A stretch of DNA of 61,424 nucleotides from Lenisia limosa (lineage: Eukaryota > Protista > Breviatea): assembly GCA_001655205.1 (NCBI GenBank), contig LPNZ01003674.1, positions 1-61,424 of the forward strand, written 5' to 3'. A program made the position numbers and the translations under genes. The notes beneath the pieces were generated by a model. That model was not told the DNA's origin. It did not search any database and saw nothing but the letters and a program-made list of their open reading frames with translations. Positions 1-61,424 of this stretch are shown here, one piece after another (position 1 is the stretch's first letter; the number at the start of each line of letters is the position of its first letter).

Positions 1-1796
1 TGGATGTTGAGCCAATGGCCACCTTCCGCGGCCACGTGGCTCCCGTCCTTGCCACGTGCTTCAGTCATGACGGCAATATTGTTGCTTCCGCTTCCCTCGA
101 TGGAGAGGTGGGGCAACAGGCCGTTATCTCGCCATTTTGGTTGGTAATGTGACCCTGTAGATCCGTCTGTGGACAAGCCCCGAGCCCGACACAACTCCCT
201 ACCTCCCCCAGGGCTGCGCTGCCCCGTCATACAGAAAGTCTCTCAAGGGCCACACGTAGGTTATTCTTATTCCCATGGTTCTTTGGATTTTATAAATAGG
301 CACACTTTGGAACAATAAATAATGACATATTCGTTTTTTGTTTATCGAGAATTTTTGTTCTTTTTGGGCAGGAAGTGAACCCTCTCTTTCTCCATGCCGA
401 AGGGGTGGTGAAAGACAAGTTGGGACTAATAACTACAGAGGCGAAAAGTAATTCTTCATGAACTCTGGCCTTCATTTTCTTCATCATTTTCGTCAAACGT
501 GATATATTTATTTCAATTTCAGGTGCTCTTTTTGAGTACTCATTGCTTCAGAGACGCAATTTGGTCTTTGGCTTCGAGTCCGCTGATGCCGCAAATTGCA
601 TCCGCGTCTGCTGACGGTACTGTCCGCGTGTGGGACTACAGCGAGGTCTGTGGCGCTGTCTTTAGGCTTAGGGCATATCTGGGGCCAAAAAGACTGTTAA
701 TATGAAATCAGTCTCTTTGGGCCAACAGGCAAGTCCTAGTTAATGTAGTATTATTGTACACCCCTTGTACCCTTCAAATACCGCGCCTTAGTCACTTCGG
801 ACTGGAAAGACTGATCTACTGACGATTTTTGGGGACAAAGTTCTGCCCAGTGGCAGCCATATCAAATTGTTGTCTAATCGCGGCAGGAGGACTCGCTTGT
901 TTCCGAATGCCAAGCTAACATGGGGGCAGTGACGTCCGTGAAGTTCCTACCTTGTAACCCCCTCCTTATTGTGGCAGCGTAAGGGGCGGATTTTCTTCTA
1001 AATGGCCAAGAATTGACTGACACATTCAGGTACCAGAACGGCAAGATTTGCGTGATCAATAGCCGAAGCGGAGAGATTGAAGCGTCTCATGACACAAACT
1101 GCCAGGTGGGGGTCCGTGATGATGATTTCGGCTGTTCATAGAACTATCAGCATCATCATGTTGGCTTTGCAACACGAAAACCCCTGCTAAATTATGTACC
1201 TTTTTGAGGAGTTTTGTAAATTTAGTCCTTATTGACCAGGGGGGGGGGGCTACTTTTTCTTGATAGAAAGGCTACTAACTTGCCAGATCAACAGCATCGA
1301 CGTCCACCCCACCCTTCCCATGGTCTTCTTGGCTTGTGAGGATCTCACCGTCGTGATCTTCAACCCTGATGAAAGTTGGTGTTTCTCGTCTTCTTTTTTA
1401 TCTTCACTCTCCAGACAAAGTGGTGGAGAAAATTAATGCACACACCGCTGCAGTCGCTGGTGTTGCCTGTGACCCCTCAGGGAACTTCTTCACCTCTTGC
1501 AGTAAGCGCCTTGCTCTCGGATGTCTTTTGTTTTATGCTTTTTAACAGTTGAATTTCGGCCATATGACATAAATGATTTGATCAGGTCACGATTGCTCAT
1601 TGCGATTCTGGGACACCGAAACTCGAGCCTGTTACCATGAGCAGAGTATCCACCGCCAGAGCGGCGACGCCGGCATTAACGTAGGGCTTCTCTCGCCATT
1701 CTTTGTCTCACTCACCCCCAGGCTGTTGCCCTTCACCCCGCACGGTCCTATCTTGCAACGGCTGGTGCTGACTCATCGGTCAAAATCTTCTCCTAA
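1..1796 (+). CDS. STRN: Striatin-family WD40 protein, 3' part (multi-exon, 5' end outside window)
   Basis: Spliced peptides VEPMATFRGHVAPVL, GHT/DAIWSLASS..ASASADGTVRVW, QINSIDVHPTLP, NAHTAAVAGVACDPSG, HDCSLRFWD and AVALHPARSYLATAGADSSVKIFS* follow the striatin C-terminal WD40 order. Stop TAA at 1794-1796. Confidence 0.92.
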
Positions 1797-2210
1797 ACAT
1801 CACCTTTTCACCTTTCTTAAGTTATTTGATATATTATATGTTTTCAGTCAGGTTGGGTATCTTGTAGAGAAGAATAGCTGGTTTCCATTTCATCTCAAGT
1901 TTGGTTTGCAAGTTTTCAAACTCATGTCGAGGGTAGCAACGTGGTCTCAGCAGACAGAAATGTTTGAATGATTCAGGGGGAAGATGGTAATATACGTCCA
2001 AGACGTCCGTAGGCCTCCAAAAAAGATCAGGCATCAGGTTCCAGTCGCGCGAATATTTGAAATTTGAATCAGAGAATTTTGTATTAAATTGTTGTGGTTT
2101 TTGTTGCCAGTTTGTTGCTGAATACTGGTTGAATATTTTAATACAGCTGATTGGTTGGAGAGGGTGAGAAGAAGAGAGATAGGGGAGTTCAGTTTTTGCT
2201 TTTTTCAGCG

Positions 2211-4992
2211 ATGGCGCTCCTCTTCAACGACACTGAGCAGTACATCACGTATGCATTCCTCTATTTTATGTTTGTAAACCGAGCAATGGGCGATTTTCAC
2301 CTTCCCCTTCTCTCCCCAACCTATAACTTTTCTGCTGTTTCCTTTTGGGGGGTCCTTATTGTCTCAGCTTTACTGGCTTCTCCCCAACACTAACTACTTG
2401 GCAGAGGTCTTGTTGGACATGCGAGCGTCTTGAAGTTGAAGCACCTCATATCAGCTGTCCCAGCTGTCAAAGATGAGGTTTGCTTTGCTGTTTTGATAAC
2501 CTTTTACATCACCTTTACACATTTATGTTTGCCATTATTATACTCTTTATATCCAAAATTAGTGTATCTTTTGTATGACGAGCCCATAAATAATCATATT
2601 TCACCTCAAGGTTTTGCCAATGCTCTTAACAGCAATCACTACTCAAACAAAGAATGCCCAGATGATTGAGTTACTCAAATGCGAAGACGAAAAGAGTGGG
2701 GAGGTGCTTACAGACTATTATACATGTGTACCTGTTGTTTTGTTTCTCTGATACTAGTCCTTGCATGGAGTGCTGAAACGCAAAAATCCAATGAGATCAA
2801 AGACCGTGAGTGCCAACAGGACCTTCAAGTGGCCAAGAGCTCTTCTCTCAAGGAAAGCATCAGAGTACGCTGGATCACAGCTTTGTGCTGCTTTCGATCA
2901 TTGACATAGTAAATGTGACAGAAAAGTGGAATTTGAATGACAATTCAAGGTGGCGTTCAACAACCAAGGCGCGCACCTCTTTGCTATGGGACAGTTCAGT
3001 GATGCTACTAAAGAATTCATCCGGTCACGCGACTACTGTGCTGATAGCAAGCATGTGATCCAAATGGTGAGGCGCCGGTGAAAAAAGAAGATAATATATT
3101 ATGCTACAATGAGTGGTTTTGTATTTAATCGAGCCTTTTCCTGACAATTACCACAGTGCGAGGGCATTATTTTATCTGCCTCGTGTGACAATAAATGGTC
3201 CCTTGTTGAGACCCATGCGCAAAAGGGGCTTGAAGGTATCCTAAAGGCCTCCCCTAAGAAGGTTTGTTCTCTGGCGTAACTTTTTATATCAATGTGTGAG
3301 TACTAACCCTCCAGAAGTCTGAGTGGACCACAACCACAACTCTTCAAGTCGCCAATTTCCAGTGAGATGGCTCAAAATAGTGTTGTCCTCATTCACACTT
3401 TTATTTAAACAAATAATTTCAATTACTATGTTTCTTTTGACAGCCAAGGTCAGCGCTTGCCTTGGCAGCCTTCCGAAAGGGGGACTTTGCCCAAGCTGCT
3501 GAGAACTTCATCAACCGCCCCAACACTGAAGAGGGTTGGAAAGAGGTCAGTCACGCCAAATAGATCCGATTGACTTTGTAGGTTGTCTCCGCAATTGAAA
3601 TTTCAATGTATGGCGCTCTGAGTGCACTTGCAACTTATGATAGGAAAGAGATCCAAGAAAAGGTAGCTGACGCACCTGGCGGTAGATTGACTTAGTAGGT
3701 GATGCAACCCTCAGTCTTCCGAAATATGTTGGAGGCTGTGCCTTCTATCAGAGACATGATGAAGGTTTGTCAGTTCTCTGGCAATTCAACTAATAATAGT
3801 CTTATATGAAGTGCGACTACAAGGACTTTGCTGCACGCTTCAGTGCTCTCTGTGTTGGAGGATGCTTTTTTTTCACCCCGCCATGATGATAGCGTTTTCA
3901 GTAGATTATCGCGAGACAGGCCCTCTTCTGTCCACTCCGGATCTGGGGGGGGGGGTAAATTAGAAAAATTATGAATAAGGCCCACCTCTTTTTGATATGC
4001 TTTTTGGTTTATATTCTAGGGAGTTATGCAAACTGACTTCCATCTTGTGACCCTCAAACATGAACTTGTCAAGAAAATCAATGGCAAAGTTGTTGCCGAT
4101 TACTTCTCTCCTTATTCAAGGTGCGATTGTAATATTTGGGACTTCTTTTTTGTTGAAGTCTTATTTAACACAGGGTAACGCATGCTCAAATGGAGAGTGA
4201 CTTTGGTACCAATTTTAGGCTTTATTTCAAGGTAAGCAGGAGTATTCGTTCTTTTTCGGTCGCTTTATATAATATAGGTTTGTTGCCATTAACGCCCCAG
4301 ACTGCAGAATCGTTGATGATGTGCTCTGCTCTGAAATTCCGTTTCAATGAGGTGGAAAGCGTGGGGGGCTAGAATTCCGCTTCAATGAGGTGGAAAGCGT
4401 GGGGTGGCTAGAATTCCGCTTCCATGAGGTGGAAAGCGTGGGGTGGCTAGAATTCCGCTTCAATGAGGTGGAAAGCGTGGGGTGGCTTTAATATTTTTAT
4501 GACATTTTGTTCAAAATATTAACGTTCTTACCCGCTAGACCTTCGACCGTATCAGAAACGATGTGACGTTAGCAGAAGTTGATATGTTAGTCAACGATGT
4601 TGCGAGTGCAGTCAAGGAAGATGCCCAGGTTTGTGGTACCACTTCATAATCTTTCAAGGTGATTGTGCAACAAAAAACCGCCACTCTGGCCAATGCCCAG
4701 CATCCAGTTGTCAAAAATGCTGAAAGAAAAGATTCCTTTGTAGGGGGGTCAAGTATCTCTACCAATATTGTACTCTCAATTTGAGGCAAAGTTCTGTAAC
4801 GACTATTTAGGTCATAGTAGAGCGTTCAAATGGCATGAAGTCAAACTTCCCGAGTAGAATGGGGGGAGGAAGACGACGGGCCAATAAGGACACAGTATGC
4901 CAACACACAGCCAGCACACTAACAGATTATTAGATGTTAGACGAGGTGACGATCCTTCAAAGTCAAAGAAGTCTCATAGAATCTCCTCCTGA
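2211..4992 (+). CDS. GPS1: COP9 signalosome subunit 1 (RPN7/PCI domains), multi-exon; 3' end approximate
   Basis: Exons give SSLKESIR, EFIRSRDYCADSKHVIQM, EISMYGALSALATYDRKEIQ and VVADYFSPYS, collinear with CSN1 (NSIKESIR, RARDYC, YGGLCALATFDR, IQYFSPY). Confidence 0.88.
4335..4487. repeat. Intronic 39-bp minisatellite, 4 copies (AATTCCGCTTCAATGAGGTGGAAAGCGTGGGGTGGCTAG)
   Basis: Tandem copies visible at 4335, 4373, 4412 and 4451. Confidence 0.95.
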
Positions 4993-5251
4993 ATTGAACA
5001 CAGTGTCTGAACCTCTTCAAGACAGATTGCAGGAAATGGTTGGTGGCTTTGGGGCTTATCCTGTCATTGTCTGCATTGACCTTCTAGGGGATCACAGAGG
5101 AAGAATTGAGAGGAATTATGAATTAATTTTTGTGTAATATGCAACATCACTCCTGTACACTAACACTTGGAAATAAATAGCTACTGGATTGCCTAAATGG
5201 AAAGAAATGAAAAGAAACAAAGAAACCATAAAAAAAAAGACTAGGAATGTG

Positions 5252-8200
5252 TTACCATTTTGACTCGTTCGAAGATATCAGCAAAGCTCTGGATATCTTC
5301 AGAAGGAGGGGTCTCAACAAAGCACTGCGGGGTCTTTGGTGGCGGACCAAGTTTACCTTCATGAGTGAACCAAGCACCTGGGACGGTAGGCCTACCTCGG
5401 TAAGATGACCAGTGAGATCCTGAGCCTTTTTTAAAGAGGCCTTGGACGGTGGTGACCGGCGGCCCTCCAATTGCAGGTATTACTGGTCCTGATACAGATG
5501 ACTTTATCAGGTTGTTAGGAGGATCTCAAGTGAAAGCCAAACACACCTGGGATTTCTGAGGATGCAGGTCTTCTCGCTCCTTCAGCAATGTGATGGTCAA
5601 AGAGTGGTAACGGGGTATCTACACCAATAAATCAACAGAAGAAATATAAGCAATAAAGTGAGTTTGACTGGCAACCTGGGGTGGGGGGAGCGATGGGGGT
5701 GAGTGGTCTATTTTTCTTTTGAAGAACAGCATAAGCAGGAGTCCGTGAGAGATACGTGTCCTGTATCACATTGGTGTTCATATCTGAAGAGTCATCAGCA
5801 GAATTCAACTGACTTGGAAGACTTCGGGCGCAAATTGGCTTTGGTTCTGCTTTGATGGGGCCTAGAGGCAGCGGTCGGAGTGAAGGTAGTTTTGAGAGAT
5901 TGGGAATGGGGAATAAGGGGGTACGGGGAGGAGTGCTGTTCCTGTCATCCGAAGACAACGGGGTGACAGAGATTGGCTCCAGGTCTTCCTCAGGGTTGTT
6001 GAGCTGGTCATACTCTGTCACAACAGAAAGGGGAACAAACTGAATTATTATTTGACATATTAGATTTAGCTACATGTGTGTTACATAAATGATTGATATA
6101 TACTACTACAATGTATATGATATAATATGGTTTGTATAATAGTATTATACAGCATATTAAATTACAATGTGCTTTTGATCAAACATTCGTTTCATAAGAC
6201 CCACAAACTTGGGGGTTCGTACACGATTCTGGAGAGGGGGATCTTGAAGGCTTTGGTGAACTTTGTTCAATCGCCTTATAATAAAGTGGGGATGGGGCTC
6301 TAATACTTGCTGGACTGCTAACAGCCACTTCAGAAGAGAGGTTACACTCAACTACCTCAGGTTCAACGTTAACCATACCCGCTTCATCTCCCGTCTTCTC
6401 TTCTGCTGTGCTTGGGGATTCCTTTGGATTCTCCTGAAGACAGTTTCCTTTCAGTGCTGTTGTCGATACCTGGCTGATTGGCTTGAGCACTCTGACACTG
6501 AGGACTGCGGTAGTGAGGTCTTCGGAAGAGGAGGGAACTGAACTGTCGGCCAAAATCATAGGCTTAAGAATGGGGCTTAGGCTATTTCGAAGCGGTTTGA
6601 TGCGCGTGACCATTGAAAGTTGTGGAGTGGGGGAGACGGATGAGACACACGTGACTTTCTTCTTTGGTGGAGATTCCTTAACAATTATTGGCTCGGAGGG
6701 GATAGCAACTGGTCGATGATGGATAATTGGCCCGGAAGAGAACGACCCCCTTCGTTTCATTTTCTGATCTGAAATCATGGGGAGCTTGTCATCAGGCCGA
6801 ATCTCCATAGCAGAAGAAGATCTTTGTGAGTTAATGGAAGTAAGGTGAGACCCAGTCAATAGACAACATCACTAATGGCCAGCCAACCTTATGCCCTCAT
6901 TCGACGCTAAAATTCGATTTGGTGGTACACTCTGTGACCGGGACTTAATGATGATTTCCTAAATATTCGTAAGGCCTTGTCGTATCAAAGTCAATGATAC
7001 TTAGAGAACGGAATTCAAGCAACCCGGCGTAGCAAACCTTGATAGGAAGCCTTGCGGGGGGCGACGCTAGTGGAGTCATTTCTATGGAGTCTTCAGAAGC
7101 ATTGCTTGAAGATGAAGACGCAACGGAACTTGTGGGGACTATCGGAGATGATTCGCTGAATGGACACTTCATTGCCGGGCTCTTGGTGGCAAGAACCTTG
7201 ACTTGCCTTCCAGCCCCTTGGGCCACACGGCTGTTCCGTCGGTTCATGATCTTGCGCTGGGGTGACGCCGGCGTAAAGACTCGTTTTGGCGACACTAATC
7301 GGTAATAGCAGATTGTGTAATTATGAAAGGCCATTCACACCATCACGTTTAAATCGGTTATATTACAATTTAATGTGCAGATACCTCCCTGTTTCAGAAA
7401 CAAATAGTAGCCCTCAGTGGCTTACTTGGAGTAGGAGGCTGGATTGTTGGCGGCGGGAGTTCTCCCAAATGACATGTCCTCACTGCACTTCGCGCGGCCT
7501 ATTGTATAAAATGGATACAACGGTGGGGGGAAATAGCGCTCACCTTGTTCAGTAAAACCGAAGTGGAATCTGATGATATTGAGCTCTTCAGTGATATTTC
7601 ACGAAACTAAAACCATCAATTTTGAAACTTCATATTTCATAAAACATCTTCAAAGAACCAGTTCCTACATTCCACTCAATTGGCTTCATGCTACACATGT
7701 CACGAGGGAGACCAGAGCCAATTCGAATGCTGTCCACCATATGTCCGACTTAGGGGGTCAAAAAGTGGTGTAACTGAAACCTTGGAATAAAAACCCACTT
7801 TTCACGTAAGACTCGACATAGCATTTGACGAGAGTATCAAAGCTGTCAAACTCAAAATCCTTGCCTCCGAGCCCATCATCACGTGACAAACCGAGAGACC
7901 CCCAAAGAGCCCCACATTTCACTGCAAGAACTATGTGTCTGATCAATTAGTGGTCATAAAGAAACCTCACACTTTCAAGACATACCTGTATTCTTTTCCT
8001 GAGCTTGTGATGGATGTGAATGAAATGGGAAGCCTCTGCAATTGCGAAATAGGTGCAGTCAAGTATCTGAATTACTAAGAACATATCATGAGTGGCGAGT
8101 GAATCCCTGTGTTTTCAGTCCAAAAAAAGGCAAGTTAATGTCACTCTCATGGGTGTATTGAAAAAAGCCGTTGTTTTTAGGACCAAGTGAATCCATAATT

Positions 8201-9060
8201 ATCACAGTTTCATGATGTAAAAAGTATCTCTCATTTAAGATTTTAGGGTAGTTTTAGGCCTACATAAAAGCCAGAACCGCTTCAAGGCATTTGATTGGTC
8301 TTTGAGCCTGTGAACGTCAATAACTGGGTCAGTGCAAAATTATTATCCCCCTCTGTCCAACAATGAAGAAGGTTATCCCAATAAGGGATCAAAAACCAGA
8401 AGAAGCGTCACAAATAACAGGCTCACTTGTAATATAGCTCTAGCCTGACCCATCAATCTGAATATTGGCCGGTTTTTTGACACAATAAAAGAGGCAGGCC
8501 CGTTCAAATTGTACCTGAATCAATGAGCGCTATTCAACTCAGGATTCAAAGAGCCATATTGCCAACGTGAACGACTCGATGTGCTTTTGGTACGCCAACG
8601 CCTGGTCGATTGCTGTGTGGCTCGAGTTGAATGATGGCAGCTGAAGTCCATGAATTTTCAATGATAAATGAAATTTCAATGATATATGAAGGCTTCAGTA
8701 ATCTCATCTTAACAAACATTTGGAACTGTGGTGTCTGAGTAAATGTCCTGTTCAGCCACTTTGCCCTGGGTTCCAACAAATAACTTGTTTGCAATACCAA
8801 TTTGCATACCACCTTAAACAATCAGCAATGTCCAACAAAACGACCCATTCCTTGCAACCAACCTGAGCCTTCATGTTGGGGGTACTCACGATAGACAGAG
8901 TCCATGGAGACATGGGTAGAGGACTCAACCAACGCTGGTACAGGTTCCGAACTAAACGTTAGTCTGATTTATAGGATTCCTACGAGGCAGGCGAGTTATC
9001 CTCATCCGATGTTGGTGGGGTCAAGTCCCCAGAGATGGTCACGGTTGGAGGTATCGTCAT
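5252..9060 (-). CDS. VASH: Vasohibin-family tubulinyl-Tyr carboxypeptidase with long Ser/Pro-rich C-terminal extension; 5' end uncertain
   Basis: Spliced: HIESFTYNLNG..SKNRPIFRLM, AQRPIKCLEAVL, RLPISF..YRHIVLAV..GSLGLSR, KPIEW. The vasohibin PIKCLEA catalytic Cys and RHIV catalytic His are intact. Canonical introns link the domain to the low-complexity ORFs 6179-6859, 5632-6021 and 5252-5470. Confidence 0.87.
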
Positions 9061-9502
9061 ATGGTTAGAACTCCATCATTATTGAATACTTTCAAGCATA
9101 TCCTCTTCACATCTCAGCCTGCCCAAGTGATAGACTATGCTGTCATTTGAGCGGCTTTTGTGTTTGTCAATGGTAGGCCCAGTAGCCGTGGTGAATTGAC
9201 GTCAGTGACAAGTCGTTGTTGGGTATGGTGTAAGTCCGTCTGGGATGGTGTGGTGTGTGATGCAGGTTTGGGTGGAGTGTGGTGGGTTGAGGTTGGTTGG
9301 AATTTGTCAGTCGGTACAAGTTCGGGCCTTCCCCCCCCCCCCCCCNNNNNNNNNNNNNNNNNNNNNNNNNNNNNNNNNNNNNNNNNNNNNNNNNNNNNNN
9401 NNNNNNNNNNNNNNNNNNNNNNNNNNNNNNNNNNNNNNNNNNNNNNNNNNNNNNNNNNNNNNCAAAAATTCAAAAAAAAAGCACAACCCCTTTTGCTGTG
9501 TT

Positions 9503-11497
9503 ATGATGGAGCATCCCTCAAAAATTGTTGTTTACGTTCGAGGCGGGGGGGAAATTGCGTCTGCGGTCATTCACCGCCTGAGAAAATGCGGATTCTCAGT
9601 GGTATGCAGTGAAATAGCAAAGCCGCTTGCTGTCAGACGACAGGTATTTGGGATTTGGGGCAATGTTAAATCAGTAAGTACAATGGTTGGACCCCCTCTT
9701 CTCTTTTCACTTTCACCATCATTTTGATTTATCTGTTGCTGATATCAATAACTTATGCTCGTTTAGGTATCATTTTGTGAAGTTGTCTTGGGCAAGACAG
9801 CTGAAGTTGAAGGAGTGAAAGGAACCTTTGCCGAGACCTTTGATGACGTAACTTCTGCATGGAAAATGGGGCAGGTTTGTTGGATTCAGGAATGATGTCT
9901 TTCTGAGCCGAATAAAAACATCTTTCAAAGAGGGTTTATGCAAAAACACGATTTTCTTCTCAGAACCTCGCTTTACCGTATTTATAAAGAAGAGCTGTAT
10001 ATAAGCGCTGCTGAATATTACTGTCAACTTTTGATGAAGCGCATAGAAAAATTCTTACGACGTCAGTTGATTTTTTTTTGATTTTTTTTTTCAAAAATTA
10101 GGAGGTCACTAAAAATTGAAAAATAGTCATTTTTCTTTAGGTTGTAAAAGAACGAAGTATTCCCAAAAAAATATCATGCCTTTCTTTGACCAATGGTGAT
10201 TTCAAGCATTTTCATCTACGTTTCAGTTCGACAATAGCACACTGTTTGTTTTTGTAATTGAAGTAGGTCCCAGTCATCGTGGACCCCAATATGGAGATGC
10301 TCTCTGTCATCAAACCGGACTTTGTTGTTGACTGTATCCTCGCAAAAAAGAACCTTGGAAGTTTGTGGAGAAGGGTCTGGCCTTGAGTTTGCCAGTGTCT
10401 TCTAAACATTACAGCCAAGCTGAAGCAAGGTTCTCGTGGTGTCATCGCTCTCGGCCCTGGCTTCCAGGTAGGCTTGACTGTTGATTCTATCTTTGGTTAA
10501 CATCGGACAACATGTGTCATTTTGGGGTGGTTTAAAATAATAATAAAAAAGCATTCCTGTTTCGTTTTCGTTTTGATTATTGGGTAGTTTGGCCGTTTGT
10601 ATCACTCATCATCAGGTCGGAAGGGATTGTGACGTGATTATCGAAACGAACCGAGGTCATCATTTGGGCCGAGTTTTCAGCAAAATTGGTGAAGAGGCTG
10701 CCCCCAACACCGGAATACCTGGTATGTATGCATTTCCATCATGGTCAGTCTTACGCCTCAGGAGCGATTATGGGCGTATCAGCGGACAGAGTACTGAGAG
10801 CCCCAGTTAGTGGAACAATTTGCCATGTCAAGAATATTGGAGATATGGTTGAAAAGGTGAGCGCAACTGACTGTCTGTTGAGCTGGGTGTTTTCAAACGA
10901 TACAAATTACTATGTAAACATCTTGGTTATTTTCATGTTTCCAGGATGAGGTGATCTGTACTGTTGATGGACATAAGGTTCGAAGTCTCATTTCAGGTTT
11001 GAGTCATTATTATGTTGTCGCATGGTTTGAATAATTCTGATGTGGAAATATCAGTTGCAGCACTAATTCATTCAGGTATCATCAGGGGCCTGATTATGAA
11101 TGGAGCTATTGTGAAAGAAAAACTAAAAATTGGAGATGTTGACCCTCGCGGTGATAGCACAGCAGTCCACACCATTAGGTATGAATGTTGTCTTTCTACT
11201 TTACCTTGAAATCGTATCACATAGATATTATGATATGATAGTATTACCCATATTATTCATATTATATAGTATAAATGATATGTTATAATTACACATGATA
11301 CTCTTTTTACATTGGCTTATCCCGGTCACTGTATGTGTGTTTATTATGCCAAAGTCACATTACAAATGGTAACAGTTTCAAAGTCGTAGAAGTAACGATG
11401 TGTGTACTCTAATATGTATGTTATTCACCCTTGTAGTGACAAGTCCCGCAATATTTCTGGAGGAGTGCTTCAGGCCATTCTTGAAAGAATGCTGTAG
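9503..11497 (+). CDS. yqeB: Selenium-dependent molybdenum hydroxylase system protein YqeB (short EF2563-type, about 270 aa), 9 exons / 8 GT-AG introns
   Basis: Spliced: VRGGGEIASAVIHRL..EIAKPLAVRRQVSF..VPVIVDP..VVDCILAKKNLGT..VIALGPGF..VIIETNRGHHLGRV..PNTGIPG..RVLRAP..GIIRGLI..KIGDVDPRG..TISDKSRNISGGVLQAIL*. All exons join in frame; stop TAG at 11495-11497. Confidence 0.95.
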
Positions 11498-11824
11498 TTA
11501 TGGTATCCTCGTATTTCTGTTTTTTTCTGTTGTTTCGGTTCTTTTTTGTTTCTCTTCCAATTTCATCTGTTTCTGAATATTCAAATCAAGCTTATCAAAT
11601 CAGTGTTTTCATACAACCCCTTGATGCTGCCTTGATGTACACTTGATCCTTCATTTCTTGAAACAAATTCAAACACTACAGGCAAGAACCAAACGATCAC
11701 CAATGATCTTCTGCCTGTTTTTGTTCCAATCAAAATTTTTCATTTATATTATTCATTAATTTTTATTATCGATACACAACAACACATACGATAAATGATG
11801 AAGAAACGAAGCGAGGATGCTTGA

Positions 11825-14800
11825 ATGGAAGAGGATATCTTGAGTGACACGGAGTTCTTCGAAATCCTCGCTGGTTTGTGGAAATAAGTATCGGAGTAGG
11901 GTCTTTCGAATTTTTGTGATAATAGTTCTAGATGGTCCAAGAAGATAGCTAATGACAGGATAGCTTTTCGGCTGAAATGTCTATTGAAGACACCAAGCCC
12001 CTCTCTCCCAATTTACCACGACAAGGTATGCATCACAAAAAAGAAGCGGGGCTCTCTGACTTGCTCTTCTTCCCTTTCTTATTCAGGACTTCACTCTTCT
12101 TGACCTTCTAGATTCGTTCCACTCTGAATCTGTTATCGATGCTGAGGTTGAAGGTTTGATCCAGGGCGAATGGCTCTTGGTTTGTTAATTCGGTTTTTAG
12201 AGAAAGACGGATACATTAAATGATGAGAAACACCTACAATTATGCTCCTCTTCCACATCTCCACAACATAATATCTTCCCCACATCCCCCACCTCAGCCA
12301 ACAGAGTTGATTTGGGGCTTTTTTTTTTTTNNNNNNNNNNNNNNNNNNNNNNNNNNNNNNNNNNNNNNNNNNNNNNNNNNNNNNNNNNNNNNNNNNNNNN
12401 NNNNNNNNNNNNNNNNNNNGGTCTTCTAACATGCTTCTGGTGCCTCAACTCGAAATGTCACAAGCCCGCGGACTCAAAGTTGAACCGCAGTCCCACTGCG
12501 GAACAGAAAAGAGAACGTGAGGCTGGAGAAGGTTCTACCACTATTGTTTTTATTGATTTGGCCTAACATTTCAGAGCCTGATGTTGTGGTGTTCATCAAC
12601 AAAAAGAGCGGTGGAGGTCAAGGGGCAGAGTTGATGGAAGAGCTTGACAAGGTTTGGGTAAACGTCACTTTGAACTTATTTTGAAGGAGCTTGGACCTCA
12701 CAGTGTTGTTGACTTGTTTGCCCTTGATGATGAAGAAGAACCAACTGGTGGGTGGATCGGTGCTGTTTGACAAAATCTTAGCACCTAACTTCTTATGATT
12801 TGAAACTCACTGTGAGCTAAAGTTCCTCTTGATACTGTCCTTTAATCGAAATTTATCAATTTAGAATATGAAAGTCTTGACAGTTCTGAAATTACCGTTG
12901 TCGCAACAGACTCTGCTGAAAAAGTGGGCAATTGAATGGAAATCATATGTAGCTATATCATTTAAAAGTTCTGTTCAAAGGAAGCAGTAAGGGCTTCTTC
13001 CAAGGATGCCAAAGTTTTAAAGGGGAGGGGATGGCAATCTTGATACTATGACCTCCGCCTGACATTACAGGAAGCTCACAGTGTTGCCTCAAGACTGAAC
13101 AACCTTGCTCCAGATGTTCGTGTCGGTATGTTGAGTGGTTCTGAGGGATATCAAGGGAGAAGATCGAAAGACTTACATTGGTATTGAGTTGATCTGTTGA
13201 TCTTTTCAGTTGCCGGCGGCGGGGACAGCACATTCAGCTGGGTCTTGGACCTCTTGGAGGGCGGTGACTCCAGGCCTCCAGTTGCCCTTCTTCCTCTAGG
13301 TAGGCTGCTCAGCTTTGCATCTCGCACAGGCTTGGTTCATTTGTTCAGGAGTTGGAAATGAGATGTCCCGTGCACTTGGCTGGGGGAAGGGGTGGGGCTC
13401 CAATGACAATCTGCATTACTACCTTGAGCAGGTGAGTGTACGTTGTCGTATTTTGTTACAATCCTCAGTCACCATTACCATCTAGGTTGACCACGGAGAA
13501 ATTGTACCAGTGGATTGTTGGAATGTTGATTTTCTTCCTTTACCTCCTGATGTTCTTGCTGATACTTTCAATTCCCCACTGTAAGTTTGAATGTGCATCT
13601 ATCACTTGTTATAAATATTGAAGAAATAGGGAACATTCTTCTTTTTTTGAAGTCACCATGCCACAATGAGTGTTGGAAATTAGCAGGCAAGTTGACACCT
13701 CAGGGCCCATTCACAGGACCATCTTCCGCCATTGGTCATCTCAAAAACGCCAGACATGCAGCCACCAATAGTGGTACACCCCAAAGCGCAACCGCCCATC
13801 CCCATCACAGCCCACAGAATGCATCGGAGGGATGTCGACCTTCGATCTCGACGGGAGCCTTCGTGCCCTCCAGTAGGCCGTTTGGCTCCACAAGGCATTT
13901 CAAATAATATTGCAAAGCTATTTTTGTTTCAGTTTTGACTCTTCAGAAATCGTGTTCTTTTAACTAATGTATACTATACCGTAGTATATAATACATATGA
14001 TATGATATGATATAAACTAGCTCCAAGTATTTATAATCTATCACCATCCATAATGATGTGCGTGCCAACTTCGCAATACCGGGAAATACTGTAATTCCCA
14101 ATTATCACATCACTCACCCGCACCTCCACTCCCAGTTTCGGCGAAATAGTGAACACCTCCGCCGCCATACCCGTTCCATGACGCTTGATTCCAATGATGT
14201 TCTTCGATTGCCTAATAGGGAACTCTCTGAGTTTCCTAAAAGGGAAAGCTCTCTTTCCAACACACCGCAATCCAAGAACTTTACTAGACCGTTTCCACCT
14301 CCTTCCCTATCCTCCCCTGAAACGCCTTCTTCCACCGTCTCACTCCCGCAGCCCAAACCCAGTAAGCCAAAATTTACACACGATACTGTTACTTTGAGGA
14401 TATGAAAATACATTAAATGTAAAAGAATGCGTCTCATAGATTATAAGTACTAACCATTCAGCAACCCCATTAACCAGCCCCGTCAGGAGAAGATGTCCTC
14501 CATCCCCCCCAAGTAGGCAAAAATGCATGATTGTTCGCTAATGTTACAGAAGTGACTGATCATGATTGTAATTCAAATCATTGTGATTAAAATATTATTT
14601 TATAAGACGCAATAAAATATTTAATTTTGATCAGCAGTCCCCCTTGTAAACATTCAGGACCGCCACGACTAGAGAAGACGCCTCCTGAGTTGGGAGGGTC
14701 TCAAAAGATTTCCCCATTCCAAGACCCTTCAATCAAGTAAGCTGTTTCCCCACTGTTGTTTACCTGACACTTTAGTCCACCGCGAAGGTCCATGTCTCTT

Positions 14801-16258
14801 CCCTCTATCCCTCTTCCGCCGCCGGACACCCCTCCCGTAATCAACATAATGCAGAACCACAATAGCAGTGACGCCTGGGGCCCGGCCCTGGACGGTTTAG
14901 CGGATCCGATCAACAAGCGCCTGATGGCGTTTATGAGTATTGGTGTGGACGCGCATGTGGCGTGGCGCTTCCATTGTCTCAGAAATGAGGTGTGTACAGT
15001 GAAGGGGCCTATATTCAACTTGGTGCTGCTCACATAGAGTTTGGTGTTGCCCGTATAGAATGTGTTTTTGATGTTATATTTTTTACATTTGTTTAGAACA
15101 AGAAGTTTGCCCAGCGAACACGAAGTGTCAACAAAATGGTCCATGTTTGGTAGGCTCTTGGACTGCCTATTCCATGTGTTGCTACTCTAATCGTACAGGT
15201 ATGGAATTTCCTGTGCAGTTTTTAAGGACCCTCGTCTGACTGAACATTTATCTTTGGAGGTTTGCTTGTCATCAATTGAAATGTTTCAATCTCTGTTGTA
15301 TCATATTGAAGAATGAAATCAAATACGGTTTTTTAAGCTTTAGGTGGATGGCAAGGCAATTGATATTCCGCCACAAATTCGCAACATCCATATCCTCAAT
15401 ATTCCAACGTAAGTTTCTGGCTGAGGTTCTCAATTTGCATGTTCTTTTTAATAGAGCAGGACCGGTGACGGTGTCGATCTCTTTAATCCGCAGCAGCAAT
15501 CAAAAAAGGTTGGACAAATCATTCTGGCCTTCTCTTAAACTGCTGACTTAACTGTGACTTTTGACTTGTTTAGAATGAGTTACAAAACTGGGTTGTCCCT
15601 ACACTAAATGACCAATTGCTGGAAGTGAGGGGACTTCACTATCTTCACTTATGATATTTACTTATTCCTGGGGGACCTTCGCACTTACCCATGAACAGGT
15701 TGTCGGCACTTCTGGTCCGCTGAACTTGCTATCAATCAGGTTCCATATGCGCCATGCTTACAGACTAGCTCAGGTTGGTGCTGGTGCTGGCTTGCTTTTA
15801 CTCTGACTCTCCTAATCATCCTAGTTTCAATAGAGACTTCCCTGCAAAACAATCCTAATCAGCCATTTTCTAGGGAAGGAGTATCAAAATCGTACACAAA
15901 TCCCCCCATCTCATTCCGACTCAAATCGAAGGGTTGGTTCTTCCGTGTTAAATGTGGACGTCTACGAACTGTGGTTTGATGATATATATAGGGAACCGTT
16001 TCTGCTTCCTCCCTCAGTCATGAATATCACTTTTGACCGATCGATCGAGATGATCCAGGGAGCTGGCAAGACCCGAGGCGTGACGCCGGTCCTTCAACGC
16101 CATAAGTAAGCCTATTGCCATCTGTTCACTCCTGATTTCCGATTTGTTGCGTGGACTCATTTTTCAGGCGAGAGGAGGACAAGGTATCTATCACATTACC
16201 CCCAGCCAAGCCTATGAGGCTTCCCAAGCATCAGTCCCTGTCACCTTCCGCTAAATAG
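11825..16258 (+). CDS. DGK: Diacylglycerol kinase-like protein (catalytic and accessory domains split by a long Ser/Pro/His-rich insert); spans N gap 12331-12419
   Basis: VVFINKKSGGGQG, AGGGDSTFSWVL, PPVALLPLGVGNEMSRALGWG, FMSIGVDAHVAWRFH, VDGKAIDIP..ILNIPT, DQLLEVVG and GEPFLLPP match the DAGKc/DAGKa motif order. Confidence 0.87.
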
Positions 16259-16431
16259 AAATTTTGTCCCTTTTGTTTTTTTTTTTATGTTCTATGTTAT
16301 TTCTTTCTGATTTTATTATTATTAATTATTATTATGATCAAGTTTTAAGGAATTGGATTGCAATTGAAGGCCCAGATGATTGAACTCATCAACACCCAAA
16401 TACATTCCCCTTAAATACCCCCCAACAGCGC

Positions 16432-17765
16432 CTAGTTCCAGAGCTTGGACTTCTCAGCGAGACGACGACGAGACTCCTCACGCTTGGCCTTCTCCTCATC
16501 ATCCTTGGCCTTCTTGGCGGCAGCAAGACGCTAGACGGTCAGTTCATTCACTCCCCCATTCCCCTAGATACGACGATTGGTATTGCAACACACCTTCTCC
16601 TCCTCCTTGAGAGCCTGGCGGCGAGCAGCCTCGGGCTCATCAACTGCCTTCTGCGCTTGGCGACGACGGGAGGCGGTTGTTACCTCCTCTCTAAACAGTG
16701 ACTTTGAGACGGTGAGTAGTTACCTATTGGCAGCAAGGAGATCTTCGGACTTCATTTGCTCAAGTTCATTCTTGGCAGCCATTCCACGGACACCACCTTC
16801 ATGGGTTAGTGACCATCACGTGTGTCAGCATTCCTACCCTTTGCAGCAAGCTCCTCGAGCATCTTCATCCGGTTGACACGCTTCTCCTTCTTGGCAAGGA
16901 CCTCCTGGTAGGCCTCGATTGCCTTCTACACGTGTGTCAAATCAAAGACTAAGGCAAGAAGCAATCTTCGTTCTCCAACCTGGAGGATGGCAAGGGCAGC
17001 AGGGTCAACACCTTCGGCAACCTTAAAGAGCTCCTCAATGGTGTGCTCATACTAGGAAGTTGGAAAGGTGCTATGATAGAATAGGAGACGACACAAAAAG
17101 TAATGGAATTTGATCAAACCTTCGCAAGGAGGTACTCAACAAAAGCGAGACGATGGTTTTTATCAAGATCAAGACAAACAAGCTTCTCTCTGAGTGCAAC
17201 AACCTAAAGTTTTGTATGATAGAAAAGGGGAGAAAAAATAAGATTATTCCTGATGCAAATAGGAGGAGGGCATACAGTGGTCGCTTCACCGCGTTTTTCA
17301 AGGAACAAATGAGCTTCCGCCTCGTCAAGGTCAGGGGTCTAGACGGATAATTCCAACGAAGGAGAACAGAGTTGTCGGAAGAATGGGATTGAAAATATGA
17401 AGGAAACCAGGTATTCCAACCTGAGGAGTTTTGGCAAACTGTTTAAACTCTTGGGCAAGGTCAAGAACTTCTTCAAAACTAGAAAAGGTGAGGCAAATCT
17501 AAAAAAAAACATCCTTTTCTTCACTAACCTTCCACTGAACTCAAGGACGAAAGCTTCAACTAATAGGGTTAAAGCAAACTAATCACTCTTCAATAAAGGG
17601 GAAACCCCATTTTCCATTTTACCCTCGAATTCAAAATCAAAAGAAAGATTACATTCAAATTCAGCAGCTATTTCGCTTGAAATCACTCCACCTACGGAAG
17701 GTCTTGGCTTGGAGATCAATTGACTTCGCAGTCAGCTCCTCAAACTTCTCCATATCAGTACTCAT
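16432..17765 (-). CDS. Calcium-regulated actin-bundling protein (ABP34)/TolA-like family, EF-hand plus coiled coil, multi-exon
   Basis: MSTDMEKFEEL..QAKTF..AFVLEF..FEEVLDLAQEF..DLDEAEAHLFLEKRGE..LREKLVCLDLDKNHRLAFVEYLL..GGVRGMAAKNELEQM..RRRLAEKSKLWN*. EF-hand-like loop; strong codon bias. Confidence 0.75.
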
Positions 17766-17910
17766 TAATTTAAAAAGGTAAATGCAAAAAAAACTCCGGA
17801 AAAAACAAGAAAATTAAATACAAACGTCAACGCGCATAATGCGCGTCATTAGCTTTGTTTTGCTTTTTTCGCTCTTCTTGGCCTTTCTCTTGCCTTTCTC
17901 TGATCTCAAA

Positions 17911-20071
17911 ATGTCAGGCATCATTTTAGAAGCATTTAAAAAGGTAGTAGAGGATTACGAAAAGCTTGAGTCGAAGACAGATGCCAAAAAGATCGAAACA
18001 ATAGTTCAAGGTGAGAATGATGACGCTATCGTTAATTGACACCGTTTAGGAATTGCTAAGGCCCTTGGTCAAGGTATTGAAAAGTGCAGTGTTGAAGAAC
18101 GCCAAAATGTTATTGATTTCCTTGCCAGCAAAACAGACGCTTTTGGTGGGTGTAATCTATGAAGACTAATATACCAGATGAGAACCCTCTCTTTTTGGTT
18201 TTGATTCTTCACCAAGCTGGTGCCCTGGTGGAACGCACTGCTGGAATCTCTCCTCATTCCGGTGGGTGCTAAAACAGTTTTATTCTTTCATGATATCACA
18301 CCCATTGAAATAACTGTGAAGGTGCGGGTCATGGTCGTGGCGAATGTTTGGACACTTTCCAACTCTCCAGCAACTTACTCCCGTTCTATACCAGGTTGGT
18401 GACTGTCAGTGTAATATTAGGACTGTAGGGTGATAACTTGGTAGTATTGATTCCCTAATATCACATCACTGTAGATGTGTGAAAAACGCACGTGGATTTG
18501 CTGAGAAGATGATGGAAGTTCGCACAGACGCAATGGGGCAACAGAAGCTGCTTCAGTCGAATATGACAAACCCGGTTCGGGGATTGGGAGTTTTCTGGTT
18601 TGATTCTTGATAAACTCCTACTGTATATTATATCAGGATATCACCTTTAAGGAGTGCCTTGCGTTTCAGTCACTTCGCATGTTTTCGCCGCCCCTCCAGG
18701 CCCTTCTCGGCCCCAGTCCAGAAATCAGGTCAGGCTAAGTAACGCATGTATCCGAATAACAGGATTATCGTAAATCTGTTTTATTCAGTATATGATAACA
18801 TCATTGCAAAACACACGGTATGGTTTTCACTTATCATATATTAGAGTTAACTATACCCCCCCCCCCCCNNNNNNNNNNNNNNNNNNNNNNNNNNNNNNNN
18901 NNNNNNNNNNNNNNNNNNNNNNNNNNNNNNNNNNNNNNNNNNNNNNNNNNNNNNNNNNNCTTGATAGTTCAAGAAGAACTGGAAACATGGTAAGAGCTGA
19001 GTCCTTGTTTCAATTGGCTAACGCTACAGATGGCACATGCACTGATCAGAACATTGGATGATGAAGTTCTTGTGATCAGTCCAGTTAAGAAGGTTTGTTA
19101 CCTTTTTGTTTTATTTCTCACTCTGGTCAGAAGTCCTTTTTGGTGTCTTTTTCCGGCCTTTCATCATCAGCACAGCTCTCAATTGCCTTATGGGGTCTTC
19201 TCATCGGTGAGAGTAAGTTCTTGTTTCTATCTGTAGGAATACCACCCTTATATTATATTTTTAGCGTCATGTATTCAAGTAATTGTTTTCAGACCAGTAC
19301 TTGCCTGAAGTACCTGGGAGCACCCTTACTCAAACCCAGAAGGAGGTTATGATGGGAGGATACAACGTTGGGAGGGTGGGCTTTGAAAGGATAACGGAGG
19401 GTGGGCTTTGAAAGGATACAACGTTGGGAGGGTGGGCTTTGAAATGTGATTTAGGCGGTAGCTATTTTCCTTCGTTTTGGATATTAGAAGTTCCAGAATG
19501 TTTCTTTTGACTGCTTAGACTCCTCAAATGATGCCCCAAAATCAAGTGACTCTTCCGTGGAGAATGTTCCAATGGACTGCATGGACAGATACAGGAAAGT
19601 TTGATATAAACCCTTGCCATCGCATTTTCGAGGAAGGCATCCCAGCTGACATTACACGAAGCCCTCTTGTGAGCCACTATTTTATTCGTTGATGAGTTGG
19701 GATCCAACTTGGCAATCCGATATTCATTGTGCAGGATAACAAACGAGTGATTCTCATTGCCCCTCCCGACACAAAGGCCCCTTTGAAACTCCCTGTCATG
19801 AGACTGTTCTCAGCCATGGTTGGTTCACGATACCTTGCGTCTGCTTTCTGTTACCCTGCATTCTCCAAGTTTTGACATTCTTAGATTGGTAAAGTGGAAG
19901 TTGTCAAAGAGTACGGCATTGTTGAGACCAAAGCCCTGCTGAAAGTTTGTCATGTTCTCATTGTTGACATGCCTTTCCCAAGTCTGATTTTCGTAGACTC
20001 TTGCCGAGACGTCGCCTGAGATCCGTCAACAAACACGTGACAAACTTGACGCTTTCGAATGCACTGACTAA
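17911..20071 (+). CDS. Hypothetical multi-exon protein resembling an uncharacterised bacterial family; spans N gap 18869-18959
   Basis: Consistent GT-AG exon chain: MSGIILEAF..QAGALVERTAGISP..LIRTLDDEVLVISP..SFLVSFSGLSSSAQLSIALWGLLI..RIFEEGIPADI..KRVILIAPP..MRLFSAMIGKVEVV..AFECTD*. Confidence 0.72.
19358..19444. repeat. Intronic G-rich 31-bp tandem repeat, 3 copies (middle copy has a deletion)
   Basis: GGATACAACGTTGGGAGGGTGGGCTTTGAAA repeated. Confidence 0.9.
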
Positions 20072-20166
20072 GTTGTTTATCACAGCTGCTATAACTTTTC
20101 CCTACAGACCGTGTATTCATTTCATTCCTTTTGAACTAGTTTACAACCTTACATAACTCAACACTA

Positions 20167-23100
20167 TTATTCCTCTACAATCATGTCACTGCTCTCTTCG
20201 GGAGTGGCTTCTGTTTTCTCGGGATCTCTGTCCAGGTACTAAAAAGTGAATCCAGAATACCCCATGTCATATATCTCGATTGTATTACTATCTCATTGCT
20301 ATATATCTTGTTCCCAACGCAGCAGACCCGGCAGATGTACACGACGTCGTGGAAGGCATAATGGAGGGGGTCGCTCCCCTCGAATGTGTAGTTCTTCTCA
20401 AGTGCTGAAGCAACGCGATTGGGGAGCGTTGAGGCTGGAGGATTAACTTCAGATCTGCATTTAGGGTACATTGTATATGACACAAAACAGCTTACATTGT
20501 AAAGCTGTGGAGACAAGGCCAATGAAGGCTAGAAGCGACCAAAAATGTCCGGTCTGAAGTCATGAGGAGGGGAAAGTGAATAAAACAAGAGGTTACAGAG
20601 GCACACCTTTTGAGCGTAAGACGAGGGCATGGTTGGCGGGATCTCCTTGGCTTCGGCAATTGCCTTCTTCCGTTTCTCCCTTGCAATCGCTCTTTCCTGG
20701 GTGGTCACTCGCACAAGAGATCAGCGATGAACATACCTTCTTGAGCTCCTTAGCCGTGGCCCAGGCCAAGTCGTCTTCAATGGTTTCGTCTTCCTCATCT
20801 TCACCATCCTCAAGAAGCGAAGGGTCGAACAACACCAACCCGCCCCTTTCGGCGTCCTTGAGAAGATGTAGCGCCTCTTCCATGACATTTTCGATAAGAT
20901 CGGGCTGGCTGGCGAAAGCTCTTACCGCCACCGCGACCGGATAAAAGTGTTCCGGAGGCAGACTGCTCAAGGCTATGGCGGACACCGGGGTGGTTATTGC
21001 TTCCGAGGGCTGAAGGGTCAATAATAAGTCTAACGCTTACGAATGGAGGTGGGCAGAACGACGCCACGAATGACGAGAGAAATTCTCCAAGCTTATCCCG
21101 CTGCCTCGCCACCTGAAGTATCAACAAGGACCTTTTCAGAAAAACTGTAACCCGCCCAAATACCTTGAACATTTCAGTGACTGTTTTCTTTGCCACACGT
21201 GCGTGCTCCTGATATGTAAACAGCGAGAAAAAAAGCCCCCCCACCTCCTGAGTCATCGCAGCGAACACAACATCAATAAGTTCGGCTTTCACATTGCTGT
21301 CATCCACCTCATCATCCTCATTCTAGGTCAGAGTTAAACACTGTAATTAAATATCATATTGTATAATATGCTAGAGATGAGAAAAAATATCAGGTTGTAT
21401 CTAATAGTATGTATATGATATGTATTATTCCAATAATGTCTGCAGGCATACCTCAATATCCATAGAAGGCACAGTGGTTGGAAGAGCCACCAGACAAGAC
21501 ACACACCGAAGCGCATTATTGCGACAAGCAAGGAAGACCTTAGATCTTACAAAGCAAACAAAGACAAATAGAGTCAAAGGAAAACATGCGAGTTTGAGCG
21601 TACCGGAACCGGCGTCGTAGTATTGGTCTCAGGAACGACAATACCGGGAGATGACACGGCTCGGAGGAACTTGACACTCGGCCCAACACAGTCCGACGGT
21701 AAAGTCCCGACCCCGGCTGTGTCGGCAATGGCGGCTGTAATGAGCTCACAGGCGGATACAAGGGTGGCTAATCTAGCCTAGGTGGATGTTACGTTTGACA
21801 AAATAACAATATCTTCTTTTTGCCAAGACACACCGGTATATGTTCATCTTGCTCGGCCTCATTTGCGTCACGACTGCATGGAGTGAATAAGAAACAGATG
21901 CATGGAGTGAATAAGAAACAGATGCATGGAGTGAATAATGCTAATATGTATANNNNNNNNNNNNNNNNNNNNNNNNNNNNNNNNNNNNNNNNNNNNNNNN
22001 NNNNNNNNNNNNNNNNNNNNNNNATGCAATTGATCCGAGGCAATGAGTCAACCCCCATTCAACATAGGTAACAGGATTGAGGACTTTCTTTGCGTTCTCA
22101 TACGCCTTAGAAAACTCCGATGATGATGCGGCAGAAAGTTTGTCGATTGCCAACAGATTGACAAAATGATTAGACAAACGTGTGAAGCATGAGAGAACCA
22201 GGATGAGAGTTTCAGAGGACACACAGGTGTCTAAATGACGAGTAAGAGAATTTAGAATGGAACAACATACCTTCAGGTACGCCAGAGAAATAAGGAGGCA
22301 GAGCTTTGAGCAAATGAAGGAGACTAGAGGCAAGCGTGCCAAGGTAGTTGAGGTTCTCACGGAACAACATTGCTAATCCGAATGTAGTGGAGGACTAAAT
22401 GTCATTAGTGGTCCTTACAAGCCTTTTATCCCTTTATCTTAATTCCCCTCACCAAAATAACGTCAAGACACGTGACAGCGTTGGTGACCAACTCAGTTGG
22501 GCTGGCTTTCGGCTTTTCAGAAGAATCTCGCCCGGCTCTGCGCTTGCGTGTTCCAGTAATTTTCTGGAGATTAGATTAGCTCCTTGCAATTCAAACAAAA
22601 AGGTCCCCATTCAAGAAATGCTCACCTCCAATCTTGTTTCGATGAGTCCAGAGGCGGCAGCTGTGACACTTTCAGTGATCCACTTGACAACACGTTGGTC
22701 TTCAGGTTTGCAGAGGTATAACCCCTCAAGGAGGTTTGTGAGCGTGTTACTGAGTTCTTCCGAGGCTTTTTTGCCACAGAGGGACACAAGCAGCTCATAA
22801 GCCCTGTCAGAGAAGGAAAACTGGTCGGAGACAACTTCAACTGTGGAGTCAGGAAGGCGATAATTCAAAAAAGAAGAAGTTTCTAACCCTCCCTTCCCAC
22901 CAAGCTTGTCTCTTGCCTTGACCATCCGGTCTCTGTCGAAGCTTGGGATCTCAATCTCCGGCTCAAGAGCCCAGGGAGGGAGGTGAGCCGCAAGCTCAAA
23001 CACGTCCTTCGATGCAATCGGACTAGTCTCCACCACATGGGTCAGGAGGTCGGGAAGCAGTTCTGAAGAAATCATGGTACTTTGGCAACTCACCTCTGAT

Positions 23101-26100
23101 CTTGCAAAGGAGCTTCAGTCCAGATGAGTTGTCCATGAAGAGCTGAAAAGTGGTCTTGGATTTGGCTGAGTGGGTCAGATGATCTGTTTTGAAAAGAAAG
23201 GAGTCTGGTACACATATTGCATGTCTGAATAACTTACCATTAGTTGTGAGTCCCACAACGATAGAGGCCAAAACTGCGGTCATATTCTCTATATTGGCTT
23301 GGTTCGCTTCAATGTCGCTTACTCCATCTATGATGTAAACAATATTACTCTTCAACAATTACTCAAAAACTAGCAAAGAGTGATTGTACAACATTCTTAC
23401 ATTTTTCACTCTGAATATTCACATGCTCTCCAGCAATGAGATTGGTGATGACGTTACAAAGAGCACTCGCCAACTACAACCATCAGAGCGGAAATCACGA
23501 TCACACTAACCTCCACCAGGACAATAGCGTTGACACCAGCCACTGCAAAGTTCTTATATGCAAGTCTGGCGGCAATGAGGTTATCTTGGGACATCATCTT
23601 GCTGTGTTGAAGGTTGCTTGAAACTCGCTATGCCAGTCAAAGTACCCCCAAAAACGACAAACTTCGCTCTTAGGGACCTCGAGGTCATCTTCGACAACAA
23701 CAGGGCGAAGAAGTCGGATTAACATGGTTCGTACATCATCCTCATCAACCACTAATTGTGAGAGAACTCCTTGGATGGAGAACATCCTAAAACAATGAAG
23801 AAAACACAGGCTACTGGAGGCCAAGCCCAACTTACACATCACCGGAGTGATCCACAACACTCATGAGAAGCCGCACCATTTCAAGACGGACCTAAGGGTC
23901 ATACAATAGATGATACAGTGTGATAAAAAATAACATATATCATATACTACTGCATGTAGATGTACATATAATGTGGAAATGAGAAATTATAAGATGGTAT
24001 TGTCACCCCATCCTTAAATTGAAAGCAAACCTTGACCGCAACATCATGAATGTGATCTTCAAGTACATGAAGAACATCTGTAGTATAACAATAGTCCAAT
24101 ATATGATAAAGTCCAAGGGCTGAAGGAAGTACCCCCTACTTTTGATTGCAGTTCTTGCCAGATGTTCTTTGTCATAGAGTTCACGAAGGGCCTTGACAGC
24201 GTTTCGACGGACTTCAGCAGAACTGAAGATGAAAAGACAGCCTTTCGACCCTTATAAACACAACAAAATGCCTTTGGCAACTGGTGAACTCTCAGCTTAC
24301 TTTTTGTCACGGGCCAACTGGTCAGCAAGAGTGGCCACACCGACCGCACGCATTGTGGACGTCAAGAGCTCCCATTGCATGCGTAGAACAAGGCCTAGGG
24401 CGGCGGCGGCAATGGCTCGAACCCCTGGGTTGTTGGTCTCAGATTAACAAGAAAAAAAAAAGGGGCTTCTAATATCCGACCAAAGCAATACTGANNNNNN
24501 NNNNNNNNNNNNNNNNNNNNNNNNNNNNNNNNNNNNNNNNNNNNNNNNNNNNNNNNNNNNNNNNNNNNNNNNNNNNNNNNNNNNNNNNNNNTATGGCCCA
24601 ACTTACGAGGCACATCGTCTTTCGCAGCCATCACCAGAAGGTCGAACCTGGGGTTTAAGATGAACGATATTGTTTCAAAAAGAACAAAGAACGCTGGATG
24701 ACCATGGCAACACTCACCTTGGGGTGAGGTTTTCAGTGTCAATAGCGTCAATGAGAGGCCATCCCTTTCCCAGGACCCGCACCGACTGTGCACGCACTAA
24801 ACCGTTAAAAGTCATTCCAAAACATCACTCAGCACAAAAGAACAGCATTCGCACCAAGAGCATTGGGGCATGTTAGGTGCCTCTTCAGGAAGGGGGCAAA
24901 CAGGCGGCACACCACTTTGCTAAACTGAAGGAACGTAAGATAACAAAAGTACCACAATTAAGCAAAAACAGAGGACAGAAGAGCCAAACTCCATTACGGC
25001 TTCTTACCTCAGGATGGTTTCTCGTTTGATCCAACATCTTATCAACAACTACACCGTTAGTGGATGCTAGAACCTATCGAGAGATCATAGTCCCCCGCGA
25101 ACTTGCTGAAAGTGCGACAACCACTGAATGCGACTGAACAACAAGCACCAAACGGAAGAAATCCTGTAGACAGTCTTTTTCTGGAGGATGTTAAAACACC
25201 AGTGCTGTGATTGTTTTAAAATGAAAGGATCCACAGCCGAGCTAACCAAATGTACCCAAGAAAAAAAGGGAAGGGGAGGGGGGGAGGACACAATATTTCA
25301 TAATATCATTTAATTACATTCAAGCTAGTGGCAAGGCATAACATTCAAAAGGGTAGCAAGACGCTGGCCCCTCCCTACCAATGACGTCTTTGATGCTGGT
25401 TTCAGCCTCACGCCAGGCCCGGAAGTACACATCTGCAATAAGAGCCAAATCGTTTTGGGAGCTCTTTTGTGCAACCTGATGCATAATAAAAACCATTTTC
25501 TTGAACCAACGACACTATAATACCCCTCCAACGAGGTTGTTTTTGATAGCATCATGGATTCGTTTGACGACAGTTCCGCTGAGACGGAAGAAGTGGCAAA
25601 GAAGAGTTCGGCCGTTCTGACTACGCACAAAGCGGACATCCAAGAAGCAAGCCAGCACACGGTTGATGACGTCGCCGGACCTGCGTCGTTAGCAAGTTCA
25701 TCTTCAATGTCCGGTATCGCTCTACTTACTCAGGTTGCTCAGCATCAATAGTCTCGATAGTATGACGAGCCTTGAAAAGACGCTCAATGTCTGCAAAAGA
25801 ACAGTGAAACACCATAACAAACAACTGTAAATACTCCCTTTTTATATTTTTTTTAAATTGTTTTAGCAACTAACCAAACTAACCGGTTGTTTTCTTGCTT
25901 GCCGTATCAATGTTGCTGAGAAGAAGAGAGAAGACAACGGGAGCGATTCTCTCCCAATCATGAAGTCTATCAAGGACATAGCGCTCCAATGCCTTCAGTA
26001 CTGACGTAACCGCGTTTTGGCAAGAGGTCTCCAAGGAGTATGTGATAATGTTGTCTGGAAAATGATAAACAGATTAAGAGTTGGGAGAAGTACCATGAAG

Positions 26101-26532
26101 CAAGACCAAGAGCTCGTTGAGGACTTCGGGAACCAATACTTTAGAGTCGTGCTCGAGGAAGGCATAAATAATCAGTCCAACAACACGAGTGAAGTCCAAA
26201 GCTGTGAATGCTTCCATAGAAAGCTGAAAAATTATGGCGCTAAGAGAGAATGATGTCCAACTGTTTGTTCGGGGTCTTCGGGGAGGGAAATCACATCATT
26301 TGCAAAGATCATTGAAATGGTGTTTAATAGCTCTTGAAAGATACCAGTGTACTGTGAGCGAGGGAGAAGGGTCCATATTTCTTTTAACGTTTTCTGAGAA
26401 ACCTTCTGTTGGAGTAAATAAAGAGCAAAAACCTCAAACCCCTACATTGTTTGAAATGAACAGCACGAGTGCTGACATAGACTCGGCCTCAATGCACGAA
26501 AGGAACTCATCTTTCAGCTCTACAGCCGACAT
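20167..26532 (-). CDS. NCAPG2: Condensin-II subunit CAP-G2 (HEAT repeats), multi-exon; spans two N gaps; 3' extent inferred
   Basis: DIERLFKARHTIETID, VLACFLDVRFVRSQNGRTLLCHFF..KRIHDAIKNNL, DVYFRAWREA, VRAIAAAALGLVLRMQWELL and SAEVRRNAVKAL are collinear with CAP-G2 (EIYFRAWKKA, SADVRCSV). Confidence 0.82.
21875..21938. repeat. 24-bp tandem repeat (TGCATGGAGTGAATAAGAAACAGA), about 2.7 copies, next to an N gap
   Basis: Directly visible. Confidence 0.9.
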
Positions 26533-26728
26533 TGTTTCCTCTTTTGAAGCTTCCGGCTTCCCTTTTCTATCTTTTGATATATATGCCTGATCTCTACACC
26601 TTTACTACTATCTTGCTACTATCCAATAACTTGTGTAAAGATCTCCCGAAAAAACAACCAAGATGGATCGGCTTGATCACTTCACTCTATCTCCATTCTT
26701 CAACGCAATTTACATAGTATACAACACA

Positions 26729-29700
26729 TTATATCTTGTCAGCAGGGCTCATGTCAAATTGGGCCTGTACTGAGCGCTTGATACGGAGCATTTCTCTGAA
26801 GGTCTCCTCATTACCATGCTACAAGGTCAGGGAACACCAAGGGTGCATTGTTTTCTGAACACCAAAGATTGAAAAGATCCCTCCAACAGCCACTTCGAAC
26901 TCCTGCCATGATTCATAGTAGTCCACATTGACACTGGGGTTGGCAAACTGCGAACCGTGGGCAAAGATTGCTGAAAGAATGAGATAATGGTGAAGAATAT
27001 TTGAAGTGGAAAAGCTCCAAGAAGTAGCCCACCTCTGCTTCTGTCGACTTCGCCAAGCTTGAGTTCAAGCTGTGCAAACTTGACGGCCACATCACGAGCC
27101 TGAGAGAGTGACCACCATACCACAAGCATCGTGAGGAATCTTTAACAGAAGACCCCCCCCCCCCACATCCTTGTCATGAAGACAGTTGACTGCCCTCTCG
27201 TAGACTTCTCTGGATTTGGTTGGGCCAAAGAATTTGGCCGCACGCGCCGCATAGACTCGATAGATCTCTCCTTTCTGCAGGGGTCACACTAATTGACACC
27301 GAAGCTCAAAAAAAGCAATACCCTCGTTGCTCACGTGTTCATCAGCAACATTCAAGGAGGCCTGGTCATAGACAATCATTGCACGCTGGATAGAACCGTG
27401 CTCCTCCTCCAAGCGGGCCCATCTCAAATAGAACGGCTTCTTCTCTTCGGCCGGCATCGAAGTCACACACTGCTCGTAAAGGTCTCTTGCTCTCTCAATC
27501 TTCTCTCCGTTGTATCTGAAGAAATGATTGAAAGCTGAAGTAGGCAGGTCGGGGGGAACTTTAATGCGAAACTAACCTCTTGGTGAACTGAGCCAAATAT
27601 TCACGCCAAATCGGCACGCAATGAGGGAATGTGAAGAGGTTGACACCGCTAGAGTGTTAAAAATATCAAAAATTGAACAAAAGAAACCAGTAAATAACTT
27701 ACAAAACATGGATTACGACAGCCCACCGTTCATAGGATTGGAATGCGTCTTCGAAGTAGTTGTTTTCAGTCAAATAGCGAGCGCAGTTGATAACCACCTA
27801 AAAGGTCAGCCCTTAATACCAATACTGGACACATTGTATGTATATGTATGCACGTTTGTTGATACACACGAGCGGGCAACAACTGATTACAAGCCACCAA
27901 CCTTAGGAGTGGCCACTTTAAGATCAAACATGCGGGTGTACAAGGACTGAAAGGGTCACATTGAACATGATGCATTCGGACAATATAGTGGGGTGGGAGA
28001 GCACAAACCTTGACGGTGTCGACCGTGCCGAGGTTCTCCTCGAGGTCCACACGGAACAGCCAGAGCCTCAGGTTCTTATGGATGCGAAGATGGGGTGACG
28101 TGTTGTAGTCTCTGTATGACACATTGTGGGCGGCAGGCTGGGGGGTAAGCATTGTAGCAGAGATGGGAAGGCTTACAGGCTCGGCAGTGGCGCTTCTCAA
28201 GACCTGCTGGGCCTTGTCAATGTGTTGGTGTCTGATCTCCATTTCCGCCCAATTCGCCCAAAGATGCGCCAAATCATCGACGGTCTTGACTGCATGCTAG
28301 GGGGGTGAGCGGCATACTTCAAAACAGCATGGATAAGGCAGCTTACGGGTTCCTTGATACTTTGAGCGAACACCTCCCTGGCGGAATCCAGATCACCCTG
28401 ATCCTCATAGAACTTGGCAAACTGGGTCCAAAGATAATGCGGCCGTCCTGTCACGTTTTTGTTATTAGCGTCAATGGTCTTGCAGGCGGCTGTGAAGGTG
28501 CTCACAATCTGGTGCGTGATTACATGGGCAGATCTCAGGATTATGATGCACAAAAATCGACAATTAAGCTCGATTCCTTTTGAACAAAAGTTTTGGTTTT
28601 GCAAAGTCTCGTGAAAGAGCAAACCTTGACCTTGTCGTCACCCATAAGTTTAACGCGTCTCTGCCACTCAATTGTGTTATGAGGGTTTTGACGAAGAAGA
28701 ACACTGTTAATCAAAAGAGGCCTTCTCTTAATGAGAAAGTCGAAGCGAGCAAGACTAAATTGTCAGAAAAGCACTAAGAAAGTAATATATCATATGGCCG
28801 AATCTGTCCACACAATCACGCTTATAAGAGATATTCTAAGTATACAGCAATGCAAATCTGCTTTCATTAAGTAACGGTCTTCAAACCTGAGATCAACATC
28901 CACGTCAACAGCCTCATCGGCAACATCATCATGAACACTAAAATGTCAGATGAAAGGGAGGGGGGGGAGGCTGCTGAAGGAAAACAAGGTAACAAAGCTT
29001 ACATGGCATTTTCGTCCTCGTCAATTTCCTCCATTAAAGTCTAAACAATTAAATACGCCAAACAAACGAGATACTGGTGTTCTTATTAGAGCCGAGTAGG
29101 GCTCACCTCAGTGTAGCGCTCCTCAAATGCAGAGTAGGATTGGAAGATAATGGTGAAGTCACGAACGGTGATAACGGTGTTGACACCCTACAACAATAAG
29201 GACACTCAAGAGAGCAGTGACAAACCTCCTCAAAGACGTTCCTTGCCATATCGAAATGGCCCTTTTTGACGTAAAACTCTCCAAGGGCCGCCCAAAGCTT
29301 GCCAACATCCTCAGTGTATCTCTTCAGACCAGAACGGATAATGTTCTCAACTATGGTCCAAATGAATAGGAGGAAATGTAGGCGAGAAGAGGAGGTGGTC
29401 GTGTCATTATGAATTAATCAATCCCCAGTAACTAACCATTCAAATGCTCAACATCCTCAGGGTGTTCCTTGCAGAGATGGCACAGTTTGACCCACCAATC
29501 GTGAGTTGTCTTTCCTAGGAAAATAAACAACGAGGGGAGGGGGAAGAACCTAACAAGCCTGTAGACAACTCTTGAATTCCTTCCAGGAAAGCAAAAAAAA
29601 AAGGTGATAGTGAGTTTCACTTATACTACTACTATCATTGAAAAACAAAAAGGAGGAAGAGAATCTTCTGCATAATGCATAATATGATACTGTATTACAA

Positions 29701-30652
29701 TCCACACACCCTGGATAGACATGAATCTGTCACGGTTGACCATGGCAACAATGCAGTCGCAAGCCTCGCGGTATTTGTTATTTCTCAAAAGGAACTCGAC
29801 ATATTCCTCTATCTAGATACGATCAGGAATGCTGTGAAAATAGTCATCCCTCCCTTCTTGTTGTTATTATATTACCTTATCACATTAAAACGTTAAATCC
29901 CTCCGACCTGGGCAGGCTCAAGCTGAATATAACGTCTGTAGATGAGACAAGCAGTCTCAAGAGGTACCCATGGCGAACGAGCAAACTTGACAAAGAGCGA
30001 CCAGATCCTGATGGGTGAAGTCTAGGACTGCTGTGTGTTTACTTCATTTTATACTCTATTCAAAGAAAAGGTGATGACAGGTTAATATAACAATCCTACA
30101 TCAGATGCTGAGTGATTGGAAGAGAAGAGAGCGCTTCGTCAGCCTTGCGCCTGAAGGTTGTGATGCGACGCTGGGCAAGGAGACACTCAAGATACTCCAC
30201 CCAGATTCTAGGCATCTTGTGCATTGTGATAAGGGCCCTCTCAAAGATGACGGTCAGGTTCACAAACTCTTCAGAAACAACACACTTCCCTGAGGTGTAA
30301 AACTAACAATCAAGAATCAAACCTCTGATTTGTCTCTTTCTTTCCTGTAAATATCTGTACCAGATCTTGTAAGAACCTGGAACGTGTTTGAGGGCACGCT
30401 CATAGATCTCGTTGATTGCAGAGAAGCCACCAAGTCCATTATCACGCTTTTTCAAGAACTCAATATAAAGTAACCAAGACTAATGCCGTAAAATTTCAAG
30501 GAAAATCAACAAACCTTCACTGAAAACGGGTTACGAGTACATTCTTCTTCAAAAGGGAGAGTATCTTCCTCTATTACTTCATATTCAAGATCATCAACAT
30601 CGCTGTCGCTCTGGTGAGTCTCAACTGGAGTCTCCACTTGCTCTGCCTCCAT
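26729..30652 (-). CDS. XAB2: Pre-mRNA splicing factor SYF1/XAB2 (HAT repeats), multi-exon
   Basis: EEDTLPFEEECTRNPFSVK at the N-terminus; YLWTQFAKFYEDQGDLDSAREVF, WAEMEIRH, IHKNLRLWLFRVDLEENLGT and HGNEETFREMLRIKRSVQAQF at the C-terminus. Confidence 0.95.
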
Positions 30653-30997
30653 TCTCAAAAAGAAAAAGTTTCTCCAATATAAATGTCTCCAAGAATGTAT
30701 TCTACTAGAACGTTTAATTCACGCTGAAAAGAAAAAGGGCAAAAAACGAAATCACCGGACTAAAAGCCTTTCCTTCCGTCCCGGTTTTAGGATAATTGCT
30801 CCGATTCTGTGCTCAGTCGTCCATATTTAGTAAGATCTCTCTTATTGCAAAACCCCGACAAATTGCGGAGGTTCATCAGTGAAAATAGTAGTAAAAAAAC
30901 TAAGAAAGAGGTAGTACTATTAAATACCGAAAAACTAAACAATCGTTCTTTGAGGGCGAATCAAACTACATTCCCCACTTCCTAGACCTCGTCAAAG

Positions 30998-32201
30998 ATG
31001 CAACAAGCTCACCAAACCCATTCGGTGGCTCCAAGCATCAAACCAACACATGTATGAGGGAGGGTCTTTTTTCCATCTCTGACCAAGTAGGCAAGTATTG
31101 CAAAAAAGACGTCTGAAGCTTTTGAATCAATGTCCATTAAAGTTGACACCAATGCTGCTTCAACTCACTTGCCAACCATGTGAGTGTTTCTGATTTAATG
31201 ACCCTGTATTAGGGACCCGTCACAACTTTCCCCTGTCGGCCCCACACACGTTGCAATTGCAATGGAAGAGTAGGGTCTTGGTCTTATTCGTATAAGTAAT
31301 GTCACCTCTTGCTCAACAACTTACCCACAGGTCTGAACCGTGTCATAACGCGTTGAGATGGACTTTGAAGCATATCATTCGCAGTGGTGACACTGTATGT
31401 CTATAATATTCAAAAACAAGATAATATCATTTGTATATCTATGTTGTGAGATGAAATTTGAAATTGACATATTGAATTTACATAATCAATTAGCTTTCCA
31501 TTGTGTATGTTCAGCCGGCGGTTGTACTGCCTACGCCAAGCTACGGTCTTGTTGGTGGTAGGTTCCCGATAAGTGGGTTCACTCACTAAACTTTGAAATT
31601 AATTGTCACTTGCGTTAGGAAGCTGGAATGCATACTCCCACACCAGAGAAGCTCAAGAATACGTAGAAATGGTCAGTGGGAGAAAATAATGTACTTTTAT
31701 GGCAAGTAACATTACAACTAACATTTATTAGGCTAAAAATGCTTCAGAACAACTGTTGAAAACATTTCAAGATGAAGCTGAGCAACTTTGTGGTGAAAAG
31801 AATGTATGTATATGGTTCTTTGCCTTGCTTAAAACAATCTTCACAATGTTTCAATCACATTTTTAGATTATTATTCGGTCAGTGCGGAGAGTCGGCAGTG
31901 TCAAACAGGAAGTTTGGGCCTGCTGGATAGCTGTATAACTGTATAGATACTGGCAATGTGCGAAAATGAGAATGTGGGTCACTTGGTAGTTGCAGCAAGA
32001 AACAAGAACATTTTCAAAAGGTAAAGTGATTAACTTTGAGCCAGTTGTTTGATTCTTTAGATTGATTTCTTCCAATTCAGCTGATCACTTCCAACATAAT
32101 GCTAAGGTGAGTGCGACGACAAGGAGGGAGTTATGGATATCAAGGCCTCTTTTTCACCAATATAGTGCGCTGTAACTGTTGTACATCCTGACTCTCACTA
32201 A
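30998..32201 (+). CDS. Universal stress protein (UspA) domain protein, multi-exon; start uncertain
   Basis: HVAIAMEESEPCHNALRWTLKHIIRSGDT ... VAARNKNIFKRLISSNSADHFQHNAKCAVTVVHPDSH* fits the USP N- and C-terminal motifs. Confidence 0.78.
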
Positions 32202-32386
32202 TTACAAAATGTTGACTAATTCCAAATGTTGCTTCACCTAATATAATATGTTATAATGTACTGTATACTTTATGATGAACATTGAGATCCAACAAACTAC
32301 ATTAGAAAAAAACAATGACTTCACAACCGCCTTCCTTCACAGAGAAATAAAACAACCCCAGAAACAGACACCCCCATCCCCATGCA

Positions 32387-35300
32387 TTAGACTTCAGTTT
32401 CAGCATATGTCTCATCAAAGCCGAAGGTTGCCTCTTCGCCACTCTGTAGCGACTCAGAAGTGGTCTGTTCAGCAAGTGTTGGCTCCTCAAGAAACTCAAT
32501 GTCGCACGGTTTATTTTGGGTCGGCTTCTTGCGAGATATGAACACCATTGCAGCACCTCCAACAAAGGCTATTGCAACCACTGCAACTACAATCAAAGCT
32601 GAATGTCAGTTGTAAACTATGAAGTTAATCCTCACCGAAAGTTGTCATAGATGATTCATCTGAACTGCTCACTGTCCCAAAACTGCATTTCTAAAAGGTG
32701 ATGCCCGATCGTTTTTCCAAGCCAGATCCCACTTACAGCTCCCTCATGGCTGGCTTGAATCTCAGCCTGACAGTCCCCATCCTCTCGAGTCGTTTCAATC
32801 TCAACATTGCCGCAAAGAGCCGAGCATTCTGGCTGTTGAGAAAGGCAAGGCCTTATCCTACCGTCTCCACTAGCGCTCCACGACACAACCACCGACGATG
32901 ACATGGACTGCATCTCCAGCACTACAGAATGAAAGAACCCCCAAGGCGCATTTAGCTCAAGGTACTCATAGCCACTATAAATCACATATCGAAATACGGT
33001 GTACAATTTGCAAAAAGTAAAACAGTATGAAGTCCCACAGGGAAATTATGGATTGAATATGATAAGGAGTCTACGGGGAGATTGTTGCGTGATAGTATTC
33101 ACCCAAACCTCGTGACACTGAAGATGCCACCTGCGTGCTTGACTCTTTAGTCATTAACCTGAGGGGTTAGCAAACCGTTATACCAATATTTAACATCAGA
33201 CAAAACTTCATACGTGACATTTGCCAAATCGTGAACAGCGGGTCCTAAGAGAACTGCAATTTCCATGTCATCAATCTACATGGGAAAGTAAAAATATTTT
33301 TGGGAATTTATCAATAATCAGTTATTATTCGGACCTAATTATAATACACCAAGCCAACATATTCAGAGACAACGCTGCTTTTGAAGTGGTTGTAGTCAGA
33401 AGCAAGGTCACACAAAGCACCTTCCTTACAGCCAAGGTTCAATTCAAGTTTAGCCTACAGAATAGGTATAATTAGAATATTAAAAAAACAGACCTTGATA
33501 TAGCTGTCAGCTGTTCGGATGGTGACTGTTGTTGTGGATTCAGTATGAACATGTGTCATTGAGAGTGCCTAAGCAGCAATAAAAGGGAAACCAGCTTCAC
33601 TTCGAAACCAAAAAACACTAATTCCTCTCAAAATTCTGATACTTAACAGACGCCACAAAACCAACCAGGGAGGATGACGTGGAGCTTGAAATAAACGCAT
33701 CAACAATTCTTGGGCTAGCAGCCTCGAGAGTTGTGTGTGTTGCGTATGCGGTGGTGGAAGAAAGGCTCGGCGTTTCAGAAGTTCTGAAAAAGTCAAAAGA
33801 ATCTATAGTGTTCAGCTCGTGTGATACTGTCAGCTCATCAAAACAGACCGGAATTGTGGTGGCATGCCCGGATTAAGAGCATCAGTAGCCCCTCGTAGGA
33901 TTTCAGTTGAGGGAGATGGAGGGTCATTGAGCAGCTGAACTGTAAGAACTTTTTAACTATCTCTCAAAGAACAATCCACTGACATTCATATCATAGTCAT
34001 AAGCCTTGATTTCTTTCAAGTAGATGAGAGTGGAGTCACCATTTTCAATGCTCCAGCCAGAAAAGTTCAGACAAAAACTGTCAATATCTGACATGTCTAA
34101 AGAGATTAAACAATATCTTGGAGAAGACTGGCTCAAAACAGCAACTGATCTTGGATTACGAATCTCAAAAATAGAGTCATTGAGGCTACATCCCTTACCG
34201 TCGGCTCGAGGGGATCGTGAGCTTCGGATTTCGTTCCTCAAAATGTCAACTGTGACAAACGATCCCTTCGTTGTAACCGATTTCTAGGGGGGGGGGGTGA
34301 GACAACCAGAAATGCATAGAAGTATGAAATTGAACTTGTTCTTCCAAGCGCAACACAGTTTCCTTTCAACAATTTAGTTGAGTAAAACCCTTTCAACCTT
34401 TGCCCAGAAGTAATCCGAACCCGAAGTGGTCGTGCTTTCACTGGGCCAGCGGAGAAGGAATTCCATAGCTAAAAGCGTGAAACCCTTCCTTAGTACCCTA
34501 ATTTGAGTAGTTTGAACAAAAGGATTATCAATTCTCTGAACCAACAAGGTTTATCAGATTCGAAGGCTAAGGTGACGGATATTTTACCGAGGGTTGACCA
34601 ATCCTCAGGAGCTGCTCTACAAATCTGAAGTGTGAAAACTAAAAGCAGCATCACTCCGCAATACGGCTGTAAGGTTTTCCACCTACTCCTCCAAGGTTAC
34701 TGTCAACTAGGGCAACGGCACTGCTAAGGAACGTACCTTGCCTAAACTCATCAGTACTGGGGGATGTAAAGATGCAATCTTCTTGTTTTACAGTTTAGGT
34801 TTCCAGCCAATTGAATCGCGGCCCTACCTCAGTGCTTGTTCATTCCAGAGTGACAACTGTATGGAAGAGAAAGTGTTTGAGAAGTAAACACCCGAAAGAA
34901 TCTACACAGTAAAACAATCCCAAAATTCTATCCCAGAAAGAATGACAGTCCCACTTGGTAGGCGGCAAATTCTTCAGCCTTGATAGTTTCACCCTTCACG
35001 TTCGTGATGTAGCCCCTGGGTATTATAACTTGAGAAACATTGAAGAGGCGGAGCAGAAAAGAAATCGAAGAAAAAACTCCCCACCATTCAACGTCTGTGA
35101 AGCTATCAGGGAAGGCAAGATCGTTAACAGGCAAACTACGAAGGGGGGAGGCCGAAGGTGAGTTGAAATGCGTAAGTGGGGCGTCCCATGTCTGGCTCTT
35201 GTGGATGAGAACAATACGAGAATGCTAGGCAAACCATGAGAACGCCATCAATGGAAGAAGCACCCAAAACGGATAAGATGACGGACGGGCCGGATCGAGG

Positions 35301-38300
35301 TCGAATTACCCAGCTTGCTCGCCAGGCCTCGTAATTTGTAGAGCTGGAGGGTAAATAGGCAAAAATATCCTTGAAAAGAGGAATACAAAAGGTTAATTTG
35401 ACCAAAGCCTTCCATCACGTTACTGCAGAATATCAAAATGAAAAGTCAAATGATATTGTTATCAAAAATATTCTTCCCACTTTTTACTGGCAATTGGCCC
35501 TGACGCTGCCATGTTAAACTGTGCCAAGTCACATGATGTCACTGAAATATTAAAACTCCCTCGGTAAAAGAGGAAGAAAGCAGCATACAAAAGGCTGATG
35601 ATCTTCCGTCAGCTGAGGGCTGAGACTTCCCATTCATAAGAATGGCACTGTGGCTTGCTGTTCGTTTGTAGTACTCCTAAATAATAAAGACGGGACGTAT
35701 GGCGAAAGGCTTACCGAGTGAATGTCCATTGCGTATGACCCAGACCCTTGGTCATAGGTCACCTGGGCTGTCAAAATGAAAAGGTTGTCGTTTCAAGACA
35801 AGCCCTTCTCACCTCATGACCTGCGTCATAAATGACCACTGAGAGTTTGTCGAAGTGGCCATGCCACCCTCCTTGCGGCCCGGCCTTGACATGCATGTAG
35901 GTCGTTTCTGTCAATGAGACTCAGCACAGTAGAGCAAAATTACCTTCGAAGTTTCCCGAAAGAGGTGGACCTCTGAGGATATACGTCCCCATCTCCTCCA
36001 AGAATGCTGATGAAATGGCCGTTTGCGCTAATGGATTAATGGATGAGTCCGAGCCTGACTTCTCTTTGATACCTCAAAGATCGAAGATTTTCGACAATTA
36101 CGATGATATTCGGGAACACAGTAGTATAGAAAGGGGCCATATTTGTAGGACATACAAGCATTGCGCTCACTCATCGCGTTTATTAAGATGTGATTTTTTA
36201 GAAGCCCGGCACTAGTTTTAGGGTCGTTTGAAAAAAAAATCCGTCCTACAAAATGCTTGTATGTCCTACAAAATATTTTTAAATATCATATATGGCCCCT
36301 TTCTATACTACTGAACACAATGTAGATAAGTCCTACCTTGCGGGACAGGATCCACAAAATAGCTGTAGTCTCCATACTGCTCTTTCTCGTGTTGCTGAAT
36401 GATGACTTAAGTTAAAAGATTCAGGCATACCTGTGTCAACATTGTGATACCAGCCTCGTAAAGAGAGCGGCGTTCGGGGTCTCTAATCAGGCCAAGTTGA
36501 ATCGCACCCTTTAACGTGAACAACTCACTCACCTGAACCCACCAAAAAACTGAGCAATCTTGTTGTGCCTGCATCATTGACACGAGGCATAGTCATCATG
36601 GGAGTTATTGGGACTACTGGAGTAAACCAAAGAGCTTTATCATAATACTTACCAAATGCAACAGCAAACATATCTGAAAATCGCTTTGAGCCCGATGAAT
36701 GCGTTTTCGGCACCTACAAGATAATCACTTCCAGATAATCAAGATGAAAATCGCACAATACTTGCTCACATACCTCAATTTCATAAAGGTTCGTTCCTGT
36801 GTTGTATAAGGCTTCAAACAGCGGCATGTATGCACTCAGAGTGAAAGTATGGTAGCCAAACGAGCCTTCGTACCACATTCCATCGTCAAGCATCGAGTTC
36901 TGGAGGTGATAAACAACGCCTGCAGTGATTACTGAGAGGGAATTAATTGCAAACCATTGGTAGGGTCGTCAATGACTGAAGTAACGGTGTCAGAATCCCC
37001 AATTGCAAGAGCTGTGGTATTATTCGATACTTCAAAAGATGACAAAACAAACCTCCCATTATCATTGCAGCATTGTGAAAAGCTTGCCAGTTGCTCTTGC
37101 CCCTAAAAAAACTAAGGACTACCACCATACCAAGACTCGGCTTTCAAGCCCACTTACGCTCTATGTGCGGAGAGAGTGCTATACATCGGACGAATAAGGT
37201 TATACTCAATGAAAGCCTCTTGCGAATCGGTCATGGTATGAAGCACCATATCGAAGATATTTGACAGTGACATGAAAAAACCTGACTCGTCCTAATAGTC
37301 GTAAGAAATATAATAAATGAATGGCAGAAATGAGAGTGATACCCCCCCCCCCCNNNNNNNNNNNNNNNNNNNNNNNNNNNNNNNNNNNNNNNNNNNNNNN
37401 NNNNNNNNNNNNNNNNNNNNNNNNNNNNNNNNNNNNNNNNNNNNNTAAGACTTGTCCTGCTTCTGGTGATTAGTGTATATCCGGCTGTAGTTTAACAGCA
37501 TTTCAACAGCCTAAAAGGTAAAAAGTGAAGAAAGACAGGCTTTAAAACCTGGTTGAACACTAGATCTTTGAGATCTTGATCAGTCGAAAGCCAAGCCGCA
37601 AGACACGCGTCATCCATATTGCCAACATTGCGCCGGTTGCGTGAGGCTCTCCAAGCCTCATGTAATTTTTCAGAACTATACCGTTGACCTAAACAGTAAA
37701 CACTAAAACGGTGCACAACTTACCATCTGTTTCACAAAAGTGGCTATAGGGTTGGTCGTACTCCCAGTTGAGGTATGTTCCATCAGGACTCACGAAGTAC
37801 ATTCCCCATTGGCCTGCGAATCATTGGGGAAAAGAACAGGATAGCACAAAGTGGAAATATAACTCACCCCAGCCTGGCCACCAGTCATATCGATACGTTG
37901 TGTTTATTGCAGATGCAACATCCAACATTTTGGAGTAAACAGTACCAGTTGTATCAGCTTGAGGAGTTAGATAAAAGACAAAAAGAGAGAAAGTAAGTCA
38001 AACACTCACGGTTATCAATAATACGCTGTCTGATAGTTTCAATTTCATTAATATCAAAACGAATTGAGGGTCTTGTACTGCAAACGTGAGTCAGTCAACT
38101 TGAAACAAGAAAAATAGAATCCACTCACGCAGGAGCACTCGATGCTACTGCTTTATTGATAACAAAATTCTGTGGACTGCTTGGTCCGTATCCTGGGGTG
38201 TAAGTGCACAGTACCACCAATGAGAGCATGTTTGTTGACAAAGAGCTAACCTAGAGTCTCAACCTCATAAACAATGGTCACTTTATCTGGTCCCGTGTAG

Positions 38301-41300
38301 CCTAAACAGGTTAAATTCAACTTGTTACTGGTAATACTGTGGGCATAATAAAACGAAATCATTGTCAAAAATTTGGCCTAGAAATAATTTCACAAAGCTC
38401 TATAAAAAATACTCATACCTTCTTGAATTGAGACATCAGCAATCAAATTGGCATATTCGCTCTCAGAATTAAAAGTTGGGGGTGCTAAACAGTTATATAT
38501 GGCAATAAGGTTTTGTGATTTTCCCCAAGAACCCACTAATATATACAAGCATCCCGGAAGGCGGCAGAGTTTTGAGGCTAATTGTGGTGGCACTGTCACC
38601 CAGAAGTGCGTATCTAGTCATATATTATTGAAAAAAAATAAACCTTCAATAATGGAAAACCAATCCATTCCTAACATAAAAACTTCTCAAAAAATTTATT
38701 TATTTATTGAGACATGAATGATATAATAACTGAGCCGATATTCCAATATTCTCACTTTTGAAACTCCATAATAGCTTGAAACTCCATTCCTTCAGGAACA
38801 AAAAGCTCTCTCGTCTGTTGTGTGAGGTATAAATTCTAACTGAAAACACAAGCCTGATACTCACATTAAAATCTCTGAAGGTAACACCAGCAGGCTGGAC
38901 ACCCAAGATAACATCGTCAATACAGACAGTTCCTGATATCAGGGTTAAGGGATCTGATAACAAGCTGGGTTGGGGAAGACACCTTACCATTCCATGATGA
39001 AGCTGAAGTTGAGACAGAAATTACAGCACTATCTTCGACATTGAAACTGCCTCCAAAGGCTGTGAATGACAAAATAGGCAGGCTAAGAGAATATTAAAAG
39101 CTAAAACGGGAAGGCGGTGAGCGAATTTGATTTATAAAAGACATCTGCAACAGTATATAAAGGCCATTGGAAGTAGGTTCACAGATAAAGAGCTTCAACG
39201 CACAAATGTGAGGTGAAGGAGTCAGACTGAACAAGGGCGATTGTACTCGAGTGACCCGAAGCTACAACGTTTAAAAACATTTTACTTGTAGATCTTACTT
39301 TGGGCAGCATTGCTGAGAGATACTGTTAGAGTAGCGTCAGATGGCGTATTCTATACTATCATATGCGAAACTTAAATATCATAATATGAATGTACACGCT
39401 CAAACCTGGGGAAGCAGAGCAAGGAAGACGCCGGCAGTTTCAATTGTTAAGAGTCCTTCAATGTCGGATGAGATTATCGCAGTTGTGTCACTGGCCAAAC
39501 ACGATGAATAAGCCCCAGTGAAGGACTGGATATACCTGGAAGAGTGAAGTGGTTCAGTGTTTAAGATATGGTCCTTTGAGGGGCATAAGAATGCAAAAAA
39601 AGAACATGAATAGGGAAGTAACACAAACCTTGAGAAAGCAGAAGGAACTACTCTTTCACTGTCTAAAAATGAATTAAACAAAATATCAAGACAGAGGGGG
39701 AAACGATGTATAGCATACCCAAAAGATTTATCGAGGCTAACGAAGAAAACTCCCTGAACTTGATATTGGTCAAATGTACCGCTAAATCAAAGTTAAATCG
39801 CCAGCAAGCAGAAAAAACAATATTTAGAAAACTCATAAACCAACTAGTGATAGTCGAAACACTAAAAACAACAGAGGAGCAGTTCGAAGTTAAATCCATT
39901 CTGAAAACATGAACACTCTTTAAAAACTTAAGGGAAGCAAGTAAATTGATTAACCACCAAATAACTCACAGGAAAGTTTTCCACTGGGCTTCAAGGGAAA
40001 AGGTTTGACTGACCATGCAGCCAGCCACAGTGAGAGAAGTTAATCCTAATGATTAGAGTTTATAAAATTGGAAACAAAACATTGACATATCATATCATAT
40101 CATTCTACTATGATATGTCAACGTTCTCAAGAGTAAAACGATAATGGATGCATGAAATGCAATTTGAGGGCCAATGTCAACGTTCTCAAGAGCAAAACGA
40201 TAATGGTATGCATGAAATGCAATTTAAATCATGAGTCCACTCACTTTGCACTTTCGTTTTCTCCAATCACAATATATAATATAGCGATGATATATTGTTA
40301 TAATAGCGTAAGTATACACATACACTTACCACGATAAGTCCTGACATGGATAGAGAACTATCTTGAGACAATCGTGTCAGGACTTATTGCGATCAGTAGT
40401 GTATACTATGGTACTATCACCTATTATACACACATCAGATTATCTTAAAACAACTTAAACACACCTTTCGCTGAAAACGACAAAACCGAGTCTGTCGATG
40501 CCGTTACTACCTTGAGGGCCAATGTCAACGTTCTCAAGAGTAAAACGATAATGGTATGCATGAAATGCAATTTAAATCATGAGTCCACTCACTTTGCACT
40601 TTCGTTTTCTCCAATCACAACACTACCAAATGATTCAGTACTGACCTACCTTGGTAAGAGAGCAGATACTAAACACAATGTAAAGAGAAAATAGCGTTGG
40701 CACAATTATTTAACATCCCAACTCTGAAATTGCCCGATAAGGCTGCTGAAAAGGAGGAATCAACAAGGGCTGGTGCAAATACAGGTCCAGGGGTTCCACT
40801 ACAAATTTGGAATCCTGAGACTTTATAGTAATCATCTAGGAAGTTAAATGCTATTCAGGTGAATTTATATCCTACCAGGGTTAACAACATTGGACCATCC
40901 AGAGGCTCTGAAAACAATGTTGTCCACTTTTGAAAAATGGGGCTAGATTGTGTAATCAGTTGGAATGCATTACAAAAAGCGAAAAAAACATACCTCAACC
41001 GGAGATCGAGTCACTCTCATGTCGGACAGTCTTGTAGAGTCAAAAGAGGTGAACAAATTTGCTACATACCGGATAGACCAGAATTTCCACCCAGAGTAGT
41101 CTGTCTCAAGAACTTGCGAAAAATAACTGAAACTTCCATCAGGAGGCTTGCTGCCCATATACAGGAGAAGCTGTGATCCTAAATATTATTGAGTCTTCCC
41201 TGAAAACCATTTTCCGTATTGTCTTCAACCAATTTAACTCATCGGGATTATATTTCAGGATTAAATGGTACTATACATCAAATGCAGTGGTTTTACGTTC

Positions 41301-41837
41301 TGGACATAAGGTTACCAAAATAAAATAAAAATCATAAAAACCTTAAAGATCTGAGCTTCTTTTGTAAGGAAAATAAAAACTCAATAAAAGTTTTTAAAAA
41401 ACTAATTGATAGAACCCGCCCCATAATCTTGTAAAAAACAAAAGTCAAATGCTACTTTTTAAAGAGACTACCGCTTCCTTCTGTTGACGATGAATGAATC
41501 CAAAAAGATACGAAAGAAAACTGCGACCAATCATTCGGAATATGATCACTGTCAGGGTAGAGTGATGTTCTAAAGAGTAAGTTGAATCTCAAAGAGTGTT
41601 TACTCTTTGTGCGGGTTCCAGAGAACAGTTGAATTGGACATCATAGCATCTGTGCTGACTCCATCCGAACCAATCCACTCTGAAGGATGTCATTAATCAT
41701 AGTAAGAACTCTCCAAATTTAAACCACATACCCAGCGATTCTGAATGCCCAATATCAAAACAAAGCGACACATCGCTTGCACTACTGATTGTTGCAGAAA
41801 ATAGTGCAAAAAGAGCAAGACACAACAAAATCGCCAT
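32387..41837 (-). CDS. Large type-I membrane protein: signal peptide, CBM-like domain, alginate-lyase plus heparinase II/III module, second CBM-like domain, TM helix, short tail; may be two adjacent genes
   Basis: Signal peptide MAILLCLALFALFSATISSA. Lyase motifs: TRPSIRFDINEIETIRQRI, GQWGMYFVSPDG..HFCETDG, SNWQAFHNAAM, DDGMWYEGSFGYH, GGWHGHFDKLSVVIYDAG, YYKRTASHSAILMNGKSQ. TM LIVVAVVAIAFVGGAAMVFI followed by SRKK. Continuity across about 38100-40700 was not fully traced. Confidence 0.8.
36119..36313. mobile_element. MITE-like element (195 bp) inside an intron of the lyase gene
   Basis: Perfect 24-bp terminal inverted repeats (CAGTAGTATAGAAAGGGGCCATAT at 36119-36142 and 36290-36313), a second perfect 20-bp inverted pair (36143-36162 / 36252-36271), and AACA directly on both flanks. 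Confidence 0.8.
40115..40620. repeat. Local duplication: 109-bp segment at 40164-40272 and 40512-40620, plus a partial third copy at 40115-40165
   Basis: Near-identical copies (1 mismatch) containing a splice donor, a short intron and an acceptor of the minus-strand gene. Confidence 0.9.
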
Positions 41838-41903
41838 TTGTTCTTTCCCAGCCTAAGAGATGAAGGTGATGTGCTAGTGTTAAGAGAGTTCAAGCCAGAT
41901 TCA

Positions 41904-42254
41904 AGGGGGTCAAGCTCTCAGGGAAACATACTCCCCCATCCTCCTCCTCTATTTTTTTTTAGCTCCTCCCCTTCCCCATTTCAACTCCCATTTACCCAAC
42001 TTGACAATAAGGCAAAGCGGCTGCAAGGGTTTGTAAAAAAATAATTTTTGTTAAATTTTACAAAAAACAAAATAATTTAATCACTCATTTATATTATTAA
42101 ATGGAGATACCCATACATTCAGAAGTACATGAATAAAACAGAAATAATCCAAAGAGCTTGTAGAAACCTGGGAAAACGTCCCACACCCAAATCCCTCCAC
42201 CTCCCCACATCCCTCCTCCCCCATGAGTGGGTTTTCCTGGGAGCTTGACCCCCT
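41904..42254. mobile_element. MITE-like element (about 350 bp) in the divergent promoter between the lyase and cathepsin B genes
   Basis: 30-bp terminal inverted repeats, 26/30 identical (41904-41933 / 42225-42254), flanked by near-identical direct repeats (A)GCCAGATTCA / (G)GCCAGACTCA. Confidence 0.72.
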
Positions 42255-42488
42255 GGCCAGACTCAATGATTCATAGCACAATGAACAATGAACATATTCT
42301 TGTTCAAGCACCACCATATCCTCCCCCACCTTCTTTTCTTTTTTGGTGCTGCAAGCAATGCTGCTGTGCTGCTGCAATGACAATGATTGAATGATGATAA
42401 AAAAAATTTAGATCCAGTTAATAAGATCGCGGCCGGAACACGTTTTGAAATTTTTTGGGATCCTTTTCCCACAATTAAAACAGCCAAG

Positions 42489-44016
42489 ATGTTTCGTGTT
42501 TTGCTGCTGTTGATCACATGTGCTTGTGCTTTTGCACTTGACTTTTCTAAAATTGCTGAGGAAGTTAATTCTATGGTAGGTAGCCAACAGAGAGATATGC
42601 TTTACATTTCAGGAGACCAGTTGGACTGCAACTACACCATCCTTTAAGTCTGTTGATGAAGTTGGTGAAAATATCTTTTTTCTTTCCTCATGATTTAGGT
42701 GACTGTTTTACTTGGAAAACTCAAGGAAGAACCTGAACTTTTGGTTAGTTACTTATTTTGATGTTTGTTTTATTCAATAGGAGTTCCGTGCTCCCTATTT
42801 TGAACATGAAATAACTGAGGACCTCCCTGAAAGCTTCCACCCTTCTGAGAAGTGGCCTATGTGGGTATTTTTGTTTTTGGGTGGTATTTGCTCTTTTTTT
42901 TTTTTCAGCCTTTCTATCAGATTTCTTCTGATTTGATCATATATTAGGTGTGACTTTGAGCACGTTCGGGATCAATCAACCTGTGGTTCATGCTGGTATG
43001 CTTTATTATTAGATAATACAATTGAGTTTCTCTTCTTTCCCATTTAATTTTCCAACAATTAATTTACCTTAGGGCATTTGGAATGGTAGAAGCATTTACT
43101 GATCGTATTTGTATTGCCACCCAAGGCAAGATGACTCCATACATTTCCGCAAACAATCTTCTTGACTGCTGTTCATCTTGTGGTGATGGGTAGGCAATTT
43201 GGTTTCAATCAGTTATATTCTTTTCATATGAGATAGATCTACATATCAATAATATATGTGTATGTATCCATATGCCCTTATGATATAGCAATGAATATGG
43301 GGTGGGTTGCAATTTCAGTTTTTCACCTGGATAGTTGCCAAGGTGGTTGGCCTTCAGTTGCCTGGAATTATGCCCGCACTACCGGTATTGTTACTGGTGG
43401 TGACTTCGGTACCAAGAAAGGCTGTCAGACATATCCCTTTGCCCCTTGTGCCCATCATGTTGTTTCTGAGAAGTATGAGCCCTGTGGACCAATTCAACCC
43501 ACTCCCCGTTGCCAACATCATTGTGAAGTTTGCCAGATTGATATTTTATTCATGTTTAGGATTCATCACAAGATTACTCTTCTGATAAATGGTACGTTTC
43601 CAGCGCCAACTCTTTCCGTGGTGAAAAGAATATGATGGCTGAAATCTACCATAATGGACCCATGGAGATTGCCATTGAAGTTTACGGAGATGTAAGGAAT
43701 GTTTCTCTTTTTATTACTCTTTAGTTCCCCACTTATCATTCTGGTGTTTACAGACATGTTTCGGGAAGCTATTTAGGTGGTCACGCAGTCAAGCTTGTTG
43801 GATGGGGAGTTGAAGATGATGGCACTAAGTACTGGCTTGTTGCTAACAGTAAGAATCATCTTCCTCCTCACAATTAGGCTGGAATGAAACTTGGGGTGAC
43901 AATGGATTCATTAAAATTCTCCGTGGTGTTGACGAGGTTTGAGTGATGGAATAAATGTTATTATTCTTTAGGTTGGTATCGAGTCTGAAGGCTCTGCCGG
44001 AGTTCCCAAACTCTAA
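42489..44016 (+). CDS. CTSB: Cathepsin B (papain family C1A) with signal peptide, multi-exon
   Basis: [36 protein letters not shown], occluding-loop [31 protein letters not shown]. Confidence 0.97.
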
Positions 44017-44469
44017 TTCATCTGTTCCCTTCTTCAAATGGAATGGATTTTTTTTTTTTTTCCAAAATTAAAGGGAAGAAGACCTTATTTTGGTTTCTTA
44101 TTTCACCTGTACTACCCTTTGCGCGGGTTGCGCGGAGGTTGCGCCGCCTTAGTGCAGAAACAGAGGGCTGGTTCAATATGTTGTAAACTTATTAGCTATG
44201 AGTGTTATATCCTTATTAGTTATATATATTTGATACTTGATATATTTACCATATCTAAGTTTTTATTTGGTATGTGTGAATATAAACAATAATACTCCCT
44301 ACTCCCCTACTCCTGACTCCCTCACTCTTCTTCTTGACGACTTGGAGTTAGAACTGAATGGGACCGCCTTGGAATGGGATTGGGGTTGCACTAGGCGTGT
44401 GGGCCAGCTGCTGCCTAAGAAGCTGAGGCTGAGGGCAAGCGCAAATCTTGCTCAAATCTTGTCGCCCTA

Positions 44470-44520
44470 CTTGATGCCTGCTTGACGCCTGCTTGACGCC
44501 AAAAAGGGGCGTTTATAAAA
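44470..44520 (+). promoter_or_regulatory. Candidate promoter: three 11-bp repeats (CTTGA(C/T)GCCTG) followed by TATAAAA about 95 bp upstream of the ATG
   Basis: Repeats at 44470-44500 and TATAAAA at 44514-44520. Function is inferred from position only. Confidence 0.35.
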
Positions 44521-44614
44521 ACCTGGATGGAAAGTTCAGTTCATTTTTGAACTGAACTTTTTCCAATCTCTTTTAAGCTTTTTTTTTGATTTTTTTTTTC
44601 ATATATAACAGAAG

Positions 44615-47600
44615 ATGAAGTTTCTGTTTTTGTTTGCCTTATTGGCAGCAGTATTTGCTGCTCCTGATCTCACCTGGAAATTTGATGCTGTTACCAGCCT
44701 TCCCCATCTCTACAAGGATGACCTTAGCGTCGCCGCCTTGACCCAAGCTACTGTCGATACCATTTTCACTGCCGGTACCAAGCCCGGTGTTGCTCTCGGT
44801 AAGGTCTAATTTTTTTTTTTTTTCTTGACTAATTTGTTTAGGACTCAGCACTTATGACTCCGTTTCCCGCATTCATTACTCTGTTCTTGTTGACGGCTCT
44901 ACTCAAGCTCTTGTCAAGGCCACTCTCGCCGAGACCAGCTACACTCCCACCTTTGAACTTATCAACTTCTCCACTATTGGCCGTACTGGTGCTCTCTCCG
45001 TGAAGCTCTCTTCAGTCCAGCTCTCTTCTATGATTGCTTCTCAAGATGGACGTCTCTTTGGTGTTGGTGCTCTTGATGGAAAATTTGTTGCTGTTGAAAT
45101 CGATAGTGCCACTTTTACTGTTCTCCATGAGTACACTGGCTACGACTACATCAGCCTTGGTGTTCTTGCCTGGGATGAGGTCTCCAAGAACCTCTACACC
45201 GTTATGACCGACTCTGTCTCAACTTCTCACCTCGTCAGTATCAATGTTGAAACCCCTGTTCAAGACTCTCATTCATTTGCCGCCAATGACGTTGTTACCA
45301 ACCTCTACTGCTACCACAAGCTTGATGCTAGTGCTGTTGCCTCTTCTGAGCTCTACGTTTCTTACCTCGATAAGGCTGCTGCCAAACACACTGTTGCCAA
45401 GATTGCTTTCCCTCTGACCAGCGATATCACTTTCACTGGTAAACAACAACTCACTCATGACTCACTTGTTCTCTTTGTTGGTACTCTCAACAGTGAGGCC
45501 GCCGCCATCCACCTCTTCACCGAGAACACTGGTATTTTCGAGAATGTCTACAACCTTGTGACTCCTGCCGCCATTACCCCTGTTGATGTCAACACTGCGA
45601 TGTCTTCCGTCTTCAATTTCTTCATGTCCATTGCTGGTACGTGGTATTTTTTGAGAGCTATTTTTTTATTATTATTATCTTATACTTTTTTCTAATTCAC
45701 GCAGAGAAGCAGATCTGTACTCCTGTCGCCGTGGCTAACACTGCTAACGTTGAGGCCACCCCCGTCTTTGGCCCCGCTGGTACTTACATTCCTGGCTCTC
45801 AAGTTGAGTTCACTGCCTCTCCTGGTTACCATCTCTGCGAAGGTGTTACTCCTCTCACTGAATTCACTGAGAATTGCCAGTACGATCGCACCTTCCTTGA
45901 GAACAACCCTACCAGAACTGTTGAAGGTTTGCCTGGTTTTATTAATATTATTGAATTCTTAAATATTGAATAGAGCAGCATCTTCTTTTTTTTCTCTAAT
46001 GTTCTTCAGAAAACCCAGTCATCACCACCGATGCTACTCCTTTCTCCTACGTTATTACTCCCTTGTCTTTTGGTGATGTTGTCTCTGTCACCGATTTCGA
46101 TACCCATCTCGATGGTGCCACCAGCAAGATTAATGTCACTGCAACCACCCAAGCTGGCTACGTTCTTTCTTACGCCTGGACTGTCAAGGACGTTGATGGA
46201 ACTAATCTTTCTGTTTTGAACGCCAACACCGACACCGCTACTTGTGACGATGCCAAGTACAAGGATGCTAACAACGTCTGGAGTGTTGTTATTACTTCTA
46301 CCTCTCCCTGTGGTAACACTAAATCCAAGACCGTTACTTTCGTGGTTTCTGGTTGCACCACTGCTAGCAAGTGCAAGACTTGTGACACTGGAAATCTTGA
46401 CGTTTGTACTTCATGCGTTACTGGTCGTTACATTAAGGGTGACGGAACCTGCGGTCTTTGCTCTGACGATTTCCCCAACTGCGCTGAGTGCTCTCTCGCT
46501 GATTCTTGCACTAAGTGTGCTGATACCTTTGTTCAAATGACCGAGGGTGCCACTACTTCTCTCACTTGTGCTGCCCCCTCCGCCTGTGTTGCCACCGGCG
46601 GCAAGTGGCTTGAGAACCCCACCGACCTCTTCTGTAGTGACTTCACCTGCGCTGCCTCATGCGCCACCAACAAGTGTGCCAACGATGCCATCCCCACTTC
46701 CTCTTACTACACTGGAGACGAGTTCGATAGCGACGTCACTGTTGCTGACAAGTGCCATGAATGTGCTGCCAACTACGTTACTGAGGACTTCGGTGGTGCT
46801 GTCAAATGTGTTGACACTTGCCAAGTTGGTAACTGGAAGAACACCGTTGGCGGAATTTGCCAAAGTATGGGGGCGGGGCTCTTTTTAACGTTGTGATCTT
46901 GTTTCTTCCATATTTTTATTTTATCTTTTAATTGTTATGACTTTGTTAGCTTGCATGACTGGATGCGATAAGTGTACTGCTGACGGCCTTAACACCGAGT
47001 GCGACATTTGCGCTGTCGGTGAGACAAACCGCTTCGCTCGTACCGACGCCGGCGTCTGTACCGCCATTGTCAAGGACTCTGCTGACGCCTACATCTACTC
47101 CGACTCCACTGACGTCAACGACTTCTGCAACAACGGAATTGCCACCAAGGGTTCTTTCATCGAAATGAAGGGCGCCGATACCGAGTACACTTGCAAAAGT
47201 GGGGGGGGGAGGCTCATTTTTATGATCATTCTGACTTTTATTATGTCTTTAGCAAATTCTTGTCTTACCATTTCCAGCCTGTGTTGAAGACCAATGCCTT
47301 CTTTGCAGTGGTACCGGTTGCAGCGAGTGCTATGGCGAGTCTACCCTTAAGACTGAGGCTGCCAAGGCTACCATTCCTTCCACCTACGACCAGGAGACCC
47401 TCTCCAGCTACTACATTCTCGAGATCAACACCTGCGTCCAGAAGTGCCTTCCTTTCATCAAGATGTTCCCCTCTGAGCAGTCTATCCACCTCAAGTTCAA
47501 CGGCGCCGCTGAGGGCAAGGACCTCACTGAGCTCACTGACGGTGACGAGTACCATGTCCTTATGGATGACACCAAGACTGTTTCCGTGACCTGTGCTGAC

Positions 47601-48404
47601 GGCATGATTTCTTCTCTTCCCATCACTGAGATCGTCTACACCTGCGAAGGCTACAAGTGGACCGCCACTTCCACCAGCTCCATGATCTGCGAAGAGGAGG
47701 TTATCTCTACCACCACTGAGGAAGAAGAGTCTTCCGGAAGCTCCATTGACAACATTGATGAAGGTATGTTTTTATTTGTTATTATCCCCCCTCCCCCCTT
47801 GTATTTTGATCTCACTATTCTAGTTATCATCCAATCTACCGCCGCTGACGAATCTTTCTTCTCATCTTCAACTGGTACCGCTATTGGTCTCTCCGCTCTC
47901 CTCGCTGTCGGTGCTGCCGCTGTCTTCATCTTTGTTGCCAAGGGCGTAGGAGGGGTGCTTTATTTCATATTTGATCTTTCAACTCGTTTTGTTATCTCAC
48001 CATTTCAGTCCAAGGACGACAAGGCCAAGGCTGACGACACCCCAATGGACTTCGTTGAGTCTTCCGCTGCCACTTTCACTGTCGACTCCGGCTCCAACCT
48101 CACCTCTGACGGCACCACTGGTGGCGGAGCTACTCTGGACTCCTCTTTCCTTGGTGAGCTTTCTTATTGATCTTTCGTAGCCGCATCATTCAAATTTTTT
48201 CCAATCTCCATCTTATCTCCCTATTATACTGAACTTTACTGTTTAGGCTCTGTTGACCTTTCCTCTGCCAACGAGACTATGGGTACCGGCATGGACGACG
48301 GCATGACCACCGGCTCCTCCGGCTCCTCCATGGACGGCTCCGGCTCTTCTGTCGGCAACACTACTGGCAACACCACCGGCACTCTTGACGGCACTGTTGT
48401 CTAA
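44615..48404 (+). CDS. Cys-rich cell-surface type-I membrane protein (signal peptide, beta-rich N-terminal region, sushi/PKD-like segments, furin-like CxxC repeats, TM, Ser/Gly/Thr-rich tail)
   Basis: MKFLFLFALLAAVFA; CxxC runs (CKTCDTGNLDVCTSC..CAECSLADSCTKC); TM GTAIGLSALLAVGAAAVFIFVA; strongly biased C/T-ending codons. Confidence 0.85.
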
Positions 48405-48810
48405 GTCGTTCGTTTTGTATCTTTCTCTGCTTTCTTCCACGTCTTCTTCTTGTATCTTTCTTTGTCTTGATTTTGCCTTCGTATTCCGCCCCATCACTTT
48501 GGTGGGTGTGATCACAGCTTGGCGGACTTTTCCGACTGTGAGGTGTTTTGTATTTATACATTAGTCCAACAAATTATGGAGGTCCATGGGTCTTTTTTGA
48601 TGTAAGGGTGGAATGGAAAATACAAGGGCTCCGAGGAATTGACACAATGAGAAATTACAGTGTCTGTAAGGAAATAACTTTCAAATTAGACACTACTACT
48701 TTTATTGCGATTTGTAACAATAACCCTAACGCAAGGGTGAATGGAAAAAACACACAAACCCGTGAACTACTTTTATTGCGATTTGTAACAATAACCCCAA
48801 CACATCAACA

Positions 48811-51800
48811 TCAAAAGTTATGAAAAGCTTCAGAAAGTTGTTTGTCAAAATCTCTTGGGTCACCCAACGCATTTATATACGTTCCTCTCTGTGACTCTTC
48901 AGAAATAGCCTACTAAAGTTAGGTTTTTTTTGGGATGTGTCAGAGTTCCACAATTGAAGAAACATGACAAAGCGCCAGAATACCAGCATAATGTTGAAAT
49001 CTTCTTTGTGACTCAGACTCAAATCATAACTGAAGGGTGAAATCAAAAGGGACGGTAGCGGGCTGTTGATCAACAGCCCCTGGTAAAGTGGTACCATGTG
49101 CCCCCCTCCCCTTTCCATATCATATGATGTATTATTGGACAAATTGTATTCAGTATGACAAACTCCAGCGTCCCCTCCCCTCCCGATACCACATGCACCG
49201 ACATGGCTGTATCATTGCCATTATGATGTGACACATACAGTATAATAATAAAACAATAAACCACGCTCAGTGGTGTTGTAGGTCAAGGCTCGTGAATGTA
49301 AAAGAGAATAACAAATTACCCCCATTTGCATATTGGAGAGACCATTTGCATATTGGAGAGGCCATTTACATATTGGAGAGGCCATTTGCATATTGGAAAG
49401 GCCATTTGCATATTGGGGGGGGGGGGGCATTTGAANNNNNNNNNNNNNNNNNNNNNNNNNNNNNNNNNNNNNNNNNNNNNNNNNNNNNNNNNNNNNNNNN
49501 NNNNNNNNNNNNNNNNNNNNNNNNNNNNNNNNNNNNNNNNNGCAATACATCCCAGTCTACGGGGTGTAATATTGGAGGCTTTGGGATCAATACTACCCAG
49601 TCGTTTCACCAGACTTTTTATTACTATCTGCTCTGTGATAAGTGTTCAACCAACCACATATTCTTGATGAAAGATTGAGAAGCAGGAACTTCATCAGCTT
49701 CCTTCAGGTACTCAATTAATGCCAACGCCTTACGTTTGTAGTATTCAATCGTTGTTTCAAACGAGATTGTCCATAAGGCAACAGGAAGAGCCTACTCTTA
49801 TCATTGCGTATTACAAAAAAAGAAAGTTCAATCAGACACAACGTAAAATCATATCAGGGCACTTAGGGAATCCTTAAAAGTTATGTAATCCTCAAACCAC
49901 TGTCTGCTTCAATAAAGTGTCAACCAGTGGTGCTATGGTTTTAAATTCTGTATATAAGTCTCTATAAGGGGTAAGAGAGGTTACCATTTGAAATCACTCA
50001 CGATGGCACGAGTGGCTTGGGAAGATCAGGGTCACCTAAAAAGGAATGTGAACAGAGATTGCCTTACTCGTGTATTCCCTTATTTCTTGAAGATAGTTGA
50101 TTCTAAGAATTGAATAATGATTGTACATCGGGGGTCTTAATACCTTAAACTTGTCAATATCTAGAGTTCGTGAGACAAACCAAATAATAACATCACTCCC
50201 CATTTGAAGCCCATCATACCAATTATAGATAGTGGCAACCTTGAGGAAATAGCCATATGTAAATTCAATTCGCCCTATAGCTTGTTTAATAAAAGTCGCT
50301 TTACTCACTGGGAAAAGTCCTTGAAGGTACAGTCCTGGAATGAAAGAAGATGAATCAGAGAGGTGTTGTGCAGAGTCCCTTTGATTGATTTCAAGAAAAA
50401 AGGCAAGCATTTCAATCATCTACATCATTAAAAAGAATATGTGCAGCCCAACATTATTCACCCTTTCTTTGTTTTTTCCAATAACGACCGCAGTACGAAA
50501 TGTTGTCAAAAAGGAGGTAACTGCGCTAAAAGATGAGTCCTCTTACGGAAAATGTCATACAAACTCATCCAATGACAATATGAGATAATAATATACTAAC
50601 TACATATTATATGTACATAGTAGATAATATATACGATATATAGCTGTGTAAAAATCTATACACGTATGTATATCAAATGTTATACCTGCAACAGCTTACA
50701 TAGCAAAAAATGAATAGTTGAGATTTTCTGTCATCGGATTTGTTTCCATCTTGAAAGGTGGAAGACGAAGTGGCCAAAGAGTCTCAAAATTCATGGCAAA
50801 CTTCTCAACAGATTTATCAAACAAGGCAAGAGCAGAACGGAAGTCCTAAGCTGTAAGTGAATACATGTTTGAAACCAACAAGATCAACCATAAAGTGGCT
50901 CAGATCTGATCCCAATTCATGTATGTTTGGTTCCAACTAAAGAATAAGTACAAAAACAACAACATCACTCACATTAGGCCTTAACACCAGATATCGTTTT
51001 AAGTGATCATAAGGTATGGAAATTAGGAGCACGTAGATCTTCTCAGCTTTTCCCTTTATAGCTGATGGGACAGAAAACACAACACCAATGCTTATGGCGT
51101 CAAACTTCTCTAACATTAGAAACTAAAACTGTTACAGATGGTTTAAGGCTAATGTGCAGAATCTGAACTCATAACAACAACATACTTTTTGTTCCATGCC
51201 TGCAGACATTTCACGGCAAATTTCACCTGAAATTGTTGACTTAAAAATATATCCAGCATCGTACCCCACTCTTCATACCATTCAGCGCATGGGCCATGAA
51301 TTCAGCTTGATCCGGGTGGCCAAAGTAATTCAGCCCCTTCCATCTTCGAATACACTTGGGCCCTGTTATATCATCCCAGTTGACAATCATAATGTTCTTG
51401 ATGACTTTGCTGTCCTTAAGAGTCGGGTCATCTTCTGTGGAGGATTAAAGTGATGGTATTCCTTCATATCTCTAAACATCCTGAAAGCTTCCCCCTTCAG
51501 TCGTTAATAATATATTATACCTTTTAGGCTTATCAAAATGACTTTTTATTATTTCATTTTTTTAAAAAAACCGCAATATTCTTACTGACATCGAGATGTC
51601 ACAGGTACTTTACGCACAAAAACTTAAACAGAAAATCAACAAGTTTTTTAAACACCTCATTGTTATTGTTATATAAGGAGAGAAGACAATATCATATAAA
51701 GATTGGAGAACAGCCATTCATACCAAGATGAACTTCAGCTATTGGTTCTTCTTCTTGGGTTTTGTTTTTCACAAAGCCCATAAAAGTACCGAAAAGGCTT
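48811..51800 (-). CDS. C9orf72: C9orf72-like DENN-fold protein, multi-exon; 5' end uncertain; N gap lies in an intron
   Basis: VNWDDITGPKCIRRW, AEFMAHALNGEICR, FIPGLYLQGL, DIDKFKVLRPP, YKRKALALIEYL and EDFNIMLAISEE follow human C9orf72 (YWDNILGP, LANHTLNGEI, GLFVQGL, HRKALTLIKYI, GDLNIIMALAE). Confidence 0.82.
49321..49416. repeat. 20-bp tandem repeat (GCCATTTGCATATTGGAGAG), about 5 copies, ending in a G run just before an N gap
   Basis: Directly visible. Confidence 0.95.
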
Positions 51801-52084
51801 TCTTTCTTCTCGCTCATCTTCCCTTTCGCAATCTCCTTGGGGGGAGGCTGGTATGATATGATGTTACATAGGGGGTATGTGGGAGTTCAGCGTCCGCGTT
51901 GTGTTGTGCTGGCTTGTATTGGGCAATGATGGATGTATATGTGGTTATTTGTCGTGATGTGATACTGATGTAAGATATGGTCAATTGGTTTTTTTTTGAG
52001 GGGGGGGGGGCGGCGGCTGCGTGGTCAATTATTTTTTAAAAAAAGGAACAAATCAATAGCACATTAGCAAGAGCACAATAGTAT

Positions 52085-55000
52085 TAGGAAAGAAAAAAAG
52101 GCAAAGGCGTAAAGTTGATCCCTCGTTGTCTGAGGAAGAACTTCAACAAGTCGCCCCGCCTCTTCCCCCGCGTCAACTCAGGCAGCTTGCAGGAAATAAC
52201 GAAAAACCTGCTTTCTTCACGAAAGAAAATCTTGAAGAAAGGTTCTCCGCAAGAAAGTCTTGGAAACAGCACCCTCCTATTACTCCTCACCTCCACACGT
52301 TCTATGAATACAACTGGTCGTTAGCCTCAAGCACTGCAACTCCTCTTCGTTTTAAAACGGTTCGAGAGGATTTGTTTTTTTTTACTCTGGGTGTTGATAA
52401 ATGCGCCCCCACCCAGCTTGTCATATTCTAGGAAGAACCAAAACAGAAGAAGAAGTCTTGTTGTTGCGTCCAATAATGGAAACTATCGGAAGTGTGCTTG
52501 ACTTAAGACACCGAGGCCTTGTCCTGAGGGAGAAAGTCTGTGTTGTTGTCAGCTTCACACGTTCGGGAAAGGAGCGCGGTGATGGTAGGAAGGGCTCTCA
52601 CTGAAGTCGTTTCGCCATCTTGATATTCATTCATGGTTCATTCCTTTTAGCGAACCTGAACGCCGGCTGGGAGCTGAGTGAACTGATTAAGCAGTACTGC
52701 AAACCATCTGTTCCAGCAAAGCTTGAGATTTTGGTTGGTGGCATGTTCCCTAGATATTTCTGTAGCTAGCCACTGGGTTTAACTTCACCACAGGACTACC
52801 CCTCAGTCGGATCAGTGCCCCTTGGGTATGCGCCACCAATCACGAGATTTGCTGTATTCTTCCACTGTCGAATCCAGGCTCTCCCTCTCATCGCATTCAA
52901 TGCAACGAGTGAGTATCTAGTTACTCTTTTTTGGGGCGAACGTTTAATCATTCGTGATTTACCTTTTTAGAAACAACATTGTCAGGATTCCCTGCTTCCT
53001 TTTCTGTCAAATGCAAGCAACAAGGCAAGTACTCTTTATCGTAGGCTTCAATTTATTGTCCTTTTTAATGGGGCGTTTTTTACCATGATGAACGTCTTTC
53101 ACTTTTTAGGGACGCTGAAGTAGATATACGGCATTTTTTTCACATAGAAAGCGGATGTATTGAAACATGTTTGAAAGAGAGACGAGTTGAACAAGGTTTG
53201 GAATTGAGTATGTCATGATCATTAAAGCGTAAGAAGCAGTGCGGTGAACTGTTACGTGTCCAGTTTTTCTTAGTCTTTAGGGGTGGCAGCTGATACACTT
53301 TTCCTTCAAGGTCTTCCCACTCGTTATTTTACAGAAGCAAAAGATAGTGAGCAAGCTGGATGTGGAGGGTGATGAAAGAGTCTAATAAACTATCTATTAA
53401 TGCATCACACCAATAAAAATGTTCAGGCACGTATCCATCTTCTGACGTAATTCTGATGGTCTTCTCTTCAATAGCGTAAGGGAGATCCGTTTAACTGTTA
53501 CATCTTAAGCCCTTTTCATTTTTATAACGCTTCAGACCCGTTAAGAGAGTGGAGTGGATTTCTGAACCGAATACGCTTAATGTACGCCCGTCACTTAAGC
53601 CTATCTTATTCCCAATTCGCCCGAAACAGACAAAACTTCGTATGCGGATAATAGGGGTGGCTTTACTGGTTTTGACAGTCGCTGCTGAGCAAATCTCACA
53701 TTTTAGCTGGTATCACGTTCTCCTGTTTTATCCAATTTCGATCATATGTTGAAGCATGCCACGCTTTTAAGATTTTGTGTGACTCTACTCTCACGAGGAA
53801 ATCTGTTGAAGGAGCATGTATGCTACTTAATTCTGTGCTATACTATGATGATGACTGTTTAATGCTGTTCTTCACATCCCAGTACCCTCTGTGTTGGCAT
53901 CCCATTTCACCACCGAATTCGACTTTTCTGCCTATTTATCTGCAAAAGCAATTCGTGAGAGAAAGTTCAAAAAGGAGCAAGAAAAACTGAACAAATTAAA
54001 GTGGGTTGCGAATGGACCAACGTCGTTATTTGAACATTATATTCATTTTTTCATTATTATTGTTGATGTTTTGTGTTTTACTATTCAGAGAAGAGAAGAG
54101 GAGAGTGAAGAAGGAAGAGGAGCTGAGGAAAATGAGAGAAAGAGAAGAGAAAAAAAGACAAGCTGAAGAAGAAGAACGAAAAAAACGGAAAGAAAAAGAA
54201 GCGCAGAAGAAGCTAGAAGAAGAAGAGAAGAAGCGGAAGCAAGAGGAGGAAAGGTAAGCCAGAGGTCTATATGGATTGTAATAATCATCATTTTCACTTT
54301 TCAAATTGTATCAATGGAATGACTTTCTCATTACCATGTAGGTTGAAGAAAGAAGAAGCAGAACGGAAGAGATTGGAAGAAATTGAGCGTCAGAAGGAGT
54401 TGGCCCGCCAAGCCCGTGTCAAGGCCGAAGAAGAAGCACGGGAAAGGGAAAAGGCTGAGGTTCTTGCCGCACAGGAGGAGTTGAAGAGAGTCAGAGCCAG
54501 GAGGAAAGCAGAAGAAAGAATGCAGAAGTTGAAGAAGTACAAAGAAGAAGCCCAGTGGTGGGTAGATAGAGATAAGAACGCAGCAGAGTCACAAGAAAGA
54601 GGCTACTTGAGAAGCATTCTCAACCATGACTATTTAGAGGAAGAAGAGGAAGAAGATGCTGAAGAAGAAGAAGGAAGTGCTGGTGAAGAAAAAACGGAAG
54701 TACATATTTTTGATCAGGTCACTCTTGAAGTATCTACTTTACTGAGTGATGAGAATGACGTCACTACGTTTGAATCTGAGGCAGTGGGGCGATGGGAGGA
54801 AGGAAGTGACAAGCTTGCATGGCTTGTTGGTCTTGATGGCGTGGCTCGATGTGAGGCGGTGGAGGAGGAGGAAGAGAAAATCAGAAGTCGAAGAATAAAG
54901 AACAAGCAGTTGCAGAAGAAGATCCATGAAGAAGCAAAGAGTGTTGAGTTGCTGAAGTTAGAGAGAGAAGTGTCGGAGAAGCGTTTGAAAGAAGCGCTTA

Positions 55001-55734
55001 CACGGCCGAAGAAGCCGATAAGGCTGTCCCCTGAGCCTGTCAAGGTGGAGCGGAGATTGATTTCAAGGCTGGGTTTCCCATCAGTAGCATCATCCGCCGC
55101 CATCAAGAATACCAATGTTCGTCCAACCCCACAAACTGCTAAAGCCCCTCAGAGACCCCAGAAATCAGTCAAATCCAAACCATCACCTACCCCCACTACT
55201 CAGTTACCACACCCCAAGTCTACTGTTGCCCCCAAGTTGTCACCCCCCAAAACTCAAGAAAAACCAATGACTTTCCCAAGTAACTCTTCTCCCCCTCTGT
55301 ATGGTTGTAGATTATTGTCCAATTTGTTCATATCTTCATTTCCTTTAGAACTGCAATGAAGGAAGAGAAAGAAGCACGTGCGGAAGCGGCGGAACTCGTC
55401 AAGAAAAAAACTATCCAGACTAGAACAGCTGTGAAATTCAACCCCAACGCTACTGGTAATTGGGATTGTTTTACTGAGGTGTTGGAAGTACGTCGTGTGT
55501 TTTTTTCCTTTTTTTTTTTTTCAATCATATTTTGACGGTAATCTTCATTTCCAAGTTCTAATTCTAACAGTGAAGTCATCGAACGAGGTGAAAAAGCAGA
55601 TCCTAGTCAGCCGTGAGCGCCAGGCTGAAGTCAATGTTCTCAAGGCAAAGATCAAATTGGCTGAGATGGAAAAGTCTGCCCGATTACTAAGAGCAAAAAT
55701 GCTCAAAGACAAAATGAAAAATAATTTAAAATAA
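52085..55734 (+). CDS. Hypothetical multi-exon protein with an unassigned globular N-terminal part and a Glu/Lys/Arg-rich coiled coil; start uncertain
   Basis: ORFs 54006-54257 and 54271-55359 plus flanking GT-AG exons. No family recognised; could be two genes. Confidence 0.6.
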
Positions 55735-55995
55735 ATCAAAGGGATCAATTTGATACAAGAAACATAATATAATACTACTTCACACAAGTTAAATACAATA
55801 AACTAATAGCTGGAGTCAGCTCCATGGAAATGAGGTTCTGGGGACGGAGTATGGGCTGTTGTGATTAGAAAAAAAAAAAAAGAGAGGGGAGGGGGATCAA
55901 TGCAAGATATTGGTATTAAAAAACAAAAAGCTCAAATAAAGGGAGAACGGTGAAGCCAAATCCAAGACAACAACTCTGATATAAGATTGCATGGA

Positions 55996-58963
<2,968 letters not shown>

Positions 58964-59276
58964 TTAGACTCCTAATTAGTTATAAACTCGAGATGTAGTA
59001 TCTTTCTAACGTCTTCTATCCCGCTAGTGCGTCCATCTATCACCACAAAACATATTAAACACAAACCTCTTTCTATTTTTCACTTCCCCCTTTTTTTCCT
59101 TAAACAAACGTAAAATACAAATTTCCAGATCACTGATCATATCAGATTCTTCTTTTTATTTTAAGCTAATTAGCAGTTTAAGAGAAGATCATATATTAAT
59201 ATATTAATTAAACCTAAACCACAAGGAGCTCAAAAAATAACATCTACCAAAGTCACAACATGAGCAAGCCACAACG

Positions 59277-60891
59277 TCACAAGAAGTCATCCAATTCATC
59301 CGCGTCCATTGATTCCTCAACAGTGATTTCAGGTTCATCATTTTCTTTGCAAGCCCAGGACTCCAGCCGCTTAGAAATTATCGATGGCACAATTATGGGC
59401 TTGAAGTCAAGACTTGAACTCTGAAGAAGTTCTTGCGTTGATTCAGGTTTTTGTTCACGCTGATGTAATTTAGCTTCCTCCAAATGAGGAAAAATCTTTA
59501 CCAAAGTCCGCATTGTAATTAAGATTTCTAAAGATCGTAAGGAAATAATTGAAACCTAAATTAGTCAATATAAACAACATTTCTAAGAGCAATTGACACT
59601 TTATCACCAAGTAGACGACCATAAGCTTCCAGTACAGTTTTAGAGAATGTACCTGGTTACCTAAAACAAGAAACATTTTAACAAAGTAGTTGAGTGGTCA
59701 CATAGATAACCAGATCCTTCACCACAACATGAAACTTGAAAGTTAATCACTAGATTGATGAGAATTTAGTAATATTTACCTTGACAAAATAGATAGGGTA
59801 ATTGTTGATTTTGGTGAGAAACGTTGGCTAATTGTTTGAAATCAGCTGAATTGTATATGTGGTAATTGATTTTCAAGTTTTCCCATGAAGTGCCACTGGC
59901 ATTTCTAACAGCAACCTTATTTTGAGAGAACTTCTTTGGAAGCGGTAATGGTTGTTTGACAGCATTTTCAACTGAGTTTGATGAAGAATCTTGGGTATTT
60001 TCAAAAGAAGAAAATTCGGTTGTTAGATTGGGTTTTGGGAATTCTACCGCATCTCGCTTTGGTGTAACTCCAATTTTTCTCAACCTCGCAATTGAATCTG
60101 AAAACGGTGAGTGAAATAGCAACAAACTTGACAACAATGGCGTGGTGGAAACTGATGGACTAGGATGGGGAATCAGTGATGGTTCATGAACAACAGGACT
60201 TTCAAGCAGTTTTGAAATATGGTCATCAATTTTCTGAGGGATTTCAATGTCATTAGTGTCTTGGGTTTCAGAGAAAGAGGAAGGGCCTTTGGACAATGTT
60301 GAAGGAGGATTGTTACCAAAAGAATTAAAGCCTAACTTTGGGCAAACAATTCGTCTCAAATGTGGCTTTTGAAAGGATGTCACTGAAGAAAGTTTATGTC
60401 TTTTGTCCATTCTTCTCACTTCGTTCATCAAAAAAATAAAAATTACTCAATTATATTTTAGATATACCAGTAAAACGCGCAGATGTGACGCAGATATGCC
60501 ACGATATGCACATAAACTATCTTCCCCAGCATCGCATGTTCATTTTTAGACATGTCTGTCACCTTGTAGATCAATAGATCTTGCCTGGTTTGGTGATTTT
60601 TCAATGTTTCAATGTCAAGCCTTGGTTTCTTCAAGGTTTCAAGAGCCAAGAGCCAAGAGCCCGCCAAATATAACTCCTCCTACCAACACAGAAAGAACGC
60701 TGGCGGCAAAATCTAGAAACAAGTTTTGCCGAATTCAACGGACCAAGTCAAATGTAGGAACCTACGGCTATGAATCTTTGCATTCCGAGACACAGAATAA
60801 TGATCCGCTTTCTCCCTTTAACTCACCAAACTTGAACTTCAAATCCTCCTTTTCCCACTCTTCTCTTTGACATTTCAAAAATGGACACCAT
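59277..60891 (-). CDS. Hypothetical Ser/Pro-rich protein, multi-exon; boundaries uncertain
   Basis: 221-aa ORF at 59766-60431 and 78-aa ORF at 59277-59513, flanked by plausible splice sites. No family recognised. Confidence 0.45.
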
Positions 60892-60995
60892 AACAATCAG
60901 AAACACACAATTGGACTTAAAATATGGGAAATTAAATATACATTATTTCGAAGTTACCACAAAATAGACGAGAATATCAATCATTATACACAGAA

Positions 60996-61424
60996 TTAAG
61001 CCTCCTGGCAGCCACAGAGCTTGAAGGTCTCGAACCAAGACTCAGCCTGGTCGTCATCGTCAGCGGTGAGCTCAACCTTCTGGTCGTTCTTCTCCTCATT
61101 GGGGTCCTTCTCGTAGTAGTAGTAGACGGTGGCACCAGTGATGGAGAGGGTCTTGCCGGACTTCTTGACCTTAGAGTTGTGGAGACGGATGTACTCACGG
61201 GGGTTGGGTTGGCGCTTCTTGCGCTTGAAGAGACCCTTGCCGCCAAGAGAAGGCATGGAGACGGAAGGCATAGACATGGAAGGCATGCTAACGTCGGGCA
61301 TGGAAACATCAGGCATGGAGATATCGGGCATAGAGATGGAAGGAAGGTGGAGCTTGTCGAGGATAGAGTCGTCCTGGTCTTCGGGAGGAGCAGCGTTGGA
61401 GCCCCAGTTGTAGCCGCGTTGGTG
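60996..61424 (-). CDS. C-terminal part of a protein with (I/V/M)SMP(D/S) pentapeptide repeats followed by a PH-like domain; 5' end outside window
   Basis: Strongly codon-biased ORF: SMPDISMPDVSMPDVSMPSMSMPSVSMPS then ..KVELTADDDDQAESWFETFKLC, a typical PH C-terminal helix with the conserved W. Confidence 0.7.
   Translation of the reverse strand, partial: HQRGYNWGSNAAPPEDQDDSILDKLHLPSISMPDISMPDVSMPDVSMPSMSMPSVSMPSLGGKGLFKRKKRQPNPREYIRLHNSKVKKSGKTLSITGATVYYYYEKDPNEEKNDQKVELTADDDDQAESWFETFKLCGCQEA

What the first reader, a model, noticed from the sequence alone, without database searches (positions are those of the whole stretch)
9503..11497. Intron-containing eukaryotic YqeB: a Se-cofactor (selenium-dependent molybdenum hydroxylase) pathway in a protist?
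Seen: a complete gene of about 270 aa in 9 in-frame exons with 8 canonical introns, embedded between vasohibin and DGK, so it is not bacterial contamination. Family motifs are all retained (RGGGEIAS, ILAKKNLG, GPGF, ETNRGHHLGR, PNTGIPG, KIGDVDPR, TISDKSRNISGGVL). Only about 7 residues precede the first strand, so there is no obvious organellar targeting peptide. Established: YqeB with YqeC and SelD marks the third selenium-utilisation trait, the labile Se cofactor of xanthine-dehydrogenase-like molybdoenzymes, found in mostly anaerobic prokaryotes and distinct from selenocysteine and selenouridine. Inference: an old lateral transfer, implying this eukaryote may mature Se-dependent molybdenum hydroxylases in the cytosol and live in low oxygen. 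I do not know of this trait being characterised in a eukaryote, but I cannot search the literature.
Basis: partly seen in the sequence, partly recalled or inferred. Interest (0 to 1): 0.9.

Follow-up and report, generated by a model that had tools for sequence, protein, structure and literature searches.

The report
Intron-split YqeB gene in a breviate
An oxygen-avoiding protist, Lenisia limosa, carries and expresses a bacterial-type gene (YqeB) that bacteria need to put selenium into certain molybdenum enzymes, and three other anaerobic protists hold related copies, so a selenium trait described as prokaryotic may also exist in eukaryotes.

Summary
Window 9503-11497 (+) carries a 9-exon gene with 8 GT..AG introns, encoding 270 aa. 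A polyA RNA run has a 907-nt contig with all 8 joints exactly as modelled; the DNA run has none. An independent EukProt transcript protein (Lenisia limosa P008124) equals the spliced model. It scores 312.9 bits on NCBIfam TIGR03309 YqeB (cut-off 220). It keeps all 12 invariant family residues. Its model matches E. coli YqeB 264-527 at TM 0.95.

No bacterial protein is more than 53% identical. The nearest rows in the tree are eukaryotic: Barthelona sp. PCE, Pygsuia biforma and Kipferlia bialata, together with a Candidatus Tectomicrobia YqeB. That bacterial gene sits in a MocA-like/YqeB/YqeC/XdhC/CoxD/CoxE operon. One origin for the four eukaryotic genes is not rejected (p-AU 0.43).

Lenisia is therefore not the first eukaryote with YqeB. 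A 2014 Spironucleus genome paper noted YqeB-family genes in passing. Nobody has characterised the trait in a eukaryote, and reviews treat it as prokaryotic.

I did not test the pathway claim. This scan had noted YqeC, XdhC and selenophosphate synthetase on other pieces of this genome, but not YqeB. No target molybdenum hydroxylase is known. Verdict: a real, expressed, laterally acquired YqeB; its selenium-cofactor function is plausible but inferred.

The parts
9503..9643 (+). Exon 1: start codon, strand 1 and the Gly-rich loop RGGGEIAS, then the PLAVRR motif
   Evidence: TIGR03309 positions 1-37, E 4.7e-10; joint 9641/9765, cut +2
9644..9766 (+). Intron 1 (123 nt, phase 0, GT..AG); same alignment position and phase as an intron of the Kipferlia bialata gene
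9767..9874 (+). Exon 2
   Evidence: (profile 39-73)
9875..10266 (+). Intron 2 (392 nt); holds a repeated element at about 9931-10003
   Evidence: DNA depth 225 against 26-30, with contig breaks
10267..10360 (+). Exon 3 (ILAKKNLG motif)
   Evidence: (profile 75-105)
10415..10467 (+). Exon 4 (ALGPGF motif)
10616..10721 (+). Exon 5 (ETNRGHHLGR and PNTGIPG motifs)
   Evidence: (profile 124-155)
10762..10856 (+). Exon 6 (start of the barrel domain)
   Evidence: (profile 158-187)
10945..10996 (+). Exon 7
11076..11178 (+). Exon 8 (GIIRGL and KIGDVDPR motifs)
   Evidence: (profile 206-238)
11437..11497 (+). Exon 9 (SDKSRNISGGVL motif and the stop codon)
11498..11599 (+). 3' UTR as far as the RNA contig reaches
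   Evidence: record 9 ends at 11599
7761..7946 (-). Context: an exon of the upstream neighbour, a vasohibin-family gene (eukaryotic)
   Evidence: PF14822, 30.6 bits, cut-off 24
12559..15034 (+). Context: downstream neighbour, a probable diacylglycerol kinase (exon fragments only)
   Evidence: DAGK_cat 15.1 bits and DAGK_acc 20.3 bits, collinear, each below threshold

Best explanation
Shown: a nuclear, spliced, polyadenylated gene of the anaerobic breviate Lenisia limosa encodes a full-length orthologue of bacterial YqeB (TIGR03309). It has two domains, a Rossmann-like domain and a biotinyl/lipoyl-like barrel, and no N-terminal extension. Inferred from the tree and composition: it came from bacteria by an old lateral transfer. 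The donor was close to a YqeB found in a Candidatus Tectomicrobia MocA-YqeB-YqeC-XdhC-CoxD-CoxE operon. The gene belongs to a small group shared with three other anaerobic protists: Barthelona, Pygsuia and Kipferlia. Inferred from bacterial genetics and comparative genomics: the protein works in the cytosol as a maturation factor for a molybdenum hydroxylase. It would act on the molybdenum cofactor together with an XdhC-type chaperone and YqeC, using selenophosphate from SelD, to install the labile selenium ligand. That would give this protist a selenium-dependent purine or N-heterocycle hydroxylase suited to anoxia.
For: Gene model and splicing. Independent transcript protein of Lenisia. Family membership: 312.9 bits against a cut-off of 220 over profile positions 1-255 of 256. 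It keeps 12 of 12 invariant and 26 of 27 nearly invariant residues. The AF2 model has pLDDT 97 and matches E. coli YqeB 264-527 at TM 0.95, rmsd 1.5 A. Eukaryotic setting: a vasohibin neighbour; CDS GC 0.477 and GC3 0.45, like the other long open frames in the window. Origin: the best bacterial identity is 53% across 5.8 billion proteins. The nearest tree rows are Barthelona, Pygsuia, Kipferlia and Tectomicrobia, in a seven-row group with support 80/92. The Barthelona copy lies on a 767-kb contig among eukaryotic genes, and the Kipferlia copy has 6 introns. Function: in C. difficile, deleting yqeB gives the same growth defect as the selD mutants on xanthine and urate (PMC11448449). All gut strains carrying the urate-degradation gene cluster hold YqeBC and SelD (bioRxiv 10.1101/2025.04.24.650524). 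Bacterial fusions join YqeB to YqeC, XdhC, a MocA-like transferase and cysteine desulfurase. Earlier notes report intron-bearing YqeC, XdhC and a selenophosphate synthetase in this genome.
Against: I did not verify any partner gene. No xanthine-dehydrogenase-family target enzyme has been noted for this genome. The biochemical activity of YqeB is unknown even in bacteria. In C. difficile the yqeC deletion had no phenotype. The site-heterogeneous tree does not recover the four eukaryotes as one clade, and its bootstrap had not converged. Eukaryote-to-eukaryote identities (43-49%) are no higher than eukaryote-to-Tectomicrobia identities (48-54%). Cytosolic location rests only on the lack of an N-terminal extension.
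Confidence: 0.55

Rival explanations
1. Orphan or repurposed gene. YqeB is real and expressed, but the selenium-cofactor trait is incomplete in Lenisia. The protein would then serve another role, for instance ordinary handling of the sulfurated molybdenum cofactor or an unrelated nucleotide-dependent reaction.
For: No target molybdenum hydroxylase is noted for this genome. Xu et al. describe no partner genes or target enzyme for the YqeB-family genes of Spironucleus. The Pygsuia and Kipferlia models lack the N-terminal Gly-rich loop, which may hint at relaxed or altered function in part of the group. The biochemistry of YqeB is unknown.
Against: The Lenisia protein keeps every invariant residue and the full fold despite long residence in the nucleus (8 introns). 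Earlier notes list YqeC, XdhC and a selenophosphate synthetase in the same genome. The only genetic data tie YqeB to selenium-dependent purine use.
Confidence: 0.25
2. Same function, different history. Each protist took YqeB separately from related bacteria, rather than through one acquisition followed by spread between eukaryotes.
For: The careful tree splits the eukaryotes into two pairs, with a Tectomicrobia row and two probably bacterial metagenome rows among them. The eukaryotic proteins are no closer to each other than to the Tectomicrobia protein. The Barthelona gene has no introns.
Against: Each pair joins a breviate with a metamonad, which no host phylogeny or simple ecology predicts. 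The quick tree recovers a four-row eukaryote clade. The AU test does not reject one clade (p 0.43). Lenisia and Kipferlia share one intron position and phase.
Confidence: 0.3
3. Bacterial contamination or misassembly: the YqeB sequence is not part of the protist genome.
Against: Eight spliceosomal introns are removed precisely in polyA RNA. Neighbouring genes on both sides are eukaryotic. One DNA contig spans 9959-11800.
Confidence: 0.01
4. Ancient vertical inheritance: YqeB was present in early eukaryotes and was lost almost everywhere.
For: It occurs in two distant supergroups (Obazoa and Metamonada), and one intron position is shared.
Against: Among the rows whose source I could look up, only anaerobic protists carry it. 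The eukaryotic rows sit inside bacterial diversity next to one bacterial lineage. The two breviates do not pair with each other.
Confidence: 0.03

Closest known systems
Bacterial YqeB / EF2563 family (NCBIfam TIGR03309), e.g. C. difficile CD630_34780 and the C-terminal half of E. coli K-12 YqeB (Q46808)
   Same: Same family by a full-length HMM score above the curated cut-off. Same invariant residues. Same predicted fold (TM 0.95 to E. coli YqeB residues 264-527). Same single-domain length as most bacterial members, about 270 aa.
   Different: It is encoded in a eukaryotic nucleus with 8 spliceosomal introns and a polyA transcript. It is not in an operon. It is at most 53% identical to any bacterial member. 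It lacks the N-terminal XdhC part that E. coli YqeB carries.
YqeB-family genes of Spironucleus salmonicida (Xu et al. 2014, PMC3916229)
   Same: A YqeB-family gene in an anaerobic or microaerophilic protist that also has selenophosphate synthetase. That paper suggested selenium use beyond selenocysteine.
   Different: A different supergroup. I could not fetch the Spironucleus sequences, so their relation to the Lenisia group is unknown. That paper gives no phylogeny, partner genes or expression analysis.
YqeB homologues of Barthelona sp. PCE (KAL0232333.1), Pygsuia biforma (EukProt EP00033 P001390) and Kipferlia bialata (GIQ85753.1)
   Same: These are the nearest tree neighbours. All come from anaerobic protists. 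The Kipferlia gene has introns, one at the same position and phase as Lenisia intron 1.
   Different: Only 44-49% identical to the Lenisia protein. The Barthelona gene has no introns. The Pygsuia and Kipferlia models lack the first strand and the Gly-rich loop. None is discussed in the literature I could search; two are labelled hypothetical and one carries only an automatic name.
Candidatus Tectomicrobia maturation operon (L011): MocA-like, YqeB, YqeC, XdhC, MoxR/CoxD-like AAA, VWA CoxE
   Same: Its YqeB is the closest named bacterial relative, 50% identical. The trio YqeB, YqeC and XdhC matches the three bacterial-type genes that scan notes report in the Lenisia genome.
   Different: In the bacterium the genes are contiguous. 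In Lenisia they lie on different pieces. Co-transfer has not been tested.
XdhC-type molybdenum-cofactor chaperones (PF02625 / PF13478)
   Same: A working analogy: an accessory protein that holds the cofactor while its terminal ligand is installed, then hands it to a xanthine-dehydrogenase-family enzyme. YqeB is often fused to, or next to, XdhC, and JGI labels YqeB proteins as xanthine dehydrogenase accessory factor.
   Different: Pfam gives no XdhC hit for this protein. YqeB is a separate family with an added barrel domain.

Membership tests
YqeB (NCBIfam TIGR03309, equivalog) | Whole-protein HMM score at or above the curated cut-off of 220 bits, over the full profile | tested here: met
   312.9 bits, E 1.6e-93, profile positions 1-255 of 256. 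Six exon pieces hit in collinear order.
YqeB (NCBIfam TIGR03309, equivalog) | Family-invariant residues retained | tested here: met
   12 of 12 invariant and 26 of 27 nearly invariant columns of a 79-sequence alignment are kept. The one exception is G157 replaced by E.
YqeB (NCBIfam TIGR03309, equivalog) | Same fold as E. coli YqeB | tested here: met
   AF2 model with pLDDT 97.3. TM 0.95, rmsd 1.5 A and 43% identity to Q46808 residues 264-527. No solved structure of the family exists for comparison.
Selenium-cofactor utilisation trait (third selenium trait; markers SelD + YqeB + YqeC, PMC9312934) | YqeB present | tested here: met
Selenium-cofactor utilisation trait (third selenium trait; markers SelD + YqeB + YqeC, PMC9312934) | YqeC present in the same genome | not tested
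   Only earlier scan notes: s1-196978 (followed up by another agent) and s1-194068. I had no tool left that reaches the rest of this genome.
Selenium-cofactor utilisation trait (third selenium trait; markers SelD + YqeB + YqeC, PMC9312934) | SelD (selenophosphate synthetase) present in the same genome | not tested
   Only the earlier first-reader note s1-211727.
Selenium-cofactor utilisation trait (third selenium trait; markers SelD + YqeB + YqeC, PMC9312934) | A xanthine-dehydrogenase-family molybdenum hydroxylase to receive the cofactor | not tested
   No scan note mentions xanthine or molybdopterin for this genome. The library holds no paper linking Lenisia to selenium metabolism, and the two breviate/xanthine dehydrogenase hits I read say nothing about Lenisia.
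Selenium-cofactor utilisation trait (third selenium trait; markers SelD + YqeB + YqeC, PMC9312934) | Labile, non-selenocysteine selenium needed for enzyme activity | not testable with these tools
   Needs 75Se labelling and enzyme assays.
Laterally acquired gene in a eukaryote | Nested within bacterial diversity, with eukaryotic gene structure and eukaryotic neighbours | tested here: met
   Trees; introns and polyA RNA; neighbours; host-like GC content.

The most novel reading that the evidence does not exclude
Anaerobic protists of two supergroups (breviates and metamonads) share a laterally acquired selenium/molybdenum-cofactor maturation module: YqeB with YqeC and XdhC. It would have been taken once from an operon like that of Candidatus Tectomicrobia and then passed between eukaryotes. 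In that case the third selenium utilisation trait, treated as prokaryote-only, operates in the eukaryotic cytosol and supports anaerobic purine or N-heterocycle breakdown.
Probability: 0.3. Interest if true: 0.8.

Novelty: new member of a known kind. Interest (0 to 1): 0.6.

Why it matters
Reviews of selenium biology describe three uses of selenium. The third, a labile selenium ligand on molybdenum hydroxylases, is treated as prokaryotic (PMC9312934). Its maturation genes only began to be tested genetically in 2024 (PMC11448449).

An intron-bearing, expressed and fully conserved YqeB in Lenisia, with relatives in Barthelona, Pygsuia and Kipferlia, shows that the marker gene has settled in several anaerobic eukaryotes. 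It adds a metabolic item to the set of genes that anaerobic protists exchange laterally.

It also gives a concrete test. If YqeC, XdhC, SelD and a bacterial-type hydroxylase are confirmed in the same cells, selenium-dependent purine catabolism would exist in a eukaryote. Selenium budgets and selenoproteome surveys of protists would then be missing a class.

Tried and rejected
- **Pfam on the exons and the whole protein:** no family reaches threshold; only a weak Biotin_lipoyl hit. Pfam appears to have no YqeB model.
- **The search for related loci with single exons:** A stop-free 74-aa frame through exon 1 worked and gave seven bacterial loci.
- **Word search with a bacterial YqeB:** returned only its own close relatives.
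- **Word search with the Lenisia protein:** listed 120 rows that all looked bacterial and hid the eukaryotic relatives. These came out only through the exhaustive representative search, the tree and the cluster look-up.
- **Single-sequence AlphaFold:** useless, pLDDT 35. Repeating it with an alignment gave pLDDT 97.
- **PDB fold search:** no whole-protein match (TM at most 0.33), only Rossmann and biotinyl-domain parts.
- **Gene neighbourhoods of bacterial loci L001 and L002:** no hydroxylase cluster, so uninformative.
- **Exact look-ups of P0121 and P0216 in the contig index:** found nothing.
- **Twenty further cluster look-ups:** found no more eukaryotes.
- **Literature:** searches for Lenisia or Barthelona with selenium, and for breviates with xanthine dehydrogenase, found nothing relevant.
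- **Contamination:** considered and rejected on the splicing evidence.
- **Not run:** I could not pass the typed spliced protein to the tools. I used exon references, and later the database copy P0121.
Full report
**1. The observation**

They are 9503-9643, 9767-9874, 10267-10360, 10415-10467, 10616-10721, 10762-10856, 10945-10996, 11076-11178 and 11437-11497. Every intron starts with GT and ends with AG. The CDS is 813 nt and the product 270 aa.

Intron lengths are 123, 392, 54, 148, 40, 88, 79 and 258 nt, and intron GC is 0.34 against 0.48 for the CDS.

**2. Expression and splicing**

Two public runs hold this stretch. One is a DNA-like run with 99% of the sampled words. The other is a polyA metatranscriptome run with 27%, about the exon share.

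Laid on the window, the RNA run gives one 907-nt contig. It covers 9518-11599 and skips exactly the eight predicted introns, all GT..AG. The DNA run shows no joints, and one of its contigs spans 9959-11800 without a break.

A database search limited to exon 1 returned a 269-aa EukProt Trinity protein, P0121. It is identical to my spliced model minus the first Met. Its EukProt identifier is EP01086_Lenisia_limosa_P008124. This names the organism and agrees with the label another agent of this scan had used.

**3. Is it eukaryotic DNA?**

Upstream on the minus strand, an exon at 7761-7946 hits Pfam Vasohibin above threshold. WD40 exons lie further upstream. Downstream, two collinear exon fragments hit DAGK_cat and DAGK_acc below threshold.

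The CDS has GC 0.477 and GC3 0.45, like the other long open frames of the window (0.45-0.51). Together with the splicing, this excludes contamination.

**4. Family membership**

Six exon pieces hit NCBIfam TIGR03309 (YqeB) in order along the profile. The whole protein scores 312.9 bits against a curated cut-off of 220, covering profile positions 1-255 of 256.

In a 79-sequence alignment (A1) the protein keeps all 12 invariant columns and 26 of 27 nearly invariant ones. Pfam has no model that reaches threshold.

An AlphaFold model built with that alignment has mean pLDDT 97.3. It superposes on residues 264-527 of E. coli K-12 YqeB with TM 0.95 and rmsd 1.5 A.

No solved structure matches the whole protein. 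The parts that match are Rossmann-type domains for the N-terminal half and biotinyl/lipoyl-type barrels for residues about 150-238.

The first strand starts at residue 8, as in bacterial members, so there is no presequence. The frame stays open between the upstream N-run (9347-9442) and the ATG. Both transcript assemblies start at about the ATG, so an extra 5' exon is unlikely but not excluded.

**5. Relatives**

A word-indexed search of 5.8 billion proteins with P0121 found itself, then a flat list of hits at 47-53% identity. Every named hit was bacterial: Deltaproteobacteria, Chloroflexota, Bacillota, Treponema and Tectomicrobia.

An exhaustive HMMER search of 1.84 billion cluster representatives found 2587 hits at E up to 0.001, and none was more than 50% identical. 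Many are fusions.

The Atlas look-up shows bacterial fusions of the YqeB domain with:
- YqeC
- XdhC
- a MocA-like nucleotidyltransferase
- cysteine desulfurase

A quick tree of 176 rows placed the Lenisia protein with P0218 (SH-aLRT 92), then P0216 and P0355 (82), then P0178 (97). The cluster look-up identified them:
- P0218 is KAL0232333.1 of Barthelona sp. PCE.
- P0216 is Pygsuia biforma EP00033 P001390.
- P0355 is Kipferlia bialata GIQ85753.1.
- P0178 is from a Candidatus Tectomicrobia MAG.

The Barthelona gene is intronless. It lies on a 767-kb contig between a CLC channel, a phospholipase B, a MIF4G protein and a kinase. The Kipferlia gene lies beside an LRR protein and has six GT..AG introns.

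**6. How solid is the grouping?**

A careful tree of 74 rows under LG+C20+F+G4 keeps a seven-row group with support 80/92. The group holds:
- Lenisia + Barthelona (84/86)
- Pygsuia + Kipferlia (95/63) with Tectomicrobia (73/89)
- two metagenome proteins, P0122 and P0123

P0123 sits 26 nt downstream of a thioredoxin gene on its contig, so it is probably bacterial.

The four eukaryotes are not one clade in that tree, and its bootstrap had not converged. An AU test does not reject holding them together (delta lnL 5.6, p-AU 0.43).

Pairwise identities among the eukaryotes are 43-49%, no higher than their identities to the Tectomicrobia protein, 48-54%.

One intron, phase 0 after VRRQ, is at the same alignment position in Lenisia and Kipferlia. 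With 8 and 6 introns over about 780 possible sites, the rough chance of at least one coincidence is 0.06. It is higher at a CAG|GT site.

A single acquisition followed by spread among anaerobic protists is therefore the simplest reading, but it is not shown. Separate transfers from related donors remain open.

**7. What the nearest bacterium tells us**

The Tectomicrobia gene sits in an operon. In order, it encodes:
- a MocA-like NTP_transf_3 protein
- YqeB
- YqeC
- XdhC
- a MoxR/CoxD-like AAA protein
- a VWA CoxE protein

This is a maturation cluster for a xanthine-dehydrogenase-family or CO-dehydrogenase-family enzyme.

Earlier notes of this scan report several related genes on other pieces of this genome:
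- an intron-bearing YqeC (s1-196978, followed up by another agent; s1-194068)
- a bacterial-type XdhC (s1-211564)
- a selenophosphate synthetase that is itself a selenoprotein (s1-211727)

I could not reach those pieces, so they stay leads. They match the operon's content and predict co-transfer.

No note mentions a xanthine-dehydrogenase-type enzyme.

**8. What is known**

- A search for YqeB and YqeC in Lokiarchaeota found none (PMC4989117).
- Johnstone and Self 2024 showed that deleting yqeB in C. difficile gives the same growth defect as selD mutants on xanthine and urate, while deleting yqeC had no phenotype (PMC11448449).
- A 2025 preprint links YqeBC and SelD to the selenium-dependent 2,8-dioxopurine pathway.
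- Prior art for eukaryotes: Xu et al. 2014 wrote that Spironucleus salmonicida has three identical homologues of the gene shared by orphan-SelD genomes, 'previously not detected in any eukaryotic genome'. Their supplement names it 'YqeB family'.
- UniRef also labels the Kipferlia protein automatically.
- I found nothing on selenium-cofactor genes in breviates or barthelonids.

**9. Mechanism**

Shown: the gene, its transcript, the family, the fold and the phylogenetic neighbourhood.

Inferred: YqeB binds a nucleotide-bearing ligand through its Rossmann-like domain (Gly-rich loop RGGGEIAS). It would work beside XdhC and YqeC on the molybdenum cofactor, with selenophosphate as the selenium donor. 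This happens before the cofactor is inserted into a hydroxylase, and takes place in the cytosol.

The inference rests on bacterial genetics, on fusions and on operon context, not on biochemistry.

**10. Verdict**

This is a new eukaryotic member of a known bacterial family. There is one passing literature precedent, and a small clade of anaerobic-protist genes had not been described before. Whether the selenium trait works in these cells is open and directly testable.

Noticed in passing
window 9644-9766 and L010:154-229: Lenisia intron 1 and the first intron of the Kipferlia bialata YqeB gene sit at the same alignment position and phase (phase 0, after VRRQ). The other 7 Lenisia and 5 Kipferlia intron positions differ. 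The rough chance of one coincidence is about 0.06, and it is higher at a CAG|GT site.
   Followed up: partly
P0216 (Pygsuia biforma) and P0355 (Kipferlia bialata; L010:61-1348): Both protein models start about 16 residues later than the Lenisia and Barthelona proteins. They lack strand 1 and the Gly-rich loop of the Rossmann-like domain. The Kipferlia gene touches a contig end, so its truncation may be an artefact. The Pygsuia ORF is labelled complete.
   Followed up: partly
L011:7113-13521 (Candidatus Tectomicrobia MAG, JACPUC010000025.1): The closest named bacterial YqeB lies in an operon: MocA-like NTP_transf_3, YqeB, YqeC, XdhC, MoxR/CoxD-like AAA, VWA CoxE. The YqeB, YqeC and XdhC trio matches the bacterial-type genes that scan notes report in the Lenisia genome.
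   Followed up: partly
window 9931-10003 (inside intron 2): DNA-run contigs pile up and break here (word depth 225 against 26-30, with many loose ends). A short dispersed repeat probably sits inside the intron.
   Followed up: no
window 9334-9442, about 12.3 kb, 18.9 kb, 22.0 kb, 24.5 kb, 49.4 kb: Several N-runs are visibly flanked by homopolymer C or G (Pro or Gly runs in the translated frames), for example at about 9.3, 12.3, 18.9, 24.5 and 49.4 kb. This looks like a scaffolding or assembler artefact rather than biology.
   Followed up: no
model m711d993053a4 (P0121): The YqeB family has no solved structure. The confident model is a Rossmann-like domain plus a biotinyl/lipoyl-type barrel (residues about 150-238). 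No PDB entry matches it as a whole.
   Followed up: partly
L008:8001-8822 (Barthelona sp. PCE, JAUFOR010000005.1): An intronless YqeB homologue, annotated only as a hypothetical protein, in the 10-Mb genome of a free-living metamonad. It keeps the full N-terminal motif.
   Followed up: partly
window 499-1971 (+): WD40-repeat exons of another intron-rich gene upstream of the vasohibin gene.
   Followed up: no

Follow-up and report, generated by a model that had tools for sequence, protein, structure and literature searches.

A PL17-like lyase gene with many introns and a predicted membrane anchor in the breviate Lenisia limosa

The minus strand of contig LPNZ01003674.1 of Lenisia limosa (assembly GCA_001655205.1) carries, over ~9.45 kb, what we regard with moderate confidence as one nuclear gene for a surface-anchored, PL17-like uronate lyase of ~1,450 amino acids. 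The modules run in the order signal peptide, CBM11-like module, linker, alginate-lyase toroid, heparinase II/III C-domain, second CBM-like module, Ser/Thr stalk, one transmembrane (TM) helix and an acidic tail of 47 aa. The window is the whole stretch of DNA analysed, 61,424 nt, and all positions refer to it. An earlier note on this DNA had listed a series of peptides from the signal peptide to the TM helix and tail; all are found on the minus strand where it placed them, and the modelled gene does begin with the signal peptide (41837) and end with a stop at 32387. The note's module list lacked the two CBM11-like modules, one on either side of the lyase. The features are as follows.

32387–41837, minus strand: whole modelled gene, 45 exons, ~1,449 codons (splice models, RNA joints, homology)
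41732–41837, minus strand: exon 1, ATG and signal-peptide-like N-terminus (top hydrophobic 19-mer, KD 2.22; GTATGT donor)
40876–41679, minus strand: N-terminal CBM11-like module, four exons (HMM and blastp)
39060–40875, minus strand: predicted long intron of 1,816 nt (splice model)
38129–39059, minus strand: CBM-like module end (GTVCIDDV strand), then linker domain (open frame, GT..AG introns)
36543–38077, minus strand: exons of the (alpha/alpha)-toroid, Alginate_lyase type (homology; RNA over 36812–36543, by depth arithmetic)
37354–37445, no strand: assembly gap (spanning DNA contig; true length 48 nt versus 92 N)
35589–36508, minus strand: domain junction and first half of the heparinase II/III C-domain (RNA-confirmed exons, open frame across joints)
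35136–35480, minus strand: best-guess exon 35343–35218 between two introns (splice model; no RNA coverage)
33980–35135, minus strand: rest of the beta-sandwich and second, C-terminal CBM-like module (RNA and prediction)
33494–33939, minus strand: Ser/Thr/Pro-rich stalk, exons 33939–33849, 33783–33666 and 33568–33494 (RNA and splice model)
33455–33493, minus strand: 39-nt intron-like element (sequence hallmarks; kept in the sole RNA contig spanning it)
32636–33454, minus strand: six juxtamembrane exons, Ser-rich and Cys-containing (all joints in one RNA contig, depth 25.8)
32387–32598, minus strand: last exon, with TM helix, basic stop-transfer, 47-aa acidic tail and stop (KD 2.86; RNA)

Read from 41837 to 32387, the 45-exon chain gives an end-to-end open frame of 508 aa, the gap and 926 aa, with ~15 of the ~1,449 codons falling in the assembly gap, where letters are unread. 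Introns are GT..AG in 43 of 43 fully read cases, the remaining one being the intron that starts in the gap. We compared poly(A) RNA contigs with section 32300–38299 of the window, outside which lies the gene part 38300–41837. These contigs confirm 17 minus-strand GT..AG junctions (32598 to 38010), the confirmed introns are 33–309 nt long, and open frames continue across the joints; exons, expression and splicing were thus observed over most of this section. Within it, RNA contig coverage is absent over 36813–38005, 35138–35499 and 33865–34827, and low-depth contig breaks are frequent elsewhere along the lyase transcript. The 5' third of the gene and two internal stretches are predicted. No AGGT donor was found when RNA contig ends were treated as exon ends (upstream exon ending in AG). 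Removal of spliceosomal introns in a poly(A) RNA library indicates a nuclear gene rather than bacterial contamination.

The spliced core matches the homolog P0065 at E = 6e-73 and an 'alginate lyase family protein' of Pelomyxa schiedti at E = 2e-66. These alignments cover ~450 residues and both domains, and the relatives pass both Pfam cut-offs of the PL17-like family (Alginate_lyase PF05426 and Hepar_II_III_C PF07940). The Lenisia protein retains 44 of the 53 subfamily columns with at least 90% conservation, including Asn, Tyr, HGH, Asp, Tyr and His. Given alignments of this length and significance together with the conserved columns, the match is far beyond chance. Single exons yielded only chance matches to plant O-methyltransferases when compared with solved structures, and a profile of homologs was needed. 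A Pfam search, which the earlier note had proposed, was made exon by exon and gave sub-threshold scores: 23.9 and 13.8 bits for Hepar_II_III_C on two exons (cut-off 24), and 14.9 bits for Alginate_lyase positions 223–251 on the exon with the catalytic Tyr (cut-off 22.2). The subfamily profile matched the PL17 structures 9IRQ, 8BDD, 7BJT and 4NEI at E = 1e-70 to 1e-59, compared to 2e-19 for PL12, 4e-15 for PL15, 1e-5 for PL21 and 3e-4 for dermatan-sulfate epimerase (DSE; 6HZN). By these profile comparisons, the family is PL17-like specifically. The earlier note had described an alginate-lyase/heparinase II-III 'mosaic' and, from motif order, a PL17/PL15/PL12-like lyase; the order is indeed that of two-domain lyases with an (alpha/alpha)-toroid and a heparinase II/III C-domain, and the PL17 part of the assignment holds, but a mosaic of PL12, PL15 and PL17 does not.

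At the level of sequence, the protein belongs to this family, and it keeps the catalytic Asn, Tyr and His together with the putative metal ligands. In the toroid, GQWGMYFVSPDG..HFCETDG is encoded by exon 37813–37724 (minus strand), the Asn motif SNWQAFHN(AAM) by exon 37102–37053 and the Tyr motif (GM)WYEGSFGYH by exon 36919–36774. The Tyr of the last motif aligns with that of YYQRY in PL17 structures, is invariant in the subfamily and has as counterparts the general acids Tyr258 of Alg17c and Tyr264 of Smlt2602; Smlt2602 Y264F is inactive (PMC4765187). In the C-domain, GGWHGHFDKL(S), in exon 35907–35813, supplies the catalytic His of G-H-G-H-x-D-K-L (Smlt2602 His418). Exon 35762–35715 carries D..GSY, and exon 35676–35589 (minus strand) encodes YYKRTASHSAILMNGKSQ, with the SHS..NGKSQ motif. 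Subfamily-invariant columns also hold the D of YDQG and the H of ASHS. We take the HGH His and the following Asp and His to be metal ligands, as in the Alg17c structure. The neutralising Asn-His pair (Asn201/His202 in Alg17c) is altered: Asn is kept and His replaced with Trp (SNWQ versus HNHG), both in the Lenisia protein and in the whole subfamily. This replacement calls for caution about alginate as the substrate, and substrate preference may differ from that of PL17 through the Asn-Trp pair. The base of Alg17c, Tyr450, sits, by hand count, in a loop of 10 residues for which the subfamily alignment has no counterpart; an invariant Tyr (GSY in Lenisia) lies 11 residues before Tyr450 in the alignment. 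We found no tested activity in the literature for any member of this subfamily.

The gap at 37354–37445 had been thought to hide a conserved catalytic exon. An 11.3-kb DNA contig bridges it with 48 letters replacing the 92 N, and hence both flanks are continuous and collinear. The exon that enters the gap (from 37510) ends 2 nt beyond a codon boundary, and on the far side 61 nt of intron precede a phase-0 exon; what the gap contains must accordingly be 1+3n coding bases and a donor site. It hides the 3' end of the exon starting at 37510, at most 15 codons, and a separate exon is excluded. Where the gap falls, the family has a conserved Arg/Gln segment, GGR...QTL, including the conserved Gln. 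The substrate-binding segment Arg143/Gln153 of Smlt2602 corresponds to it, i.e. to the unread 48 nt.

Upstream of the toroid, the N-terminal CBM11-like module is encoded by exons 41679–41604, 41569–41472, 41178–40994 and 40942–40876, with the motifs DWS..FW, S.DGSFSYF..GWK and ASGW. An HMM of the homologs' N-termini matches these exons collinearly (positions 50–94 at E = 1.3e-5, then 92–130 and 143–159), and the spliced peptide matches CBM-like modules of family members by blastp (E = 5e-11 to 1e-5). Its position is that found in the homologs. The linker-region exons (39059–38988, 38932–38861, 38613–38435, 38377–38282 and 38250–38129) match the homologs' linker weakly but collinearly; within 38129–39059, RNA covers 38237–38129 only. 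The ATG at 38229 was considered as the gene start and dropped, as HMM and blastp place a collinear CBM-like module at 41679–38861, as in the homologs. The 1,816-nt intron contains a 109-nt direct repeat (40164–40272 and 40512–40620).

Downstream of the C-domain motifs, the model is more tentative in places. Splice enumeration over 35541–35135 left 248 of 803 candidate GT..AG paths open, so frame continuity there proves little. A 20-nt micro-exon in 35480–35136 and an exon at 34624–34588 (in 34827–34389) were replaced, the frame being broken or the homologs disagreeing. The homologs' C-domain HMM gave no match past profile position ~117. The second CBM-like module (SRWK..EDWS..SESTTTSGSDYF..SRSP) shows collinear similarity to the corresponding module of the homologs, not significant alone. 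For the region that contains it, exons 35135–35085, 35015–34955 and 34901–34828 were seen in RNA and exons 34688–34546, 34468–34389 and 34283–33980 are predicted. Pairwise searches with the C-terminal 600 aa found nothing significant (best E = 0.19; phmmer 0.0013), and Pfam on the C-terminal exons returned nothing but a chance, sub-threshold CUB_CDCP1_1 hit on the last exon (17.8 bits, cut-off 27).

RNA over the stalk consists of a contig at 33395–33788 and a loose end joining to 33854. The 39-nt element that follows has a GTCTGT donor, identical to that of one RNA-confirmed intron, as well as CTAAT, a pyrimidine run and a TAG acceptor. Read through, it would add 12 hydrophobic residues and then an in-frame stop (TAG). 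Its codon-usage score is -12.7 bits, which is intron-like; the next exon, 33454–33359, scores +9.0 bits in the linking frame versus -7.4 and -40.5 in the others. The final 47-aa tail has 12 acidic and 3 basic residues and ends in ETEV. A GT..AG chain joins the signal peptide and the TM segment in frame, with joint 33494/33454 modelled. A membrane anchor had been claimed before; the TM helix and acidic tail do stand in a joinable frame, while their link to the lyase requires removal of the 39-nt intron, which is retained in RNA. We infer this removal. It is the weak point of the model, because the only RNA contig across the element retains it, in-frame stop included. This lyase-side contig (depth 5.15) overlaps the TM-tail contig (25.8) by only 13 nt, and the two are unjoined, which would fit two transcripts.

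These observations bear on where the gene ends. It is possible, though unlikely in our view, that the lyase stops at the TAG in the 39-nt element, after 12 hydrophobic residues, which would make it GPI-anchored or secreted as its amoebozoan relatives are, and that ~33407–32387 is a separate, more strongly expressed gene whose product is a small type-I membrane protein rich in Ser. The sole contig across the element keeps it, contigs end at 33395 and 33407, depth steps up five-fold (5.15 to 25.8), an ATG (MEIAVLLGP...) lies in the exon after the element, and eukaryotic homologs end in a hydrophobic, GPI-signal-like segment directly after a Ser-rich one. However, both reading frames are identical, with no further stop between the TAG and the next exon, Ser/Thr-rich composition lies on either side, and the element shows every intron hallmark, a length that is a multiple of three and a score far below that of the following exon. 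The contig's end at 33395 shows no poly(A), and breaks at low depth are common in this transcript. Alternatively, the element could be a regulated switch, retained to give a released lyase or one with a GPI-signal-like tail and spliced out to give a type-I TM lyase with the ETEV-ended tail, an idea we put forward as improbable. If it were true, one gene would yield a shed or lipid-anchored form, anchored in the style of the amoebozoan relatives, and a transmembrane form, whose acidic tail could couple the lyase to sorting or phagocytic machinery; the forms would be used for stripping prey capsules or managing attached epibiotic bacteria. At the other end, a division into two genes, with the signal peptide and CBM-like exons (41837–38282) in one and a lyase starting at ATG 38229 with a short hydrophobic start in the other, is highly improbable. 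An RNA contig does end at 38237, just upstream of that ATG, continuous DNA has an in-frame stop at ~38253, and the joining intron is only 31 nt. But RNA depth there is 2, the assembler's floor, and the upstream frame's stop comes so few nucleotides before the ATG that there is no space for a 3' UTR and a promoter. The signal peptide at 38229 is also poor compared to the strong one at 41837, and in the homologs a single chain holds the CBM-like module, the linker and the lyase, order and spacing being the same.

A different doubt concerns function. The protein might keep the fold and not be a lyase, serving as a receptor or adhesin for acidic polysaccharides with a signalling or sorting tail, or as a DSE-like uronate C5-epimerase; we give this little credence. 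The Asn-Trp pair, the missing Tyr450 loop and the profile's touch on DSE 6HZN (E = 3e-4) speak for it, and two CBM-like modules, a TM helix and an ETEV-ended tail would suit a receptor. Yet the Asn, the acid Tyr, both HGH histidines, the Asp/His ligands and the further invariant Tyr are all kept, which is unexpected in a dead enzyme, and the PL17 match is better than the epimerase match by ~65 orders of magnitude. Moreover, Smlt2602 H208F retains ~30% of its activity on alginate and gains activity on poly-glucuronate (PMC4765187). As this mutant still works, the His of the pair is not essential, and an aromatic residue there is compatible with catalysis.

By phylogeny, a check that the earlier note had suggested, the nearest relatives of the predicted lyase are eukaryotic (Pelomyxa, Physarum) and the nearest bacterial group is the Myxococcota. 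Pelomyxa schiedti KAH3756650.1 and the Physarum (EukProt) and environmental eukaryote-like homologs P0065–67 and P0010 belong to the same subfamily (SNWQ..WHN). The Lenisia protein and these eukaryotic homologs fall on one side of a branch with SH-aLRT 95. The homologs have the same module order (CBM11-like, linker, lyase, second CBM-like); they are only 28–33% identical to the Lenisia protein, which has a very long branch (2.4). Among the members aligned, an insertion after the Tyr motif is common to Lenisia, Pelomyxa, P0010 and P0044, whereas P0063, the one Myxococcota member aligned, lacks it. The eukaryotic homologs end in a hydrophobic C-terminus, GPI-signal-like by our own reading, or have no anchor, and a TM helix plus cytosolic tail occurs in none of them. 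No Pelomyxa/Physarum-type homolog has been characterised, and large protein searches yielded no full-length breviate ortholog. The Myxococcota proteins, annotated as 'heparinase II/III family' with MYXO-CTERM (e.g. P0063, P0169 and P0233), resemble the Lenisia protein in size class (~1,300–1,460 aa), N-terminal CBM_11, SNWQ and C-terminal surface anchoring, but they have a prokaryotic sorting signal and are intronless. Because the gene groups with Pelomyxa, Physarum and other eukaryote-derived proteins of shared architecture, it is neither a lone recent bacterial import nor a freshly re-engineered bacterial lyase; the earlier note had proposed re-engineering. It is unusual, not unique, since amoebae carry related copies.

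The PL17 oligo-alginate lyases (Saccharophagus degradans Alg17c, PDB 4NEI/4OJZ; Smlt2602; AlgL17, PDB 9IRQ) have the same toroid and beta-sandwich and share the neutralising Asn, acid Tyr (Y258 in Alg17c), HGH histidines and presumed metal ligands. The Lenisia protein differs from them by Trp in place of His202, the absent Tyr450 loop and an identity of ~25%; these bacterial enzymes, of ~700–750 aa, lack its CBM-like modules, stalk and anchor. DSE is a eukaryotic membrane-bound protein with a lyase-type toroid and beta-sandwich, and it works on uronic acids within the secretory pathway. It is animal-restricted, an epimerase and very distant in sequence, the comparison here being the profile match given above. 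Reviews list eukaryotic alginate lyases only in PL14 (molluscs), PL7 (Pyropia) and PL8 (fungi) and treat PL17 as essentially bacterial (PMC11468063, PMC13709232). The listed enzymes are uronate lyases too, but soluble and of unrelated folds and families.

L. limosa is a single-celled, bacterivorous anaerobe with attached bacteria. In the explanation that we favor, the protein would enter the secretory pathway via its signal peptide. Its core would be a PL17-like uronate lyase, an (alpha/alpha)-toroid and a beta-sandwich with a putative His/Asp/His metal site, flanked on both sides by carbohydrate-binding modules of CBM11-like type. A Ser/Thr-rich stalk would space the lyase from the membrane, to which a single TM helix and a short acidic cytosolic tail would fix it. 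Type-I topology, if correct, would make the catalytic part face the cell outside or the lumen of the phagosome or lysosome. Judging from sequence comparison, the enzyme most likely cleaves uronic-acid polysaccharides by beta-elimination; its targets would probably be the capsules or biofilm matrix of its prey, or else those of the bacteria attached to this protist.

These data place a PL17-related subfamily in eukaryotes, where the reviews' list lacks PL17; the Lenisia gene is expressed and heavily intron-invaded. As the clade includes Amoebozoa and a breviate, acquisition was old or the gene was passed among protists. The kind of C-terminal anchoring varies by lineage: the bacteria have MYXO-CTERM, the amoebae GPI-like tails and the Lenisia model a TM helix with a cytosolic tail. 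That each lineage's C-terminus carries a different surface-anchoring signal suggests that tethering the enzyme to its producer's surface may be a conserved requirement. For a bacterivore living with attached bacteria, a surface lyase would be a plausible tool for breaching capsules or biofilm, and the natural Asn-Trp variant, together with the H208F mutant that gains activity on glucuronan, offers a testable lead on substrate specificity.

All peptides quoted in the earlier note lie where it had placed them, in stop-free minus-strand segments of 41852-32390. With RNA joints as anchors, 30 exons (926 codons) were chained from 37291 to the stop at 32387, and 15 exons (508 codons) from an ATG at 41837 to the assembly gap at 37354-37445; all fully read introns of the model are GT..AG. 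Pfam searches on single exons matched, in the right order and below threshold, Alginate_lyase (223-251) and then Hepar_II_III_C (21-56, 23.9 bits, followed by 73-98). With the Tyr-motif exon as query, an exhaustive search yielded 62 proteins; in 10 out of 10 tested, Hepar_II_III_C was accompanied by Alginate_lyase and/or Hepar_II_III_N. The spliced core aligned with relatives over ~450 residues, the best match being the environmental protein P0065 (E = 6e-73), and matched KAH3756650.1 of Pelomyxa schiedti with E = 2e-66. We then built a profile of the subfamily from 12 relatives and searched it against solved structures.

E values of the subfamily profile against solved structures
PL17 alginate lyases: 2e-70 to 6e-59
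PL39: 5e-22
PL12 heparinase III: 2e-19
PL15: 4e-15
PL21 heparinase II: 1e-5
Dermatan-sulfate epimerase: 3e-4

This ranking indicates a PL17-related subfamily. Hence, the PL17 kinship proposed in the earlier note stands, while its description of the protein as a mosaic does not, PL17 coming far ahead of PL12 and PL15.

Among the 53 subfamily columns conserved at ≥90%, the window's protein keeps 44 and differs at five, with four in the gap or unaligned. Residues kept include the Asn of SNWQ, the Tyr of GYH, which aligns to the acid Tyr258 of Alg17c (a PL17 enzyme of Saccharophagus degradans), both His of HGH, and the Asp, Tyr and His that follow. Throughout the subfamily, however, Trp replaces the His of the Asn-His pair known from PL17; the motif of this group is NWQ..WHN, as opposed to NHQ..WYN in relatives, and the Tyr450-bearing loop of Alg17c is missing. 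In Smlt2602, another characterised bacterial PL17 enzyme, the mutants N207L and Y264F have lost activity, H208F retains ~30% of alginate activity and gains activity on poly-glucuronate, and the authors assigned the acid and base roles to Tyr and His418 (PMC4765187). Because H208F is still active, catalysis is compatible with an aromatic residue following the Asn; such a residue may shift specificity away from alginate. The uronate-lyase core is apparently competent.

It had been proposed that the gap hides a conserved catalytic-domain exon. One 11.3-kb DNA contig spans both sides, with 48 letters against 92 N in the window, so the flanks are continuous and collinear. The exon from 37510 is still open at the gap's upstream edge, where it is cut off 2 nt into a codon; beyond the gap lie a G run and 61 nt of intron, rich in pyrimidines and with TAG at its end, and then a phase-0 exon at 37291. 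Relatives have ~15 residues at this position, including a near-invariant Arg and the invariant Gln of GGR...QTL. These features predict that the gap contains instead the 3' end of an exon, followed by the donor site. As a whole, the window is a draft eukaryotic scaffold interrupted by seven N runs (71-117 nt each):

9346-9462, N run
12331-12419, N run
18869-18959, N run
21953-22023, N run
24495-24591, N run
37354-37445, N run within the lyase gene (minus strand)
49436-49541, N run

As the tested run is really 48 nt, the lengths of the other six are probably unreliable too.

RNA evidence comes from a poly(A) metatranscriptome run of 2016, the only run containing the locus, compared over 32300-38299. 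Six contigs match this region. Their 14 listed joints, and three recovered from loose ends, are all minus-strand GT..AG after small shifts (introns of 33-309 nt), and reading frames stay open across RNA-supported joints. Three more joints of one contig were placed by depth arithmetic, including a NAGNAG acceptor at 36614-36619 (CAGTAG), where the arithmetic fits the distal TAG, with one Val codon dropped. Depth is 25.8 at the 3' contig (32300-33407), then 5.15, 4.1, 4.16, 2.3 and ~2 toward the 5' end. Within the region compared, RNA coverage was absent at 33865-34827, 35138-35499 and 36813-38005.

The exon path across 35136-35480 is a guess, 248 different GT..AG paths keeping the frame open there. 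Exons at 34827-33980 were chosen for collinear likeness to the homologs' CBM-like module (SRWK, DWS, SE..S.G.DY, SRSP), a likeness that by itself is not significant. The putative 5' third of the gene is modelled on homology: an HMM built on the homologs' N-termini picks out, in collinear order, three exons of the minus strand (E = 1.3e-5, 0.09 and 0.009; search space 124 segments), and once spliced, the 5' peptide resembles CBM-like modules from the family (E = 5e-11 to 1e-5), its spacing to the lyase equalling that in P0065. An ATG at 38229 was rejected as the gene start. The upstream frame would end a few nt before it, and in homologs a single chain carries module, linker and lyase; the 38229 exon was therefore taken as internal, joined via a 31-nt intron.

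Several other features of the locus were recorded. The inferred 1,816-nt intron, ~6 times the length of the gene's next-longest intron, holds a 109-nt direct repeat (40164-40272 and 40512-40620; 99% identical, spacing 348), a candidate small mobile or repeated element. The hexapeptide EAWRAS occurs twice, in separate exons, as HEAWRASRN (37640-37663) and as YEAWRASW (35310-35333), the latter in a putative exon. Relative to the window, the spanning DNA contig carries an extra G at 34286 (minus strand C12 versus C11); the frame is unaffected, since this run is part of the pyrimidine tract of a modelled intron just before the acceptor at 34284. Plus-strand AT skew is positive over 30000-42500 and negative beyond, and this sign change at ~42500 suggests that the next transcription unit is on the other strand.

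The link between lyase and membrane anchor depends on 39 nt at 33455-33493, between the Ser/Thr/Pro-rich stalk exons and the TM-side exons. The last seven exons (33454-32387) are joined within one RNA contig and encode a stretch rich in Ser and containing Cys, then a TM helix (KD 2.86) and a tail of 47 aa, 12 of them acidic. The tail ends in ETEV (32390-32401), which fits the class-I PDZ-ligand pattern (C-terminal S/T-x-V) and may be chance. The upstream RNA contig (33395-33788, loose end to 33854) crosses the element without a joint; read through, the element adds 12 hydrophobic residues and then a TAG stop.

This retained form is the only one seen in RNA, the two contigs overlap by just 13 nt, and depth steps five-fold at their boundary, all of which would fit two separate transcription units at the 3' end. 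We consider this unlikely, as the element resembles an intron: its donor, GTCTGT, is that of a confirmed intron, a CTAAT and a pyrimidine run precede its TAG acceptor, and its length keeps the frame on removal. Codon-usage scoring, trained on the remainder of the gene, likewise gives -12.7 bits for the element and, for the exon after it, +9.0 bits in the linking frame versus -7.4 and -40.5 in the others. A spliced, TM-anchored form thus quite probably exists, and spliced and retained isoforms may coexist.

By source names, the family is mostly bacterial (Acidobacteriota, Myxococcota, Armatimonadota, Chloroflexota), and a MYXO-CTERM tag is found at the end of many long members. A branch with SH-aLRT 95 in a quick maximum-likelihood tree (76 core sequences) separates nine sequences from the others: the window's protein, its Pelomyxa relative, two EukProt transcripts (one of them Physarum) and five environmental sequences. 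The last five look eukaryotic; P0065 lies on an mRNA-sized contig, and P0010, with a GPI-like tail, is at L002:2461-3777 on a gene-dense JGI metagenome contig of 26.9 kb, beside a Rax2-domain gene, a setting that points to an intron-poor eukaryote. One caveat is that the branch of the window's protein is very long (2.4) and composition in its group is skewed, so its placement may owe something to long-branch attraction. Independently of the tree, the grouping is supported by an insertion that follows the Tyr motif: the window's protein, the Pelomyxa protein, P0010 and a further homolog (P0044) share it, and the aligned bacterial rows (P0061 and the Myxococcota protein P0063) lack it. Most of these eukaryotic proteins have a hydrophobic, GPI-signal-like C-terminal tail. 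Reviews of eukaryotic alginate lyases list PL7, PL8 and PL14 only, and our literature search turned up no paper on protist members of this family.

The predicted protein starts with a signal peptide, has two carbohydrate-binding-like modules flanking the uronate-lyase core, and is tethered to the membrane by an anchor beyond a stalk prone to glycosylation. From this combination, the enzyme would be expected at the cell surface or in the phagosomal or lysosomal lumen. The organism is a bacterivore with epibiotic bacteria (PMC12453579), and capsular or matrix polyuronates would be the obvious candidate targets.
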